64,000 bases of DNA from the IMG/VR virus record IMGVR_UViG_3300036770_003657, positions 335,797 through 399,796 of that record; one strand, written 5' to 3'. Position 1 is the first letter of the stretch, and each line of letters opens with the position of its first letter. Under the pieces are notes generated by a model. That model was given only the letters and a program-made list of their open reading frames with translations. It searched no databases and was not told the DNA's origin. The translations under genes and the position numbers were made by a program. Positions 1-64,000 of this stretch are shown here, piece after piece.

Positions 1-424
1 TAATGTCACCATCAAGATAAGTCAGTGTGTAGTCTGTGCTATCGCCAGTAAAGGTATATGTGTCAATGTCTAATTCATCACCTTCAACATCAACTAGGAT
101 GTCAATAACCCCATCACCTTTACGACCAGTACCTACAGTACCAAAGGTAGCAATTTTGCCACCCAAACCAACTGTGCCAACTGTTACGATTAAGTTGTTG
201 TCTGGTGCTACTCCACCTAAATTTGTACCAGCGATAGTAATAGTATCACCTGCTACATAATCAGAGCCTTGACTGGCAGTATCCAATGTAACTGCATATG
301 CCCCGTTAGTTTTAATAACATCAAACTCGGCACCTGTTCCAGCACCGCCACCACCAATCACTCCTGATACATTTTGGTAGGTTTCATTTATTGCTTTATC
401 TGTCACTGTAATTCTTACTGTCAT
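1..424 (-). CDS. Partial gene running off the window edge; Gly/Thr/Asp-rich virion or adhesin-like protein
   Basis: Not in the ORF track. ATG at 424 with AGGA upstream; open for 141 codons: MTVRITVTDKAINETYQNVSGVIGGGGAGTGAEFDV... The GxGAxFxV motif resembles one in the giant fibre (GTGARADL). Confidence 0.7.
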   Translation of the reverse strand, partial: MTVRITVTDKAINETYQNVSGVIGGGGAGTGAEFDVIKTNGAYAVTLDTASQGSDYVAGDTITIAGTNLGGVAPDNNLIVTVGTVGLGGKIATFGTVGTGRKGDGVIDILVDVEGDELDIDTYTFTGDSTDYTLTYLDGDI

Positions 425-525
425 ATTATTTTCCTTTCTGTGGGCTGTTACGCCTCTCTGTGTTTAATATATAGCAAACTAGGATAAAAAAGCAAGTAAA
501 ATGGCTAGATTTTAGTCATTAACTG

Positions 526-1143
526 CTAGTTTATTAGGCTATTCTTAATATCTTCAACGGTCCACAACGCCATACTCTTATCGTATGCGTCGCCCACTAA
601 ACCCTCATTTATAATGAATAATGGCTTAGGCAAGTTAAATGGCTCCGCCTCAAGATTCAATGCTCGCCACTTTCCCATTTCTATATCATTATTATTTACA
701 TGGTCTGGGAATGTGGTCATCAATACGTATTTACAATCGCTAAGACATATATTGTATAGGCTTTTGAATACTAGATCATTGGGGAAATGTACTAAACAAT
801 CCCTTATTAATACTAGGTCAGCATATGGTAGTTCACTATCTATTAAGTCTAATTCAATGAATTCTTTTTCTGGATATTTTATACGATTGTCCTTAATAAT
901 CTCAGTGACTAAATCGGCTCCAGTATAATCTATACCTGCAAGGTCAACAATCTTCATCCAATTAAAATCACCGCATGGTATATCCAATACACTGGTAATA
1001 TTAAATTGTTTGAAAAGTACAGGTAGTTGATCGGCCAGTTTACGTGTTTTTACTATGCTAGATCCTGTACCGCTACGACTTTCCTGATCACGCCAATAAT
1101 TTGTATTGTAGATATCTAAAAATATATCTGTATAATTCTTCAT
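526..1143 (-). CDS. Class I SAM-dependent methyltransferase
   Basis: ESRSGTGS, SVLDIPCGDFNWM (motif I) and ADLVLIRDCLVHF motifs. Confidence 0.8.
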   Translation of the reverse strand: MKNYTDIFLDIYNTNYWRDQESRSGTGSSIVKTRKLADQLPVLFKQFNITSVLDIPCGDFNWMKIVDLAGIDYTGADLVTEIIKDNRIKYPEKEFIELDLIDSELPYADLVLIRDCLVHFPNDLVFKSLYNICLSDCKYVLMTTFPDHVNNNDIEMGKWRALNLEAEPFNLPKPLFIINEGLVGDAYDKSMALWTVEDIKNSLIN

Positions 1144-1279
1144 AAAATTACTTATACTAGTTCTAACCTGTTACAATCTTTTTTAACACACCAAAAATAA
1201 TACCGATCATTGGTATGATCAATAGACTGAATCCAAATAATGCAATTAATCCTAATAAATATTTCATAAATAATTATAC

Positions 1280-1846
1280 ATGATTCTACAGATATTCACA
1301 CAGATTAATCGGCCCAATTTAGCCGATTCTTATAGTATTTGGATACCTTGCTTACGCACTGAGCCTGTAGAAATTTGTCCTATACAAACCACAAACATAT
1401 TTATTACTCATATTAATGCTGTAGAATACTGTAATCAAGACCTACACGACTATAAAATATATTGTATCGGACCCATTACTGAAGGTAGACTACGTGACAG
1501 AGGATATAATGTACATAGACTAGCAGATAAGGCCAGTGATGTAGCACTACCCGATGAACCTATAACTTGGCTACACGGGGATACTTATAGTAGAGATTTT
1601 AGCAGCAATCATAATGTGACTAGTCTACAGGATTACACTACCGTAGTGGATGAGGAAGCTATAGATAGATTAATATATTTAGAGTATAAATTTTTACACA
1701 TTTACAGCCCTAAAGTATTACGTGCCTACGAGAGCAGAAATCCTGAGCGTAAAATTCATTTATACTATACAGATAGCTGCATACCTAATCCAGACTTATA
1801 TGCTAGTATTACACGCTTTTATCCGGGTACTGATAAATACACTTAA
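1280..1846 (+). CDS. hemD: Divergent uroporphyrinogen-III synthase (HemD)-like protein
   Basis: HemD-like motifs in the expected order: WIPCLRTEP, IFITHINAVEY (cf. FTSxNAV), IYCIGPITEGRLRDRG (cf. vGxxTaxaLxxxG), ITWLHGD, VTSLQDYTT, HIYSPKVL (cf. ftSpsav). TAAATA at 1267-1272. Confidence 0.6.
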   Translation: MILQIFTQINRPNLADSYSIWIPCLRTEPVEICPIQTTNIFITHINAVEYCNQDLHDYKIYCIGPITEGRLRDRGYNVHRLADKASDVALPDEPITWLHGDTYSRDFSSNHNVTSLQDYTTVVDEEAIDRLIYLEYKFLHIYSPKVLRAYESRNPERKIHLYYTDSCIPNPDLYASITRFYPGTDKYT

Positions 1847-1849
1847 CAT

Positions 1850-1930
1850 ACCCTAGGACCGTTAGGGTTATGTGGCTTACCCCAAGCCTCAGTAAAGGAC
1901 TCGCTACCCTTTTACTGTAAATGGGGCCTA
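1850..1930 (+). promoter_or_regulatory. Candidate structured 5' leader RNA with three hairpins
   Basis: Stems ACCCTA/TAGGGT (1850-1868), GGCTT/AAGCC (1874-1888) and CAGTAAAGG/CTTTTACTG (1890-1917), lying between TAAATA (1834-1839) and the AGGAG RBS. Confidence 0.4.
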
Positions 1931-1942
1931 CAAGGAGCACAA

Positions 1943-2251
1943 ATGAAAATACTACTAGCGGCCCTACTCTTGATACCCGCAGTGGTATCTGCTCAACAGA
2001 TCAAGCCGGTCAATAAAGTTGTTAACTGTGGCGATGCAAAATTAATAATTGGTGAACTACGCAAGGTAAAAGAAGATCCTGTATGGGTTGGTGACGTAGA
2101 TGACAATACCAACAGTCGTATGAGTCTATGGATTAGTAAAGAAAATAATACTTGGACTTTACTACAGAATAATGACAAAATAGCCTGTGTTATAGACTAT
2201 GGTAATAAGAATGTGTTTAGTTCAGAGTTGTTTGGCGGCAAAGGGGTTTAG
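1943..2251 (+). CDS. Exported hypothetical protein
   Basis: Signal peptide MKILLAALLLIPAVVSA; AGGAG RBS; two Cys. Confidence 0.75.
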   Translation: MKILLAALLLIPAVVSAQQIKPVNKVVNCGDAKLIIGELRKVKEDPVWVGDVDDNTNSRMSLWISKENNTWTLLQNNDKIACVIDYGNKNVFSSELFGGKGV

Positions 2252-2338
2252 TATAGTCACTACTAATACCCATTATTAAAAATGGAAAAAACCATAGCAG
2301 TATAAAATTTTTAACTATTTCATCAAACATTGTAATCA

Positions 2339-3880
2339 TTATACTGCTCCTTGAGGTTGTGTTGTAGTAATAGGTTGTGGAGCTACTGGTTGTGGAGCTA
2401 TAGGTTGATTTGAAGTTACAGATCCAGGAATTCTAGTGCTTTGACCTTTTGTTAATTTTGGTTTAAGTTGAGGAATACGTCTTTCTAATTCATCTATTAT
2501 GTCTTTTGTAGGAAGTTTTTCAACAATAATAAGTTTCATTGTTGTGTCAATAATCTTATGTAAAATCCTTTCATTATTGATATTCCTTAATTTAGCTAAC
2601 TTTTGAGCCCAAGGAATAAGTTTTTCTACAAAATCGTCACTCTGTATATCTTTTGGCTTCTTAGCAAACTTACCTAATTCTTTGGCACTAACTTCACCGC
2701 CGAATGTTGTCGGCTGTACATAGATTTGTGGATACGCGGTTCTACCAGGATCATTTACCCCAGTCAAATAGATACTGTCTGCATGGAATCTTAATCCTTG
2801 GCTTATTAGATCTTCTGCACTATTATACCAAATTAAATTCCTATCATAAAGGTTGACAAATAGTACACCATCATCATGTTTAAGTGCCATATAGTTGTTA
2901 AAACTGGCCTGTGAATAGGCTTGTTTAGCTGCCCCTAGATCTCCATCTTGTATGGTCAATAAAATTTCTTTTATATTTCTTTTTAATCTAGCAGTATATT
3001 CTTTTCTTTCTGTTTGAGCGTTACCAAATATTTTTTCAACAACACTTTTTAATTTCTGCATAAAAGTACTTTGAATTTCACCAGTAACATTTTGATGAAA
3101 CTCTATAGCCTGTGTAAGACTTAGCCCTGATTTAGTTAATTGAAGTTTAAAACCTTTTCTATTTTTATAAGGTCCAGTACCTCGTACAAAGTCATTTAAA
3201 TCACGAGCAGCAGGATCCCAACCTTCAATTGGCCTAACTTCCTGATCTCCAAAACGAGCTGATGCTTTACTGGATTTTTCCTTGCCAGTTTCAGGATCTA
3301 CAGTGGTGGTCATACTGGCTGTTTTTACTTCAACTTGCCACATCCTACCATTCCATTCTGCTTTAAGGTCACCCTTACCATCATTAGGTTTGTTTATAGT
3401 TTTACTAAAAACATTTAGGGCAAATTCGCCTTTACCATGTCCCAATGTAGCTACATTCATTAGAGTATCCACTAACTCAGTGGTGATTGGGTTAGATCCG
3501 TAAGTATTAAAAACTTCTTCAAAGGAAACAGACTCACCTGAAAATAAAGCGTCTTTGTTTACAATTTTATCCTGTTTCCATAAACTAAACAGTTGATTAC
3601 GTTCTTCAGGAGTGCCATCTATGCTAAGAATATATCTTGTCAGATCTTTTTGTACTGCATTGACTGCAGGGTCATTAATACTTTGTAGGTCCTTTGCAAT
3701 TAAGCCTTTTCTTCCACCAGCATTTACATCACGTAATAAATCCTCAATCTCTCTTAAGGTTTTAATAGTGGCATCATCAGAAGGAAGGATTTTGATTTGG
3801 CTCGCAATCTTCTCCTTCCAATTATCCACAGCATCAGCTGCCATTTCAGCCAATAGTAATCTAAATTCTTTATATCGCAT
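2339..3880 (-). CDS. Putative head-associated protein with a PD-(D/E)XK nuclease-like motif
   Basis: 513 aa; N-terminus MRYKEFRLLLAE; GKGE...GD...EVK spacing; TAAATA at 3888-3893. Confidence 0.5.
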   Translation of the reverse strand: MRYKEFRLLLAEMAADAVDNWKEKIASQIKILPSDDATIKTLREIEDLLRDVNAGGRKGLIAKDLQSINDPAVNAVQKDLTRYILSIDGTPEERNQLFSLWKQDKIVNKDALFSGESVSFEEVFNTYGSNPITTELVDTLMNVATLGHGKGEFALNVFSKTINKPNDGKGDLKAEWNGRMWQVEVKTASMTTTVDPETGKEKSSKASARFGDQEVRPIEGWDPAARDLNDFVRGTGPYKNRKGFKLQLTKSGLSLTQAIEFHQNVTGEIQSTFMQKLKSVVEKIFGNAQTERKEYTARLKRNIKEILLTIQDGDLGAAKQAYSQASFNNYMALKHDDGVLFVNLYDRNLIWYNSAEDLISQGLRFHADSIYLTGVNDPGRTAYPQIYVQPTTFGGEVSAKELGKFAKKPKDIQSDDFVEKLIPWAQKLAKLRNINNERILHKIIDTTMKLIIVEKLPTKDIIDELERRIPQLKPKLTKGQSTRIPGSVTSNQPIAPQPVAPQPITTTQPQGAV

Positions 3881-3890
3881 AGTTAAGTAT

Positions 3891-4574
3891 TTACCTTAAC
3901 TCTGGAAACAAACACTCCTGTATGAATATACGTACATCTTCCTCATTCAATCCCAAACTGGTCATTACCTTAGGCGTATGTGGGTTCATCTTTTGGTTCT
4001 GTGCGTAAAAATTCTGTTGTTCGCTAGTATTAAGTACAGTGTTATTAGTTTCACCTACTGTGCTTAAGTAATGATCTACACCCTTGCGAGCCATTTCAAA
4101 GATTTGATCTAGTTCGTGTTCGTCCTGTACATTACCTGCTGCCACCATGCTCTTGCTGAATATACGGGTAGCCCAATCTGGTAGTGCTCTTTCCTTACGC
4201 CATTCCATCTTACTTACTTCGTTGGCAAACCATTCACACATAGGATGATTAGCATCCCCTGTAGGACTATAATCATAAAAACAGCCGGTAATTTTATTCT
4301 TACCGGCTATAACATCAAATCCAAAGATTGGGGCAGGGTTGTGTGTATGTGGAAATACGCAACAATGCATCATCCACAATCCCTTTTTCTCTCTAGCATC
4401 TACAACATCTACGTGAGCCCTACGATATGCTTCACTGGTCCAAACACGGTTTACCCATCCTGGTTGATTAAACCTATCCATACCTGGTTCAAATGCTTCA
4501 GTACCAGTGCGTTCAAAACTTTGCTCTAATAGGTGTTGTACATTAATTAGAGCGTCCCAAACTTTACTCTCCAT
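3891..4574 (-). CDS. pcyX: Ferredoxin-dependent bilin reductase, PcyX/PcyA type
   Basis: RRAHVDVVDAR, LWMMHCCVFP, PIFGFDVIAG and NQKMNPHT motifs; directly downstream of and overlapping heme oxygenase. Confidence 0.88.
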   Translation of the reverse strand: MESKVWDALINVQHLLEQSFERTGTEAFEPGMDRFNQPGWVNRVWTSEAYRRAHVDVVDAREKKGLWMMHCCVFPHTHNPAPIFGFDVIAGKNKITGCFYDYSPTGDANHPMCEWFANEVSKMEWRKERALPDWATRIFSKSMVAAGNVQDEHELDQIFEMARKGVDHYLSTVGETNNTVLNTSEQQNFYAQNQKMNPHTPKVMTSLGLNEEDVRIFIQECLFPELR

Positions 4575-5112
4575 TGTACAAATCCCTCATCATCTTAATG
4601 GCCCATTCAAAGGCCACACGAGCCTCATCACCTAACTCATCTGTGAGTTCGGCTCTGATTGCTACTTTAAGTTGATCAGGATTAGTAAACTCATAGAACT
4701 TGCCACTGCTAATGTGTGCTACTTGTTTCTTAATAATTAAGCCACCATTTAGGTCACCCATATGACGACAATACAAATGTGCCTTAAGTAAATGTCTACG
4801 TTCTAGGTCATTGGTTAGCTGGACCAAATAGTCATGATAGGCTAGGGTCTGTGGTAGCCAAACAAACTTGTGCTCTGGCCCAGCTAATTCCATAAAATCT
4901 TGATATATTGCTGGTAAACGCTCAATACCCTGTATGTTAGCAAAGTGTCCTAACATACGATTACCAAATTCAATTGGTCCGTATATGGGCAATAATTGGT
5001 ATAGATAATTTGCGTAATCTTCCTTACTAATTTTACCACTTAGTAATAGTTTAGCAAATTTAGTTGTTTCCGCCTCGTGATGTAAATCCTTAGTAATCTC
5101 TCTTAAACTCAT
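4564..5112 (-). CDS. hemO: Heme oxygenase
   Basis: TKDLHHEAE (proximal His) and HLYCRHMGDLNGG (distal helix). Confidence 0.92.
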   Translation of the reverse strand: MSLREITKDLHHEAETTKFAKLLLSGKISKEDYANYLYQLLPIYGPIEFGNRMLGHFANIQGIERLPAIYQDFMELAGPEHKFVWLPQTLAYHDYLVQLTNDLERRHLLKAHLYCRHMGDLNGGLIIKKQVAHISSGKFYEFTNPDQLKVAIRAELTDELGDEARVAFEWAIKMMRDLYNGE

Positions 5113-5438
5113 TCTTCCTCCATCTTCACTTGTAAGGGAAATCCGTTAGCCCTAGCCAAGCTAAATGTTTCACTTGATTTGACTTCTGCGATTTCATAAG
5201 TATATGTACCTGCAATACCACTTCCAGACTCGTGAATTTGAAGCGTAATATCTTTAGCTGTTTCGGGAGTATGTTTAAAAATTTCAATTAATATACTAAT
5301 TACAAACTCCATAGGAGTATGATTATCATTAAGGAAAACTACATGATATCGTTTGGGCTCAGACACCCTAATTTTAACTTTTTCATCTAGCACTACATCT
5401 GAGGTTACTTCTGTATCTACAGCCATTATTGACTCCAT
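5109..5438 (-). CDS. clpS: ATP-dependent Clp protease adaptor ClpS
   Basis: YHVVFLNDNHTPMEFV...IHESG...AEVK...ARANGFPL. Confidence 0.93.
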   Translation of the reverse strand: MESIMAVDTEVTSDVVLDEKVKIRVSEPKRYHVVFLNDNHTPMEFVISILIEIFKHTPETAKDITLQIHESGSGIAGTYTYEIAEVKSSETFSLARANGFPLQVKMEEE

Positions 5439-5444
5439 ATAAGT

Positions 5445-5462
5445 GGGGGAGTTTCCTCCCCC
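5445..5462 (-). other. GC-rich hairpin with GAAA loop between hsp20 and clpS (stabiliser or weak terminator)
   Basis: GGGGGAG-GAAA-CTCCCCC on the minus strand; no clear U-tract. Confidence 0.5.
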
Positions 5463-5468
5463 TGTTGA

Positions 5469-5906
5469 TCAAGCTACGTTGACTTGAATCTTCCTTGGCA
5501 ATAATGCTTCTGGAACGATTCGTTCGATTACTACAGTAAGTAATCCATTTTTAAGATCAGCACTCTTAACTTCCATATGTTCTGAAAGAGCAAATGTTCT
5601 ATCAAAACTACGATATGCTAGGCCCCTGTGAAGATATTCAATTTCTCCATCAGTTTCTACTGGCTTCTTTTCACCAGTAATGATTAACTGGTCCTGATCA
5701 ATACTTACATCAATTTCATCTCTACTAAAACCTGCTACTGCTAGGGTAATAGTGTAGATATCACCTTTGCGTTCTAGGTTATAGGGAGGATAGTTGTTAT
5801 TGGCCATACTGTTCCCCCAACTACGTTCCATAGTGTTAAAAATACGATCAAAACCAATCAGCGCTCTATTCAAAGCCGCTGTATCCATTCTAGCTAATTG
5901 TGTCAT
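5469..5906 (-). CDS. ibpA: Small heat shock protein (Hsp20/IbpA family)
   Basis: NYPPYNL, LAVAGF, YLHRGLAYRSFDRTFAL, A.LKNGLL. Confidence 0.93.
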   Translation of the reverse strand: MTQLARMDTAALNRALIGFDRIFNTMERSWGNSMANNNYPPYNLERKGDIYTITLAVAGFSRDEIDVSIDQDQLIITGEKKPVETDGEIEYLHRGLAYRSFDRTFALSEHMEVKSADLKNGLLTVVIERIVPEALLPRKIQVNVA

Positions 5907-5910
5907 AAAA

Positions 5911-5970
5911 TTTCTCCTTTATTAAGCAAGATGCGTGTAGCCTCACCTGAGCACTACACGACTATTTATA
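5911..5970 (-). promoter_or_regulatory. Late promoter TATAAATA plus ROSE-like RNA thermometer for hsp20
   Basis: TATAAATA at 5963-5970; 5' hairpin CGTGTAG/CTACACG; 3' hairpin UCUUGCUU-AAUA-AAGGAGA sequestering the SD. Confidence 0.7.
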
Positions 5971-5975
5971 AGGCA

Positions 5976-7853
5976 TTAGGCTGCGTTTTTAACTTCTGTA
6001 AAATCTACATCCGTAATGTCCTTATCCTGTTGTTGAGGCTGTGCGTTTTTAGCAGTGTAAATAACCTGTGCCGCAGCAGCTAGGTCACTCATCTTCTGTG
6101 TTATTGATTCCTTAGTACCTGTAGCAATCTCAGTTAATAGTGCTGTGATACTAGTTTCAATCTTATCTTTATCATCACTGCTAATCTTATCCTCAACTTC
6201 CTTCAAATCCTTACGAATTTGATGGACTTGTCCGTCTACGCTATTCCTTAAATCAACAATCTCACGCTGTTTGCGATCTTCCTCAGCGTTGGCTTCAGCT
6301 TCACGGATCATTTTTTCAATTTGATCCTTACTTAAACCACCATCTGATTTAATAGTGATCTTGTTTTCTTTGCCTGTAGTCTTATCCTTGGCACTAATTT
6401 TCATAATACCATTAGCATCTACATCAAAGGTTACTTCAATTTGAGGCATACCTCTGGGCTGTGGCATAATACCTTCTAGGTTAAACTCGCCTAGTAGTTT
6501 ATTATCCTTTACAAACTCACGTTCACCTTGGAATACCTTAATAGTGACAGCAGGTTGATTGTCATCTGCTGTGCTAAATGTTTGACTAGCCTTTGTGGGA
6601 ATAGTAGTATTCTTTTGAATGATCTTGGTCATTACTCCACCAAGTGTTTCAATACCAAGACTCAATGGTGTAACATCTAATAACAATACGTCATTGCGTT
6701 CGCCGCTTAGTACAGCACCTTGTACAGCAGCACCCACTGCCACTGCTTCATCTGGGTTAACATCCTTACGTGGCGCTTTACCAAATAACTTTTCTACAGC
6801 GTCCTGTACCTTGGGCATACGTGTCATACCACCAACTAAAATAATTTCATCAATATCTGCTGGTGTAACTCCTGCGTCTTTCATAGCAGTACGACAGGGA
6901 GCAATGCTACGTTCAATTAAATCTTCAACCAATGCTTCTAATTTAGCACGAGTAAGTTTTAGATTCATATGTTTTGGCCCGCTAGCATCAGCAGTAACAT
7001 ATGGTAGATTAATATCTGTTTGTTGGCTGCTACTTAATTCAATTTTAGCCTTTTCCGCTGCCTCTTTAAGACGTTGTAGAGCTAATACATCTTTAGTCAA
7101 GTCAATACCTTGATCCATCTTAAAAGTATCAACTAAGTAATCCATAATACGTTGGTCGAAGTCTTCACCACCTAAGAAAGTATCACCATTAGTGCTTAGT
7201 ACTTCAATTTGTTTGTCATTACCCAAGTTAGCAATTTCAATAATGCTAATATCAAAAGTGCCACCGCCCAAGTCATATACTGCTACCTTACGATCTTTTT
7301 TATCCGTCTTATCAACGCCGTAAGCCAACGCGGCAGCAGTCGGTTCATTAATGATGCGAAGAACTTCCAAGCCAGCAATACGGCCAGCATCTTTAGTAGC
7401 TTGACGCTGACTATCATTAAAATAGGCCGGAACAGTAATAACAGCTTGGGTAACATCATAACCTAAATAATCTTCAGCAGTCTTTTTCATTTTACGCAAT
7501 ACTTCTGCGCTGATTTGAGGAGGTGCTAACTCCTTGCCCTGTGCCTTAACCCAAGCATCACCACTTGAGTTTTCAATGATTTCATAGGGCATTAGATCTA
7601 AATCTTTTTGTACAGCCTCTTCTTTAAACTTACGTCCAATTAAGCGTTTGGCTGCGTATACTGTATTCTTTGGATTAGTAACAGCTTGTCTTTTAGCACT
7701 GGCACCTACAAGAATTTCTTCATCTGTATAGGCTACTATACTGGGAGTAGTACGTGCTCCTTCGCTGTTTTCAATTACTTTGGGATTGCCGCCTTCTATA
7801 ATGGCGACGCAACTGTTAGTAGTACCGAGATCGATACCGATTACCTTACTCAT
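5976..7853 (-). CDS. dnaK: Chaperone DnaK (Hsp70)
   Basis: [35 protein letters not shown]; 625 aa; betaproteobacterial-like segments ([25 protein letters not shown]). Confidence 0.98.
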
Positions 7854-7858
7854 ATGTA

Positions 7859-7913
7859 TCTCCTTAAATTAAGCAAGAATTAAATGGTCTTAGTTAAGCA
7901 CCATTATTATTTA
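7859..7913 (-). promoter_or_regulatory. Late promoter TAAATA plus ROSE-like RNA thermometer for dnaK
   Basis: TAAATA at 7908-7913; 5' hairpin AATGGT/ACCATT; 3' hairpin UCUUGCUU-AAUUU-AAGGAGA. Confidence 0.65.
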
Positions 7914-7915
7914 TT

Positions 7916-8446
7916 TCAATCAAATTTTCTACCCAGCTTTTTAAACATAGTTTGAACACCAATGACCTGCCTCAGAGCATCTTCAAGAGCATGATGCTTA
8001 TTGGCCTGAGGCATTTCAGGATCCATACCCAAATCAAATAGTGTGCGAGTATCTCTTACTTCCCAAAATTTCCAAGGATATGGTTTATTGACTTGTCTAA
8101 AATAGTGTTCTAATATGATAATATCAAATGTACTACCATGACTCCAAAATTTACTAGAGCCCATACAGAACTTGTAGAATTCGTCTAACATCCAACGAAC
8201 GTCTACTCTATCATTGGGATCGAATGCTTCCTCTTGAGCAGCAGGGTCTTGTTTACTCCACCACTCAATAGTATTATCATCAATAAAGCTATCCAATCCT
8301 TCAAAACTTTCTAATTCAATTTTGTAGTAGAAAGTATCGTAGACTTTGGAACTATTGGGGTCAAATGTAGCCGCTCCAATGCTCAATATAGTGGCATTAG
8401 GAGTGGTGGCTAAAGTTTCTAAATCTACCATCAGATGTTTTGTCAT
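7916..8446 (-). CDS. DEDDh 3'-5' exonuclease (Rv2179c / exonuclease VIII-like)
   Basis: HLMVDLETL, WSHGSTFD, RDTRT and HHALEDA motifs. Confidence 0.85.
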   Translation of the reverse strand: MTKHLMVDLETLATTPNATILSIGAATFDPNSSKVYDTFYYKIELESFEGLDSFIDDNTIEWWSKQDPAAQEEAFDPNDRVDVRWMLDEFYKFCMGSSKFWSHGSTFDIIILEHYFRQVNKPYPWKFWEVRDTRTLFDLGMDPEMPQANKHHALEDALRQVIGVQTMFKKLGRKFD

Positions 8447-8474
8447 AATAGTGATTATACAACTAATTTAAGAT

Positions 8475-8702
8475 TTAGTAAAGCTTTGTTGGTAATCTTT
8501 CTTTTTCTAATTTCTTTTTGTACCTATTAACAGCAGCACCATGACGACGTTTGCGTTCGGTAGTTGGTTTTTCAAAAAATTCACGTTTACGTAATTCGTC
8601 TAAAATACCACTATCTTCTACTTTATTTTTAAACTTGCGTAGAGCACGGTTGATATCTTCACCGTCTCTTAATTCCACTTTACGACCATTAAAATTATTC
8701 AT
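8475..8702 (-). CDS. rpsU: Ribosomal protein bS21
   Basis: GEDINRALRKFKNKV...ELRKREFFEKPTTERKR; start moved to the ATG at 8702 overlapping the upstream stop. Confidence 0.9.
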   Translation of the reverse strand: MNNFNGRKVELRDGEDINRALRKFKNKVEDSGILDELRKREFFEKPTTERKRRHGAAVNRYKKKLEKERLPTKLY

Positions 8703-9102
8703 CTTCACCTTCTTGTGTATCATCTACTCTCTTAAAAAATGGTATGCTATCTAAATCATAGATTCTGTTTTTACTTATCAGATGCCACGGAGTTATCTCA
8801 TCTTTAGTGATATAGTAAGAATCAGTCTGTGCTATCATAAATGTAACAAAACTCCTAGTAATTACATCACAATTGTCTATATCAATTATAGTAACATCTG
8901 CATAGCTATGTACACTTAATAACCAATCTAAATCCATTTCATTTTCGTCAAATACAAATACATTGAGTTCTTCAATAATTTCACAAATGTATTTTTGAAA
9001 AGCTTCTTTTACCTCGTTTGTTGGTTTAACCAAAAGTATACTAGGATTTTGATTAAACAACTTATCAGGTGGTGTAATTACGTTAATTTTTCCCAGATTC
9101 AT
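8695..9102 (-). CDS. Hypothetical protein
   Basis: 135-aa ORF tightly packed in the operon. Confidence 0.7.
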   Translation of the reverse strand: MNLGKINVITPPDKLFNQNPSILLVKPTNEVKEAFQKYICEIIEELNVFVFDENEMDLDWLLSVHSYADVTIIDIDNCDVITRSFVTFMIAQTDSYYITKDEITPWHLISKNRIYDLDSIPFFKRVDDTQEGEDE

Positions 9103-10603
9103 CTCTAGCTCTTATTCTTTCTAATTCATCTATTTGCCAAGGTAATCTATCTACTAAACCCATTTTTTTAAGTTTAATTTGTTGTTTGATAGTATCATTT
9201 GGATTAGAGTCTTTCCATGCTTTCATTAAATCTTTTTCACGTTGCTTTAGTTCATTTATATATCTTGTTTCATCATCTTCAACTAAAATAACACGATCTT
9301 CATCATCAGTAGCTACTCTTTTTTTTTCCGTATCGGTATCAGTCTCAGGCTTAGGTTCTGGAGCAGTAGCTACTGGAACAGGACTCAAATATGGTTTTTC
9401 TGTTTCTATTTTAATTTCAGTAGTATCTACAGTAATAATAGGTTGCTCTACTACTGGAACTATTTCTGGTTGTAAAACAATTGGTTCCTCTGTCTTAACT
9501 TCTATAATTGGTTCTGGGGGAACGATTATAGGCTCTTCTACTTTAATCTCCACAACTGGCGCTGGCTCGACGACGGGCTCTTCAATTTTAACTTCTTTGG
9601 CGGGTGCGGTTTCTTCATTAGGTGCTGGACGCCATTTAAAAAATACACCAGGTTTATCAAGATAACTTAATATTTTACTAGGTTCTGCTGGCTTAGGTGC
9701 AGTTTCCTTAATTTGTTCTATGACTTCTTCAGGTAAAGGCCCATCGTCCTTTTCGTACTTAGGTTCTTCAGGAGCGGGCTCATCCTTGCCCTTGGGACGC
9801 ATTTCTTCCTTGACCTTATCCCATAAACTGGCTTTTTCCTTACGTTCTTGGAAAGCCCATTGAAAACTCATTTGACTGGCTAGTAATAATAACACTGCCA
9901 AAGGATCAAATACAAATACAATGGTAAGAATTACCCAGACTACTGCTTTTTCTAGTAAATTAGTGTCAGGGTTATCACCATAGATTAAGGCTGCTATATA
10001 TTTGATTGGGCCAACTTCTGCTTCTACAGCACGAACTTCGGCACGTATTGGAGCAGCTTGTTCATTTAATTTTTGAATAACGCCCTGTTCAGTTTCAATC
10101 TCTTTTAATAGTCTTGCTCTATCTCTAGCCTGACTACGACGTATTTGATCTGACCTAGCAGCACCTTGTTCATTGGTACTACGGCTCATTACTTGATCTA
10201 CTGCTGCATCCAATTGTTTTAATTGATTTCTAGCAGATTCAATATTTTCTCTACTTATTTTGATCTTTTCGTCAATAAGGCTTATCTTGGCCTGTACGTC
10301 ACCACTGACTAGGCTTTGGTCACTATGTGCTTTACTAAGATAGCCAAAAATACCCATGCTAGTTATGAGCATTAGGGTAATGACTGCTATAGTAAGGTAG
10401 CCTTTTAAACTCCATGGAGTTCGATACCAATTAGCCTTAAGCCACCATGCTGTGACCAATTTACTAATTTCCAATACAGTGCCCATAATGATGACACTAA
10501 GGGCGGCGGCACTGAATATGCTAGCCAGCCCTAGAACCGAATAATATATAGCTATTGTTGAAATAGCTATACCTGTAAAGAATGTTAAAAATGCGAGAAC
10601 CAT
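9083..10603 (-). CDS. Membrane protein with coiled coil and Pro/Glu-rich tail
   Basis: Three N-terminal TM segments, a coiled coil, a further TM (VVWVILTIVFVFDPLAVLLLLA) and an EP-rich region; TAAATA upstream. Confidence 0.75.
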   Translation of the reverse strand: MVLAFLTFFTGIAISTIAIYYSVLGLASIFSAAALSVIIMGTVLEISKLVTAWWLKANWYRTPWSLKGYLTIAVITLMLITSMGIFGYLSKAHSDQSLVSGDVQAKISLIDEKIKISRENIESARNQLKQLDAAVDQVMSRSTNEQGAARSDQIRRSQARDRARLLKEIETEQGVIQKLNEQAAPIRAEVRAVEAEVGPIKYIAALIYGDNPDTNLLEKAVVWVILTIVFVFDPLAVLLLLASQMSFQWAFQERKEKASLWDKVKEEMRPKGKDEPAPEEPKYEKDDGPLPEEVIEQIKETAPKPAEPSKILSYLDKPGVFFKWRPAPNEETAPAKEVKIEEPVVEPAPVVEIKVEEPIIVPPEPIIEVKTEEPIVLQPEIVPVVEQPIITVDTTEIKIETEKPYLSPVPVATAPEPKPETDTDTEKKRVATDDEDRVILVEDDETRYINELKQREKDLMKAWKDSNPNDTIKQQIKLKKMGLVDRLPWQIDELERIRARDESGKN

Positions 10604-10612
10604 ATCAAATAT

Positions 10613-11074
10613 TTATTTGAAAAAGCTCCACATCCTTGTACTTTCATCTAGACAGGCCCAGTGTTCTTCTGTGTTACGACTACTGGTAGTTCGTATTTCA
10701 CTATATACTCTACGACATAGTCTACCGCTTAGACGTTGAGTCATAATAATTTCAATAATGCCGTGATTGTAACTGTCATCGCTATACCAACGTATGACCT
10801 CACCATTGTCCAAATTACCAAGAGCGGTAAACATTGCCTGTTGATGCTTTCTACGATCATCTTCATTTAGTCCATCCAACATTCTGATTACACTATTTTT
10901 AATAGACCAAATGCTCTCAGGTAAACGAATTGTAACCTGTGCATTAGCCTGTGTGCTAGCGATTAATGCCGCGGCCGTCAATAACTTCCCAACTACCATC
11001 ACGCTTTTGGCAAGCATAGTTAATTCCTTCAATAATACGCCCATTGGGCAATTGTTGTTTATAGGGATGTTCAA
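10613..11074 (-). CDS. Exported protein resembling the 17-kDa surface antigen (RT0821/Lpp0805) C-terminal domain
   Basis: Signal peptide, then ALGNLDNGEVIRW...LCRRV...WAC; start uncertain. Confidence 0.5.
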   Translation of the reverse strand: MNIPINNNCPMGVLLKELTMLAKSVMVVGKLLTAAALIASTQANAQVTIRLPESIWSIKNSVIRMLDGLNEDDRRKHQQAMFTALGNLDNGEVIRWYSDDSYNHGIIEIIMTQRLSGRLCRRVYSEIRTTSSRNTEEHWACLDESTRMWSFFK

Positions 11075-11288
11075 AGCACTTTGGGGCTACTCCCATTCTT
11101 TTAATAGGGATGGCTTCAATGGGATCGTCTGTACATCGCATAATGGTTTGACTGGCTACAGACTTACCATCTACTATAGTAACATCTTTAGTACCATAAC
11201 AAGCCGGTTTAGCCGGCTGGTGAATTTGTCTAGGAACAGAACCACAGCCAGCTAAAATCACTACTAAAGGTATTAGAATTACTTTCAT
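10956..11288 (-). CDS. Lipoprotein
   Basis: Lipobox LAGC; several Cys. Confidence 0.7.
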   Translation of the reverse strand: MKVILIPLVVILAGCGSVPRQIHQPAKPACYGTKDVTIVDGKSVASQTIMRCTDDPIEAIPIKRMGVAPKCFEHPYKQQLPNGRIIEGINYACQKRDGSWEVIDGRGINR

Positions 11289-11294
11289 TATAAA

Positions 11295-12056
11295 TCAACG
11301 AATAGTTGTATTCATTACTACAGCATTTGGATCCTTTAATACTTCGGCTACTCTTGCCTTTACTTTTTCATCTGTAATAGAATTAGTAATCATTCTACTT
11401 CGATCTAAACTTGCAACTGGAGTTACTATAATTCCATTAGAATTTTCCTTTTCATTTTTAGAAACTTCTTTAGGTTTTATCTCAGGTGTTTTTACTGGTT
11501 TTTTGTCTAATTCATTAAAAGCCTCTGTTTCAGCATCAACTTCTTTAACGGGCTCTTTAACTTCGACTTTTTGTTCATCTAATTTAATAGCCATAAGAAC
11601 AAATGCTCTATAAACATTAGTGCTTTCTAGTACGACTTTTGTATCTACAAGCTCTACACCAGTAAGACTTACGTTCTCAACTTTTTTTCTAGTAGCACTT
11701 TGATAACTTCCTACATAAGAGCCGTTTTTGTCTGCCTGGAACATTTTAGTTTGTTTATCAATTTTAGAATCCAATGTTTCTGCAATTTTAGATTGAGCAA
11801 GTGTTCTTGCTTTTTCCACAGCCATAGAATAATCTTGACTACGAGCACTTGCACTAGAATATAAAATACCTGGAGTCTTAGGCAACTTGTGCATCCATTC
11901 TGGAGAACTATCTATGGTTACGTTGGATGGATGTTTGTAGATTACTTTTTCAACTACTCTTTCAGTAACTTGTGGGACAGGAGTCTCTTTTTTAGTAACA
12001 AAAGTTTCACAACCTGCAAGAGCAACTACAATTGGCAAAATAACAAATTTTTTCAT
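11295..12056 (-). CDS. Lipoprotein, LPP20-like
   Basis: Lipobox LAGC; SPEW...SASARSQDYSMAVEKARTLAQSKIA. Confidence 0.6.
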   Translation of the reverse strand: MKKFVILPIVVALAGCETFVTKKETPVPQVTERVVEKVIYKHPSNVTIDSSPEWMHKLPKTPGILYSSASARSQDYSMAVEKARTLAQSKIAETLDSKIDKQTKMFQADKNGSYVGSYQSATRKKVENVSLTGVELVDTKVVLESTNVYRAFVLMAIKLDEQKVEVKEPVKEVDAETEAFNELDKKPVKTPEIKPKEVSKNEKENSNGIIVTPVASLDRSRMITNSITDEKVKARVAEVLKDPNAVVMNTTIR

Positions 12057-12178
12057 TTTGAAGCTTCCTGTAAAGTTGTCCCTGCCTTTTGGCTAATATT
12101 ATCTGTAAGTTTAAGTAAACCTGATATGTCTAATTTACCTACAACGAATCCAATTAGAAATACTGCAATATAACGCAT
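12053..12178 (-). CDS. Small membrane protein (41 aa)
   Basis: Not in the track. MRYIAVFLIGFVVGKLDISG...; ATGA overlap with the next gene; GAGGA RBS. Confidence 0.6.
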   Translation of the reverse strand: MRYIAVFLIGFVVGKLDISGLLKLTDNISQKAGTTLQEASK

Positions 12179-12259
12179 ATGATCCTCTATATCTGTGGGT
12201 TAATGTTTTACTACAAGTCAAATTATACAATCGTTCCTATATCTTGTCATTAATTTTGG

Positions 12260-12589
12260 TTATTTAAAAATGATCAATCCCATAAGTGTTGCTTGAACAA
12301 AGAAACCAAACCCAATTGTAATAATATTGAGTAAGTCCCTAGCAATTACACTACGGAGAAAGAACATAAACAGACCTAGCCAAACCAATCCAACCAAATC
12401 TACAGGTGGCATCTTTTCTGTTAATCCTGTTAATATGGCTATTAGTGTAGGAATAGTGGCCATATGTATTAGAATTACAGCTATCCAGTTCAATGTTTCT
12501 GCACTGATATGTCCAATATTTTCTACTAGATTATTTGCCATTTCCTTAAAATTGAACAATTCAAGTACTTTATCCCATTGTATTTTCAT
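12260..12589 (-). CDS. Membrane protein
   Basis: Three to four hydrophobic segments; GGAG RBS. Confidence 0.7.
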   Translation of the reverse strand: MKIQWDKVLELFNFKEMANNLVENIGHISAETLNWIAVILIHMATIPTLIAILTGLTEKMPPVDLVGLVWLGLFMFFLRSVIARDLLNIITIGFGFFVQATLMGLIIFK

Positions 12590-12597
12590 GTTTACTC

Positions 12598-13137
12598 CTA
12601 TTTGTAAAAAATATGTTGACCTATTACTGCTACTCGTTTACGATTCCACCGTGGATTCACATATTTGGCATGAAAGTACATGGCATCTTCCAAACTGGGT
12701 AATCTAAATCCTTCAAGTAAAACCATTTTGGCTACTTTTTCACTTTCCCTATATGTTTGCTCATGTTTAGGAATACGCTTAGAAGGATGTGTACAATACC
12801 AACTAAATTGGCAAAGCACTTTTTCATATACTACGTTCTTTTGGTAAACTACTTGACACAGGTCTGCTGGAAATTGTCCACTGTTGGCTCTATTCAATGT
12901 TACCTGTGCTACTGCTACCTTACCCTCAAATGGTTCTGTGCCTGCTTCATAATATACATTACGTGCCAAACACTCTAGTTGTCTACTCATTGACTCAGCT
13001 GGTATATGTTTAAAGGAACTCATTTTGATATTGATTTCCTTATTCTCATCCAACTTGAACATAACAACTTTATAACCTACCCACCCTAAACCAATTGCGG
13101 CAATAAGGATGGCTAGCATTTTAACAATGCGTATCAT
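12598..13137 (-). CDS. Cell wall hydrolase, SleB/Hydrolase_2 family, membrane-anchored
   Basis: CLARNVYYEAGTE...AVAQVTLNR...CQVVYQ...QFSW...YFHA...IGQHIFY. Confidence 0.9.
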   Translation of the reverse strand: MIRIVKMLAILIAAIGLGWVGYKVVMFKLDENKEINIKMSSFKHIPAESMSRQLECLARNVYYEAGTEPFEGKVAVAQVTLNRANSGQFPADLCQVVYQKNVVYEKVLCQFSWYCTHPSKRIPKHEQTYRESEKVAKMVLLEGFRLPSLEDAMYFHAKYVNPRWNRKRVAVIGQHIFYK

Positions 13138-13167
13138 TTTTATCTCCTTTACGCTGGATAATTAAGG

Positions 13168-13563
13168 CTATCTACGCATACTAGCAATGTCTTTAGCCTC
13201 ATCATCTGTAAAGATGGGCACAGCATTACTCTTATGCATGGTTCCAATACCCTTAATTTTAGTGCCGGTATAGAGCTTGGGTGCTGCCTTAGTAGCGGCG
13301 GCACTGTCTATACCTTTATTTAGGCTGGGAATACGTGGAGCATCCATTCCACGATATGTCAGTTTTGGTGGCTGATATACAGTACGATCCATGGCGGCAC
13401 GTTGTTTACGTTGCTCCTGTTCAATACCATATTTCTTTTGAAGCGCATGCCAATCCGCTTCAAGTTCCCTTGCCTTCCGTGCTTCATCGGCGTTGCGGAA
13501 TTTAGTTTTACCCTTACGCTTGCCTGTAGTACTGAGCCACGGACCTTCAAGATGCATACTCAT
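13168..13563 (-). CDS. Conserved phage hypothetical protein
   Basis: C-terminal YTGTKIKGIGTMHKSNAVP motif, recalled from T4-like phage hypotheticals. Confidence 0.7.
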   Translation of the reverse strand: MSMHLEGPWLSTTGKRKGKTKFRNADEARKARELEADWHALQKKYGIEQEQRKQRAAMDRTVYQPPKLTYRGMDAPRIPSLNKGIDSAAATKAAPKLYTGTKIKGIGTMHKSNAVPIFTDDEAKDIASMRR

Positions 13564-13709
13564 TAGTCTTCCCTTGTATAGTTTAACACATTGCCAACAC
13601 CATATTGTGCTTCTCCTAGCATTTTGGCAGCATAGTCATTCTCTGCGTATACAATGGTATTCACTGTTTGATATTCATTGATACGAACCCAAAGTTTGTA
13701 CTTGTACAT
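13563..13709 (-). CDS. Small hypothetical protein (48 aa)
   Basis: Not in the track. MYKYKLWVRINEYQTVNTIVYAENDYAAKMLGEAQYG...; GGAGG RBS; TTGACA-17-TACAAT promoter at 13734-13762. Confidence 0.7.
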   Translation of the reverse strand: MYKYKLWVRINEYQTVNTIVYAENDYAAKMLGEAQYGVGNVLNYTRED

Positions 13710-13772
13710 GGTACCTCCTATAGTAATTTATTTATTGTAGTAGAACTGTAATCAAATGTCAACTAAAAGCGA

Positions 13773-14108
13773 TTAAATGGCTGGCATTTGTTTACTTACT
13801 AGATTTAGTAAGTCCTGTAGGTCAAAATCCGCTAATTTCGCCCCTAATTCTACTGGTGAGTCAGGCAAATCTTCCCAATCTTTAATACAAAGTATTTCAA
13901 ATATTTCCCTACGACTTATAGGTTCTTCTCGCATATAACTTACCCATAAAACTGTAAGAAAACTCAGTGTGAATACTGTTTCATTGTTTATAATGTCGTT
14001 ATCTTCACAGTATTTTACAGTTTGGTTTAGGTAATAATCTATATCTTCAATACGATTTTCTAATTGATTAATCCAAAGTTTAGTATCGTATATATTCCAA
14101 TGTTTCAT
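13773..14108 (-). CDS. Hypothetical protein
   Basis: 111-aa ORF coupled to the upstream gene. Confidence 0.7.
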   Translation of the reverse strand: MKHWNIYDTKLWINQLENRIEDIDYYLNQTVKYCEDNDIINNETVFTLSFLTVLWVSYMREEPISRREIFEILCIKDWEDLPDSPVELGAKLADFDLQDLLNLVSKQMPAI

Positions 14109-14281
14109 TTTTGGTTATTCACATTTTGATATACATTACCTGCTATATAAGCACTGATGGCGGCCACTGCCACAACTGAATAGACTCCTGGATCTATTTT
14201 TCCAAACCATACCAGTAATTGGTTTCCAAGAATGGCCAACACGGCTACAATAAACTTGCGTTGTCCTATTAATTTATCCAT
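14105..14281 (-). CDS. Small two-TM protein, holin-like (58 aa)
   Basis: Not in the track. [50 protein letters not shown]...; overlaps both neighbours. Confidence 0.55.
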   Translation of the reverse strand: MDKLIGQRKFIVAVLAILGNQLLVWFGKIDPGVYSVVAVAAISAYIAGNVYQNVNNQK

Positions 14282-14607
14282 TAAACATTAAAACTTTCGC
14301 CACAACCACATTTGGCTTTTTCATTTGGATTGTTAAATTCAAAACCTTCGTTTAGGCCTTGTTTAACCCAATCCATTTCTAAACCATCTACATAGACTAG
14401 GCTACGTCCATCTACATATACTTTGACACCATAGTTATCATAGACAAATTGATCTCGTGTTACAGTCGGATTATCTACATATTCTAACACATAGGCTAGT
14501 CCACTACACCCTGTGGTTTTTACTCCAATACGTATACCAATACCTTTACCTCTACGTTCTAAATTATTTTTAACTTTTTCAGCGGCACGTTCAGTCAGTG
14601 TAATCAT
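14281..14607 (-). CDS. iscA: Iron-sulfur cluster assembly protein IscA
   Basis: [12 protein letters not shown]...EGF.F.NPN...CGCGESF; TATAAATA at 14613-14620. Confidence 0.95.
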
Positions 14608-14621
14608 AAAAATATTTATAT

Positions 14622-14642
14622 AAAAAAAGGGCCCTAAGGCCC
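14622..14642 (-). terminator. Rho-independent terminator
   Basis: GGGCC-TTAG-GGCCC followed by a T7 run on the minus strand. Confidence 0.75.
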
Positions 14643-14660
14643 AATTTGTAAAAGGCTAAA

Positions 14661-14789
14661 TTATTTTTTAGCTTCTTTTTTCTCTTCTTTCTTATCTACC
14701 TTCTTGTCATCCTTCTTAGCATCTGCTGCATAAGCGGTACCTACGGTTAAAGCAAAAAGAGCTGTCATCATTGCTGCAACGATTTTCAT
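14661..14789 (-). CDS. Small exported Lys/Asp/Glu-rich protein (42 aa)
   Basis: Not in the track. MKIVAAMMTALFALTVGTAYA then ADAKKDDKKVDKKEEKKEAKK; AGGA RBS. Confidence 0.65.
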   Translation of the reverse strand: MKIVAAMMTALFALTVGTAYAADAKKDDKKVDKKEEKKEAKK

Positions 14790-14854
14790 ACATGTTCCTT
14801 TCTAGTTAGTATGTATATATATTAACGCCTGTGTGTGTAAATGTGCTGACTTAT

Positions 14855-15250
14855 TTATTGAGCAGTTTGCTCAATCATATGTTTTTGTTTGTAGTCTGTT
14901 ATTGCGGCCTTAATGGCATCCTCTGCCAAAATGCTACAGTGAATTTTTACAGGTGGCAGAGCCAATTCTTCGGCTATATGCGTGTTTCTAATTTCCCCTG
15001 CTTGTTCAAGACTGCGTCCTTTGACCCATTCTGTAACAAGACTACTACTGGCTATGGCACTACCACATCCATATGTCTTAAACTTTGCGTCGGTAATAAT
15101 GCCATCTTCCACCTTGATTTGTAATTTCATTACATCACCACAAGCAGGTGCTCCCACCATGCCTGTTCCTATGCCAGATTCGTCTTTGGCAAAACTGCCT
15201 ACATTACGTGGGTTTTCGTAGTGGTCTAATACTTTTGTTGAATATGCCAT
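14855..15250 (-). CDS. iscU: Fe-S cluster scaffold IscU
   Basis: VLDHYENPRNVG, GAPACGDVMKLQ, YGCGSAIASSS, LPPVKIHCS. Confidence 0.97.
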   Translation of the reverse strand: MAYSTKVLDHYENPRNVGSFAKDESGIGTGMVGAPACGDVMKLQIKVEDGIITDAKFKTYGCGSAIASSSLVTEWVKGRSLEQAGEIRNTHIAEELALPPVKIHCSILAEDAIKAAITDYKQKHMIEQTAQ

Positions 15251-15373
15251 CTATAACTTTCTCCTCAATGTGTTTATGTGTTTTAGGGGTAGGTGGCAAT
15301 TTTAAATTCTCAAACTTCTTTAGAAACAATAACCAAGCCTCATCATCTTTCGAATCAGCATCAATTTTTGGAT

Positions 15374-15724
15374 CTATTGACATGAAAATACGGATCCGTA
15401 TATGGGACGACCGTGTTGGTCTTTAAACCAACCTTTTTCCTCTCTGAGCATGGTTCCTAATGGACAAGTCAATGTAGGAACAGCATTCATATCATAGATT
15501 ACACTAGGTTTAGGGTTCTCATTCATAATTATTGTTTGTGTATCGTTACGCTGATTGGCTATTACAGCACCAGCAATACCACCAATAATTAATGGGGCTA
15601 CCCAATGATGTGCGGGTGGACTATTCCAATGTCTATGGTGATGATGTCTGTGTCCATGATAAGGACCCGCATCTACACCAGTACTAAAAATTGTTAAAGC
15701 CAAACCTAGTATAATCTTTTTCAT
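15374..15724 (-). CDS. Exported His-rich hypothetical protein
   Basis: Signal peptide, HGHRHHHHRH, WVAPLIIGGIAGAVIA. Confidence 0.65.
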   Translation of the reverse strand: MKKIILGLALTIFSTGVDAGPYHGHRHHHHRHWNSPPAHHWVAPLIIGGIAGAVIANQRNDTQTIIMNENPKPSVIYDMNAVPTLTCPLGTMLREEKGWFKDQHGRPIYGSVFSCQ

Positions 15725-15749
15725 AATCTACCCCTTAAAGGTTGTAAAA

Positions 15750-15950
15750 TTATTTATCCTTGCTTTCTTTACGTGAGTTTTTGACTTCTGTAACGTGGTT
15801 TCTAACTTCTTTACATAATTTGGCTAATTCTTGAAGGTGTTTACGCACACGAGTTCCAGCGGCATTATTGCCTTTATTGTAAAACTTTTCAAAATCGTCC
15901 TGCATACCTTCCATTAAGGTCTTAAACTCATTAAATCTACTTGAATCCAT
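15750..15950 (-). CDS. Histone H1-like protein (Hc1 N-terminal family)
   Basis: FEKFYNKGNNAAGTRVRKHLQEL (cf. KGNKAAxxRxR); start moved to the ATG at 15950 after GGAG. Confidence 0.7.
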   Translation of the reverse strand: MDSSRFNEFKTLMEGMQDDFEKFYNKGNNAAGTRVRKHLQELAKLCKEVRNHVTEVKNSRKESKDK

Positions 15951-16006
15951 ATAAATCTCCTTGTACATAATTTAGCATAATCTATACTATAGTCAAAGAA
16001 AAACGA

Positions 16007-17482
16007 CTATTCCGCATCAAAAAAGAACATATGCCATAATCTACAATTGTCCTTGTTATAGCCAAAATATTCTTTAGCTGCGTGTATCAACCCACCATCA
16101 TAGATCACAAGTCGATTATATACATTGCCTACTACATCAACGTCTTCAAATCCAGTACCATCTAAAAATGTAATTTGATTAAAACAATCCATAATCCTAG
16201 GATCACTACAATGACGTACACGATTAGTTTTGTAAGCACTCATTCTTGTGCCTGCACTATAGGGAGCGTTTGGTGTAAGATATATTAGACCAGCAAACTT
16301 TTGAAAATCAGTGTGCCAAGTTATAGCTTCACCTGCTACATTATGTTGAAATCTGCCATTCATTCCATGGCTTTCCCAATTGGTTATACGCATACCCATA
16401 ACCTGTTCAAACTTTTCTTTCATTCCTGGAAAGAAAAACTGCTGTCTAGTACGTTTACCTATAAAACCAGGATCATCAAAGTAATGTTGATTTAAAGCGA
16501 ATTCACGCACACTATCGGGATCATCATAAAAATCCTCTACAATCCATAACCTAGGCTTTTTGTTAGCTCCCATAGTTACTCCACCCATCTGTGGGAAACT
16601 CCATACCAAGGATTGATGAGCGCCTTCTAATGTAGGTAAAAAGAACTCATTATTTCTAACAACTTCAGGTAACTTATCTGTATTGTAGGGTTTAAGATGA
16701 TGATCACGTACTGCTACAGGATCTTGACCATTGTCCGTAGGAACAAATGTGTTCATATAACTTTTACGTAATTCGTGCCCTAATGCGCTATGTTCACTGT
16801 AAAAGTGGCTATCTTCGTACATCTTCCACTTAAGTTCACGATTTCCCATCCATTGGAATTTCCAGCCTGCGTCCTGTATTTCGTTATTGTCTTGTAGGTA
16901 CATTCCAGGGAAGTCTACCCAAGTCCATTTACCGTCTCTAGTCTTTTCTCTACGAAAGTCGCTTAAACTATATATGGTAAAGTGTTCACTGCGACAAACA
17001 TAACCCTGACGATTTTGTACCATCTCTCCACTTTCTGCCTGTAATTGCCAAGCACTATGTCCGCTTAGATGTGCTAATGGTAATCTAATATTATGTACTG
17101 GACTATTATAGCTTATACTACGATAATAATCAACAAACCCATAATTAGGTATTTCATCTTCGTAGTTTACAAATACTATGCTATTTTGTGGTATGTGTTT
17201 ACGCATACAATCAAACAGCCAATCGCTGCGTTCTTCTACGCTATGTCCAAACTTTGGTAAATCGTTACGTTTAACTTGAACAATTTGAATTTTATCTGTT
17301 GGTAATCCAAGGTCAACTATATCTTGTTCTAGGGTAAAAGGTTTATCTTTCCCTGATAGTGCATAATCGGCTTCTGCTATAATAAACAAATCAAAGCGAT
17401 CATACAAGTATTCAATTCTTAATTTCAATAATTCCTTAACGCCAGTATAAACTGAGCAATTTACAACTGGTTTATCGTACAT
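16007..17482 (-). CDS. Fusion of a GT17-like glycosyltransferase N-domain and a DUF6445 / 2OG-Fe(II) oxygenase-like C-domain
   Basis: ELLKLRIEYLYDRFDLFIIAEA...SG..KP; IVEDFYDDPDSVREFAL...G.RT, HTD, NRLVIYDG..IH. Confidence 0.6.
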   Translation of the reverse strand: MYDKPVVNCSVYTGVKELLKLRIEYLYDRFDLFIIAEADYALSGKDKPFTLEQDIVDLGLPTDKIQIVQVKRNDLPKFGHSVEERSDWLFDCMRKHIPQNSIVFVNYEDEIPNYGFVDYYRSISYNSPVHNIRLPLAHLSGHSAWQLQAESGEMVQNRQGYVCRSEHFTIYSLSDFRREKTRDGKWTWVDFPGMYLQDNNEIQDAGWKFQWMGNRELKWKMYEDSHFYSEHSALGHELRKSYMNTFVPTDNGQDPVAVRDHHLKPYNTDKLPEVVRNNEFFLPTLEGAHQSLVWSFPQMGGVTMGANKKPRLWIVEDFYDDPDSVREFALNQHYFDDPGFIGKRTRQQFFFPGMKEKFEQVMGMRITNWESHGMNGRFQHNVAGEAITWHTDFQKFAGLIYLTPNAPYSAGTRMSAYKTNRVRHCSDPRIMDCFNQITFLDGTGFEDVDVVGNVYNRLVIYDGGLIHAAKEYFGYNKDNCRLWHMFFFDAE

Positions 17483-17523
17483 AGTAGTCCTTTAGTAGTA
17501 TAAGCTATTTACTATTCTATGCT

Positions 17524-17820
17524 TTAGTCACCTGCATAAACGTTAGGACTGCCCTGTGCTGACGCACTTCCACAAGCCACAGGGTCACCTACTCTACAAA
17601 CATCCAAATAATTGGCAAATACTGTTCCACTACCTTTAGCTAAATTACTAGAATGACAACTTGATCCGCAGCAGTGTACAATCCAGTGATCAGTTCTTCT
17701 ATGTACATTTAAAAAATTTGCATAAACATTAGGACTACCTTGACTATTTGGTCTTGGAGGCCAACATCCATGTCCCGTACAAACGTCGCCTAATCTTGTA
17801 ACATTTTTACTATTAGCCAT
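17524..17820 (-). CDS. PAAR-repeat spike tip protein (T4 gp5.4-like)
   Basis: TRLGDVCTGHGCWPPRP...GSPNVYAN...RVGDPVACGS...GSPNVYAG. Confidence 0.9.
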   Translation of the reverse strand: MANSKNVTRLGDVCTGHGCWPPRPNSQGSPNVYANFLNVHRRTDHWIVHCCGSSCHSSNLAKGSGTVFANYLDVCRVGDPVACGSASAQGSPNVYAGD

Positions 17821-17821
17821 T

Positions 17822-18706
17822 TTACCATGTAGTAGTATTTTTACCACTATCTCCTATTATTTGTCCAATACTATATGCAGCAGGAGCAGCTACAAATTCC
17901 ACTGGATTATTATGATGTTGTGTTACCCAATCTCTTATTCTAGTCCAGTCTTGAAATAAGCTTTGTGTAGTTGTATATGTTCTTTTAGTACCTTTATTAG
18001 TCGTTAATTCGTAGCTATATGTAATTGTGTAAGTTAAATCATTGGTCCAATAATATATTTCAGATTCAGGTCTTGTTGGACATTCAGTTATATCATACTC
18101 TGTTAAAATTCTAGGAGTAGTGTGTGGAGCAGAGTCAGAAGTAGTAGCACTTGATAAATGATCAACATATTTCATTGTTCCAGTCGGTATCATATCATAA
18201 AATCCACTGGCTTCACAATTATCTGCATTGATAGTCAATGTAATATGATCTAAAAATCTTGGGCGTCTTGGCATACTAATATCAGTACATTGTACTTCAA
18301 TAATTTCTTCATCTTCTTCATCATTATACCATAAGTAAGGTATAGGATCATAATCTGGATTTGGTACTTCTCCTGCATAATTGCCATCACCATCATATGC
18401 AGCTATAGTTTGGGGTAAAAAATGTGCTGGGTTAGGGATATGTGGTGGTTTTACTATTGATGCTCCAACTGTAAAACTAAAATTAGCATAAATTTCTACA
18501 CTGCCTCCAGAACCAGACCAATTAAAAGTATTTCTATAGTCATAGCTATAACTAACACTGTCTCCAGGTTTATCATTACTAGAAGGAGTAAATGTTTCTG
18601 GAGCACGCCACTCTGCTCCATTTTTAAATGGAAAAATAAATGGAAAATCTGTATTAGGTGGAGGAGGTGACTGTATCAGTGTATAGCCATCTATTATCAC
18701 ACTCAT
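17822..18706 (-). CDS. Hypothetical protein, probably baseplate/tail-associated
   Basis: 294 aa, coupled between the giant fibre and PAAR genes. Confidence 0.6.
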   Translation of the reverse strand: MSVIIDGYTLIQSPPPPNTDFPFIFPFKNGAEWRAPETFTPSSNDKPGDSVSYSYDYRNTFNWSGSGGSVEIYANFSFTVGASIVKPPHIPNPAHFLPQTIAAYDGDGNYAGEVPNPDYDPIPYLWYNDEEDEEIIEVQCTDISMPRRPRFLDHITLTINADNCEASGFYDMIPTGTMKYVDHLSSATTSDSAPHTTPRILTEYDITECPTRPESEIYYWTNDLTYTITYSYELTTNKGTKRTYTTTQSLFQDWTRIRDWVTQHHNNPVEFVAAPAAYSIGQIIGDSGKNTTTW

Positions 18707-21700
18707 TATAGTCTCCCTACAACTACTTCAATAACGCCTTCATCACCATCAAAATCTTCTAGTGCTTTACCTATTACCATACCCATACGTGGATCATCAT
18801 GTGCCTTGGCATAGCCATCTCCTGCACTGACCAACATATCACCTTTGCTTATCTTACCACGTACCTTAACTGGTACACGACCTTGTAGAGCAACTGCTAC
18901 AACGTGTTCACCTTCTAGTTCACTGTTCATTAAGTGTGCTGGGTTCTTACTAACTACACCTACTACTTTACGTGTTAAATCTGTACCTATGGTAACTTCA
19001 TTTACTCCACCAATCATTAGAACTGTGCCTTCTTCGTATTTTGCATCAGCAAGATAGTTCTCTGCCAAGTCAGCATATTTTGCTTGTGTAGCTACACCAT
19101 TGAATACAGAAGCATATAATGTATCAGTAGCAGGATTACAGTATATACCACCTGTTCCATAAACACTGTTACCGCTACCCCATAGCATTTGGTATGTAGA
19201 ATTACTATCGTTATTGTAATTGATAGTAACTTGCGAGGAAGTGGAAGCTGAAGCAGCATTACCTGTACAGCTTCCTGAACTTCCACTTACATTACCTGTT
19301 ACATTTCCTGTTAGATTACCAGAAAATGTGGCAGTTATAGTACCTGCACTGAAATTACCACTTGCATCACGTTTGACTAATGTACTTGCTGTATTTGCTG
19401 TAGCACTTGATACATTAAAGGTAGTTCCACTTAATGAAAGATCGGTTCCGGCACTGTAAGTAGTATTAGTATCTGGATTAGCTGGCATAGTCAATGTTAT
19501 TGAACTAGTTCCTGTGATGTGTCCGTTTGCATCATAAGTAACACTAGGTATTTTAAATGTACCACCAAATGCCAGTGTTCTTGTTGCTCCTCCATCACTT
19601 ATTGTACCAGCTGTTACTGAATTACTATGATTAAACGTAGTTCCACTTAGAGATAATCCAGTTCCAGCACTATAGGTAGTATTAGTATCTGGATTAGCTG
19701 GCATAGTCAATGTAATAGTATTGGTACCAGTAATATGTCCATATGCATCATAAGTAACACTAGGTATTTTAAATGTACCACCAAATGCCAGTGTTCTTGT
19801 TGCTCCACCATCACTTACTGTACCAGCTGTTATTGCACTATTGGCATGCCCTAAAGTTATTGTACCTGCTGTACTTTGATTAGCAGTAAACGTACCGGTA
19901 CCAGTTAATCCATTATTACCCTGTACAGTAAGTGTACCATTGCCTATACTGACTGTAGCTGTAGCTACACTAGCAGCAGTAACGTGACCATAACCATCAA
20001 ACTCAAAACTAATATCTTGTATAAATGTATTATCACTGTTATCACTGCTTAAATTACCTACACTGCTAGTGTCAGCATGACTTAGTGTAATAGTACCTGC
20101 TGTACTTTGATTAGCTGTAAATGTACCACTACCAGTTAATCCATTGTTACCCTGTACAGTAAGTGTACCGTTACCTATACTAACTGTGGCAGTAGCTACA
20201 CTAGCACTAGTAACGTGTCCAAATCCATCAAAATCAAAACTAATATCTTGTATAAATGTATTACCACTATTATCACTGCTTAAATTACCTACACTGCTAG
20301 TGTCAGCATGAGAAATATTAACAGTGACACCTTCACCACTTCCTGAAATAGTTAACCCACTAGTTCCAGTTTGACTACCTGGAGTTCCAGAACTTACTGC
20401 TGCTATATAATTACCAGTAGTATCAGTTCCTAGTGCTACACTATCAATTCCAATAGTTGTAGTCATGCTAACATTGTTAGATCCATCAAATGTCACACTA
20501 CCACTAACATCACCAGTTAAGGCAATAGTTCTGGCTGTAGCTAATTTTGTAGCAGTGTCAGCGTTCCCACTCAATCCACCACTTACACTACCTTGGAAAG
20601 TTCCTGCGATAACAGTTGACCCTGCTCCAAATGTCCATTTATCAACACTTTCATCCCATAATAAACTTACGTTGGTATCAGTACCTCTTTCTATTTCTAT
20701 ACCAGCATTTTGTGTTGGTTCAGCAGTTTCGTTACTATTCAGTACAATGATATTATCAGCTAACTCAATAGTTTCAGTATTGATTGTAGTAGTTGTGCCA
20801 CTTACTGTTAGATTACCACCAATAACAGTATTACCTGTAACGTTAAAGTTTCCACCAACATTAAGGTTTTCAGTTACCGCTACTCCACCAGTAACAATTA
20901 AAGTACCAGTTGACGTATTTGTACTGGATATATTACCTGCCATTTCAATACGGCCAGTCCCAAATACCTTAAACTTATCTGCACTGGCTAAATTAGTAGG
21001 TCCACCATAAGTAAAGGCTATGTAGCTGGTAGTATCAGTTACCGTAATAACCTTATCTATAGCCCAATGACTCTTTAGGTTATTATCCTTTACAAACGCA
21101 CTACCATTCCAATTTAAATTAGTTAACCAACTAAATCTATTGGTTGTTCCTACACTAGTAAATCTAGTTTTAAAATCTGTAGTATAAGCACTTTGTAAAG
21201 TAACACTAGTTAATGCCCCACTGCCATTGTAGGTAATATTAAAAGTTGGATCATCTATAGTAGGTGCTGCTTTATAAATCACCTGTCCACCAGTAGTAAA
21301 GTTAATAGTGCTACCATCAGTGGCTTGGAACGTCATGGTGTTACTTGCTGTTAATGTCTTAGCATTAGCCAATGTAAATGTACCTGTGCTGTTGGAAATA
21401 GTCATTCCATTTACAGTCTTATTGGTCAATGCTTCTGTACCTGCCAATGTAGCCAATGTACCTGTCGTTGGGAAGGTTACACTGGTTGCAGCAGTCATAG
21501 TAAATGTGCTGGCATATGCTCCTGATGTAGTTAAGTTACCTCCTAAGGTTATAGTCTTTGTACCATTGTTAACACCAGTGCCACCATATGTTGGGCTAAT
21601 TATGCTGGCTTGCCAAGTACCTGTACTAATAGTGCCTACTCCAGTTAGACTACTATTGACAACACCTGAACCTAATGTTGTACTACTCAATACATCTACA

Positions 21701-24700
21701 CCGTTGATCTTATAAGTTTTACCTGTGGCAAGATCCATGTTCTCACTACTGGTCCAGCTACTTGTAGATTGTATCCAACGGAAAAGTTTATCAGTGGTGC
21801 CTTTTATTGTTATACCACCTCCAGCTGCTGTAGCATCAGTAATTCCACCAGTGTTGAAAACTACAGCCACTCCATTTGGACTAATTTGATCTGGTGGTGT
21901 ATCAGCTGTAAACGTAAACAAATTAGCACCATTAATAGCAGTTACTCTTGGATTGGCACCTAATTGACCACCACTTACTCTACTCAATGTCATCCCAGGA
22001 ATCATTCCTGCTGTACTAGCAGTAATTGTAGTTGTCAGTGCTCCAATAGCGGTAAAGTTAATATTGCCACTACGACTTGATATTGGTTCTACTGAGCCTA
22101 ATTCAATATTGTTATCATCCATTTGGATGTCATATGCATTAAGAGTGCTGGCAGCACCGGTAATATTAACATTACCATTTACAGTGAGCCCGTTTAAGGT
22201 TATGCTGTCGGTCCAAACTGGACGTTTATTAGCACTGCCTAAACTCACTGGCTGAACATTTAACACAGAATTAGTATCACCTATAGGTAATTTTTGTATT
22301 ATGGTGGAGCCACTGGCATATAACATGTCCCCGACAGTATAACTGGCAATATTAGTACCACCCTTATCTACAGGAACTTGACCAATAATATTACTTGGTG
22401 TTAGATAATATAATCCATCTTGTCCATCTAGAGTACCTGCATCTACTACACCTGATTTAATACCAACAGCACCCTGACTACCTCCGGTACCTACTTCAAA
22501 TTGACTCTTATTAAATGACGCTACACCTAAGTTTGTATGGCCAGGGATATTTGCATTTTCCTGTCCTCCACTGACTACATCCACACCAACAGTAACTTCA
22601 TTGTAGAATTCTTGTATGCCTCCAGGTCCTGGATCAAAGAATGGGCCAGTTATAGTAATAGCACTATCAACACTTGGTTTTTTGATCTTTTGTACGGCCT
22701 TGGCCCATGTACTATCGCCTCTTAAAAAGGTGTTACTATTAGCAGTACCAATAGCTAATCTAGTAGTGCTCATTATACCACTAACAATATTAGTTGTATC
22801 TATATTACTGGCGCTTAGACTACTCCAGTTTTCTGCCAGTATACTAGCATTATCTACAACACCAATAATTTTAATGCTTTGCTTTCTAAAACTAGCAACC
22901 CCAGTACCAGTATTAGTAAAATTAAATGCACCAATAGTAAGACCTAATGTACTGGCCACTGCATCAGCTCTACCTTCATGTATAGTAAAGGTGTTAGTAG
23001 TCACACTTCCTACAAAGAATATGCTGTTAGTTAGTATACCGTATGGTGGATCTGCTGCAATAATTTTTACTGCATCACCAGTAGCAAATCCATGATCTGG
23101 AATATAAACTGTATCTTTGGTGATATCTAATATAGATAATGTTAAAGTTTGATTACCTGCACCAGAGTTAACAATTGTTAACTTGGTTGATAGACTATAA
23201 GTTGTATAAAGTTCAATAGTATCAGCATCAATACTTTTCACATAATAGATGCTATTATTAACAATCCCACCTAATGGTGTTCCAAATCCTGCATTATATT
23301 GTACAGCATCACCATCATCAAATGGGTGACCAACGATAGTTATACGACTTAGCGCAGTATTAACATTGCCTCCTGAACCTGTACTAGCAGCATTAAATGT
23401 AGCAACTACAGTACTGTCTAATTGATCAGTTGTTTTCGTTACAACATTTGCATCTTCTGTAAATTCTGGGGCTATACTATTTGCATTAAACTTCAATGCG
23501 CCAACAATATCAACATACACACGATTTTGTATTTGGCTAACCTTAACACTAAATGCGCTTCCACCTGTACGTCCATTCAAATTTGCATCATTTGCACTGA
23601 GTCTATCTACTGTGGTATACCCACTTCCACCGGCAGTTAGTACTACATTAGTAACGACTCCACCACTTAGGAACAGGTCTGCCCTAGCTCCAGTTCCTGA
23701 TCCTCCTGTTAAAGGCACATCAGTATAAAATCCTGAAGGTGGTTGAGTATATCCACTACCCCCTGCTAATCCTGTTACTGGATCATTGCTATTATCTAGT
23801 GCATTAGCAACACCTTCTACAATATATTCTATAGTGCCTTGTGCTTGACTATTACTACCTGTTACACTAGTTACTCCTGTAAAATCATAAGTTTGAGTTG
23901 GGTCTAATAGTAATATCTGTTTACTATCTAATTCACTTAAAATGTAATTGGTATTTTGATCTGGAATAATACCTCCTACTAGGGTAGGTGTTAATCCAGT
24001 GCTTGCACCATTAAGAGTTATTTCTCCTACAGTATCAAATGTATCGTCAAAAAATTCACCTAAACTTCCAATGACTACAGTAGTAGAATTATTGCCACCG
24101 ACTACTCGACCAGTTGCTCCAGAACTGGCTTGTAGGATTAAGTCACCATCAACGGCCACTAATACACCATCTAGAGTCAACGATACTCCACTATATGTTT
24201 CAATGGCTAAATCACCATTTAAAATACTAGTAGGAGGTACTGTATTGACCAAGTTTAGTCTACTACGATATCCATTACTTCTATATACTAAGAAGTTTCT
24301 TAATGGTGGTATCTGATCAGCACTTAATTTTCCTAGTGCATTTAACTGAGGGATACCACCTGGTTGAGTAGTAGTTGTAAGTTCTTTGTCAATAAAGTCT
24401 CCTAGTCTATTTTCTAAGAAACTTCTAACAGCCAACTGTGTGCTTAATCTATTATGACTTGGTCCGCCTACTTCATTATCACCGAGATCAATATCAGCAC
24501 TAAATTCTTCAATAGTAATATTACCAACAGCCAACTTCAACGCATCTAAAGCAGCAATACTAACAGTGTTTGTAAATTGTACATTACCTGTTTTGTTTTC
24601 AGCTTTAATAAAATCACCAACTTTAAAGTCACCAAGTTCATTGGTTCCTGAACTATATACACGCCCTGGTAATTCACTGACTTGTTCATATTCAACTCTA

Positions 24701-27700
24701 GTACGTCCACCGTTTTGTGGTAATGCATTATAGTCAGTTCCGCTACCTGCATATTCCCAAGTGTGGCTACTGCTGTTAACAATACTAGGTCTATGCAACC
24801 ATATCTGTTTACTTGGCAGTGTTTCTAAATTGATTAGTTCATTACCACTGGTAGTGGCCAATATCTTAAATGTTGCCGTGTATAAGTTATCTACGTTTTG
24901 GACATCAGTTACATCAATATTTAAAATAGCAGGGCTACCATTGTCATATTGAATAACAGTATCTAAGGTAAAGTTATTTCTAATAAAATTTTCCCCAACT
25001 AATACTTTTTCTACGCTAACAACTAGGCTTCGTGTTGTTGGATCCCAACTGAATATATATGCTCTATTTGGTGTTATACCACTGGTTGTACCTTCGATTA
25101 CTCTACCTGGAATAAATGTATAACTTTGTCCTATAGGAGGAGGTTCTACTTGTAATTTTTGATATACAACGTGACTTTCAGTGAGATCATCAATAAAAAA
25201 TTCTTTAATATTCTTTAATAAAAGATGTTCACCTGTTGGTAGTGGAGCAGTAAATTTTGCCTTTATTTCAAAACCATCGTCCAAATATAATTCAAATTGA
25301 TTGGCATTTAAAATTTTAATTACATAAGTTTGTTCGTCATAAAGACCTTTAATTAAACTATTTCCATTAGCTCTATAAACTATTTTCTCTGTATTTTGAA
25401 AACCGTGAGCAGGAATTGTTATGACATTAGTATTGACATTTATAACTGGTTCGATTTGTGCAGGACTAGTTCCTGGAATGGTGACATTATTACTTGGTGT
25501 AAAAGGTACCTGATCATCCACCTGTTTGTAACTATTAGTTACATCTCCAATATTACTATAGTCAACTATTTCTGGAACATTAATGATACTGTCAATAATA
25601 TCTATAATGATATCAAATAAATCACCAACTCTACTCTGTGCATCAGGATGTACTAGCGCAATAGTTAACGATTTTAGTTCTTGGAAGGCAGCAATATTTT
25701 GAGTTCTTTGATTTATTAGAGCTGCCACAGTGCTTGTAGAATAGGCTACACCAGCTTCAACGCTTTTACTATTGCCTCCTGTTAGTACATCATATGCTAC
25801 TGCCTCTAATACTAGTAAAGTATCTCTTCTACAAGTATCTTGATCATATGTAAATCCTGTATAATATGGCGCTGTGTTGGCAGTTACTTGGCTGTCAATC
25901 CAAGTTATTAGTGCATCTCTTAATTCTTCTTTGTTATTTAAAATTGTACTATATGTTTCTCTATATACAGGATTTCTAAATCTTATTACATAGTGCTGTA
26001 CTGGTAGGTCCCCAAAACCAATAGCAGTAATAGTTTGTTGTGCTCCTGCGCTGCCTGTAGCAACTACAATACCTTTATTAAAATCAAAAGCATTAGGACT
26101 ATAACCATTGGCCCTTAAAGCAAATTGACCAAAGTTAGTAGCACTATTGGTAATACTTAGATATCCACCGCTTTGACAATAACTACCATTTAAACAGAAG
26201 ATCTGGAAACAGCTAACAATCTGTGCATATGCATCATTAATAACACGATATCCTGTACCCCCAAAGCTCAACATAGTAAATGCATTACCTACCATTGATT
26301 TACCTTGTTGCGGAGCAGGTCCTTCTACTGGGTTCTCTGCTTCAATTTGATTAACAGGTATATTTGGTGTACGTACTTTACTACCATCAACCAATACACC
26401 ATTACCACCTAAGAAGCTGATTATACTACAGTTCTGCACATATGGGCTAATACTAATAACTGGTTTATTATTTGGTAGTCTAGTATATCCTACACGACTA
26501 CATTCTGGATCAGCTGGATCATCAAACGCCACTGCATAGTCAAATGTAAAGCTAGGTATATTGTTTACATCCAGTGCATCTCTGAAAGTTATCTCTGTAA
26601 AATAACAGCCATTACGTACACGTAGCATATCCTTACCAGCATTAAGTGGTCTAATATTACAGGCACGTAGACCAGCTCCTACTACACTAACGTTATCTGG
26701 AATAATAATTGGATTATCTTCGTAATAGTCTCCACTAGCAACTGCTATAACAATACGCTTTTCGTTTGGAATGTAGTCAGCAACAAAAGCTACAGTTTCG
26801 GTTTGAATGATTTCCTTGTCTGCTAGTAATGCTGCTCTAGCATCACTCTTAGTTGGACTTATTGGTGTAGCATTAGGATATTCTGTATTTGGTGCTTGAC
26901 TGGGTCCTTGATCTATAATTGTTACTACATATCCTAAAAGTTCCTGAGCTTTATCTATGGCAGCACTGCTGGCTGGATCTCCTACACCAAATGCGTTGAG
27001 ATCATTTTCTAATACTAAATTGATTATTTCTTCTTTCAAATATCTATATGTTATTGCACTGGCTTGTCTATCATTGAATATAGGTAATCCCATTCCATAA
27101 CTAAAATATTTTTTAGCAGCATCTATAGTTTGACTATTGCCACCATACATTAGGTCATAGGCTAAACTGTAGACTAGATATCTTATATCACGAGCGCACT
27201 TTTCTTCATTATAAGTAAAGTTATTAAACTCAACAGTAATAAATTGACTTACTCCAGTAATAATAGCAGCTTTGTTTTCCTGTATCAGTCCAAAATTAAG
27301 TTGCGTTGTTGGATTAGCCGAACTAATGTCTGGAAATACTTTATTGTTTAAAGAACTAGTATTTTCATCTGTAATAACATCAATGATTATATCAACTAAA
27401 TCTTGGCATTTGATAGTTTGTTCAGAATTAGTAGCAGGATATAATGAAGTATCTTGTGTAAGAAGATTGGTACTAGATTTAGTAATTGGTACTGCGTTAA
27501 CAATATCACCAATAATCTCTTGTAGTCTTGTATATGCTGCTAGTGTTTGTGCCTTCTCACCAGCACCTAATTGTAGCACGGCTCCAAATATATAAGCTTC
27601 TGCATTAGAATAGGTTGCACTATTACCGCCATATAATACATCGTATGTTATAGCATCAACTATAAATTCTACATCACGTCTACATTTATCTATTATACTT

Positions 27701-30700
27701 CCTGGGGTGCTGGCATATGATGGATAAGTATCAATTAACCAAGCAATGACTTCCTCTCTAATAAATGCTTTATTTGTTTGTAATTGATTTTTAGCATTTA
27801 AAACTGCAACTTCTGCATTACTGGGATCAGTGAAAGACACTGCATCAATAGCAGGATAACCTTCCTCAAGAAAATCAATTATTTCCTGTACTTTATTTTT
27901 ATAGCTTAAGAAGAATGTGCCACTGGTTACATATTGTTCACTTTCTCTGTATAATTGTTTTAATGCTGCTGCTGTCTGTATCTTTTGATTATAGAAAGTG
28001 CCTAATTGATTCTGTCTATCATAACTATATTGATTTTGTCTAGTATTTAAGTTAGTTCCCAGTACTATGTCATATATAGCTCCTTCAATGACTAGACTCA
28101 TATCTCTTTCACATTTGGTTACTGTGGGGCCAGTATAACTAAATCCTAAAAATGTATTATTGACATAGTTAGTACCTTGATCAACTATATATTCAATATT
28201 ATCTAATAATAAGTCTTTGGCATTGACATAACCTACTGGCAATCCTGCAGGAGTTGGCATAGTAATTGCAGGTAATATTGTAGGTATTTTAGCAATACCA
28301 TCTCCAGTACCAGGTACAGCGGCTACAAAGGTATCTCCTACTGTATAAGATTCACCAGTAGTACCAGCTACAGCGTTCCAATCAGTGCTTCCTAATACTT
28401 CAATTTCATACGTAATACCCGCAACTAAATCTGTTACAGGATATGATACATCAACTACGTTGATTAAGTCACCAGCATATGTATTCGCCAGTATGTTTGT
28501 AATACTTTGAATACTGGCAGCTACTTCAGTTGCCTCAGTTCCACTTTGAGTATCTACAGCCTTTAACAATAGATAGTTTAAAGCTCTAATGGTAATATCT
28601 TTTTGACTAATTAGTACTGCACTGGCTGTGGCATTGCTATAGGTAAATCCTGCCTTTACGCTTTGCCAATTACTGCCATAGATAAGATCATATCCAATAG
28701 CATCAATAATTAAACCAACATCTCTAAAACAAGTTTGATCATTAAATTCATTTCTTTGTTTATAGACTAAATTACTGGCTATTTGTAGGGCACGTTTAAT
28801 AGTTTTTACTGGTTTATTAATGCCATCAAAATTATCATCACCATTAGTTGCACTAACAGCTACTTGTCCACCACCAAATAAATCAGCACTAACAAATTCT
28901 AATTTATTTCCATCTCGATTAAGTGATAATATTGATCCATCTACACCTAAAACTCTTGGAAATGTTAATGTATAACTGTTTACAAACTCTTCCGGTGTTG
29001 TTCCTGCTGGGGCACGTAATCCTACATAGTTATTGCCGTTTGAAGTTAACTCTTTTAATCTAATCTCGCCTTGATTATTAACATTAAGACCGTCAGTGTT
29101 GATTAAGGTAGATCTTATTGTAGATGGAGTTGTCTCACCTATCCTAGTATTATCAATAGTTCCACTGTTGATATCTACGTTGGCTAATGTGCTAGTGCCA
29201 TCTACAGTAAGATCTTCAGCAATATACACATTGTTGTTTACTGTAATATTATTTACTGTAATATCATCTAATAACAAACTGCCTAAAGTTGCTTGGCCAG
29301 TAACATCGAGGTCACCACCAATATTAACATTACCAGTAGTATCAAGTGTATTGGCATCAATGTTATCAGCATTTATATCATTACTTGTTATTGTGCCTGT
29401 GAAATTACTAGTACCAGTAACATCTAGATTGCCACCTACATGTAAGTTTTCGCTTATTCCTACACCACCTGTTACTACGACGGTTCCAGTAGTTGTATCG
29501 GTAGAACCTATATTAGCCTTTGCATATACCTGTCCATCTAAATTAGTCTCTAAATTAACTGTTAAGTTTTCAATAGTAGCATTATCAAGTACATCTAATA
29601 TATCAGTTTCTATATTAGTGGCATCAACGTCACCAGTCAAATCACCTGTAACATCACCTGTAACATTACCAGTATACATAGCATCGGTACCTGTAGTACC
29701 TCTATCCAATATTACAGTTTCAGTGACTACACCACCAGTGTCCTTATAAAGAATAATATCTGTGTATGCTTTTGCATCAAACCCATTAGTACCATTTTCA
29801 AAAACTTTTACACTTACATTTTCAGCAAATATATCACCAGTGCTTGGTCCAATAATAGTACCTTCAAACTCACCAATAAATCTTTCAGTGGCTTCGATTA
29901 TTGTTCCTGTTATGGCTCTAGGTTCTTCTGCTCCAATTACAGTGGCATCAATATTCCCACCATTTATATCAACTTGATCTAACCTACTAAGCCCATAACT
30001 GGTTATATTACCACTTACCTTACCGATAAACTCAGCTTCTACATAACCTGAATCTAAGGGTGCTCCACCTGTACCATTCTCCAATACTTTTGTAATACCA
30101 TCTTCAGCATAGATATCACCAGCAAAATTTCCGCTTATGCTACCTTCAACATTACCATAGAATACAGGTGGTTGATAACTTAATACATTTGTTGGGCCAC
30201 CTGTTCCATTATCTAATATTTTAGTAGTGCCATCAGCAGCATATAAATCACCAACTACATTACCTTCTAGTTTACCAACAAATTTTACACTGGCAGTAAT
30301 TACAGTTCCTGTGATTAAGGTAGGACCGCTATTACCAATTATAGTGCTGTTAATAAATCCACCGTTTAATAACAAACTACTTATTTGACTGGTTCCAGTA
30401 GTTTGAGTTATTCGACCTAACAATTCACCTGTAAAAGTTGCATCTGTTCCATTGGTGCCATTCTCTAAAACTTTTACTCCACTATCGCTATAAATATCAC
30501 CAAAAACATCACCAAACAAGTTACCAGTAATATTGCCTTGAATGTTAGCTAGAATTTCTTCTTCTACATTTATACTATTGGCTACTATATCGCCAGCTAC
30601 ATTAAGATCGCCTCCAATACCTACTCCACCAGATACAATCAATGTTCCTGTATATGGGTCTAAACTAGGCGTATTATCAGAAAGTATTGTTTTAACATTA

Positions 30701-31035
30701 ACAGTAATTATTTCTGGATCAGCTACTAGGGTTTCTACAGTATTGTTTGTCATGACAATACTATTGATTCTATCTTCAGGGCCAATGCTTAGAAAAGTAT
30801 AGGGATTGAATTCGGAAACAACTTCACCTAAAGTAACAATATAGGATAAGTTGTTCCACCTAGTAAAACCATCACCTATTTTAAAGTTTTTTTGATCTAG
30901 GTCAACCCCAATCTCGCCCTGTGCAAGAATCGGGTTAATATCTATCCAGTTTTGTCTTGAATCTCTTCTTAATTGAATCCTTTTGGCCATTATTGTCTCC
31001 AACTGTAGTTTGGAGATAGCCTCCAAACCGCCCAT
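18706..31035 (-). CDS. Giant tail fibre / receptor-binding protein (4,109 aa; alternative start at 30990)
   Basis: Mtd_N-like RIQLRRD...W...NPILAQGEIG...KIGDG; G/T/N-rich beta repeats; pectin-lyase-like beta-helix; C-terminal ADLAENY...VALQGRVP fibre tail; TAAATA at 31041-31046. Confidence 0.9.
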   Translation of the reverse strand: MGGLEAISKLQLETIMAKRIQLRRDSRQNWIDINPILAQGEIGVDLDQKNFKIGDGFTRWNNLSYIVTLGEVVSEFNPYTFLSIGPEDRINSIVMTNNTVETLVADPEIITVNVKTILSDNTPSLDPYTGTLIVSGGVGIGGDLNVAGDIVANSINVEEEILANIQGNITGNLFGDVFGDIYSDSGVKVLENGTNGTDATFTGELLGRITQTTGTSQISSLLLNGGFINSTIIGNSGPTLITGTVITASVKFVGKLEGNVVGDLYAADGTTKILDNGTGGPTNVLSYQPPVFYGNVEGSISGNFAGDIYAEDGITKVLENGTGGAPLDSGYVEAEFIGKVSGNITSYGLSRLDQVDINGGNIDATVIGAEEPRAITGTIIEATERFIGEFEGTIIGPSTGDIFAENVSVKVFENGTNGFDAKAYTDIILYKDTGGVVTETVILDRGTTGTDAMYTGNVTGDVTGDLTGDVDATNIETDILDVLDNATIENLTVNLETNLDGQVYAKANIGSTDTTTGTVVVTGGVGISENLHVGGNLDVTGTSNFTGTITSNDINADNIDANTLDTTGNVNIGGDLDVTGQATLGSLLLDDITVNNITVNNNVYIAEDLTVDGTSTLANVDINSGTIDNTRIGETTPSTIRSTLINTDGLNVNNQGEIRLKELTSNGNNYVGLRAPAGTTPEEFVNSYTLTFPRVLGVDGSILSLNRDGNKLEFVSADLFGGGQVAVSATNGDDNFDGINKPVKTIKRALQIASNLVYKQRNEFNDQTCFRDVGLIIDAIGYDLIYGSNWQSVKAGFTYSNATASAVLISQKDITIRALNYLLLKAVDTQSGTEATEVAASIQSITNILANTYAGDLINVVDVSYPVTDLVAGITYEIEVLGSTDWNAVAGTTGESYTVGDTFVAAVPGTGDGIAKIPTILPAITMPTPAGLPVGYVNAKDLLLDNIEYIVDQGTNYVNNTFLGFSYTGPTVTKCERDMSLVIEGAIYDIVLGTNLNTRQNQYSYDRQNQLGTFYNQKIQTAAALKQLYRESEQYVTSGTFFLSYKNKVQEIIDFLEEGYPAIDAVSFTDPSNAEVAVLNAKNQLQTNKAFIREEVIAWLIDTYPSYASTPGSIIDKCRRDVEFIVDAITYDVLYGGNSATYSNAEAYIFGAVLQLGAGEKAQTLAAYTRLQEIIGDIVNAVPITKSSTNLLTQDTSLYPATNSEQTIKCQDLVDIIIDVITDENTSSLNNKVFPDISSANPTTQLNFGLIQENKAAIITGVSQFITVEFNNFTYNEEKCARDIRYLVYSLAYDLMYGGNSQTIDAAKKYFSYGMGLPIFNDRQASAITYRYLKEEIINLVLENDLNAFGVGDPASSAAIDKAQELLGYVVTIIDQGPSQAPNTEYPNATPISPTKSDARAALLADKEIIQTETVAFVADYIPNEKRIVIAVASGDYYEDNPIIIPDNVSVVGAGLRACNIRPLNAGKDMLRVRNGCYFTEITFRDALDVNNIPSFTFDYAVAFDDPADPECSRVGYTRLPNNKPVISISPYVQNCSIISFLGGNGVLVDGSKVRTPNIPVNQIEAENPVEGPAPQQGKSMVGNAFTMLSFGGTGYRVINDAYAQIVSCFQIFCLNGSYCQSGGYLSITNSATNFGQFALRANGYSPNAFDFNKGIVVATGSAGAQQTITAIGFGDLPVQHYVIRFRNPVYRETYSTILNNKEELRDALITWIDSQVTANTAPYYTGFTYDQDTCRRDTLLVLEAVAYDVLTGGNSKSVEAGVAYSTSTVAALINQRTQNIAAFQELKSLTIALVHPDAQSRVGDLFDIIIDIIDSIINVPEIVDYSNIGDVTNSYKQVDDQVPFTPSNNVTIPGTSPAQIEPVINVNTNVITIPAHGFQNTEKIVYRANGNSLIKGLYDEQTYVIKILNANQFELYLDDGFEIKAKFTAPLPTGEHLLLKNIKEFFIDDLTESHVVYQKLQVEPPPIGQSYTFIPGRVIEGTTSGITPNRAYIFSWDPTTRSLVVSVEKVLVGENFIRNNFTLDTVIQYDNGSPAILNIDVTDVQNVDNLYTATFKILATTSGNELINLETLPSKQIWLHRPSIVNSSSHTWEYAGSGTDYNALPQNGGRTRVEYEQVSELPGRVYSSGTNELGDFKVGDFIKAENKTGNVQFTNTVSIAALDALKLAVGNITIEEFSADIDLGDNEVGGPSHNRLSTQLAVRSFLENRLGDFIDKELTTTTQPGGIPQLNALGKLSADQIPPLRNFLVYRSNGYRSRLNLVNTVPPTSILNGDLAIETYSGVSLTLDGVLVAVDGDLILQASSGATGRVVGGNNSTTVVIGSLGEFFDDTFDTVGEITLNGASTGLTPTLVGGIIPDQNTNYILSELDSKQILLLDPTQTYDFTGVTSVTGSNSQAQGTIEYIVEGVANALDNSNDPVTGLAGGSGYTQPPSGFYTDVPLTGGSGTGARADLFLSGGVVTNVVLTAGGSGYTTVDRLSANDANLNGRTGGSAFSVKVSQIQNRVYVDIVGALKFNANSIAPEFTEDANVVTKTTDQLDSTVVATFNAASTGSGGNVNTALSRITIVGHPFDDGDAVQYNAGFGTPLGGIVNNSIYYVKSIDADTIELYTTYSLSTKLTIVNSGAGNQTLTLSILDITKDTVYIPDHGFATGDAVKIIAADPPYGILTNSIFFVGSVTTNTFTIHEGRADAVASTLGLTIGAFNFTNTGTGVASFRKQSIKIIGVVDNASILAENWSSLSASNIDTTNIVSGIMSTTRLAIGTANSNTFLRGDSTWAKAVQKIKKPSVDSAITITGPFFDPGPGGIQEFYNEVTVGVDVVSGGQENANIPGHTNLGVASFNKSQFEVGTGGSQGAVGIKSGVVDAGTLDGQDGLYYLTPSNIIGQVPVDKGGTNIASYTVGDMLYASGSTIIQKLPIGDTNSVLNVQPVSLGSANKRPVWTDSITLNGLTVNGNVNITGAASTLNAYDIQMDDNNIELGSVEPISSRSGNINFTAIGALTTTITASTAGMIPGMTLSRVSGGQLGANPRVTAINGANLFTFTADTPPDQISPNGVAVVFNTGGITDATAAGGGITIKGTTDKLFRWIQSTSSWTSSENMDLATGKTYKINGVDVLSSTTLGSGVVNSSLTGVGTISTGTWQASIISPTYGGTGVNNGTKTITLGGNLTTSGAYASTFTMTAATSVTFPTTGTLATLAGTEALTNKTVNGMTISNSTGTFTLANAKTLTASNTMTFQATDGSTINFTTGGQVIYKAAPTIDDPTFNITYNGSGALTSVTLQSAYTTDFKTRFTSVGTTNRFSWLTNLNWNGSAFVKDNNLKSHWAIDKVITVTDTTSYIAFTYGGPTNLASADKFKVFGTGRIEMAGNISSTNTSTGTLIVTGGVAVTENLNVGGNFNVTGNTVIGGNLTVSGTTTTINTETIELADNIIVLNSNETAEPTQNAGIEIERGTDTNVSLLWDESVDKWTFGAGSTVIAGTFQGSVSGGLSGNADTATKLATARTIALTGDVSGSVTFDGSNNVSMTTTIGIDSVALGTDTTGNYIAAVSSGTPGSQTGTSGLTISGSGEGVTVNISHADTSSVGNLSSDNSGNTFIQDISFDFDGFGHVTSASVATATVSIGNGTLTVQGNNGLTGSGTFTANQSTAGTITLSHADTSSVGNLSSDNSDNTFIQDISFEFDGYGHVTAASVATATVSIGNGTLTVQGNNGLTGTGTFTANQSTAGTITLGHANSAITAGTVSDGGATRTLAFGGTFKIPSVTYDAYGHITGTNTITLTMPANPDTNTTYSAGTGLSLSGTTFNHSNSVTAGTISDGGATRTLAFGGTFKIPSVTYDANGHITGTSSITLTMPANPDTNTTYSAGTDLSLSGTTFNVSSATANTASTLVKRDASGNFSAGTITATFSGNLTGNVTGNVSGSSGSCTGNAASASTSSQVTINYNNDSNSTYQMLWGSGNSVYGTGGIYCNPATDTLYASVFNGVATQAKYADLAENYLADAKYEEGTVLMIGGVNEVTIGTDLTRKVVGVVSKNPAHLMNSELEGEHVVAVALQGRVPVKVRGKISKGDMLVSAGDGYAKAHDDPRMGMVIGKALEDFDGDEGVIEVVVGRL
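19420..20313 (-). repeat. Two in-frame tandem duplications in the fibre gene (2x231 nt and 2x216 nt)
   Basis: cactgctagt at 20061 and 20292 (231 apart); atctggattagctggcatagtcaatgt at 19471 and 19687 (216 apart). Confidence 0.9.
25580..28780 (-). repeat. Five phycobiliprotein-like helical repeats within the fibre
   Basis: Cys codons of the C-x-R-D motifs at 28729, 28111, 27682, 27196 and 25831; each followed by I/L..A/S..YD...G[GST]N. Confidence 0.75.
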
Positions 31036-31074
31036 AATAGTATTTATTAGGAACGATTTGGATAGTAAACTAGT

Positions 31075-31365
31075 TTAATTCAATGCGATTCCTGAGGTTT
31101 TACTTAGATATTGCTTGGCAATCTCTGTGTCTGTTATAGCATGTGTGATAATTCCACTTTTATTAATTGCATATTCATCATCTGGATTTACTGTAAACAT
31201 AAAAGGAACCATGCCCATTCCTTGTTGATTCATCATTAATACACTGGGTTTAGTTATGTACATTGTAGTGTCATCCTCACGTACAAACCTACCTAATATT
31301 TCTTCACCGCTGCTTAATTTAAAGCTTACTACGTCATTATCTTTGTATTTTTTTGCTAATAGCAT
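31075..31365 (-). CDS. Conserved phage protein, possibly Sm-like fold
   Basis: VVSFKLSSGEEILGRF...YITKP. Confidence 0.55.
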   Translation of the reverse strand: MLLAKKYKDNDVVSFKLSSGEEILGRFVREDDTTMYITKPSVLMMNQQGMGMVPFMFTVNPDDEYAINKSGIITHAITDTEIAKQYLSKTSGIALN

Positions 31366-31595
31366 TATGCCGCCTTTTGAAAGTATTTTGCTAGTTCATT
31401 ATAACCACCAATATGTTGTTCATCTAAAAATATTTGTGGTACCGTACGAGCTGTTGGTACTGCTTCTAATAACTCTTCCTTAGTCCATCCATCACCAATT
31501 TTACGTTCTTCAAACTCAATGCCTTTTAATTCTAATAGGCTCTTGGCCTGATCACAATAGGGGCAATGATACTTACTCCAGATAATAGCCTTCAT
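31365..31595 (-). CDS. nrdC: Glutaredoxin
   Basis: CPYC active site, TVPQIF, IGGY; downstream of nrdB. Confidence 0.92.
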   Translation of the reverse strand: MKAIIWSKYHCPYCDQAKSLLELKGIEFEERKIGDGWTKEELLEAVPTARTVPQIFLDEQHIGGYNELAKYFQKAA

Positions 31596-31607
31596 CTTAG
31601 TTCCTTT

Positions 31608-32705
31608 CTAGAATTGAGGAAGTTCATCATAGTTAATAGCATCACTCATGACACCAATAACATAGTTAGTTGATTCGTTTTCCTGTAATGCTGTTTGTTT
31701 CTTACTAGTATCGCTATGTTTGTTAAACCACGGAATAGGATTGGTCTTGATGTGTGTAGCATATTTTAATCCTATTTCCTTTAGTGCTGATACTGCTGTA
31801 TAATCAACAAAATCCTTTAGAATGTTAGCATTAAGTCCAATAACAGGTCCACGCTTAAACAAGTAGTCAGCCCAAGCCTTTTCTTCTCGTATAACATCCA
31901 TATATAAGGCATAGACTTCTGCTTCACATTCTACTTTGGCCTGTGCGAACCTTGGATCTTCCTTGACCACTTGATTGATCAACCAGCCTGTCCATCCCTT
32001 GTGTAATAATTCATCCTGTAGGATAAGACTGATAATGTTGCCATTTCCAATAAAGATCTTGTTCTCTACCATGGCTAGGCTAGTAGCAAAACTTACCATA
32101 AATCGTAGTGCCTCAAGAGCATAACTGGCATTAAGTGCTAGCCAAATTGCTTTGATATGATGGTCTACAGCGACTTCTGTACCTGTTTCTTTGAAGCAAT
32201 TTAATTGATGTAACTGCTCATAGTATCGACCTACACTAGCAGCCATATCCACAATCTCTTGTGTGTCATGTATGGTGTTAAACACATCTTTAGGTACATT
32301 ATAAATGTTACGAATGATATGACTGTAGCTACGACTATGTATATTAGTCTCGAAGAATGTCCAGTTGTACACTAATGCTTCTAGTTCAGGTAAACTTACT
32401 ACTGGAGTAAAGATTTGACTGGGCCCACGTCCTTGTAAACTATCCAATGCTGTTTGACGCAATAAGTTACTAGTGAAAATATGTTTTACTGCTTCACTGG
32501 CTTCTTTAAAATCCTGAGCATCTTTAACTAGGCTGATCTCCTCTGGTACCCAAAAGAAACCACGTGCTGTTTTTTCAAAGTCTGCTATTTTATTATATTT
32601 GACTTCTTCAAATCGTTGTATTGTCACTGGACCTGCTGGGTCAAGGAACATTTTACGATGTAGGTAGTCTGTCTTTGTGTGTAAGTTATATTGTTGTTTG
32701 CTCAT
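31608..32705 (-). CDS. nrdB: Ribonucleotide reductase class Ia beta subunit
   Basis: FFWVPEE, D/E/H iron ligands (ETNIHSRSY, EALRF, QDELLH), ENESTNY. Confidence 0.97.
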   Translation of the reverse strand: MSKQQYNLHTKTDYLHRKMFLDPAGPVTIQRFEEVKYNKIADFEKTARGFFWVPEEISLVKDAQDFKEASEAVKHIFTSNLLRQTALDSLQGRGPSQIFTPVVSLPELEALVYNWTFFETNIHSRSYSHIIRNIYNVPKDVFNTIHDTQEIVDMAASVGRYYEQLHQLNCFKETGTEVAVDHHIKAIWLALNASYALEALRFMVSFATSLAMVENKIFIGNGNIISLILQDELLHKGWTGWLINQVVKEDPRFAQAKVECEAEVYALYMDVIREEKAWADYLFKRGPVIGLNANILKDFVDYTAVSALKEIGLKYATHIKTNPIPWFNKHSDTSKKQTALQENESTNYVIGVMSDAINYDELPQF

Positions 32706-35035
32706 AATACGCAGGAATCGCAGTCCTCCTCCATTTCTATCTCTGTGTAATCCATTTTACTTTCTATACTAGCACCATTGGTATACTTAATATCTGCCTT
32801 GGCGCCTTGTTTATCTATTAGGCTGTAATAGAATGTTTTGATTCCCCAAATATGTGCCTGCATAAGGTTTTTCGCTATCAATGTACTAGGTACTTTACGA
32901 TCAGGAAAATGTTTGGGACTATAAAATGTGTTTGTACTAATGCTTTGATCCACATAGGCTGCTAGAACTGCTGCTGTTTTAATATAGCCAACGCAGTCTG
33001 TTTGTTCCCACATTAGTTGATACTTGTTTTTAAGTTTGTGGTATTCTGGAACTACCTGTGTAAAACTACCTGCCTTACTTTCCTTAGTACTAATAAGGCT
33101 CATGGGTAATTCTATACCATTAGTGCTGTTGATTACTACACTGCTAGATTCAACAGGAGCAATAGCCATTAAGGTAGCATTACGCACACCATACTGTATC
33201 ATATTTTGTCTAAGTGGTTCCCAGTCTAGTTCTGGAGTAAAGTCTGCTAGTTCATTAACACCCTTGGCTCTACGCTCCCACGGAAAGACTCCTTTGCCAT
33301 AGTGGGTTAGTCTACTATCCTTGCATGGACCACGTTCTTTGGCTAATTCAACTGTGGCTTCTGTTAGATAAAATGCTTGATGTTCCATCCAACTTTTAAC
33401 TTCTGCTAGAGCATCCTTATCACCATACTTTAGGCCACGTTTGGCATGCCAGTAGGCCAAATTAGTAACACCAATACCTAATGGCTGTATTTCATCATTG
33501 CTTAATTTGCTCTGTATGCTTAAGTAATCTTGGTAATCAAGAATGTTACAAAGGCTACGCTGGAGTATACGGCAAGCACGACGCATATCCTCAGGGTTGC
33601 GGAAGCAGCCCCAGTTAATTGACCCCAAGGTGCATAAAGCGATGCGGCCTTCTTGATCATCAAGTCTTTTGAATGTGCGTGTAGGAAGCAGGATTTCACA
33701 GCATAAGTTACTTTGGTATATGGGATGATGCAGGGGATCAAATGGTCCTTGGTTCAATACGTTATCTATGAACACAAGGTATATGCGTCCTGTATCAGTT
33801 CGTTCCTTAAGTATGCCTCCCTTAAATACTTCCTCGGCACTCATAGTCTTTTTGCGTAGACCTGGTGTCTTCTCGTATTTAACATACAATTCTTCAAATA
33901 GTTCAACATCTCTATAAAATGCTTCATAGAGATCTGGAACTTCATTGGGGTCAAAAAATGTTATGTCTTTTTGTTCTCTGAATCTTCGCCAGAAGAAACT
34001 CGAAAGCACAACCCCATAATCCATATGTCGTACCCTGGTTTCCTCTGTTCCTTGGTTGTTTTTGAGAACAATGAGATCATCAAACTGATGATGCCAAATA
34101 GGATAAAACACAGTGGCACTAGCATTGCGTATTCCACCTTGACTGCAACTCCTTAAATCGCCGAACCACTTTTTGAGGAAAGGTAGCATGCCTGTATGCA
34201 TGATCTCTCCACCCCTAATCGGACTACCTAATGGTCTGAGGCGTCCTATTTCCAAACCTATACCAGCACGTTTGCTGGCATATTTAGCCATCATTTCGCC
34301 GCTAGCAAATATACTGTCAAGATCATCGTCACTGCGGATAAGCACACAGCTAGAAAACTGTTTGGTAGGAGTACCAAGACCAGCAAGCACAGGAGTGGCA
34401 AGAGTAAAGAGCCCATCAGAGGCAGCATTGTAATATTCCCTTATGTAACGCATACGAGCAGTGTTAGGTTCTTCCTTATGAAATATAGTGGCAGCGGCTA
34501 CCATATAACGTACTTGTGGAGTTTCGTAGGTTTCTTTTGTACTACGATTCTTTACAAGATACTTTTCAATAAGTTGTTCAATAGCAGCATAGCTATATTG
34601 GAAGTCTTTGTCGTGATCAATCATATCATTCATACGATTCCAATCAGCTTCAGTATACCACTCTAGTAGTTCTTTAGTATACAGACCAGTAGCTATGTTG
34701 CGTTTAATGATTTCATAAAGATGAGGTATTTCGCTACTACCATATACATCTTTACGTAGCATATGGTATCGTTGACGACCTGCTACATATTGATAGTTAG
34801 TGTTACCAATGTCTGGATTTGACTCCACATCAATAAGATCAACAATAGCACGTAAGGTAATTTCATCTATCTCTCTAGTAGTAATACCATCATAGAAATG
34901 AGGGTTACTACGTATTTCAATCATACTTTGGCTTACATCAGCAATGCCATTACATATTCTTGATACTTGGGCTTGCCATTTTGTGAGATCTAAAGGCTCT
35001 CGGCTACCATTACGTTTTACTACAGTTATATTCAT
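32702..35035 (-). CDS. nrdA: Ribonucleotide reductase class Ia alpha subunit
   Basis: ATP-cone VVKRNG, QFSSCVL, QSNLCCEI, C-terminal CDSC. Confidence 0.97.
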   Translation of the reverse strand: MNITVVKRNGSREPLDLTKWQAQVSRICNGIADVSQSMIEIRSNPHFYDGITTREIDEITLRAIVDLIDVESNPDIGNTNYQYVAGRQRYHMLRKDVYGSSEIPHLYEIIKRNIATGLYTKELLEWYTEADWNRMNDMIDHDKDFQYSYAAIEQLIEKYLVKNRSTKETYETPQVRYMVAAATIFHKEEPNTARMRYIREYYNAASDGLFTLATPVLAGLGTPTKQFSSCVLIRSDDDLDSIFASGEMMAKYASKRAGIGLEIGRLRPLGSPIRGGEIMHTGMLPFLKKWFGDLRSCSQGGIRNASATVFYPIWHHQFDDLIVLKNNQGTEETRVRHMDYGVVLSSFFWRRFREQKDITFFDPNEVPDLYEAFYRDVELFEELYVKYEKTPGLRKKTMSAEEVFKGGILKERTDTGRIYLVFIDNVLNQGPFDPLHHPIYQSNLCCEILLPTRTFKRLDDQEGRIALCTLGSINWGCFRNPEDMRRACRILQRSLCNILDYQDYLSIQSKLSNDEIQPLGIGVTNLAYWHAKRGLKYGDKDALAEVKSWMEHQAFYLTEATVELAKERGPCKDSRLTHYGKGVFPWERRAKGVNELADFTPELDWEPLRQNMIQYGVRNATLMAIAPVESSSVVINSTNGIELPMSLISTKESKAGSFTQVVPEYHKLKNKYQLMWEQTDCVGYIKTAAVLAAYVDQSISTNTFYSPKHFPDRKVPSTLIAKNLMQAHIWGIKTFYYSLIDKQGAKADIKYTNGASIESKMDYTEIEMEEDCDSCVL

Positions 35036-35076
35036 AATTTATTTTAACAACTTTACTAGTATAATACAAGAACAAA

Positions 35077-36816
35077 TTAAGTCAAAACCTTATATGTATA
35101 GGTCAATGTGCCTTCTTCAAAAGGTTGTTGATCAACACTAAGTGATTGATGTTGGTATGTCAATACAATTTCCTTTTGGTTCTGTATTGAATTTATCTGT
35201 TCTACAGCCCTAAAGATTAATTTTTCATCCTCAGGAGTAATATTTCCAGTAGCGTTAGTAGTTAATCCATACCCTATATATTCATAATCATCGTATAAAT
35301 TAATAATAGGAAGCGTCAAAGTGTTAGCTCTAAAATCTACAATTACTGTAAGAGTTCCTTTTCTTATTCTTCTTGATTTTTCATATATTGCAGGACTACC
35401 TGATGTGGTGTCAAAAGTTTTACTTTGATACAAATAATCTATTTCTATACTCATAGATTCTGGACCAATACCAGTGGTATTGCTCAAAGGAATAGGAAAT
35501 CTTACAAAATTAACAGGATTAGTAGAATAGGTAATCTTTTTTGTTTGGGTAATAAAGTTTTGATTTAATCCATAGCCAGTAAATTCACTAACATATGGTC
35601 TAGTACTTAGACTGTTGGCTCCGTATTTTGATAATTCTTTATGTCTTAAACTGCTATAATCTAAATTAATATTTCCTGGTACGTCAAATTCAATTTGTCC
35701 GTAAGCAGCATTTTGTATTCCACCATATATATTTCCCACACTTAGAAGATTATTGCTAGAACACATATTACTATATCCTTGTCTAATCTTCACAGCCTGT
35801 TTTTCAATATTGTCAAAGAAGCATGATTTTATTAAATTATGTCTAGGACCTTCATTTGAATTTGCAGATCCTAAAACAACACCTTGACTTAGCGTGATAA
35901 ATCGACTTTCTGATATTGAATTTTTATTGATTGGTCTTGAAGCATAAAACCCAATTTTAAAATTTTTAAATGTTACATTATTTATAGAGCATAAATTAGT
36001 ATAGGTAAAAGGTGATAGATCATTTACGTTTCCATTTCTAGGTTCATCAACTCGAAAAGCTATACTATCTATAGCATCTGGAACTACTGCACTTGTTACT
36101 AACGGCCCAATCAGTTCTAGATTACTAAATTCACATTTGGTTACACCGTAAAGATCAAATATTACTGATGGAGTATCAAGATACGATTGAGTTATTGGGT
36201 TTGGTCTAACAATTTCAATAGTTAAATTTGAAATACTTAAATTTCTACATTGATTTACTATCTCAATAGCATTGTTATCATCATGTATACTTTCAAATAC
36301 ATTTCCTGAACCTATGTATTTTAATATAGTATTTCCTTTTCCTGCACCTTGAATTCTAGTAAAGCTTGGTAATTGTACTGTACTATCAAATATAAAAATA
36401 CCTGGACCAATATCTATAACATTTTTACTATCATTTGATGTACCTATGTATAATTTTTCCATTAAAGCATTTAATACATCAGTATTTCTTGATGCATAAC
36501 TTAGGTTATCTCCTTCTAATAATCCAAAGTCATTGGCACTTACTCTATCTTCTAGTCTATCAGTAAAACTTCTAAAGATTCCATTATTTTTATAGGTATA
36601 TCTTCCTAGGCTAAAGATATCACTATTCTCTGTTAAAATTTCAACATTTTCTAATTGACTAGCACTTCCAATAATGGAAGATCCTATATATAACTGTTTG
36701 GTATCTATACACCAAGCGAACTCACCGTTGCTTAACTTGATAGGAAGATCACTACTAGGGCTAGCATCTTTAATATCTCTACGTATTTGTATTTTACTTA
36801 TTTGAACTACGGCCAT
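35077..36816 (-). CDS. Virion structural protein with a beta-helix domain
   Basis: MAVVQISKIQIRR...GEFAWCIDTKQLYIG; RLEDRVSANDFG; TAAATA at 36836-36841. Confidence 0.7.
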   Translation of the reverse strand: MAVVQISKIQIRRDIKDASPSSDLPIKLSNGEFAWCIDTKQLYIGSSIIGSASQLENVEILTENSDIFSLGRYTYKNNGIFRSFTDRLEDRVSANDFGLLEGDNLSYASRNTDVLNALMEKLYIGTSNDSKNVIDIGPGIFIFDSTVQLPSFTRIQGAGKGNTILKYIGSGNVFESIHDDNNAIEIVNQCRNLSISNLTIEIVRPNPITQSYLDTPSVIFDLYGVTKCEFSNLELIGPLVTSAVVPDAIDSIAFRVDEPRNGNVNDLSPFTYTNLCSINNVTFKNFKIGFYASRPINKNSISESRFITLSQGVVLGSANSNEGPRHNLIKSCFFDNIEKQAVKIRQGYSNMCSSNNLLSVGNIYGGIQNAAYGQIEFDVPGNINLDYSSLRHKELSKYGANSLSTRPYVSEFTGYGLNQNFITQTKKITYSTNPVNFVRFPIPLSNTTGIGPESMSIEIDYLYQSKTFDTTSGSPAIYEKSRRIRKGTLTVIVDFRANTLTLPIINLYDDYEYIGYGLTTNATGNITPEDEKLIFRAVEQINSIQNQKEIVLTYQHQSLSVDQQPFEEGTLTYTYKVLT

Positions 36817-36841
36817 TGACTTTCCCCTTATCGGGTATTTA

Positions 36842-37558
36842 TCATAGGCTGGTGTAGTATTGCTCTACCCTATCAAACCAACGATGGCTCCAATAATCAA
36901 AGTCCTTAGCCCCTAGTATAAACTGTTGATATACAGGCTCACCCCATTGTCCAGGACTTGTTTCAGGGGGTCTAACACACATCATAATAACACCTTTACG
37001 TATATCAGTACCATATACAGCATTATGAGCCAGTGCGTAGGCAGTGATCTGTAGGTAATAATCCTCAATCCATTCTAGCTTTTTAGGCTTATTGGTCTGC
37101 TTGAAGTCTAATATACTAGGCTCACCATCATGTAATCCTACGCAATCTGTAGTACCTGCATACATTTCAGGATAGTATAAGGGAACTTCATTGCCCCATA
37201 TTTCATTAATGGCACCAAATCCTTCATCAATTACCTTACGTGCCATTAATAGGCTTTGTTGAGCATATGGGTTACTCACACTGTCCTTGATGCCTTCACC
37301 CTTAATGTAGCGTTCTAGGAAGGTGTGCATCCTTGTGCCACGAGCAGCGGCTTCTGTAGTAATGGCCTGTGCCTGTGCATGTCCCACACGATTACGCCAT
37401 TCCTTCAATGCCTGTTTGGCTTCTTCTGGTTTGGTACGATCAAGTATAGTAGTTACACTGGGTACACGATGTCCATCTGGTGTGGCGTATAAGCGTTTGC
37501 CTGATGATTCATCTCTGGTTAAGTTTTTATATTGGAATTTTTCTATTAGTAGTGTCAT
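36842..37558 (-). CDS. PD-(D/E)XK exonuclease (Cas4/MGME1-like)
   Basis: RLYATPDG..VPSVTTIL, RGT.MH, YAGTTDC, ILDFKQT, QITAYA; TTGACA-16-TATAAT at 37565-37592. Confidence 0.88.
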   Translation of the reverse strand: MTLLIEKFQYKNLTRDESSGKRLYATPDGHRVPSVTTILDRTKPEEAKQALKEWRNRVGHAQAQAITTEAAARGTRMHTFLERYIKGEGIKDSVSNPYAQQSLLMARKVIDEGFGAINEIWGNEVPLYYPEMYAGTTDCVGLHDGEPSILDFKQTNKPKKLEWIEDYYLQITAYALAHNAVYGTDIRKGVIMMCVRPPETSPGQWGEPVYQQFILGAKDFDYWSHRWFDRVEQYYTSL

Positions 37559-37588
37559 TAAGGAATTATAGCAGAAATTTTTATAATG

Positions 37589-37912
37589 TCAACGTCTTCG
37601 GTTAAGTGCGCTCTTTGCCATACTTTTTGTAAGATTGCCTTTTCCAGGATCACCACCTGACTGTTGTGGTTCTTCACTGGCTCTTGTCTTAAGACGTACA
37701 CCTTGTGGGTCAAAGCTACAAATTTCAGCAAAGCTTGGATTGGCTTCAAAGCGTGGACCAAATTTGCTAGGGCTGTCTATACGTTGCCCTAGCACATTTT
37801 GTGTTATATCTCCAAAAGCGGCCCAGTTAATAACTTCTGGGTTGTCTGCACTATCAGCAGAGTTACGCTTGGCTACTAGTAAATCAAATAACTTATCTTG
37901 GTTTTCAGTTAC
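37589..37912 (-). CDS. 107-codon C-terminal extension of the upstream gene, probably reached by -1 frameshift
   Basis: Open -1 frame begins at the A9 run, has two TAG stops just upstream and no ATG/GTG/TTG for its first 39 codons. Confidence 0.65.
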   Translation of the reverse strand, partial: VTENQDKLFDLLVAKRNSADSADNPEVINWAAFGDITQNVLGQRIDSPSKFGPRFEANPSFAEICSFDPQGVRLKTRASEEPQQSGGDPGKGNLTKSMAKSALNRRR

Positions 37913-38853
37913 TTTTTTTTTGTAAGTATGGCAGCAAGTCTACGGCTATAAGCAGCAGTTTCTCTCATAGCACGACCTGCTGGTTCCGCTGCCCCTGCTG
38001 CACCAAGTTCATCTTCCATACCTGCTGCTGCTTCTGGAGCACCTACTTCTGGAGCACCCATACCACCCATACCCATGCCTGCGCCACCTGGAGCTTCTGT
38101 GCCTGTTAATACTGCTACTGCCTGTGCTAGTGCTTGACGATTTTTCTCTAAGGCCAAATATATTTCATCTAGAGCAGGACGAACTGTTTGTTCAAAACTG
38201 CTACTAATATCGGTGCCCATCTCATCTCTTATAGAGTCTAATAAGTCTAACATGGCTTCGGACTTCATGCTTGCTACATCCTCTAGCCAGCCTGTGATAC
38301 GATCTGTCATGTCCTTAGCGGCCATGATTAACTCTGCCTTTTCTTCTTCGCCTTCTGTTAACATAAGGTCACGTACTACACCTTTAGCACTGGTCTCATC
38401 TAGGTCGTAACGAATGATTAGTTCACTAATGATTTCCTCGCCAGCATCACGTTCCATCATAAGACGTTGACGAGCATTGGTAGTCCATTGTTGTGGTAGT
38501 TTATGACTGCGTAGTCTACGCTGTGCCATATGATATTCTTTTAAGTTCTTTGCCTTGCGCTCTTTCTTTGCCTTCTTGTCTTTATCTTCTTCGCCTTTCA
38601 TTTCACGCTCAGCAATTTCTTGATTAATTACATCAAGCATTCTTTGATTCTTTTGGTATCTGTGATCACCTAATACACTGTCATAACTGTTGCTACTTTC
38701 AAATTGGCTTTGACTAGTACGTAGTTTATTACGAGCATCATGTAGTTGCTCCATTGTAAACTTTTCTAAGACTAGTTTATATCCAAACTGTTTACCTAGG
38801 TTTTCGTTTAATTTACGACTTGTAATGGGTTTTTGAAGATCATTGATATTCAT
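37909..38853 (-). CDS. Acidic helical protein, possibly prohead core / scaffold-like
   Basis: 314 aa; several L/I-x-E sites; Gly/Ala/Met-rich tail; ends ACA AAA AAA AAG TAA; TAAATA upstream. Confidence 0.6.
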   Translation of the reverse strand: MNINDLQKPITSRKLNENLGKQFGYKLVLEKFTMEQLHDARNKLRTSQSQFESSNSYDSVLGDHRYQKNQRMLDVINQEIAEREMKGEEDKDKKAKKERKAKNLKEYHMAQRRLRSHKLPQQWTTNARQRLMMERDAGEEIISELIIRYDLDETSAKGVVRDLMLTEGEEEKAELIMAAKDMTDRITGWLEDVASMKSEAMLDLLDSIRDEMGTDISSSFEQTVRPALDEIYLALEKNRQALAQAVAVLTGTEAPGGAGMGMGGMGAPEVGAPEAAAGMEDELGAAGAAEPAGRAMRETAAYSRRLAAILTKKK

Positions 38854-38878
38854 ACCGAGTTCCTAATATTTAAGATAT

Positions 38879-39346
38879 TTATCTAAATGAGTGATTAAAC
38901 GCCTGCGTTATTTCGTTGCGATACCACTGGCTTCTGTCTCTGGATTGCTCATATCTCCATAAGAACACATCCCTTTTAACTTCATCTTTGGTCTTGCCAA
39001 ATAATTCTTTAAAATGTACGCTGTCTGTATAACTACTCCAATAACGTTGATCTAGGTCTTTGGTTCTACTTAGTTCCATTATTCTATTATGTTTGTGCTG
39101 TTTAGCCGCTATTAATGCGCTGCTTTTTAAGTAGAAGGTGTATATGCTGTTCTTATAGCGTTTACCGTGTTGTATAAGATCCCATTGGCCATTACGATTT
39201 TTTCTTATTACATAGTTATAATAGCCTACACTGCCATCACTTAGTACCACTGTGGGCATAATGTTTTTAACTTCACCAAGTAATCGTTCAAACCTTTTAA
39301 CTGCTTTATCTATTGACATTGGCCACAACCTTTGGATTAACCTCAC
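38879..39346 (-). CDS. Hypothetical protein
   Basis: 155-aa ORF in a late operon; start uncertain. Confidence 0.65.
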   Translation of the reverse strand: MRLIQRLWPMSIDKAVKRFERLLGEVKNIMPTVVLSDGSVGYYNYVIRKNRNGQWDLIQHGKRYKNSIYTFYLKSSALIAAKQHKHNRIMELSRTKDLDQRYWSSYTDSVHFKELFGKTKDEVKRDVFLWRYEQSRDRSQWYRNEITQAFNHSFR

Positions 39347-39509
39347 CTATCTTGATCAGTAGGCTTTTACGTATTAGGCCTTCTGCTACTTGCTGATCTC
39401 GCTCAGGTAACATACTTAGCAGAGTAGGCCTAGTCAGCTTGGTCAATAAGGCACGCTCCTCATTAGTTGTCCAAATTTCAAAACTACGTACTAGTTCGTT
39501 TATTTTCAT
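39306..39509 (-). CDS. Hypothetical protein with MKINEL N-terminus
   Basis: 67 aa; ATGA overlap. Confidence 0.7.
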   Translation of the reverse strand: MKINELVRSFEIWTTNEERALLTKLTRPTLLSMLPERDQQVAEGLIRKSLLIKIGEVNPKVVANVNR

Positions 39510-40390
39510 AGTCCAGCTAATTTTTTAAGGTTGATAACATCCTGGCTTTGATTAGTATTGGCCTTTGGCTGTATGTTAGATACTCTGCGGGCTAGTGCGA
39601 CTATATCATTGGTCTCGCCGACAAATTTTTTGTCCTGTGTAATCTGTTGCATGGCCTTACGCATCATGGCCTTCTCTCTATTCTTATCGTTATAGCCTGT
39701 AGGCACATAATCTTCACGAGGTAAGCCCTGTTGGAATTTAGCAAAGGCTCTTGGATCAACTCCCATACGTTGAGCACTGGCATCTGTGCCCATTAAATGT
39801 GCTATATCATCTGGATCAGCTGCTTGTCCAACCATTTTAGTAATTCCCTTTTGACCGTTATTAAAAGGAGTATCTGTAGATATAGATGCGTTTTTGTTTA
39901 CTCTATAAGTACCACCGGTGTGTACAGGTTGTCCTTGAGCATTTTTAGTCATTGACATATCTATAGGCCCGGCTTGATATCTATCCGTAGTGTTACCTGC
40001 CTTATCAGTCCTTCTACTCAATCCTGCTATTGGTGTAGTTGCTTGGGGCTCATCAAATATTTCCTCTGTTGCTGCTTGATCCTGTGGTTTAGGATTAGGA
40101 GTTAATGGGCTTCCTGGCTGACTGGGAGCATCCGTTCCACCAGCCATGTTTACTTCACTGCCTGGCTGTAATTGCGGCATTGGTGATGGTGCATTTGGAT
40201 CAGCTGTAGGGTTTACCATTACGCCTTGTGGCCCTTGCTGTATAGTGTTAGGATTTTTACTAGGATCAAATGTAGTCTGTGTTTGGGGATTATTAGGATC
40301 CTGTAGTGTTACCTTATTAGGCGTAGCCTGTATTACCTTCATCTTAGTCATTTGCTGAGGTTGTTGCCCAGTTACTTCAAATATTTTCAT
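39506..40390 (-). CDS. Pro/Gln-rich putative internal head protein
   Basis: MKIFEV N-terminus; C-terminal DVINLKKLAGL. Confidence 0.55.
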   Translation of the reverse strand: MKIFEVTGQQPQQMTKMKVIQATPNKVTLQDPNNPQTQTTFDPSKNPNTIQQGPQGVMVNPTADPNAPSPMPQLQPGSEVNMAGGTDAPSQPGSPLTPNPKPQDQAATEEIFDEPQATTPIAGLSRRTDKAGNTTDRYQAGPIDMSMTKNAQGQPVHTGGTYRVNKNASISTDTPFNNGQKGITKMVGQAADPDDIAHLMGTDASAQRMGVDPRAFAKFQQGLPREDYVPTGYNDKNREKAMMRKAMQQITQDKKFVGETNDIVALARRVSNIQPKANTNQSQDVINLKKLAGL

Positions 40391-41087
40391 CGTTCATCTC
40401 CAGGCTTAAACCGCCAGCCTCTAATTTACTTATATGATTTCGTAGCTTTTCAATAAGACCTTTGGCACGTAATACCTTAAATGCTACATTCTCTACACCT
40501 AACTCACCTGTTTGGCTCAGTCCATGTTGACGCATCTTTCTAATATCATCATAGACATTTTGTACAGCATTGATATCTTTACTCTTTAGGGCCAGTTTAA
40601 TTTTACCCTTAAAATGTTTGTACTTTTCACCGACCAGTTGTCTATCTAAATTATCATGCACTGCTTGTGGAGTCTTAAGCCAACGATCATCTAGTATGCT
40701 ATATATTCCTGCACTAGTATGAGGCTGTTCGCTGTCCTGTACATATACTTCTACATCAATACCTTTGACTTGAATATCATAGGTAAAATTGTACAAGTTC
40801 TTCTTAGCATCAAATAGCTGCTTATATACTTCCTTGCGCTCGGGGTCGATGTCAACGATTAGGTGTAGGTCAATATCACTAGCACGACTATAAGTATACC
40901 CTGCATTACTGCCGCTTATGGTTATATCTTGTAAGTTAAGAGGTTTAATATCTATAAAGTTAATAAAGTTACGAGCTATTTTTAGTAATAGATATCTTAC
41001 TTCTGGCTTGAGTTTACCTTTACGCCATAGTTTACTGTTAAGTCTATTATGAAATATGACTGCTGTACTGACCAGGTCTTCGTGCAT
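40377..41087 (-). CDS. Nucleotidyltransferase (Pol beta superfamily)
   Basis: ITISGSNAGYTYSRASDIDLHL (GS...DxD) and DVEVYVQD. Confidence 0.75.
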   Translation of the reverse strand: MHEDLVSTAVIFHNRLNSKLWRKGKLKPEVRYLLLKIARNFINFIDIKPLNLQDITISGSNAGYTYSRASDIDLHLIVDIDPERKEVYKQLFDAKKNLYNFTYDIQVKGIDVEVYVQDSEQPHTSAGIYSILDDRWLKTPQAVHDNLDRQLVGEKYKHFKGKIKLALKSKDINAVQNVYDDIRKMRQHGLSQTGELGVENVAFKVLRAKGLIEKLRNHISKLEAGGLSLEMNDENI

Positions 41088-41094
41088 TCCATAT

Positions 41095-41490
41095 TTATCT
41101 TAACATTTCAAAACTAATGTTGACACCAGGCATCCATAAAGCTGGTGTACAATCAACTGTTTCTGTAAGGTTAGGTATATAAGGAACTAGTTTAAAGTCC
41201 TTTTTAAGCAGAGCGACATCATCATGTTCTTCTAAGAATACAAACTCCATTTCAACACGCCATTCAAATAGCCAAATATTGCTAAGTTTTTTTCCTACCA
41301 TACCGTATGTTTCAGGTATACCAATAATCACTTTAGGATCATGATCAAATTGGATGTTCGATCTCATTCCAATGGTATTGAGTAATGTGTCAAAGTTTTG
41401 TTGTTGGCTTCGAGCCTGTTCTTTGCCTTCTTCGTTACGATATTGTTTTGTATGGCTAATGTCTACAGTGGTATAAAGTCTATATTGCAT
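41095..41490 (-). CDS. Hypothetical protein
   Basis: 131 aa; TAAATA upstream. Confidence 0.7.
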   Translation of the reverse strand: MQYRLYTTVDISHTKQYRNEEGKEQARSQQQNFDTLLNTIGMRSNIQFDHDPKVIIGIPETYGMVGKKLSNIWLFEWRVEMEFVFLEEHDDVALLKKDFKLVPYIPNLTETVDCTPALWMPGVNISFEMLR

Positions 41491-41509
41491 CCACTATTTA
41501 CTACGTAGA

Positions 41510-41875
41510 TTATTTTCCCATTATCATCTTGATTATATTGTCACCATGAGCACCTACCCAACCAATAACAATAGCAGCGCCGCTTATAATGTATACCCAC
41601 TTCATCTTAAATTGTTCTAGGCTACTGATCTTTTTACTTAGAGCACGATCTGCTTCATCCTGTTCAAGTTTACGCTGGTCCAATTTTTGATAAAAGGCAT
41701 TACGATTAACTTCGTACTTTTCTTCCATGTCATCAAGCTTCTTCATCATGGTCTCATGATTATCCTTGATACTAGTTTTAGTATCTTTTACGTCCTGCTT
41801 GATGTCATCTACTTTTTCATTTAAGTGTTCGACTTTCGTCTCCACAACACCCATTCTTTCTTCCATGGTAGGCAT
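41510..41875 (-). CDS. Coiled-coil protein with C-terminal TM
   Basis: Heptad region, then WVYIISGAAIVIGWVGA; GAGG RBS; TATAAATA upstream. Confidence 0.7.
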   Translation of the reverse strand: MPTMEERMGVVETKVEHLNEKVDDIKQDVKDTKTSIKDNHETMMKKLDDMEEKYEVNRNAFYQKLDQRKLEQDEADRALSKKISSLEQFKMKWVYIISGAAIVIGWVGAHGDNIIKMIMGK

Positions 41876-41956
41876 ATGGTAACCTCTTTAATTGTTCTCC
41901 AAATATTTATAATGGTGATAGACAAAAGTTTTATACGCATAAAAGTTTTTTAAACA

Positions 41957-41981
41957 AATAAAAAGGGCTCCGAAGAGCCCT
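41957..41981 (-). terminator. Rho-independent terminator with a C(UUCG)G tetraloop
   Basis: AGGGCTC-TTCG-GAGCCCT-TTTATTT on the minus strand. Confidence 0.85.
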
Positions 41982-42015
41982 AGTTTCCCATCCCGAATGA
42001 GAATTTTAAATCTTA

Positions 42016-42489
42016 TTATACACCTAGTAGAGTTGTTAGTCTAGCTACAGTTAGTGTACCGTCTACAACTGTGACTTCATCACCAACGATTCCATCTACA
42101 CCACCACCAGCACCACTGCTGTAACCATCATCAATATAGTCATCTAACTCACCTGTGCCACCTAATGCTCTATTGGCACGACGTGCAATAATGTTTGCAT
42201 CTAATGCGTGTGCATCACCAACAAAGATCATTTGAGTTGATGTTACTGGACTACCAATACGCTTGAATTCAAGCAATGCGCCTGTAGTACCAAACTCTTG
42301 AGCTAGTTTTTCTAAATTACTAGCAATACCGCCTGTGCCTAGATCACCGTTATATGTGATTAACCATGGGCGAATTTGTAAATGATCATATAGTGTACCT
42401 GGTACTTGACCAATACCATTTTGTCTACCTGTTACTAGGCCGGGTGTTCCTGGAAATCCTTCCTCGGCCCACATTTTCATTTCTGGCAT
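42016..42489 (-). CDS. Probable abundant virion (head decoration-like) protein
   Basis: Own TAAATA, 5' hairpin (CCCGT/ACGGG), strong GAGGAG RBS and UUCG terminator; Gly-rich. Confidence 0.5.
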   Translation of the reverse strand: MPEMKMWAEEGFPGTPGLVTGRQNGIGQVPGTLYDHLQIRPWLITYNGDLGTGGIASNLEKLAQEFGTTGALLEFKRIGSPVTSTQMIFVGDAHALDANIIARRANRALGGTGELDDYIDDGYSSGAGGGVDGIVGDEVTVVDGTLTVARLTTLLGV

Positions 42490-42589
42490 AATATTCTCCT
42501 CGTTGCCTTTGCCCGTTAACTCTACGGGACTTGTAAATTTATTTATCGAATTTTGGAAAAACTAACCAGATAGGGTAGATTTTGGTAGT

Positions 42590-42850
42590 TTAAGATTTTA
42601 CCTTACGGCTCTCGTGTACTTTACCCATACCACGTTTGAACTTATCACTGTCACCACTACGTATAGCGTTGATAAAGCGTCTTTCTAATTCAGTAGCAGT
42701 TTCTAAATCATAGTTTTCACGTATGAGTTTGAGAAGATTGATAGCACTGGCTACTAGGTTTACACCTTTAGTCTCTATAAGGTGGTCCTTATTTCTTATT
42801 AAACTAATTTCGTTAAGCTCTTCTAAGATACTTCTAGTGCTTTTTTTCAT
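42590..42850 (-). CDS. Conserved phage hypothetical protein
   Basis: MKKSTRSILEELNE...ERRFINAIR; TATAAATA upstream. Confidence 0.7.
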   Translation of the reverse strand: MKKSTRSILEELNEISLIRNKDHLIETKGVNLVASAINLLKLIRENYDLETATELERRFINAIRSGDSDKFKRGMGKVHESRKVKS

Positions 42851-42881
42851 AGCATCCTCTCACCTTTTATTTATAGTTGAC

Positions 42882-42911
42882 TTGACACCCATACTAATAG
42901 TTTATTATAAT
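42882..42911 (+). promoter_or_regulatory. Sigma70-type promoter
   Basis: TTGACA (42882) -18- TATAAT (42906). Confidence 0.7.
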
Positions 42912-42963
42912 GCTGCATTGCCACATAAATACACATATAGACATATACACATGGAGAATAACA

Positions 42964-43137
42964 ATGACTATTTCCTCTTTCATGCTCAATATCCTTGAGC
43001 GTCTGGTAGAAATGTTTCCAAAGGATGGTTACCAAAGTCGTTTGGAACGTTATCTTAGTACCAAAAGCATTACCGATGCTGCAACTCTTGACACATACAT
43101 CAAAGAGTTTGAATATAAATCTCACAAGGACAATTAA
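42964..43137 (+). CDS. Small protein, DUF3563-like
   Basis: MTISSFMLNILERLVEMFP...QSRLERYLS.KSITDAATLD; GGAG RBS. Confidence 0.5.
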   Translation: MTISSFMLNILERLVEMFPKDGYQSRLERYLSTKSITDAATLDTYIKEFEYKSHKDN

Positions 43138-43138
43138 A

Positions 43139-43249
43139 ATGATCTCAATTATTACATCAATCGCATATCGTATTTTTAAGGCATTAGAGCAGAGTGGGCA
43201 AGCTCGTGCTCGTAGATACCTCAGTTTACATAAAGGAACTTGGCAATGA
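43139..43249 (+). CDS. Small hypothetical protein (36 aa)
   Basis: MISIITSIAYRIFKALEQSGQARARRYL...; AAGGA upstream. Confidence 0.55.
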   Translation: MISIITSIAYRIFKALEQSGQARARRYLSLHKGTWQ

Positions 43250-43353
43250 AAATTATTAACTTACTAAGAGAAGTCTTATGCCAGGCCTTACTAGCTAGCC
43301 ATCTTACTCGTAGAGGACGTTGGCAAAGTGCTGTTCGTCTAATGGGGAAATAA
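43246..43353 (+). CDS. Small hypothetical protein (35 aa)
   Basis: Not in the track. ATGA overlap; MKIINLLREVLCQALLASHLTRRGRWQSAVRLMGK. Confidence 0.55.
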   Translation: MKIINLLREVLCQALLASHLTRRGRWQSAVRLMGK

Positions 43354-43354
43354 T

Positions 43355-43489
43355 ATGATATTCTCTTTTTTAACTTTAAGTCTACTGGCTTTTGCTGCTT
43401 GGCTGGATGAACGATTGGAACACAAAGTTAATCCAGCATTAGGAGAAGAATGGGATTTCACTCATCCAGTTATTAAGAAAAAGCATTGA
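43355..43489 (+). CDS. Small hypothetical membrane protein (44 aa)
   Basis: Not in the track. MIFSFLTLSLLAFAAWLDERLE... Confidence 0.4.
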   Translation: MIFSFLTLSLLAFAAWLDERLEHKVNPALGEEWDFTHPVIKKKH

Positions 43490-43513
43490 CATAATTAAAT
43501 AATACTATATAAT
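43486..43513 (+). promoter_or_regulatory. Sigma70-type promoter
   Basis: TTGACA (43486) -16- TATAAT (43508). Confidence 0.65.
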
Positions 43514-43535
43514 ACACACACAGGGAGGAGTAGTA

Positions 43536-43814
43536 ATGATTTTATTTGGTCCAGATACAGTAATTGATGCTGTACAGAATATGAAACGCATGGTAGTAAA
43601 TCAGTTTATCACTGATGAAGTCGTGCGTACGGCTGCTCATAACTACATTGACAGTCAAACACAATTTGCCAGGATGTTGGTCAAGAATACATTTGATCTT
43701 GCTGCCAACACTCTAGGCCAATGCGGGACTTTGTTCCCAGAAGTAAAGGTATCCAAGGTGGATGCCGCCAATAATGACACACACTCAGAGGAGAATGAAA
43801 ATGTCAGAATTTAA
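43536..43814 (+). CDS. Phasin-like protein
   Basis: Amphipathic helical IDAVQNMKRMVVNQF...YIDSQTQFARMLVK, recalled from phage phasin-like proteins; GGAGG RBS. Confidence 0.5.
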   Translation: MILFGPDTVIDAVQNMKRMVVNQFITDEVVRTAAHNYIDSQTQFARMLVKNTFDLAANTLGQCGTLFPEVKVSKVDAANNDTHSEENENVRI

Positions 43815-44082
43815 CGGTTTACAACAAAAAATCAGCATGCCAGAAGTTAAGTTTAATAAAAATGGATATGAGATCCGCACAGAGATCTTAGGTATGGCCA
43901 AACAACTTGCCGAGTTTGAATACAGTGCTAAATTCCAAGGTTGGGAAATGAGCGCTACTCGTGATGAGAAGACAGGTCAAATCGTAACTACGGTAGGGAT
44001 GCCGCAGGTTCCAGGTTTGGAGCAGATTCTAACCACTGCACAGAAGATGTATGAATTTGTTAATCAGGGTACTAAACGATAA
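43801..44082 (+). CDS. Conserved phage hypothetical protein
   Basis: KNGYEIRTEILGMAK...ILTTAQKMYEFV; GAGGAG RBS. Confidence 0.7.
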   Translation: MSEFNGLQQKISMPEVKFNKNGYEIRTEILGMAKQLAEFEYSAKFQGWEMSATRDEKTGQIVTTVGMPQVPGLEQILTTAQKMYEFVNQGTKR

Positions 44083-44113
44083 AACAACTGCATAGCAGAT
44101 AAAATAATAATAC

Positions 44114-44135
44114 GGGGCCCTTGTGCCCCTTTTTT
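44114..44135 (+). terminator. Rho-independent terminator
   Basis: GGGGC-CCTTGT-GCCCC-TTTTTT. Confidence 0.8.
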
Positions 44136-44763
44136 ATTCGTAACTTACAGTGTTAGTATCACCCAATGCCCACTTAGGATTAGTTTCAACCCTATACACT
44201 TTGGTACATACCTTAAAGTCTGGAAACTTAAGTTCTTTTGGATTGCTGGCAGCGTCTAAAAATATACAACGATTGTTAGGCTGTGCCGCATATTGTCCGT
44301 TATCCAATTCTATAAAATTATAACTCTTGTGATCTTCTGGCCATTCACTATATGTAGTATCGATTACATTAGGATCAGCGTGTGCTTGATCCACTGTGAA
44401 CATATATGATCCACTATAGAATTGTTTATCCTTAGCATAGAACTTACAACTTAGATTTTTTAAAAAACTTTTTTGTATAACAGTCATATCGTAACTAAAG
44501 CAGTCCCATATCTGTAAAGTGTCTAATTCAAGTTGTGCGCCTAAGTTGTCTGTTCTACTTACAAATGCATTGATGGGCAACTTGTCATACAGTGCTCCAT
44601 AATTAGGCAAGTAAGCTTCTATCCTAAATGCCTGTCCTCTTATACTTTTAAGACTTACCCATATACAAGGCTCATAATCTCCTTGACCCTGTTCAAAATC
44701 ATATAAGAATTCACGTTTGATATAGCAGTGTATTGGAGGTATGTTGGCAACTAGAAAACTCAT
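44134..44763 (-). CDS. Conserved phage hypothetical protein
   Basis: 209 aa; LYDKLPINAF, LQIWDCFSY and QPNNRC motifs. Confidence 0.75.
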   Translation of the reverse strand: MSFLVANIPPIHCYIKREFLYDFEQGQGDYEPCIWVSLKSIRGQAFRIEAYLPNYGALYDKLPINAFVSRTDNLGAQLELDTLQIWDCFSYDMTVIQKSFLKNLSCKFYAKDKQFYSGSYMFTVDQAHADPNVIDTTYSEWPEDHKSYNFIELDNGQYAAQPNNRCIFLDAASNPKELKFPDFKVCTKVYRVETNPKWALGDTNTVSYE

Positions 44764-45461
44764 CTTAGTTTGGCCAAACCTAATAGCATTAGCATTTTAA
44801 GATATACATAGCCTATGTCTATTTCCCACCACTTTTCGCTGAGCTTGACACTGCTGGGCTTGTTATGGTGGTTGTTGTGGAGTTCCTCTCCTCCGATAAT
44901 GAATCCAAACGGTATAATATTTCTACTGCGATCAGAAGTTGAACTATTGCGATAGCCCCAATAATGCCCAATACCATTGATAACGCCCGCTGCCCAAAAT
45001 GGTATCCACGCCATCTGAATAAGCCAAATAAGAATACCCCAGCCATTAAAACATAAAGTGTTGATGATAAGAAGTGATAGTATGCCATGACAAGTATATT
45101 TACTATAAATGTTGCGTTCTACCCAATCATCAGGAGTACCTACTCCATATTGATCTATCATTGTACGATCTCTACTGGCTATATCATATAACCAAGCACC
45201 TTTAAACAGTACATTGCATATACCGTATACATGTGGACTATGTGGATCATTAAACTGATCTGTGAACCTATGATGCTTACGATGTATGGCTACCCATTCC
45301 TTAGTATTCATACCTGTTGTAAACCATAACCAAAAACGCATAAAGTGACTGACCACAGGATTGAACACTATACCCTTATGTGCCTGTCCACGATGTAAAA
45401 ATAATGTTACACATACTATAGTAATATGTGTAGCCGTTAAAAGATATAATAGTTCAATCAT
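44760..45461 (-). CDS. desA: Fatty acid (acyl-CoA delta-9-like) desaturase
   Basis: His boxes HRGQAH, HRKHH and HNNHH; TM segments. Confidence 0.92.
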   Translation of the reverse strand: MIELLYLLTATHITIVCVTLFLHRGQAHKGIVFNPVVSHFMRFWLWFTTGMNTKEWVAIHRKHHRFTDQFNDPHSPHVYGICNVLFKGAWLYDIASRDRTMIDQYGVGTPDDWVERNIYSKYTCHGILSLLIINTLCFNGWGILIWLIQMAWIPFWAAGVINGIGHYWGYRNSSTSDRSRNIIPFGFIIGGEELHNNHHNKPSSVKLSEKWWEIDIGYVYLKMLMLLGLAKLR

Positions 45462-46351
45462 AAGTGGTGTTTCACTCCAAGCTTGGCACCTAACATGTTC
45501 AAACTCATTAGGTATTTCTTTTGACTACTAGCAGCACGCTCTGGATCCCAACTGCTTTTATCTCCAGTATAGTTTTCATAATTGTCAGCATACTTAACCA
45601 TCATGGCTAATGGATTACCACTGTTAATTATAGCTTCTATATTTTGTCTATAGGTTAGGCTCTTGTTCTTTGTTAGTAGGCCCACTGCCTGTATGACCTG
45701 TGGTGTAAATTCTAACTTGGCCAGCTCATCTATACCAATATGTGTATCTTCTACCACATCGTGTAGGAAGGCTGTTTTCACTGCATCACTGTTAAACCTA
45801 CTGCCAAATATCTTCTTACCAGTTAAGGCCACTGCTCTAGGATGACGCCAATATGGTAGACTACCATATAGTTGATCACCGTGTGCTTGTTTAATAAACT
45901 TAAGAGTTTGTGCTACATTGAGTTCGTTAAGAGGTTCTATACTTTCAGCAAGTAGAGCAGCATGTTGAAATAGCTCTGGGTTCATCTTACCCCATAGTCT
46001 CATTATTACAGCAGCCTTAGCATTAGCTTCATTCTCATGTTCACTACCATCCTCTCCACTATCTGGAGTGAGCACTCCCATACTATCTTGTTTATAGTGG
46101 ACTAGTTCATGTGCTAGAGTTCTAAGTACATCCATAATGTGTCTATTTCCCACATTAAGCTCTATACGTCCACCCATATAGCCACCAAAGCTACGACGAC
46201 TACTGGCCAGTTTGGGATCACTATATAATTTAATCTTAGGTAGGTCGTTCAATTTTATGTGTTTACTAGCGAACCTTAAAAAGTTTTGAATAATAGACTT
46301 GGTTTCATCATCTACCCTAGGTGGTTTTTCTTTTAGCTCTTTAAAGTTCAT
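45458..46351 (-). CDS. Two-domain protein: HExxH zincin-like domain plus RelA/SpoT-type HD hydrolase
   Basis: TLAHELVHYKQ; PYWRHPRAVA...AFLHDVVEDT...VKYADNYEN. Confidence 0.75.
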   Translation of the reverse strand: MNFKELKEKPPRVDDETKSIIQNFLRFASKHIKLNDLPKIKLYSDPKLASSRRSFGGYMGGRIELNVGNRHIMDVLRTLAHELVHYKQDSMGVLTPDSGEDGSEHENEANAKAAVIMRLWGKMNPELFQHAALLAESIEPLNELNVAQTLKFIKQAHGDQLYGSLPYWRHPRAVALTGKKIFGSRFNSDAVKTAFLHDVVEDTHIGIDELAKLEFTPQVIQAVGLLTKNKSLTYRQNIEAIINSGNPLAMMVKYADNYENYTGDKSSWDPERAASSQKKYLMSLNMLGAKLGVKHHL

Positions 46352-46560
46352 ATGAATCTTTTATTCTTATTTTGTTCTATAAATGCCTGGTGCTTTATTG
46401 CTCTACAATTATCACAATCACATTCTTTACACTCACATTCTACACATTGTTCTTTACTACAATGATGTGCGTGTCCGCAAGTATGACATGGAGTAAACAA
46501 TCTCTGAGTATTTCCATCTAATGCATCTAATATAGTAAACATGCTCATTTTTAACTCCAA
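46348..46560 (-). CDS. Small Cys/His-rich metal-binding protein
   Basis: CHTCGHAHHCSKEQCVECECKECDCDNC (9 Cys, 4 His). Confidence 0.55.
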   Translation of the reverse strand: MELKMSMFTILDALDGNTQRLFTPCHTCGHAHHCSKEQCVECECKECDCDNCRAIKHQAFIEQNKNKRFI

Positions 46561-46751
46561 GGCCTCCCTTGTTCTAATCCTCCTATATTAGGATTATCTA
46601 CTATATCATTACCATCGTATTGTGTGGGCAATTTAGTTATATCATAAGTGCTAGGTCTGTCTGTTGCTGCTCTTTTTATTGCTGCTAGATCTAGTTTAGC
46701 TTTTTGACGTAGCTCTTTGGTAGCTAGTGTACTGATTCCATTTTGCGCCAT
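46551..46751 (-). CDS. Small hypothetical protein
   Basis: MAQNGISTLATKELRQKAKLDLA...GRPW; GGAG RBS. Confidence 0.65.
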   Translation of the reverse strand: MAQNGISTLATKELRQKAKLDLAAIKRAATDRPSTYDITKLPTQYDGNDIVDNPNIGGLEQGRPWS

Positions 46752-46768
46752 AGCAACTCCATTTTGAA

Positions 46769-46784
46769 TATTTATCAATAAATA
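46769..46784. promoter_or_regulatory. Back-to-back late promoter cores
   Basis: TAAATA on minus (46769-46774) and on plus (46779-46784, 8 nt before the hemA ATG). Confidence 0.65.
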
Positions 46785-46792
46785 CTAGTACT

Positions 46793-47989
46793 ATGATAGA
46801 TAAAATCCACTTCAAACGCTTAATCGGCGACTTAAAAGATTCGGGCAAATATCGTGTGTTCAACAATATAGTCCGTGAAAAAGGTAAATTTCCAAACTCA
46901 ATATGGTACGGTCCATACGCAATCAAGAACATCGTTAACTGGTGCTCTAACGATTACCTCGGAATGGGTCAGCACAAAGTTGTCATAGACGCAATGCACA
47001 CTGCACTAGATCAAACTGGTTCAGGGTCAGGTGGTACTAGAAACATCGGCGGGACCAGTACTTATCACGTTGCTTTGGAAACAGAACTAGCATTCTTACA
47101 TCGTAAGGATCGTGCTTTATTATTCAGCAGTGCTTATGTGGCTAATGAATGGAGTCTTATAGCACTGAGTAAAATTGTACCTAATATACACTTTGTGAGC
47201 GATAGTAAAAATCACAATAGTCTAATAGTAGGTATCAGTCATAGTAAGGCTCCGAAAACCGTGTTCACACACAACGATATGGAAAACCTTGAAAGCATAC
47301 TTAAAGCAGTTAGAGATGCTGGAGAGACTCCTTGCGTAGTGTTTGAAAGCGTATACAGTATGGATGGCGATGTTAGCACGATGACTGAAATATGTGACCT
47401 TGCTGACAAATACGAAGCCATTACCTATATTGATGAAGTACACGCAGTAGGCCTATATGGTGAACGTGGTGCAGGTAAGTTGGAAGAACTTAAACTACAA
47501 CATCGTGTGGACATTGTAAATGGTACATTAGGTAAAGCATATGGTGTACAAGGCGGATATATAGCGGCAGATAGTGAAGTGGTAGATGCTATACGCAGTG
47601 TAAGTCATGGCTTTATCTTTACTACAAGTATGAGCCCTGTTAGTTGTGCTGGTGCATTATCAGCAGTTAAATTTCTTAAAGAACATAATGAAATAAGAGA
47701 AAAGCATCAGGAGCGTGCCAATAGACTAAAAACATTATTGAAACAAAATGATCTTCCACTTATGAATACTAGTACACATATTGTGCCAGTGCTTGTAGGC
47801 AATGCTGTTCGTGCTAAGGCAATGAGCGATGCCCTACTAGAAGATCATAACATATATGTTCAACCTATAAATTATCCTACAGTGGCAGTAGGCACAGAGA
47901 GACTACGTTTTGCTCCAACTCCATATCATGATGATGGTATGATGGAGAAGTTAATTGTGGGATTGAAGGATATTTTTAGTCGGATTTAA
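46793..47989 (+). CDS. hemA: 5-aminolevulinate synthase (C4/Shemin pathway)
   Basis: [56 protein letters not shown] (PLP Lys), [15 protein letters not shown]. Confidence 0.93.
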
Positions 47990-48416
47990 GACTAGCACGT
48001 AACATCCATCCGTGTTTGTTATGTGCATCAATCCTACCAGCAATGAAGTCACTAAAGCCATATTCATTATGGCTTTCACTTGCTTGAAATACTAATTTCA
48101 ATAATTTTATAATTCTTAAATTATCTTCTAATAGAGTAGCCACCATTTGCTCTTTGGGCAATATACTGACTTCATCCTCTATTTGGGTTAACATACTAAA
48201 TCTGCTAAAACTAGCTGGTACGTATGTGCCTAATCCTCTGATCTGTTCGGCAAAAACATCTATACTTTCAAATACTTCCTCGTATATATCCCCAAACAAT
48301 TGATGATATTGAGCAAAATCAGGACCTTCTACATTCCAATGAAAGTTATGTGCCTTTAGGTAAAAGGCAAATGTAGTACTAAAAGCTACTTTGGCTGCTT
48401 TGTGTAGTTCGTCCAT
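47976..48416 (-). CDS. dps: Dps / ferritin-like protein
   Basis: [24 protein letters not shown]...D..AEQIR. Confidence 0.92.
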
Positions 48417-48848
48417 TTAGCACCAACTCTGCTTGGCCTCACCGTAATACTCACGGGCAAATCCGTTTTTAATTAATTGACTGCGTAGGCTTACACCATT
48501 TAGTACGATATCACCTAGTACACGACCACCATATTTGTCCCAACCATATAGTATGACTTGGTGCTTTTGCGTACTGGCCACAGCATTTTGTGTAAACTTG
48601 CTGGCTGCTTGTCCACGTTGATCTTCACTGGCACATTGTGCTCTATGTCCTTTCTCTGGAGTATCTACTCCAAATATACGCACACTTAATTGTGGCTTTA
48701 GGGGAGCGGGTAAGAAAGGTGCTTCAATGACCACTGTGTCACCATCAGTGACTTTTAATATTTTGGCATCGTAGGTTACGCCATTAGGCATCTTTTGTGC
48801 CATGGCCATTAAGGGTAAAAAGAATAGGGCTATTAGTAATTTTTTCAT
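48417..48848 (-). CDS. Exported thermonuclease (SNase family)
   Basis: Signal peptide; VTDGDT, VRIFGVDTPE, DKYGGRVLG. Confidence 0.9.
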   Translation of the reverse strand: MKKLLIALFFLPLMAMAQKMPNGVTYDAKILKVTDGDTVVIEAPFLPAPLKPQLSVRIFGVDTPEKGHRAQCASEDQRGQAASKFTQNAVASTQKHQVILYGWDKYGGRVLGDIVLNGVSLRSQLIKNGFAREYYGEAKQSWC

Positions 48849-48859
48849 AGTAATATTTA

Positions 48860-49279
48860 TTAAAAACTGTTATTGAACCATCCAACTTTGCGTCCTTCTG
48901 CTATACGGCGATCATGCTCTTCTGGTGTACTAGGATAACGCCAGGCCCATACAGCCACACAGAGCATAAACACACTAGTATATATTATGCCGCGTATGGG
49001 CACTCCTCCTGTGTACATAAGTACTAGGCTCAACGTCATACTGGCCAGCATAAAGAATTTTAACTTTAAGGGAAACACACGTTTAGTATTCCAGTCTGTT
49101 AGAAACTTACCAAATATACGATGATTCATAATCCAAGCATGTAAGCGTGGACTGGATCTAGCAAAGCAATAAGCAGCACCTACTACGAATGGACTATATG
49201 GTAATCCTGGAGTAATGACTCCTATATAGGCCATGCCTACGCTAATAAATCCCAAACACATCCATAGATACTTTTTCAT
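48860..49279 (-). CDS. ybaN: YbaN/DUF454 inner membrane protein
   Basis: GVITPGLPYSPF..AAYCFARSSPRLHAWIMNHRIFG. Confidence 0.88.
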   Translation of the reverse strand: MKKYLWMCLGFISVGMAYIGVITPGLPYSPFVVGAAYCFARSSPRLHAWIMNHRIFGKFLTDWNTKRVFPLKLKFFMLASMTLSLVLMYTGGVPIRGIIYTSVFMLCVAVWAWRYPSTPEEHDRRIAEGRKVGWFNNSF

Positions 49280-50145
49280 AATCTTCCCCAACTATTTTCG
49301 CTCTTGCGTGCCTGTAGATCAAAGCCATTTGAACATAAACGTCGCTGACACATTATAGGATCTGTAGGCCAGTTTATATTGTCCATATATAAATTACCTA
49401 TTGATCCACCTTGCTCACACCATCCTCGGTACACGTCACCAAACTTATCTATTACAAATTGTTCAACTCCGGCCCAACACATATGTCCGTGATACTCGTT
49501 TAATCTATGTAACTTTTTATACTCAATTTGATCAACTATTTGTTCTTCACCTACATCTTTATCTCTGTAATAAAAATTTAATTGTTGTTCGCTGTACTGA
49601 TAATAGTCATTATTACCTTTAGTAAAATTTTTATACAATAATTGTATTTCAGGTGTATATCCTCTGACTTCTAGTAAGTCTTTTATCTTTATGATGTCAT
49701 TCCAATATTTGGGAGTAATCGGTAGTTTCACTGTAACATCTACATTTTTCTCTTTAAGTTTTTCTAATACAAAGATCAAGTGTTCAACTGGTAGGAAGTG
49801 TAGATGATAACTTATGTTTACTCTATTGAAAAATTTACCATACTGATCCCACCAACTAATTTCTCTACTTCCGTTGGTTTCTAAAACAATTCGTTTATTT
49901 GGATTTGGTATAGAATTATTTAATGCCCATTCTAGTCCTCTGAACACTGTGGGCTCACCACCTATTAGGCTTAATTCAAAACTATCAAAATGGTCATAGA
50001 CTTTGGCAAAGCCTCTGACAAATACTAAGGGATCTGGTAGGCCAATACTGCCAGACTTTAGTATGTCTGGACAGTATTCGCAGTTGAAATTACAATGATT
50101 GGTAAAGTTCCACTGTATTCTTATTGGTTGATATATGCCAGCCAA
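49276..50145 (-). CDS. Radical SAM protein with SPASM/twitch-like C-terminus
   Basis: CNFNCEYC, GGEPT, CWAG...GDVYRGWC...C....C. Confidence 0.88.
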   Translation of the reverse strand: MAGIYQPIRIQWNFTNHCNFNCEYCPDILKSGSIGLPDPLVFVRGFAKVYDHFDSFELSLIGGEPTVFRGLEWALNNSIPNPNKRIVLETNGSREISWWDQYGKFFNRVNISYHLHFLPVEHLIFVLEKLKEKNVDVTVKLPITPKYWNDIIKIKDLLEVRGYTPEIQLLYKNFTKGNNDYYQYSEQQLNFYYRDKDVGEEQIVDQIEYKKLHRLNEYHGHMCWAGVEQFVIDKFGDVYRGWCEQGGSIGNLYMDNINWPTDPIMCQRRLCSNGFDLQARKSENSWGRL

Positions 50146-50633
50146 GAGTCCTGCCTTACATTGAATGGTATTGCTCTACGCTTATTTACCAATTCAAAGT
50201 ATGCTGGCTTGTAGGGCTTGACCTTAGGCTTCATCCTAGTATCACTGCCCTTGGCTGCATTGCAGGGTCCACAGGCTGTGACAGTGTTATCGAACACAGT
50301 CTTGCCACCTTGGCTCACAGGCTTAACATGATCCAATGTACAGTCTTTTTTCTGTAGGTGTTTGTCACAGTATAGGCAAGTATAATTGTCTCTTAGGAAC
50401 ACATTGCTCTTACTGAATCTTACATAGCTTTTTGGCTTAGTATATTCTCTGAGCATGATAATACTGGGCACAAAGGTTTCCCAATTAACACTGCGTACAA
50501 TCCAATTCTCATACCATTCAATCACAGAAGCCTTATCCAATACCATATAGCGGATTGACTCTTGCCAATTAATTGTGCTAAGAGGAAGATAGTTTAAAGG
50601 TTGTCCGTCTGCGTTAAGAACTAGTGTGTCCAT
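50121..50633 (-). CDS. HNH endonuclease
   Basis: RDNYTCLYC, TLDHVKP..QGG, TACGPCNAAKG; TTGACT-17-TATAAT at 50656-50684. Confidence 0.92.
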   Translation of the reverse strand: MDTLVLNADGQPLNYLPLSTINWQESIRYMVLDKASVIEWYENWIVRSVNWETFVPSIIMLREYTKPKSYVRFSKSNVFLRDNYTCLYCDKHLQKKDCTLDHVKPVSQGGKTVFDNTVTACGPCNAAKGSDTRMKPKVKPYKPAYFELVNKRRAIPFNVRQDSWLAYINQ

Positions 50634-50676
50634 AATTTACTACTCAAAAAATTGTATTATACTACCGGTCCTGTGT

Positions 50677-51225
50677 TTAGTCAAATATTGATTGGACGAA
50701 ATCGTTGCTACTACGTTCTAAACTTTGGAGCCATTGATCCTTAAGGTCGTGATGAAATACCAAATCATAATTAGCACTGCTTATTAACCAACTAGCATTA
50801 CGATCTCTAGGTGGAGCACCATCATATTCTTCTTGTAGTTGTTCTGGGCTCCAACCACATAGGCCTAAGAATAACCTAAAGTGTTTAGGAGCATCACCTT
50901 CACCCAATCTTGGCAATAGGTCATCACTGCTACTGATACTAAACTCTTTATTAATACGCATGGTATTAGATCCTGCCCATTCACTGCTATGCAACATGGT
51001 AAGTGCCTTAATATTAACAGGACCGCCCACATATATATAACCTGGTATGTTTAATCTTTCACCTATTTGCTCTGTAAACTCAGCAGTACTAACGCTACTG
51101 CGTTTGTTCAAAAGTAAACCCATACTGCCGTTTACGTGATCTTCTGTGACAAAAATAACACTTTTATACCAAAATCCTGTTTTCATTTTTGGTGGGGCAA
51201 TTAATAATTTTCCGGTAAAATCCAT
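50677..51225 (-). CDS. yqgE: YqgE/AlgH (DUF179) family protein
   Basis: LLIAPP, SVIF..E..GSMGLLLNK, GGPV, LGLCGWSPEQLQEE. Confidence 0.88.
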   Translation of the reverse strand: MDFTGKLLIAPPKMKTGFWYKSVIFVTEDHVNGSMGLLLNKRSSVSTAEFTEQIGERLNIPGYIYVGGPVNIKALTMLHSSEWAGSNTMRINKEFSISSSDDLLPRLGEGDAPKHFRLFLGLCGWSPEQLQEEYDGAPPRDRNASWLISSANYDLVFHHDLKDQWLQSLERSSNDFVQSIFD

Positions 51226-51227
51226 TG

Positions 51228-52049
51228 TTATCCTATATCACTTATATTAGAAATAAGAGCTTGAGCAAAGGCTATTCTTTGATTTTTATGTAATCCTGCA
51301 CTTCTTTCATAATGTTTATCAAAAATAATTGCTGCTTCCTCTGCTGTCCTAGCTGTACTTAGCATTGATGCTGCTTTCTTTTCAGTATTTTCTAATTCCC
51401 ATTGTACAAATGCTAATTGCTCGCCTAAACTACTCTGTCTAATATCCTTACCAAATGCTTTTCTAAATAGCTGTTGCCTATCTGGATGCCACTGAGCAAT
51501 CCCGTATGCTCTACCTTTATCACCTACAGCATCAATTTGTAAATCCCTTCCGCTCTCTGCCTGTAGATTACCCACTATACCTGCTGCTTGTTCTGGACTC
51601 CATCCTTTACTGATAAAATATTTTACTGCATCTTTAGTATTTTTTGCAGAGTCTAATGATGCCACACTGGCCTTGGCACGTGCTCTAGTATCTTTATCTA
51701 TTCTACTATTTGGACCTTGTTTTACTTGGCTAACAACCTTTCCTGGTTTGACATCTGCTTCAGTACTTTTGACAAAACTAATCTTTTGATCTTTTAATTT
51801 TTTATTAATTAAGTCAATCATGGCCTTGTCTGGACTACCATCTTGAGTAAGAGCATTATCCTTTTCAAATTGTTTTATAGCATTATTAGTTTCTGGACCC
51901 CTGAACCCATCTACTCCATGTATAGGCAACTTATATCCTAGGGCCAATAATGCCTTTTGTAAATCTGCCACTGCTGGACCGCGTGTTCCTCTTGGTACCA
52001 TAATTTGTGAAGTTGATTGTACAAAATCAACAAACTCTTTTAACCTCAT
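51228..52049 (-). CDS. Peptidoglycan-binding domain plus phage tail lysozyme domain
   Basis: VADLQKALLALGY...VDG..GPET..AIKQF; AAGIVGNLQAESG, YGIAQW...R. Confidence 0.88.
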   Translation of the reverse strand: MRLKEFVDFVQSTSQIMVPRGTRGPAVADLQKALLALGYKLPIHGVDGFRGPETNNAIKQFEKDNALTQDGSPDKAMIDLINKKLKDQKISFVKSTEADVKPGKVVSQVKQGPNSRIDKDTRARAKASVASLDSAKNTKDAVKYFISKGWSPEQAAGIVGNLQAESGRDLQIDAVGDKGRAYGIAQWHPDRQQLFRKAFGKDIRQSSLGEQLAFVQWELENTEKKAASMLSTARTAEEAAIIFDKHYERSAGLHKNQRIAFAQALISNISDIG

Positions 52050-52288
52050 TCCCCATTACCTTTCCAAACTGGCAATGGACCTCCATAATTGCCACCTTTG
52101 ACTTTTTTACCTTTAATGCTTTTACGCTTTTTGTTTATGGTAAATTGTTTTTCCGTATCCCTAGCACGAAACCCTTGGCTCTTACAGCTACTTAGTTGGC
52201 TGGCACCTAACTCACTATCAGGCTTAGTACTCTTACATAAGGTTCTGCTGGCTTTACCACTTTCTGTAATAATTTCATCTATTTTCAT
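52046..52288 (-). CDS. Basic hypothetical protein with MKIDEIITE N-terminus
   Basis: Start moved to the ATGA overlap at 52288. Confidence 0.65.
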   Translation of the reverse strand: MKIDEIITESGKASRTLCKSTKPDSELGASQLSSCKSQGFRARDTEKQFTINKKRKSIKGKKVKGGNYGGPLPVWKGNGE

Positions 52289-52581
52289 TCGCAATTCCAA
52301 CGGCGTAAAGCTTTGTTAATTGGGCTATTTGGATCTCTTTTAGTTTTAGCACTAGCATGGGCTTTTTTCATACCTCCCATTCTAGCACAAAAACTACTTC
52401 TACGTTTATCACTTTTACTACCTTTCTTAATCTTACTTGGCTTTGTTGTCACTGCTGTTTTTAACTTACTACCTGGATTTTCCCTACGGTACGCTTTTAC
52501 AGCCTTATTACTCATACCATCAGTATTGTCATTCTTATTGACTTTTTGCCAATCTTCGTTTAAGATTTCGTAGATTTTCAT
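52285..52581 (-). CDS. Basic conserved T4-like hypothetical protein
   Basis: MKIYEILNE; SFCARMGGMKK...SPINKALRRWNC; TAAATA at 52587-52592. Confidence 0.7.
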   Translation of the reverse strand: MKIYEILNEDWQKVNKNDNTDGMSNKAVKAYRRENPGSKLKTAVTTKPSKIKKGSKSDKRRSSFCARMGGMKKAHASAKTKRDPNSPINKALRRWNCE

Positions 52582-52585
52582 AACA

Positions 52586-53407
52586 TTATTTATCGTAGTC
52601 TAACCATTCGTATAGATTCAGCCAACTACGACGACCTATAGTTTCTTTAAGGTGTTTTAGATCAGCCTGTGCATTATCTCTATAAAAGGGGCGTAATTCA
52701 GCATCTACGTCGTTATATTCTAAAGTGGCTCCTTCTTGTTCGGCTATGTATTCCGCTATGTCCATGTAACTATGATTGAGTCCAGTGCCTACATTCCATA
52801 TACCACTGCCCTTTACAGTATTGATAAAGTCCCAATGTAGTCGTACAACATCACCTACCCATACCCAATCACGTTTGATCTTATCTGCCCCACGCCATAC
52901 TGTGATCTTGCCTTCTTTACGAGCCTGTTGACGCCATTTGTGTAGGGCATTAGGGTCACTCTTAACATTTTGCCATTTACCATATACAGTGAAATACCTA
53001 AAACCCTGTACAAAACTACTATGACTTCGACTAAAAGCGTATCTATCAAACAAGTATTTGCTCCAAGCATAGGGTCCTTGTGGCACACAGGCAGCACCTT
53101 CTTCAAAGTTATTAGTATTGCCATATACTTTATGTGAACTAGCATATTGAAGATTAACTCCATGATGCTGACATTCATCTAATAGCCAATGACTAAAATC
53201 ATAGTTCTGTGCTAGTACAGTTTCAACATCAAGGGTATGCGTATCTGTTATGGCACCCAAATGTATGACCCAATCATAATGTCTAACTATAGGTCTGTTA
53301 ATAGGATCCCATTCATATCCATCTACATGTACACCTTCTTGTTTATGGAGAAAGGCACACATATTACGTCCTATAAAACCAAGATGCCCGGTGACCAATA
53401 TACGCAT
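52586..53407 (-). CDS. hldD: NAD-dependent epimerase, ADP-L-glycero-D-manno-heptose 6-epimerase-like
   Basis: LVTGHLGFIG, YASS, YAWSK (YxxxK), RYFTVYG, KRDWVWVGD; start moved to 53407. Confidence 0.7.
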   Translation of the reverse strand: MRILVTGHLGFIGRNMCAFLHKQEGVHVDGYEWDPINRPIVRHYDWVIHLGAITDTHTLDVETVLAQNYDFSHWLLDECQHHGVNLQYASSHKVYGNTNNFEEGAACVPQGPYAWSKYLFDRYAFSRSHSSFVQGFRYFTVYGKWQNVKSDPNALHKWRQQARKEGKITVWRGADKIKRDWVWVGDVVRLHWDFINTVKGSGIWNVGTGLNHSYMDIAEYIAEQEGATLEYNDVDAELRPFYRDNAQADLKHLKETIGRRSWLNLYEWLDYDK

Positions 53408-53424
53408 TTTACACCTCCTTGGTG

Positions 53425-53453
53425 TTGACATATACTTTAATATATAGTAGTAT
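53425..53453 (+). promoter_or_regulatory. Sigma70-type promoter at the strand switch
   Basis: TTGACA -17- TAGTAT. Confidence 0.55.
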
Positions 53454-53460
53454 TTACAAC

Positions 53461-53943
53461 ATGGACAAATATAAAGACTTTCCAGAAAAGCCAAGGCGTA
53501 TGACCGACGCTGAGGGTGAGGAATACTTCGGTCGAATTGTTAGGGCTATTGAACACTTTAATCCCACAATGATCGTGGGTGTGGCACGTACTGGTTTGAT
53601 ATATGCTACTTGGGTAAGCCAGGTATTAGCAATACGTGATATAGGTATCTACTACCCAGGTAAGGATAAATTATTAATGCCAAATATGAATCCAGAACGT
53701 GTGGCCTTTGTGGATGATAACACGGTCACTGGAGGTAGTTATCTCAAGTGTAAACAGTTAATGGCACGTGATTATCCACAAACTGAATTTGTTTGGGCAG
53801 TATTGTATACAGATTGGAATACTCCTGAACACATAAGAAATGAATTAATACAAGGGACTAGGCTTCCTTATTTTGCCGAGGAACCTTTTTGGGGTAGTAA
53901 GAAAATAAGCAAAGACTATGGAGTAAGATTTAGAGATGAGTAA
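53461..53943 (+). CDS. Type I phosphoribosyltransferase
   Basis: IVGVARTGL; VAFVDDNTVTGGS (PRPP loop). Confidence 0.8.
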   Translation: MDKYKDFPEKPRRMTDAEGEEYFGRIVRAIEHFNPTMIVGVARTGLIYATWVSQVLAIRDIGIYYPGKDKLLMPNMNPERVAFVDDNTVTGGSYLKCKQLMARDYPQTEFVWAVLYTDWNTPEHIRNELIQGTRLPYFAEEPFWGSKKISKDYGVRFRDE

Positions 53944-54370
53944 AGGCAGCAATTTAACAGCATTTGATTTGGATGGAGTATTCATTCCTGATTGTGACCA
54001 AATTCCAGATTTAGGTGATCACGAAGCCTATTTGAATTTGACTATGTATATGCAACCCGTATTCAAACCAGTAGGTGAATGGATCCTACTAACAGGTAGA
54101 CCAGCAGAATATGAGCACGTTACCAAAAGTTGGTTGCTCAAATATTTTACTAATCAACCCAAAATGATCCTTCATCAAAGAGATGCTGAAAAGGAAACTA
54201 ACGAAGAATACAAATTGCGTATGATTAAGGAACATGATATTGATGTCTATATAGAAAGTGATAAAAAAATCGTGGATCACTTAAAAGGTAATTTGGATGT
54301 GGATAAAAAGACTATACAGCATTTCAGCGAGTTCTGTGAGTTGTATTTGAACTACAACGCAGGAGCTTGA
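53936..54370 (+). CDS. HAD-superfamily phosphatase-like protein
   Basis: AFDLDGV, LLTGRP, K...IDVYIESD. Confidence 0.78.
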   Translation: MSKGSNLTAFDLDGVFIPDCDQIPDLGDHEAYLNLTMYMQPVFKPVGEWILLTGRPAEYEHVTKSWLLKYFTNQPKMILHQRDAEKETNEEYKLRMIKEHDIDVYIESDKKIVDHLKGNLDVDKKTIQHFSEFCELYLNYNAGA

Positions 54371-54395
54371 CAATATCTAAGTTTTCGCATATAAT
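54367..54395 (+). promoter_or_regulatory. Consensus sigma70 early promoter
   Basis: TTGACA (54367) -17- TATAAT (54390). Confidence 0.85.
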
Positions 54396-54423
54396 AGACT
54401 ATGGTTAACAAATAGGTGATTGT

Positions 54424-54675
54424 ATGCGAAAACTTGCCGCTTTTTTACTATCAATGAGCATTACTGGATGCTCTAGTATCCAATTTAAAGAGCCATTATG
54501 TCCTGGCACTAGAAGCTATGATGTACAACTCTGTAGGGGTGAAAAACCTTATATCATTCCTAATCCACCTGGATTCGCTTTTCAACAAGAAGCCAAATGC
54601 AACAAGTGTATAGACATAGATCAAAACTGTGTCTGGGGTGTACCACAACATTGTAAACCCAAATGGAGACAATGA
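54424..54675 (+). CDS. Cys-rich lipoprotein-like protein
   Basis: Lipobox-like ITGC; several Cys. Confidence 0.55.
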   Translation: MRKLAAFLLSMSITGCSSIQFKEPLCPGTRSYDVQLCRGEKPYIIPNPPGFAFQQEAKCNKCIDIDQNCVWGVPQHCKPKWRQ

Positions 54676-55043
54676 TGAAAATTACTGTGCGTAATCCATT
54701 ATATCCTATTCGTGATCGTTATTTCTTTGACATACCAGAGTTTAGGGAATATGAAGGTGTGGAAACTACGCTCAAACACATTGACAGCGTACAATACCTA
54801 TGCCTCACTACAGGCATAAAAGATTTTCCCGTTCGTGTAATTGATAGGAGTACGATAGTGAATAGCGAAAAACAACCACTTTTCGCCCTTGATGAATTTT
54901 TTGGTGTCACCGAACGTCTTAAGGTGGAAGGTAGTAAAGGTGCTGTATACGAACTAACTAAGACCAATGGCAAATGGGCCTGTACCTGTCCTGGTTTTGA
55001 ATACCGTAAGGATTGTAAGCATGTTAGAAACGCCGGAACATAA
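54672..55043 (+). CDS. SWIM zinc-finger protein
   Basis: VEGSKGAVY...WACTCPGF...CKHV. Confidence 0.8.
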   Translation: MMKITVRNPLYPIRDRYFFDIPEFREYEGVETTLKHIDSVQYLCLTTGIKDFPVRVIDRSTIVNSEKQPLFALDEFFGVTERLKVEGSKGAVYELTKTNGKWACTCPGFEYRKDCKHVRNAGT

Positions 55044-55269
55044 AGACCTATTGGGTCGTAAGGTTGGGGTTGGATCATTTGTGGCCTTTACCCAAAACAA
55101 TAGACTGTTCGTTGGTCGTGTAATAAAATTAAACAGACAAATGCTGCGTATTGAACGTATTAAACATACCAAATGGATGGCTGATCAGACCAATAAGTAT
55201 TCATATGATTGTGTGGTCATTCCAGATAAGGATGTGGACTTTTATATACTGAGGAATATTACAAAATGA
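55021..55269 (+). CDS. Hypothetical protein (SH3/KOW-like)
   Basis: DLLGRKVGVGSFVAF...GRVIK. Confidence 0.6.
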   Translation: MLETPEHKDLLGRKVGVGSFVAFTQNNRLFVGRVIKLNRQMLRIERIKHTKWMADQTNKYSYDCVVIPDKDVDFYILRNITK

Positions 55270-55466
55270 AAATGAGTAGCGTGGAAGTTGGCCTATTCAA
55301 ACTGCCTGGTGTAGTATTTGAGCGTGATGTTCTCACTCCAGAGAAAGTAGAACAGATCAATGCTTGGTGTGCGGAAAATAACTGCGGCAAGCAAATGACT
55401 GACCTACTTTGGAGTTTTAAAAAGCCCACACAGCGTGACATGTTCATACTACGGTGGAGTGAATAA
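55266..55466 (+). CDS. WFxLRW-family small protein
   Basis: Central AWC; ends RDMFILRWSE. Confidence 0.75.
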   Translation: MKMSSVEVGLFKLPGVVFERDVLTPEKVEQINAWCAENNCGKQMTDLLWSFKKPTQRDMFILRWSE

Positions 55467-55654
55467 TGTATACGATTAAGTCTGAGCACATCTTACTTCG
55501 TGCATCAACACACTATTATTCAGAAGTATGGCAGGGTGGTAAGTTAGGAATGCTAGATTGGCTTGATAAGGAGTTTGGTGCTAGAACAAATGACGGTGTT
55601 ATTTATTTTAAAACAGAAGCCAAGCGTAATTGGTTTGCTCTAAGATTCTCATGA
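55466..55654 (+). CDS. WFxLRW-family small protein
   Basis: Ends RNWFALRFS. Confidence 0.75.
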   Translation: MYTIKSEHILLRASTHYYSEVWQGGKLGMLDWLDKEFGARTNDGVIYFKTEAKRNWFALRFS

Positions 55655-55941
55655 GCGGATCCAGTTTAAAAAAAGTTGTGGATGACCTTTATCGTATACT
55701 TAATCGTAAGGCAAGATATTATTGGAGTGAATCTGGGCTAGAATTGAAACTAATTGCCGAAATGGATTGGGAAGATGGAACTGGTATCCACGCACCAGAT
55801 CAGCACGTAGTTGAACGTATAGCAGAATGGTGTTATAAGAATCGTTGTGGACGTCGTACTAGTTATGATACATTTAAGTTTCGTAATCGTAAACAAATTA
55901 CTTTGTTCCTACTACGTTGGGGTGAAGTAAAGGATGAGTAA
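55651..55941 (+). CDS. WFxLRW-family small protein
   Basis: EWC; ITLFLLRWG; ATGA start. Confidence 0.75.
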   Translation: MSGSSLKKVVDDLYRILNRKARYYWSESGLELKLIAEMDWEDGTGIHAPDQHVVERIAEWCYKNRCGRRTSYDTFKFRNRKQITLFLLRWGEVKDE

Positions 55942-56134
55942 GGATTGGCAGGGTTGGGAAATAGTTAGTATACAACAACCCGCTAATAGTCTAGTTGGCT
56001 GGAGTGAATGCTTGGCTTGGTGTGACCATACCCTAAAGCCTCATACCTATTACTATATGGGCGAGGGTGTGTTTACTTTTAAAAATGAATGTGATGCTAC
56101 ATGGTTTAAACTAAGGTGGGATAATGGAAATTAA
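55934..56134 (+). CDS. WFxLRW-family small protein
   Basis: AWC; DATWFKLRW. Confidence 0.75.
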   Translation: MSKDWQGWEIVSIQQPANSLVGWSECLAWCDHTLKPHTYYYMGEGVFTFKNECDATWFKLRWDNGN

Positions 56135-56285
56135 AAGACTAATGATTCCTTTGGATGATGATAGAATTGCCAGTTTGCTATTTAGGCGAGTCAACGATGG
56201 CAATGATTGGGTATGTGTGATGAACGATGAGTTTATGACAGATCTATCTGATTTATTGGAAGTAGAAGAACATACACTACAATGA
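56124..56285 (+). CDS. Small hypothetical protein (53 aa)
   Basis: Not in the track. MEIKRLMIPLDDDRIASLL...; coupled at both ends. Confidence 0.6.
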   Translation: MEIKRLMIPLDDDRIASLLFRRVNDGNDWVCVMNDEFMTDLSDLLEVEEHTLQ

Positions 56286-56542
56286 ACTACGACGACGTTA
56301 AATTCAATAACAAATTAGATGAGATGATAGAGCGAGCAGGTGGTCGTCTATATCTTGCTCACTTGGATCGTCCAGCACTAGAACGCTTTGTTAGAATAAT
56401 GCTGGAGGATATTGAAGAAGATATTAAAGGTTGGCGTGATAGTAAGGATGATAGTATGTATGGTGACTACTGGGAAGGCTATGCTCAAGGCTGTGCGGAT
56501 AGTATAGTAGCGGTGAGACTATGGGCACAAGACATAACCTAG
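56282..56542 (+). CDS. Hypothetical protein
   Basis: 86 aa; ATGA overlap. Confidence 0.7.
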   Translation: MNYDDVKFNNKLDEMIERAGGRLYLAHLDRPALERFVRIMLEDIEEDIKGWRDSKDDSMYGDYWEGYAQGCADSIVAVRLWAQDIT

Positions 56543-56796
56543 ATCACTTGCCCAGACAGGGGCAATATGAATTATTCATCAGTGCCAATCATATCTATTG
56601 TTTTGATGATCTTGATCATGTTAAATGGCCTAATAACGAGCAAACTCAGAGTTGGCTAGCCAAGCAAAATAGTGTACTATGTAGAGCATACATAACTCAA
56701 GATAATAACAAGCCCAGTGCTTATTATTTGGATCCTAAATTATATTTTATGTGGAAATTGGCTTGGAGTGAATATGCGAAACCGATCCGGATATAG
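56521..56796 (+). CDS. Diverged WFxLRW-family protein
   Basis: SWL; YFMWKLAWS; start uncertain. Confidence 0.55.
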   Translation: MGTRHNLDHLPRQGQYELFISANHIYCFDDLDHVKWPNNEQTQSWLAKQNSVLCRAYITQDNNKPSAYYLDPKLYFMWKLAWSEYAKPIRI

Positions 56797-56974
56797 TCTT
56801 CCTGATTATGCCTTATATCGTTATAAGTGGCAGTATAACGGCATAGCACCATTTGAGGAAATAAGCGATTGGTGTAGGAATAATCTTAAAGGCCATACTT
56901 ATATACCATATGAAACTATTTGGTTCAGTAATGAGCGGGACTATCATTGGTTTTTATTACGGTGGAGTTCATGA
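56774..56974 (+). CDS. WFxLRW-family small protein
   Basis: DWC; YHWFLLRWSS. Confidence 0.75.
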   Translation: MRNRSGYSLPDYALYRYKWQYNGIAPFEEISDWCRNNLKGHTYIPYETIWFSNERDYHWFLLRWSS

Positions 56975-57228
56975 AATATATAGAAGATCCTGACATCTGG
57001 TACAATCTACAGACACACTTTTCAAATAATTTTATTCCCCGCTTGGAGAATGATGATAAGGTTTGGGCAATGGCATTTAAACGGTGGCTAAAAGATCAAG
57101 GTGCTGACATTGAAATGAAATTGGGTTATAGATTAATTCGTAATAGTTTGGGCATAGCACCTCACTATGATCGATTGGTCTTTGAAGATGATCGAGATGC
57201 CACAATGTTTATATTGAGGTGGTCATGA
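56971..57228 (+). CDS. WFxLRW-family small protein
   Basis: RWL; DATMFILRWS. Confidence 0.78.
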   Translation: MKYIEDPDIWYNLQTHFSNNFIPRLENDDKVWAMAFKRWLKDQGADIEMKLGYRLIRNSLGIAPHYDRLVFEDDRDATMFILRWS

Positions 57229-57476
57229 AGCCAAGTGAATTACTGGCCATAGCAGAAAAATACTGGCTCACGGAGTATGATTTTAACAAGCCCGTAGCAC
57301 CGGATACGCCCTTTGTCACAGGTGACGGCCGCTATGATGCTATATTATATGACATGCTCGTTCAACATGGTGTAGAATTGATATTGAAACAGAGTAGACA
57401 TAGAAATTGGAAATTGGAAGATTACCGTGTGGTTGATAACAAAAAGTTTATGTGGTTTTTGATGAGGTGGTCATGA
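57225..57476 (+). CDS. WFxLRW-family small protein
   Basis: FMWFLMRWS. Confidence 0.78.
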   Translation: MKPSELLAIAEKYWLTEYDFNKPVAPDTPFVTGDGRYDAILYDMLVQHGVELILKQSRHRNWKLEDYRVVDNKKFMWFLMRWS

Positions 57477-57679
57477 AATTCCGTATGATCGATATGGGCT
57501 ATCGTCAGAGTCCCGACTATCCTTATAACTATAGGATTGAACTCTTTGATTATGGTTTCGAAGAACGCCGGCAGTTAAGTCTGTGGTTAAATGATCTTAA
57601 AATTCCCCATACCACAACTGGCAGTGTGATATACTTGGGCGAGAAATATGCTAATTGGTTTGCTTTGAGGTGGTCATGA
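57473..57679 (+). CDS. WFxLRW-family small protein
   Basis: LWL; ANWFALRWS. Confidence 0.78.
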   Translation: MKFRMIDMGYRQSPDYPYNYRIELFDYGFEERRQLSLWLNDLKIPHTTTGSVIYLGEKYANWFALRWS

Positions 57680-57894
57680 GTGAAAGAATTGATCATGTCA
57701 TTGACAAAAGAGGGTATGTGCTTATGGGAGATAGTAGGGGCATAGTCACACCATATGAACTAAGACAAGAGATTTATGAATGGGCTCAAAAGAATAACAT
57801 AGAAATAGAATACCATGGCAGTCTTGATAGAAAAGATCTATGGTATGTAAAAAACGATCAGCATCGTAATTGGTTTACTTTGAGGTGGTCATGA
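57676..57894 (+). CDS. WFxLRW-family small protein
   Basis: EWA; RNWFTLRWS. Confidence 0.78.
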   Translation: MSERIDHVIDKRGYVLMGDSRGIVTPYELRQEIYEWAQKNNIEIEYHGSLDRKDLWYVKNDQHRNWFTLRWS

Positions 57895-58232
57895 AAATAC
57901 AGGGAATAAAAAAACTTAGGGATGATCAAAAGATTTTTGTGTTGGGCAAGATTACTCCGCATGCGTTTCGTCAATATATGGATCGCTACTCAGATTTTGG
58001 TTGGGCTATGGAAACGAGAGCACATCATGCTATTAAACGTTTAATAAAACATGAGCATATGGAATTATACCAATGGTTGTTGAGTCAAAATTGTCAAACA
58101 ACCAATTGGATTGATGATGAAATATTTTCACTTCCATATCAATTCCGTAATCAGGTAGATTATTTTGATTGGGGTATAGGGTTTAAGTTTAATGATCCTG
58201 CAGAAACTTGGTTTACTTTGAGGTGGTCATGA
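57891..58232 (+). CDS. WFxLRW-family small protein
   Basis: QWL; ETWFTLRWS. Confidence 0.78.
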   Translation: MKIQGIKKLRDDQKIFVLGKITPHAFRQYMDRYSDFGWAMETRAHHAIKRLIKHEHMELYQWLLSQNCQTTNWIDDEIFSLPYQFRNQVDYFDWGIGFKFNDPAETWFTLRWS

Positions 58233-58462
58233 TGACTAGGTTAGTTTGTTTGCCTGCTCACGAAGGACCTGTGCTAAATGCTGCTATTTGGTTGAGACAG
58301 CACTTAAACATACCCCAGTATGAAACTATGGAAAGTCAGTTTGAAGAATATTTTAATTGTCGGGTGGTAAGAGAGCCACCACACGATTTGGTCTATGGTA
58401 AAATATTTGCTGTGTTTGACTGTGAGCGGGATGCTAATTGGTTCGTATTGAGGTGGTCGTGA
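58229..58462 (+). CDS. WFxLRW-family small protein
   Basis: IWL; DANWFVLRWS. Confidence 0.78.
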   Translation: MMTRLVCLPAHEGPVLNAAIWLRQHLNIPQYETMESQFEEYFNCRVVREPPHDLVYGKIFAVFDCERDANWFVLRWS

Positions 58463-58662
58463 GACAATTGAAGAAAGAACTATGGCCCTGTAGTGTTAGA
58501 GTAAACTTGCCACCCGAGGATATAACACCTGTTGAACTATGGTTAGCCCTACAGTTTGGTGCATTAAAGGATAGATGGAATGTGATTTATAGATTCAATC
58601 ATACAGAGTACTATTTTCGTAATCAAAAAGACGCTAATTGGTTCGCATTGAGGTGGGCGTAA
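58459..58662 (+). CDS. WFxLRW-family small protein (GTG start)
   Basis: LWL; DANWFALRWA; GTGA overlap. Confidence 0.75.
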   Translation: MRQLKKELWPCSVRVNLPPEDITPVELWLALQFGALKDRWNVIYRFNHTEYYFRNQKDANWFALRWA

Positions 58663-58925
58663 TGGCAGAAACTATACGCAAGTTCGCTGAACAAAGGAAA
58701 GTAAAGAACTGGGACCACACCACTGCCAAAAATGTACAAGAAGAATACCAAGCCTCTGGCTACTATCCTGTGCAGTTAGGCATGCTGGGCCTAGTGGGTG
58801 AATGGCAGGAATGCCATCGGTGGTGTCGTGACTATATAGGTGAGGATCACTATAGTTGGACAGGATCAACATTTTGGTTTGAAACAGAGCAAGCGGCTAT
58901 GTGGTTCGCATTGAGGTGGGCATGA
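58662..58925 (+). CDS. WFxLRW-family small protein
   Basis: RWC; AAMWFALRWA. Confidence 0.78.
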   Translation: MAETIRKFAEQRKVKNWDHTTAKNVQEEYQASGYYPVQLGMLGLVGEWQECHRWCRDYIGEDHYSWTGSTFWFETEQAAMWFALRWA

Positions 58926-59128
58926 GTAAAAGAGATTGGTGTAATATCGCTGTTAGTGTGCCTTGGCGTAGCCCTGGACAATGGCGTGACCTGCGTATTT
59001 GGCTACAGGAAAATGTCAACGATATGGACTACGATGCTGCCGGTGTAGATTTACAGCGTTACGATCAAAGAGTATTTTATTTTGCTAGACCGAAGGATGC
59101 AATGTGGTTCGCACTGAGATGGAGTTAA
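58922..59128 (+). CDS. WFxLRW-family small protein
   Basis: IWL; DAMWFALRWS. Confidence 0.78.
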   Translation: MSKRDWCNIAVSVPWRSPGQWRDLRIWLQENVNDMDYDAAGVDLQRYDQRVFYFARPKDAMWFALRWS

Positions 59129-59129
59129 T

Positions 59130-59519
59130 ATGATTGATAAAACAGTAGAAGAGTTCTGTAAGAGATATGAAGCAAGAATAGTACGCACCGGCCAGTATCA
59201 TCGTAGGGCAGAACCGAGTCCTTGGCGTATACCTGGCTATTATGAAACAAGTACCATAAAAAATGTCGACTTCTTCAATATTACTGAAGTGCCTATAACA
59301 AGTATTACCCTGCCAGAAGATCGGCTTGGTGCATTGGTAGAACACGAACAGCGTGTATCTGATTTTGTAGAACCTTTCCACCGAGGCCATGTTGGCAAAT
59401 ATCAACACATAGAAGCCCATATAGCAGAACAAGAAATTGAATGTCGCCTGCGTCATACTAATCCTGCACTGAAGAAGGCCTGGGACAATTATCAAATGCT
59501 ATTGAGGCTGGTAAGATGA
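59130..59519 (+). CDS. Hypothetical protein
   Basis: 129 aa; ends NPALKKAWDNYQMLLRL. Confidence 0.7.
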   Translation: MIDKTVEEFCKRYEARIVRTGQYHRRAEPSPWRIPGYYETSTIKNVDFFNITEVPITSITLPEDRLGALVEHEQRVSDFVEPFHRGHVGKYQHIEAHIAEQEIECRLRHTNPALKKAWDNYQMLLRLVR

Positions 59520-59746
59520 AGTGTGGCTGTTATGAGTGTGTAAAGAATGATTTACTTCTAGTTATGAGCACTATTATAGTGTGTGGTACCTGTGGTAATA
59601 AACGCTGTCCACATGCTACTAATCATTTACTGCCCTGTACCAATAGCAATGAGCCAGGACAATTAGGATCAAGGTATGGCACTTGGCCACATCCTGATCT
59701 GCCTTTTTATGAATTCATATCTAAAGGTCAAAAGGATAAAATCTAA
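59516..59746 (+). CDS. Cys-rich zinc-binding phage protein
   Basis: CGCYEC...CGTCGNKRCPHATNH...CTNSNEPGQ. Confidence 0.7.
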   Translation: MKCGCYECVKNDLLLVMSTIIVCGTCGNKRCPHATNHLLPCTNSNEPGQLGSRYGTWPHPDLPFYEFISKGQKDKI

Positions 59747-59756
59747 TATATAGTGT

Positions 59757-59975
59757 ATGAGCATACAAGTCACTGTGCCTAATCAACATACTGGTCAACT
59801 CATAGACATGGTAAGAGAATTAAAAAAACAGGGACTAGAACAAGGGCGGGATTTCGATTTTAGGTTTATGCCTGCTGTATATGATTTTGCTAACAATCAT
59901 AGTGAGCCAAGGCATGCGGTATTTGTTTTCTACGAGGAAAAATGGGCAACTTGGTTCACACTAAAATGGCTTTGA
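59757..59975 (+). CDS. WFxLRW-family small protein
   Basis: WATWFTLKWL. Confidence 0.75.
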   Translation: MSIQVTVPNQHTGQLIDMVRELKKQGLEQGRDFDFRFMPAVYDFANNHSEPRHAVFVFYEEKWATWFTLKWL

Positions 59976-60181
59976 ACAATTTAGGCTATCCTGATATATA
60001 TCCTGGTTGGCATTACTTACATAAGAAGTATAACATAAATCCTAAAGAAACAGACATTTATGAAATGTTTGCTTGGTGTGATGATAACATTGGTGAGTTT
60101 GGTGTAGACTGGGATTGGCACATTGATACCTTTTGCTTTCGTAGAGCCAAGGATGCTACAATATTTGGACTGAGGTGGTAA
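59972..60181 (+). CDS. WFxLRW-family small protein
   Basis: AWC; DATIFGLRW; TTGA overlap start (alternative ATG at 59966). Confidence 0.72.
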   Translation: MNNLGYPDIYPGWHYLHKKYNINPKETDIYEMFAWCDDNIGEFGVDWDWHIDTFCFRRAKDATIFGLRW

Positions 60182-60182
60182 T

Positions 60183-60485
60183 ATGGCTGGATTTAAAAGT
60201 AAACGAGCATTGTCATCAAGTAAGATGTTTAATATGCCTATGGTCATGGCTGACCCCAGTGTAAACATATTATATCGTACACCGGATGGTTGGTACACTG
60301 TGGCCTTTAACAAGGAAACTATAGACTGGTTCCGTAAAACCTATGATGACAAACAAGGAATAACCTGGCGTGAGACAGATGATGACAGTTATATCATATA
60401 TCGTCGTAGGTTAGAACTAACTGAAGAAATGGTCACTCTACTAAAACTAAAATACAGTGACACGCTGGATAATACAGATATATAA
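60183..60485 (+). CDS. Diverged WFxLRW-family protein
   Basis: DWF; VTLLKLKYS. Confidence 0.55.
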   Translation: MAGFKSKRALSSSKMFNMPMVMADPSVNILYRTPDGWYTVAFNKETIDWFRKTYDDKQGITWRETDDDSYIIYRRRLELTEEMVTLLKLKYSDTLDNTDI

Positions 60486-60491
60486 TACATC

Positions 60492-60776
60492 ATGTTAAAC
60501 AAAGTTAAAGCCTTTTGGCACCATAGTTATACCACAGATCGTAAGGCCTTCTATTTAGAAATGATGGCCAGTATATGTGTAGTAAGCACTACATTTGCCA
60601 TTGCTTGGATGGCCTATCATCCACCAATGCACTATATCTATCCTGTAAGTTTTGTAGGTGCTGTATTCAGTATCCTAGCATATTGGCGTAGACAATTGGC
60701 CTGGCCATTTTTACTTACTTGTTATTTTGCCTGTATTCATGTATTTGGATTTGGGCGTGCATTGGGGTATTGGTAA
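60492..60776 (+). CDS. Three-TM membrane protein
   Basis: Three hydrophobic segments. Confidence 0.7.
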   Translation: MLNKVKAFWHHSYTTDRKAFYLEMMASICVVSTTFAIAWMAYHPPMHYIYPVSFVGAVFSILAYWRRQLAWPFLLTCYFACIHVFGFGRALGYW

Positions 60777-61591
60777 TGCCTATAGCCATACAATTACCTG
60801 AAGTATTGAGTCGTGAGGAATTCGTTAATATGATTCCTAAAACAGCTCGCACTTTGGAAATAGGACCATATAACAACCCTACTCTTAAGCGTAGTGAATT
60901 TCCCAATGTCAAATATATGGATATGTTCACCGCAGAACAAATACTAGAGGATAAAGAACGTTATACTAATATAGGTGAGATGCCAGATCAAATAGATATT
61001 TTAGTTGATCCTGAACAGCGTCCTACATTTACTACTGATCTTAAGTTTGATTTTATCTACAGTGCTCATAACATTGAACATCATCCTGATATAGTATACC
61101 ATTTAAATGAAATAGCTAGCCTAGCACAAGGCATGCACAGTAGATACTTTCTCACTGTCCCAGATAAAAGATATTGTTTTGATTATTATCAACATGCTAG
61201 TGAATATACTGATATGATTGAAGCATATTTAGAACAGCGTCGCACTCATAGTTTTGGCAGCTATCTACGTCATACTGTATATGCTACACATAATAACATA
61301 TATGAGCATTGGATGGGTAGTCATGGATTGGATCCTAGAAGTATAGAAATTAATATTAATCATGCTACCACAATAAGACATAAAATTGATAATGCCAGAG
61401 ATGAACGTCATCGTAAGTTTGCTGACATACATGCTTGGTATTTTACCAATGAAAGTTTTATGTACACAATTAATATGTTGAATCAACTAGGCCTACAGCC
61501 TTGGAGGGTAGATGCTGTGACTCCTCCACAACATATGACACCAGAGTTCCACGCCGTTATGAGTCTAACACGCTATGTCAACAGAAGTTGA
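60776..61591 (+). CDS. Class I SAM-dependent methyltransferase-like protein
   Basis: LEIGPYNNP, YMD, FDFIYSAHNIEH, LTVPDKRYCFD; start moved to the TAATG overlap. Confidence 0.7.
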   Translation: MPIAIQLPEVLSREEFVNMIPKTARTLEIGPYNNPTLKRSEFPNVKYMDMFTAEQILEDKERYTNIGEMPDQIDILVDPEQRPTFTTDLKFDFIYSAHNIEHHPDIVYHLNEIASLAQGMHSRYFLTVPDKRYCFDYYQHASEYTDMIEAYLEQRRTHSFGSYLRHTVYATHNNIYEHWMGSHGLDPRSIEININHATTIRHKIDNARDERHRKFADIHAWYFTNESFMYTINMLNQLGLQPWRVDAVTPPQHMTPEFHAVMSLTRYVNRS

Positions 61592-61880
61592 AATTAAACT
61601 AACAGAAGGCATCACCCCTATGTATAAACTCATAGAGGGTGAATGCTATGACTGGATTGTATTGGCCCGTGTACCAATTGGTAATGAAGATCCAACCTAC
61701 TTTGCCCAAGTCTATTTAGAAAGCTTTAAAAAAAGTGACTATGGACGCTGGTGCATAAAACATATCAAAGATATAGAATATAAGTACAAACCAGGCAGTA
61801 AAAGTATATTTGACTTTGAGCTATTTGGTTATATCAAACCAATTAAGCTAACTGAAATGCGTATAAGATTCCAGCAGTGA
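61575..61880 (+). CDS. Hypothetical protein (possibly diverged array family)
   Basis: GRWC; LTEMRIRFQ. Confidence 0.6.
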   Translation: MSTEVEIKLTEGITPMYKLIEGECYDWIVLARVPIGNEDPTYFAQVYLESFKKSDYGRWCIKHIKDIEYKYKPGSKSIFDFELFGYIKPIKLTEMRIRFQQ

Positions 61881-62131
61881 AACGTCACTATAATTTCTTT
61901 TTTACAATGCTTAAGGCATTTGCGGATTATAAAAAAGAATATGACATTAAAGAAGGTGCTATGACAGCAAAATTCTTTACATATATGGAAGAACGTTATG
62001 GCATTGAAATATTATTAGAAGCACATACTGGTTATATGCGAGCTGCATATAATATCAAAGACCTTGCTAAACACAGCCTGTTTATATTAAAATACGGTGA
62101 TTATTTACAGGACACATATTATAATGATTAA
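61877..62131 (+). CDS. Diverged WFxLRW-family protein
   Basis: HSLFILKYG. Confidence 0.55.
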   Translation: MKRHYNFFFTMLKAFADYKKEYDIKEGAMTAKFFTYMEERYGIEILLEAHTGYMRAAYNIKDLAKHSLFILKYGDYLQDTYYND

Positions 62132-62486
62132 AACTATTAACTCAGGAAAATATATTACCGTACAACAAGCATATACTAGTCAACCATATATTAGCCCAGG
62201 ATCATCAGGCGCTGGTATGATACGGTGGAATCCCAATATGCAGTGTTTTGAAGTTAATGATGGTGCAGTATGGCAACAATATACAATGGCCAGCCCTACT
62301 ATTGAATTGAATACGGAAGCACAAGAACTGTTGGACTATGTTAGAAAACTACGTGATAGACAAAGACTAGTAGAACAAAATCCTAGTTTAGAAAAGGCTC
62401 TAGAGGCTATTACTCGTGCTGAGGATAACTTTGATACTTTGGCCAAACTAGTTGATACCAAACCAATAGATTATCATCATGTCTAA
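62124..62486 (+). CDS. Hypothetical protein
   Basis: GAGMIRWNPNMQCFEVNDGAVW; C-terminal helices. Confidence 0.7.
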   Translation: MIKTINSGKYITVQQAYTSQPYISPGSSGAGMIRWNPNMQCFEVNDGAVWQQYTMASPTIELNTEAQELLDYVRKLRDRQRLVEQNPSLEKALEAITRAEDNFDTLAKLVDTKPIDYHHV

Positions 62487-62799
62487 TTATTGGGTAAAAA
62501 TAGAAGGCGATGAAGCTGTAGAATATCGTAAAGTACACGTTCATACAATCACTATGGGTGATGTAGAAGATCCTGAAATATATATAGCAGGACCCATATT
62601 AGAATGGCAACAAAGTGAAGTGGGTCGTTGGATAATGGAACATAGTGCTGAACAGCCTGTATTTCATAGATGGGCTGATCCTCACCATTATGGCTATACC
62701 TATAAAATCACTGCTGTACTACGAGGCAGGGATTATACTTATTGGACATTGAAGTGGGGCAAGGCGACCAATCACAAAGATATCTTGAAGAGTATTTAG
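62479..62799 (+). CDS. Diverged WFxLRW-family protein
   Basis: GRWI; YTYWTLKWG. Confidence 0.6.
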   Translation: MSNYWVKIEGDEAVEYRKVHVHTITMGDVEDPEIYIAGPILEWQQSEVGRWIMEHSAEQPVFHRWADPHHYGYTYKITAVLRGRDYTYWTLKWGKATNHKDILKSI

Positions 62800-63023
62800 G
62801 AGCCTTCCACATATATCACGTGGATGACGACAGTGCTGAACGCATTAGTCTATGGTTGGCTCAGCAGGGTAGACAATATAGAGATTGGATAGTCATACAC
62901 GGTAGGATGTATGAAAGCAACACTTTTGTTCATATCAAAAGCCATAAGGTATGTTTGTTGTTCGAACTAGCATTTAGTCAATCAATAATACGCAGATTTG
63001 TTGACAGGAAAACAATGCCGTAG
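62742..63023 (+). CDS. Diverged WFxLRW-family protein
   Basis: LWL; CLLFELAFS; start uncertain. Confidence 0.45.
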   Translation: MDIEVGQGDQSQRYLEEYLGAFHIYHVDDDSAERISLWLAQQGRQYRDWIVIHGRMYESNTFVHIKSHKVCLLFELAFSQSIIRRFVDRKTMP

Positions 63024-63029
63024 TATACT
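63001..63029 (+). promoter_or_regulatory. Sigma70-type promoter
   Basis: TTGACA -17- TATACT. Confidence 0.7.
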
Positions 63030-63038
63030 TGCTGTATT

Positions 63039-63455
63039 ATGAATACACGAGAACCTTTATTCAGCGTGACCGCACGTGACTGTGAATGGTCTTATACCAG
63101 AGGTACAGGAGCAGGTGGTCAAAAACGAAACAAGACATCCAGTGCTGTGCATTGTAGTCATCGTCCGTCAGGTGCTCACGGATATAGTGAAGCCAGTCGT
63201 AGCCAATTGGACAATCGTCGTGATGCCTTTCGTAAAATGGGAGAGAGTGCTAAATTCCAAACTTGGGCTAAGATGGAAATGATGCGGCGTACTGGTGAAG
63301 CCTTGGAGATTGAGCGTTGGCTGGAAAATGAAATGCGTAAGGTTAAAATAGAGATTAAGGTGGATGGTCGTTGGCGTGAAGTTAAACCTCATATGCTGGT
63401 GGATGATCCAGATGATTTTAGAATTGAATACTTAGCGGAGATGGGCGATGAATAA
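63039..63455 (+). CDS. Class I peptide release factor GGQ-domain protein (ArfB/PrfH-like)
   Basis: YTRGTGAGGQKRNKTSSAVHCSHRPSG...SRSQLDNRRDAFRKM. Confidence 0.88.
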   Translation: MNTREPLFSVTARDCEWSYTRGTGAGGQKRNKTSSAVHCSHRPSGAHGYSEASRSQLDNRRDAFRKMGESAKFQTWAKMEMMRRTGEALEIERWLENEMRKVKIEIKVDGRWREVKPHMLVDDPDDFRIEYLAEMGDE

Positions 63456-63669
63456 TGAAAGTCAAGCAAGATGGTATGCTATAAGGTTAATCTTAGTATA
63501 CCTCAGCATCATATCAATCTTTGCTGTTATAGCATATATTGATCTATTTTGGTTGTTGGTTGTACTTGTGTCTATGTTTGTGTTTATGGTAACAGGTGCC
63601 ATATATAGTGAAGCATATGATCGTAAACTTATGGAGTTAGAAAGAAATGACCAATCAAGAACTAATTAA
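63448..63669 (+). CDS. Two-TM membrane protein
   Basis: Two hydrophobic segments. Confidence 0.65.
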   Translation: MNNESQARWYAIRLILVYLSIISIFAVIAYIDLFWLLVVLVSMFVFMVTGAIYSEAYDRKLMELERNDQSRTN

Positions 63670-63784
63670 TACTCTGCGTAAGGCCAGTGCGAGCCAAGAT
63701 AACATAGCATTGAAGATGTTATTGATTTATGCTGCTGAAAGAATGGAAAGACTACACCTTGCTCTATATGGAGATACAGAATGA
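63647..63784 (+). CDS. Small hypothetical protein (45 aa)
   Basis: Not in the track. MTNQELINTLRKAS...; ATGA overlap with the next gene. Confidence 0.5.
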   Translation: MTNQELINTLRKASASQDNIALKMLLIYAAERMERLHLALYGDTE

Positions 63785-63969
63785 ACGAACGAATTAAAGA
63801 ACTTGCTGAACAGGCTGAACAGTGGGCAGATAATCAAAACTTTTATGCTAGCGATTACCAAGATTATATGATGGAAAAGTTCGCCGAGTTGATTGTCAGG
63901 GAATGTGCCAGCAAGGTCACCCGCAATGAAGCATTGAATATCTTTGAACATTTCGGAGTTGAAGAATGA
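63781..63969 (+). CDS. Conserved phage hypothetical protein
   Basis: MNERIKELAEQA...EKFAELIVREC...HFGVEE. Confidence 0.75.
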   Translation: MNERIKELAEQAEQWADNQNFYASDYQDYMMEKFAELIVRECASKVTRNEALNIFEHFGVEE

Positions 63970-64000
63970 CAACGATTAAAAATCCATTTCCCGGTGTTAC

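What the first reader, a model, noticed from the sequence alone, without database searches (positions are those of the whole stretch)
57204..59128. Junction repeats are most similar between neighbours while gene bodies are not
Seen in sequence: junctions ending at 57228, 57476, 57679, 57894 and 58232 all end TGAGGTGGTCATGA, and 57870-57894 and 58208-58232 are identical over 25 nt. The next junctions switch to TGGTTCG(T/C)ATTGAGGTGG, with tggttcgcattgaggtgggc shared by the ends at 58662 and 58925. Distal members (55466, 56134, 59975) use different codons for the same peptide. Inference: this gradient suggests local homogenisation by unequal crossover or gene conversion at the junctions, meaning the motif acts at DNA level and not only as protein.
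Basis: partly seen in the sequence, partly recalled or inferred. Interest (0 to 1): 0.62.

Follow-up and report, generated by a model that had tools for sequence, protein, structure and literature searches.

The report
Dual-coded gene junctions in phage cassette array
In a 400-kb freshwater jumbo phage, about 17 small related genes sit head to tail, and the last codons of each (Leu-Arg-Trp-Ser-stop) also spell the ribosome-binding site and start codon of the next gene. Selection on this double use, seen across the whole phage group, explains most of the junction identity, and the same junctions are where whole genes are swapped between related phages.

Summary
All the quoted junction strings and coordinates check out, and the junction similarity falls with array distance (Mantel r=-0.33, p about 0.001-0.002), while gene bodies show no neighbour effect in this window.

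The 15-nt core (Leu TTG, Arg AGG, Trp TGG, Ser TCA, overlapping stop/start ATGA) is not a local product. It recurs in at least 120 IMG/VR viral contigs and in relatives whose orthologue is only 60-88% identical.

It is a dual-coded element. It forms the end of a conserved C-terminal helix, and it also supplies a Shine-Dalgarno sequence (GAGG at -9, the genome's own SD register) and the start of the next gene. Arg is AGG in 45/50 junctions where the next start lies 2-5 nt away, against 9% genome-wide.

Once these constrained codons are set aside, the neighbour effect is small: +2-5 points of identity, and not significant at free synonymous sites.

A DNA-level role is still supported in another form. 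Gene order is shuffled between relatives. Blocks of homology begin and end at the junctions, and metagenome contigs join junction to junction in register. This resembles a coding analogue of the PeSL shuffling elements of T4-like phages.

The parts
54367..54395 (+). sigma-70-like promoter (12/12 match to consensus hexamers, 17-nt spacer) upstream of the + strand small-gene block; candidate operon promoter
   Evidence: no terminator-like site on + strand inside the family run except a weak one at 59342
55266..55466 (+). family gene g01 (66 aa, ends MFILRWSE); SD for next gene made by TGG-AGT (GGAG at -10)
55466..55654 (+). family gene g02 (62 aa, ends WFALRFS); ATGA overlap
55651..55941 (+). 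family gene g03 (96 aa, LRW followed by 6 extra residues)
55934..56134 (+). family gene g04 (66 aa, ends WFKLRWDNGN); AAGGTGG 4 nt before next ATG
56521..56796 (+). degenerate family gene g05 (91 aa, MWKLAWSE...)
56774..56974 (+). family gene g06 (66 aa; orthogroup 36)
56971..57228 (+). family gene g07 (85 aa; orthogroup 2)
57225..57476 (+). family gene g08 (83 aa; orthogroup 40, 80% aa to L001)
57473..57679 (+). family gene g09 (68 aa; orthogroup 49)
57676..57894 (+). family gene g10 (72 aa; orthogroup 54, 89% aa to L004)
57891..58232 (+). family gene g11 (113 aa; orthogroup 28); absent in a lake-metagenome variant (joint 57892->58242)
58229..58462 (+). family gene g12 (77 aa; orthogroup 41)
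58459..58662 (+). family gene g13 (67 aa, GTG start overlapping stop as GTGA)
58662..58925 (+). family gene g14 (87 aa; TAATG one-base overlap upstream)
58922..59128 (+). family gene g15 (68 aa; orthogroup 1, found in L001-L010; AF2 model beta-alpha-beta-beta-alpha, pLDDT 85)
59757..59975 (+). family gene g16 (72 aa, ends WFTLKWL)
59942..60181 (+). family gene g17 (ends IFGLRW; start 59942 or 59966 uncertain)
57214..57228 (+). junction core: Leu-Arg-Trp-Ser codons + stop = SD (GAGG at -9) + ATG of g08
57462..57476 (+). junction core (Met instead of Leu) = SD + ATG of g09
57665..57679 (+). junction core = SD + ATG of g10
57870..57894 (+). junction, 25 nt identical to 58208-58232 = SD + ATG of g11
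58208..58232 (+). junction, 25 nt identical to 57870-57894 = SD + ATG of g12
58448..58462 (+). junction core variant (TCG-TGA gives GTG start of g13)
58638..58664 (+). junction with the 20-nt string shared with 58901-58920; stop TAA overlaps ATG of g14 by one base; an 18-nt in-register joint to 58902 seen in source-like metagenome
58901..58925 (+). junction (GCA-TGA) = SD + ATG of g15
56124..56542 (+). two non-family small genes (56124-56285, 56282-56542) interrupting the array; the second has orthologues in L002
59130..59746 (+). two non-family genes (59130-59519; Cys-rich 59516-59746) interrupting the array

Best explanation
The region is a hyperplastic block of a T4-like jumbo phage (399,796 bp). 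It holds a probable operon of about 17 paralogous small genes of 62-113 aa with no known function. They share a small alpha/beta fold that ends in a conserved helix, (D)A-x-W/M-F-x-L-R-W.

There is no intergenic DNA. The stop of each gene overlaps the start of the next (ATGA, GTGA or TAATG). The codons for Leu-Arg-Trp-Ser therefore do three jobs.
1. They finish the helix of gene n. This rests on protein-level conservation and a structure model.
2. They supply the Shine-Dalgarno sequence GAGGTG and the start codon of gene n+1, giving translational coupling. This is shown by position and codon statistics; the coupling itself is inferred.
3. As a 15-25-nt direct repeat every 200-340 nt, they provide the only place where cassettes can be gained, lost or swapped without breaking either neighbour. 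The breakpoint mapping is shown. The claim that homologous recombination by the phage's own UvsX/RecA-like system uses the repeat as substrate is inferred.

Jobs 1 and 2 are under purifying selection across the whole phage clade. The residual neighbour excess is small. It is compatible with occasional junction-to-junction exchange, with shared ancestry of neighbours, or with both.
For: Context
- T4-like tail sheath, baseplate wedge and DNA polymerase. The nearest polymerases, at 47-51% aa, are from Sinorhizobium phage Phosso and Agrobacterium phage Atu_ph07.
- The family is confined to one locus of the genome.

Protein level
- 59-sequence alignment with nearly invariant W, F, L, W.
- AF2 model with pLDDT 85, C-terminal helix at 57-67.
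- Arg is also written with CGN codons or replaced by Lys.
- Distant members in Phosso end in LRW written CTG-CGC-TGG.

RNA level
- The genome's SD profile peaks with GGAG at -10. The array's GAGG at -9 is the same register.
- Arg is AGG in 45/50 junctions whose next start lies 2-5 nt after Trp, against 6/15 otherwise (Fisher p=2e-4). Genome-wide AGG makes up 9.2% of Arg codons.
- Where the start lies 7-8 nt away, Ser is AGT, which makes GGAG instead.
- The last residue is constrained to xCA (Ser, Ala, Thr) by the ATGA overlap.

Clade-wide consensus
- At least 120 IMG/VR contigs hold the exact pattern, against single figures expected by my rough estimate (not computed).
- Several contigs carry it in arrays with 200-240-nt spacing. 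In 501 non-ascertained junctions AGG and the xxATGA ending dominate.

DNA level
- Orthogroup order differs in nearly every relative.
- In contigs 90-97% identical to each other, 5 of 5 indels or replacements have a breakpoint in the junction core, and 2 have both. One is a clean chimeric junction.
- Among 113 contigs, right ends of homology blocks peak at -5 to +4 of a family stop (55/119) and left ends at -25 to -6 (52/131), against a background of 10%.
- Contigs from four freshwater, lake or subsurface metagenomes join junction to junction. 23/30 joint ends lie within 27 nt of a family stop (p=8e-12), and 5/9 well-supported joints are in register.
- The phage has a RecA/UvsX-like gene.
Against: - No expression, ribosome-profiling or recombination data exist. 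Coupling and recombination are inferred from sequence.
- Breakpoints at gene boundaries would also be seen if random recombinants were merely filtered by selection for intact genes.
- Only 2 of 5 mapped events have both ends in a junction.
- Many metagenome joints have short sides (20-24 nt) on a repeated motif and may be alignment artefacts. Contigs come from mixed populations, so they show standing variants, not events.
- The host, and hence its anti-SD sequence, is unknown.
- The protein function is unknown. There are no Pfam hits and only one weak PHROG hit in ten proteins. The fold matches only generic ACT/ferredoxin-like domains at Z about 6.
Confidence: 0.72

Rival explanations
1. One reading: junction identity and its decay with distance are produced mainly by local homogenisation between nearby junctions, through gene conversion or unequal crossover.
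For: - Window neighbour excess: Phe+x codons identical in 3/14 adjacent pairs against 0.52 expected, p=0.007. Free-codon nt identity is 0.567 against 0.491, p=0.007.
- With geometry matched across 39 loci, Leu/Arg synonymous identity is 0.79 against 0.74, p=0.0035.
- Orthologues whose tails match the local neighbour rather than each other: g10 has x=ACT like g11 here, but x=ATA like its upstream neighbour in L004. g11 and g12 behave likewise.
- A lake-metagenome contig carries the g12 body with a g07-like tail, and there is an 18-nt in-register joint 58638->58902.
Against: - The same core is the consensus in at least 120 contigs and in distant relatives, so identity needs no local process.
- Free synonymous sites show no neighbour effect in 426 adjacent pairs (z=0.6).
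- The orthologue-versus-neighbour test is not significant (p=0.07-0.11).
- The effect size is only 2-5 points of identity.
- The neighbour effect also reaches codons -14 to -9 and, weakly, the bodies. A junction-limited process does not predict that.
Confidence: 0.15
2. Neighbour similarity is left over from tandem duplication. Adjacent genes are the youngest paralogues. Their bodies diverged fast under diversifying selection while the constrained tails kept the ancestral nucleotides.
For: - The neighbour effect extends upstream of the tail (codons -14 to -9, z=4.3) and weakly into bodies (z=1.9, p=0.04) across 81 loci.
- Two orthogroup-2 copies lie in one contig, L001.
Against: - In this window the bodies show no neighbour effect (p=0.49). 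The g10 and g11 bodies are barely alignable.
- Gene order is shuffled between close relatives, so present adjacency is not a stable record of duplication history.
Confidence: 0.1
3. The junction conservation is due to protein-level selection on the C-terminal peptide alone, and the nucleotide identity is a by-product of codon bias.
For: The peptide is conserved even where it is written with other codons. The C-terminal helix is the best-predicted part of the model.
Against: - The codons used are rare in this genome: AGG 9%, TTG 13.5%, TCA 13%.
- Their use depends on where the next start codon lies (45/50 against 6/15).
- The final residue is dictated by the ATGA overlap.
Confidence: 0.03

Closest known systems
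PeSL (promoter-early stem-loop) cassettes of T4-type phages (Arbiol et al. 2010, PMC2839356; Comeau et al. 2014, PMC4122927)
   Same: Both are short conserved elements repeated between small ORFan genes in hyperplastic regions of T4-like phages. Indels and replacements between close relatives are bounded by the element. The element carries expression signals for the gene it brings along.
   Different: PeSLs are about 100 bp, intergenic, and made of a sigma-70 promoter plus a terminator stem-loop. Here the element is 15-25 nt and lies inside the coding sequence of the upstream gene. It carries translation signals (SD and start), not transcription signals. No promoter or terminator sits at the junctions. 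Mini-circles have not been looked for.
Translationally coupled overlapping genes (ATGA four-base overlap with the SD inside the upstream ORF), general in bacteria and phages
   Same: The stop and start codons overlap. An SD-like GAGGTG lies at the genome's usual register. Codon choice in the upstream gene is bent towards the SD.
   Different: Ordinary coupled pairs involve unrelated neighbours. Here the SD-bearing codons are also a conserved structural motif of a paralogue family, repeated up to about 20 times per genome and conserved at nucleotide level across a whole clade.
Concerted evolution of tandem gene arrays by gene conversion or unequal crossover
   Same: Tandem direct repeats, an excess of neighbour similarity, and a few orthologues whose tails match local neighbours.
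   Different: The homogeneous tract is tiny and explained mostly by selection. Formal tests of conversion are borderline. Bodies are not homogenised at all.
Integron gene cassettes (attC-bounded)
   Same: Small promoterless cassettes sit in one orientation behind a common promoter, and their order and content vary between relatives.
   Different: No integrase or attC-like imperfect inverted repeat was seen. The junctions are coding and recombination would be homologous. This resemblance comes from general knowledge and was not tested further.

Membership tests
PeSL-type modular shuffling elements of T4-like phages | Lies among small non-essential ORFs in a hyperplastic region of a T4-like myovirus | tested here: met
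   T4-like structural and replication genes. The array consists of small ORFs without database family. Content is variable between relatives.
PeSL-type modular shuffling elements of T4-like phages | Element is intergenic and made of a sigma-70-like early promoter plus a stem-loop terminator (~100 bp) | tested here: not met
   Junctions are coding, with a 4-nt gene overlap. The promoter and terminator scan finds none at the junctions and no more than shuffled controls.
PeSL-type modular shuffling elements of T4-like phages | Insertions, deletions and replacements between close relatives are bounded by the element | tested here: met
   5/5 events have at least one end in the junction core. Homology-block ends peak at junctions. 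Metagenome joints lie at junctions.
PeSL-type modular shuffling elements of T4-like phages | Excised mini-circles carrying one cassette and one chimeric element | not testable with these tools
   Needs outward-facing PCR or raw long reads. Only assembled contigs were on hand.
Translationally coupled overlapping gene pairs | Stop of the upstream gene overlaps or abuts the start of the downstream gene | tested here: met
   ATGA, GTGA or TAATG at 10 of the window's junctions. N-termini of orthologues begin exactly at that ATG whatever the upstream gene.
Translationally coupled overlapping gene pairs | Shine-Dalgarno sequence inside the upstream ORF at functional spacing, with codon choice shaped by it | tested here: met
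   GAGG at -9 matches the genome's GGAG peak at -10. AGG is used in 45/50 against 6/15, and against 9.2% genome-wide.
Translationally coupled overlapping gene pairs | Downstream translation depends on upstream translation | not testable with these tools
   No RNA or ribosome data. No RNA runs hold the stretch.
Concerted evolution by gene conversion | Paralogous tracts within a genome are more alike than orthologous tracts between genomes | tested here: inconclusive
   Mean D=+0.03 to +0.04 over 17-18 orthogroups, sign-flip p=0.07-0.11. Individual cases are suggestive.
Concerted evolution by gene conversion | Similarity at synonymous sites decays with distance after controlling for amino acids and constraints | tested here: inconclusive
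   Free codons: z=0.6, not significant. Leu/Arg codons with geometry matched: z=2.8, p=0.0035. Window alone: p=0.09.
Any curated protein family (Pfam-A, PHROGs v4) | Significant profile match | tested here: not met
   No Pfam hit above cut-off. One weak PHROG hit (E=0.003) in ten proteins. Atlas and BFVD neighbours are all uncharacterised viral proteins.

The most novel reading that the evidence does not exclude
The junction is a coding 'universal linker'. One 15-25-nt string is at once the end of a structural helix, the ribosome-binding site and start of the next gene, and the homologous-recombination site. The last role would let a widespread clade of freshwater jumbo phages insert, delete and reorder small accessory genes scarlessly inside an operon that has no intergenic DNA. 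That would make it a translation-level, in-frame counterpart of PeSLs or integron attC sites. On this reading the conserved C-terminal peptide is partly maintained because it keeps cassettes exchangeable.
Probability: 0.4. Interest if true: 0.72.

Novelty: new variant of a known kind. Interest (0 to 1): 0.55.

Why it matters
Hyperplastic regions are where large phages keep their fast-changing accessory genes, which often act on the host or against its defences. How such genes are shuffled without wrecking their neighbours is understood for only a few systems, PeSLs among them. This case has no spacer at all. The exchange point lies inside a coding sequence that also carries the translation signals for the next gene.

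If the mechanism holds, three things follow:
- It explains why an otherwise very divergent protein family keeps an almost invariant C-terminus at nucleotide level.
- It gives a simple sequence signature for finding such arrays in metagenomes. One pattern found at least 120 contigs.
- It warns that junction identity in tandem arrays should not be read as gene conversion before dual-coding constraints are removed.

Practically, short-read assemblies break at these junctions. Gene order in such regions of metagenome-assembled phage genomes should therefore be treated with care.

Tried and rejected
- **Database matches.** Near-identity and protein searches of the 'phages' collection with the array and with g14 gave no match. 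Pfam and PHROGs gave nothing usable on ten family members.
- **Finding relatives.** Single queries x18, g11 and g09 found no relatives.
- **Fold searches.** Foldseek against PDB found nothing at E<=0.001. VIA-align wide gave only generic ACT, ferredoxin-like, RRM and KH-like sandwiches at Z<=6.4. BFVD gave only uncharacterised phage proteins. No function could be assigned.
- **RNA families.** Rfam found nothing in 54000-61000, so a known structured RNA at the junctions is rejected.
- **Linkage of the x codon.** I considered that the variable x codon travels with the downstream cassette, which would place the crossover upstream of x. This is rejected: genes upstream of the same orthogroup carry different x codons in different genomes, so crossovers lie mostly in the 15-nt core.
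- **Chance.** Chance was considered for the 25-nt identity. Given the consensus, only the Phe and x codons are free. The neighbour excess is modest but significant.
Full report
**What is there**

The window is the last 64 kb of a single-contig virus record of 399,796 bp with 36.6% G+C. CheckV rates the record complete. It is a T4-like jumbo myovirus. PHROG profiles identify tail sheath, baseplate wedge and a gp43-type DNA polymerase. The closest polymerases, at 47-51% aa, belong to Sinorhizobium phage Phosso and Agrobacterium phage Atu_ph07. Near-identical words occur in subsurface, lake and freshwater metagenomes.

From 55266 to 60181 the + strand carries about 17 small paralogous genes of 62-113 aa. 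All end in (D)A-x-W/M-F-x-L-R-W plus 0-10 residues. The family occurs nowhere else in the genome. Four unrelated small genes interrupt it.

A perfect sigma-70-like promoter lies upstream at 54367-54395, and no convincing terminator lies inside the array. Rfam finds nothing.

**Check of the observation**

The one exception is that the member ending at 59975 encodes Leu-Lys-Trp rather than Leu-Arg-Trp.

- Over the last ten codons ending at Trp, nucleotide identity falls with rank distance (Mantel r=-0.33, p=0.0014). Identity of synonymous codons does the same (r=-0.33, p=0.0018). Amino-acid identity does not fall significantly (p=0.11).
- Adjacent genes share identical Phe+x codons three times in 14 pairs, against 0.52 expected (p=0.007).
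- Bodies show no neighbour effect in the window (p=0.49).
- The two genes with 25 identical terminal nucleotides have bodies only 27% identical over 48 residues.

**What the junction is**

The genes have no spacers. The stop overlaps the next start as ATGA, or as GTGA once and TAATG once. N-termini of orthologues in other genomes begin exactly at that ATG, whatever gene lies upstream.

The genome uses classical Shine-Dalgarno sites, with GGAG peaking at -10 and AGGA at -11/-10. In the junction, Arg-Trp written AGG-TGG puts GAGG at -9, which is the same register on the anti-SD.

The codons involved are rare in this genome: AGG is 9.2% of Arg, TTG 13.5% of Leu and TCA 12.9% of Ser. Their use depends on geometry. 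In seven independent genomes Arg is AGG in 45 of 50 junctions where the next start lies 2-5 nt after Trp, but in 6 of 15 otherwise (Fisher p=2e-4).

Where the next start lies 7-8 nt away, Ser is AGT, and TGG-AGT then gives GGAG at about -10. The last residue is whatever xCA encodes (Ser, Ala, Thr), because CA-TGA makes the ATG.

The peptide is also under protein-level selection.
- Arg is sometimes CGN and often replaced by Lys.
- Distant members in the cultured phage Phosso end in the same peptide, written CTG-CGC-TGG.
- In an AlphaFold model (pLDDT 85, beta-alpha-beta-beta-alpha) the motif is the well-predicted C-terminal helix.

The fold matches only generic ACT/ferredoxin-like sandwiches (Z up to 6.4) and uncharacterised phage proteins, so the biochemical function is unknown.

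**Is the identity local or clade-wide?**

It is clade-wide. Ten IMG/VR contigs carrying orthologues of g15 at 60-88% aa identity hold arrays with the same core.

By my rough estimate (not computed), chance would give single figures. Many contigs carry several copies 200-240 nt apart. In 104 non-redundant loci with 639 family genes, the 501 junctions not used for ascertainment still prefer AGG (230 of 351 Arg codons) and the xxATGA ending.

Junction identity therefore needs no local homogenisation.

**How much neighbour effect remains?**

- With the SD-bearing codons excluded, the window gives nt identity 0.567 against 0.491 (p=0.007) but synonymous identity p=0.09.
- In 81 loci with 426 adjacent pairs, tail identity is 0.532 against 0.512 (z=4.4) and amino-acid identity z=4.4. 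Free synonymous sites give z=0.6.
- A similar effect is present further into the gene (codons -14 to -9, z=4.3) and weakly in bodies (z=1.9).
- Restricting to junctions of identical geometry, the Leu/Arg codons still show an excess, 0.79 against 0.74 (p=0.0035).
- A test asking whether an orthologue's tail resembles its own neighbours more than the other genome's orthologue does gives a positive but non-significant trend (p=0.07-0.11). Suggestive single cases are g10, g11 and g12.

The gradient is thus real but small, and its cause is not resolved. Occasional exchange and shared ancestry both fit.

**DNA-level role: cassette shuffling**

Orthogroup maps show that gene order and content differ in almost every relative. 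For example, g15 has a different neighbour on one or both sides in nearly every genome.

Contigs L001, L002 and L005 are 90-97% identical to each other. All five indels or replacements among them have at least one breakpoint in the junction core and two have both. In one, the junction is a clean chimera of the two parental junctions.

Among 113 contigs, right ends of homology blocks peak at -5 to +4 of a family stop (55 of 119). Left ends peak at -25 to -6 (52 of 131). The background is 10%.

Contigs of four metagenome runs laid on 55200-60200 show these variants:
- g11 is missing (57892->58242).
- g14 and g15 are missing in two studies (58653->59120).
- g13 is followed by g07 (58661->56971).
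- g07 is followed by the gene at 59130 (57229->59135).
- The g12 body carries a g07-like tail (58411->57178).
- A joint 58638->58902 has 18 nt that fit both sides.

Of 30 joint ends, 23 lie within 27 nt of a family stop (p=8e-12). Of nine joints with sides of 28 nt or more, five are in register within 6 nt. The phage encodes a RecA/UvsX-like protein.

Because the genes overlap, any exchange that keeps both neighbours intact must cross over inside the junction. These data show where exchanges end. They cannot separate a mechanistic preference from selection on the products. They also come from mixed populations and assembled contigs, and some joints have short sides.

**Comparison with what is known**

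The nearest described system is the PeSL of T4-type phages. It is a conserved promoter-terminator cassette between ORFans of hyperplastic regions that mediates modular shuffling and forms mini-circles (PMC2839356; PMC4122927). The present element shares the setting and the shuffling pattern. It fails the defining composition: it is coding, 15-25 nt long, and carries translation signals, not transcription signals.

ATGA overlaps with an SD inside the upstream gene are ordinary (established knowledge). What is unusual is that the SD-bearing codons are a conserved family motif repeated many times and kept at nucleotide level across a clade. I found no description of this family or arrangement, but the literature check was limited to two searches.

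**Verdict**

The best account is a dual-coded junction for translational coupling that also serves as the cassette boundary for recombination. Local homogenisation is at most a minor contributor. I rate it a new variant of a known kind, with interest about 0.55.

Noticed in passing
window 54367-54395 (+) and 60457-60486 (+): A perfect (12/12) sigma-70-like promoter lies upstream of the small-gene block and an 11/12 one just after it. This suggests the array is one early-type transcription unit.
   Followed up: partly
window 5976-7853 (-): Phage-encoded full-length Hsp70/DnaK homologue (Pfam HSP70, E=1.7e-260). Ribonucleotide reductase large and small subunits lie at 32702-35035 and 31608-32705 (-).
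   Followed up: no
window 18706-31035 (-); genome G000 103123-123172, 128514-146517, 52842-67245: Giant ORFs of 4109 aa (in the window) and 6682, 6000 and 4800 aa elsewhere in the 400-kb genome. They were not characterised.
   Followed up: no
window 59957-59975; L006 8655-8664, 9106-9115, 10013-10022: A second junction geometry. Where Arg is replaced by Lys, the Lys-Trp codons (AAA-TGG) themselves contain the next gene's ATG, giving a longer overlap with no obvious SD in the motif.
   Followed up: partly
window 59516-59746 (+): A Cys-rich 76-aa protein with several CxxC pairs is embedded in the array. It has orthologues at about 57% in L001 and L002. It is not a family member.
   Followed up: no
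L143 1609-1644, L145 1074-1109, L147 1642-1677 (Sinorhizobium phage Phosso); L144, L146, L148 (Agrobacterium phage Atu_ph07): Distant family members exist in cultured jumbo phages: 24 profile hits in Phosso and 3 in Atu_ph07. In the three Phosso loci inspected, members end in LFKLRW plus Ser or Leu, and one has the AGG-TGG-xx-ATGA junction. These phages could serve for experiments.
   Followed up: partly
window 57000-59100, run X1 (tables 2 and 8): In the metagenome that holds 93% of the stretch, the assembled pieces across the array are only 114-373 nt long. Their depths vary about fourfold between neighbouring cassettes. Short-read assembly fragments at the junctions, and cassettes seem shared by co-occurring strains.
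   Followed up: partly
L003 8001-8207 and 8204-8416: Two adjacent genes in a relative share an identical 27-nt tail. The second was not picked up as a g15 relative by tblastn. This is the same pattern as g10 and g11 in the window.
   Followed up: partly
window 55266-60181: Phe is written TTC in 7 of 16 family tails, against 19% genome-wide, and five of these are consecutive (g12-g16). The cause is unknown. It could be foreign origin of these cassettes or a shared tract.
   Followed up: partly
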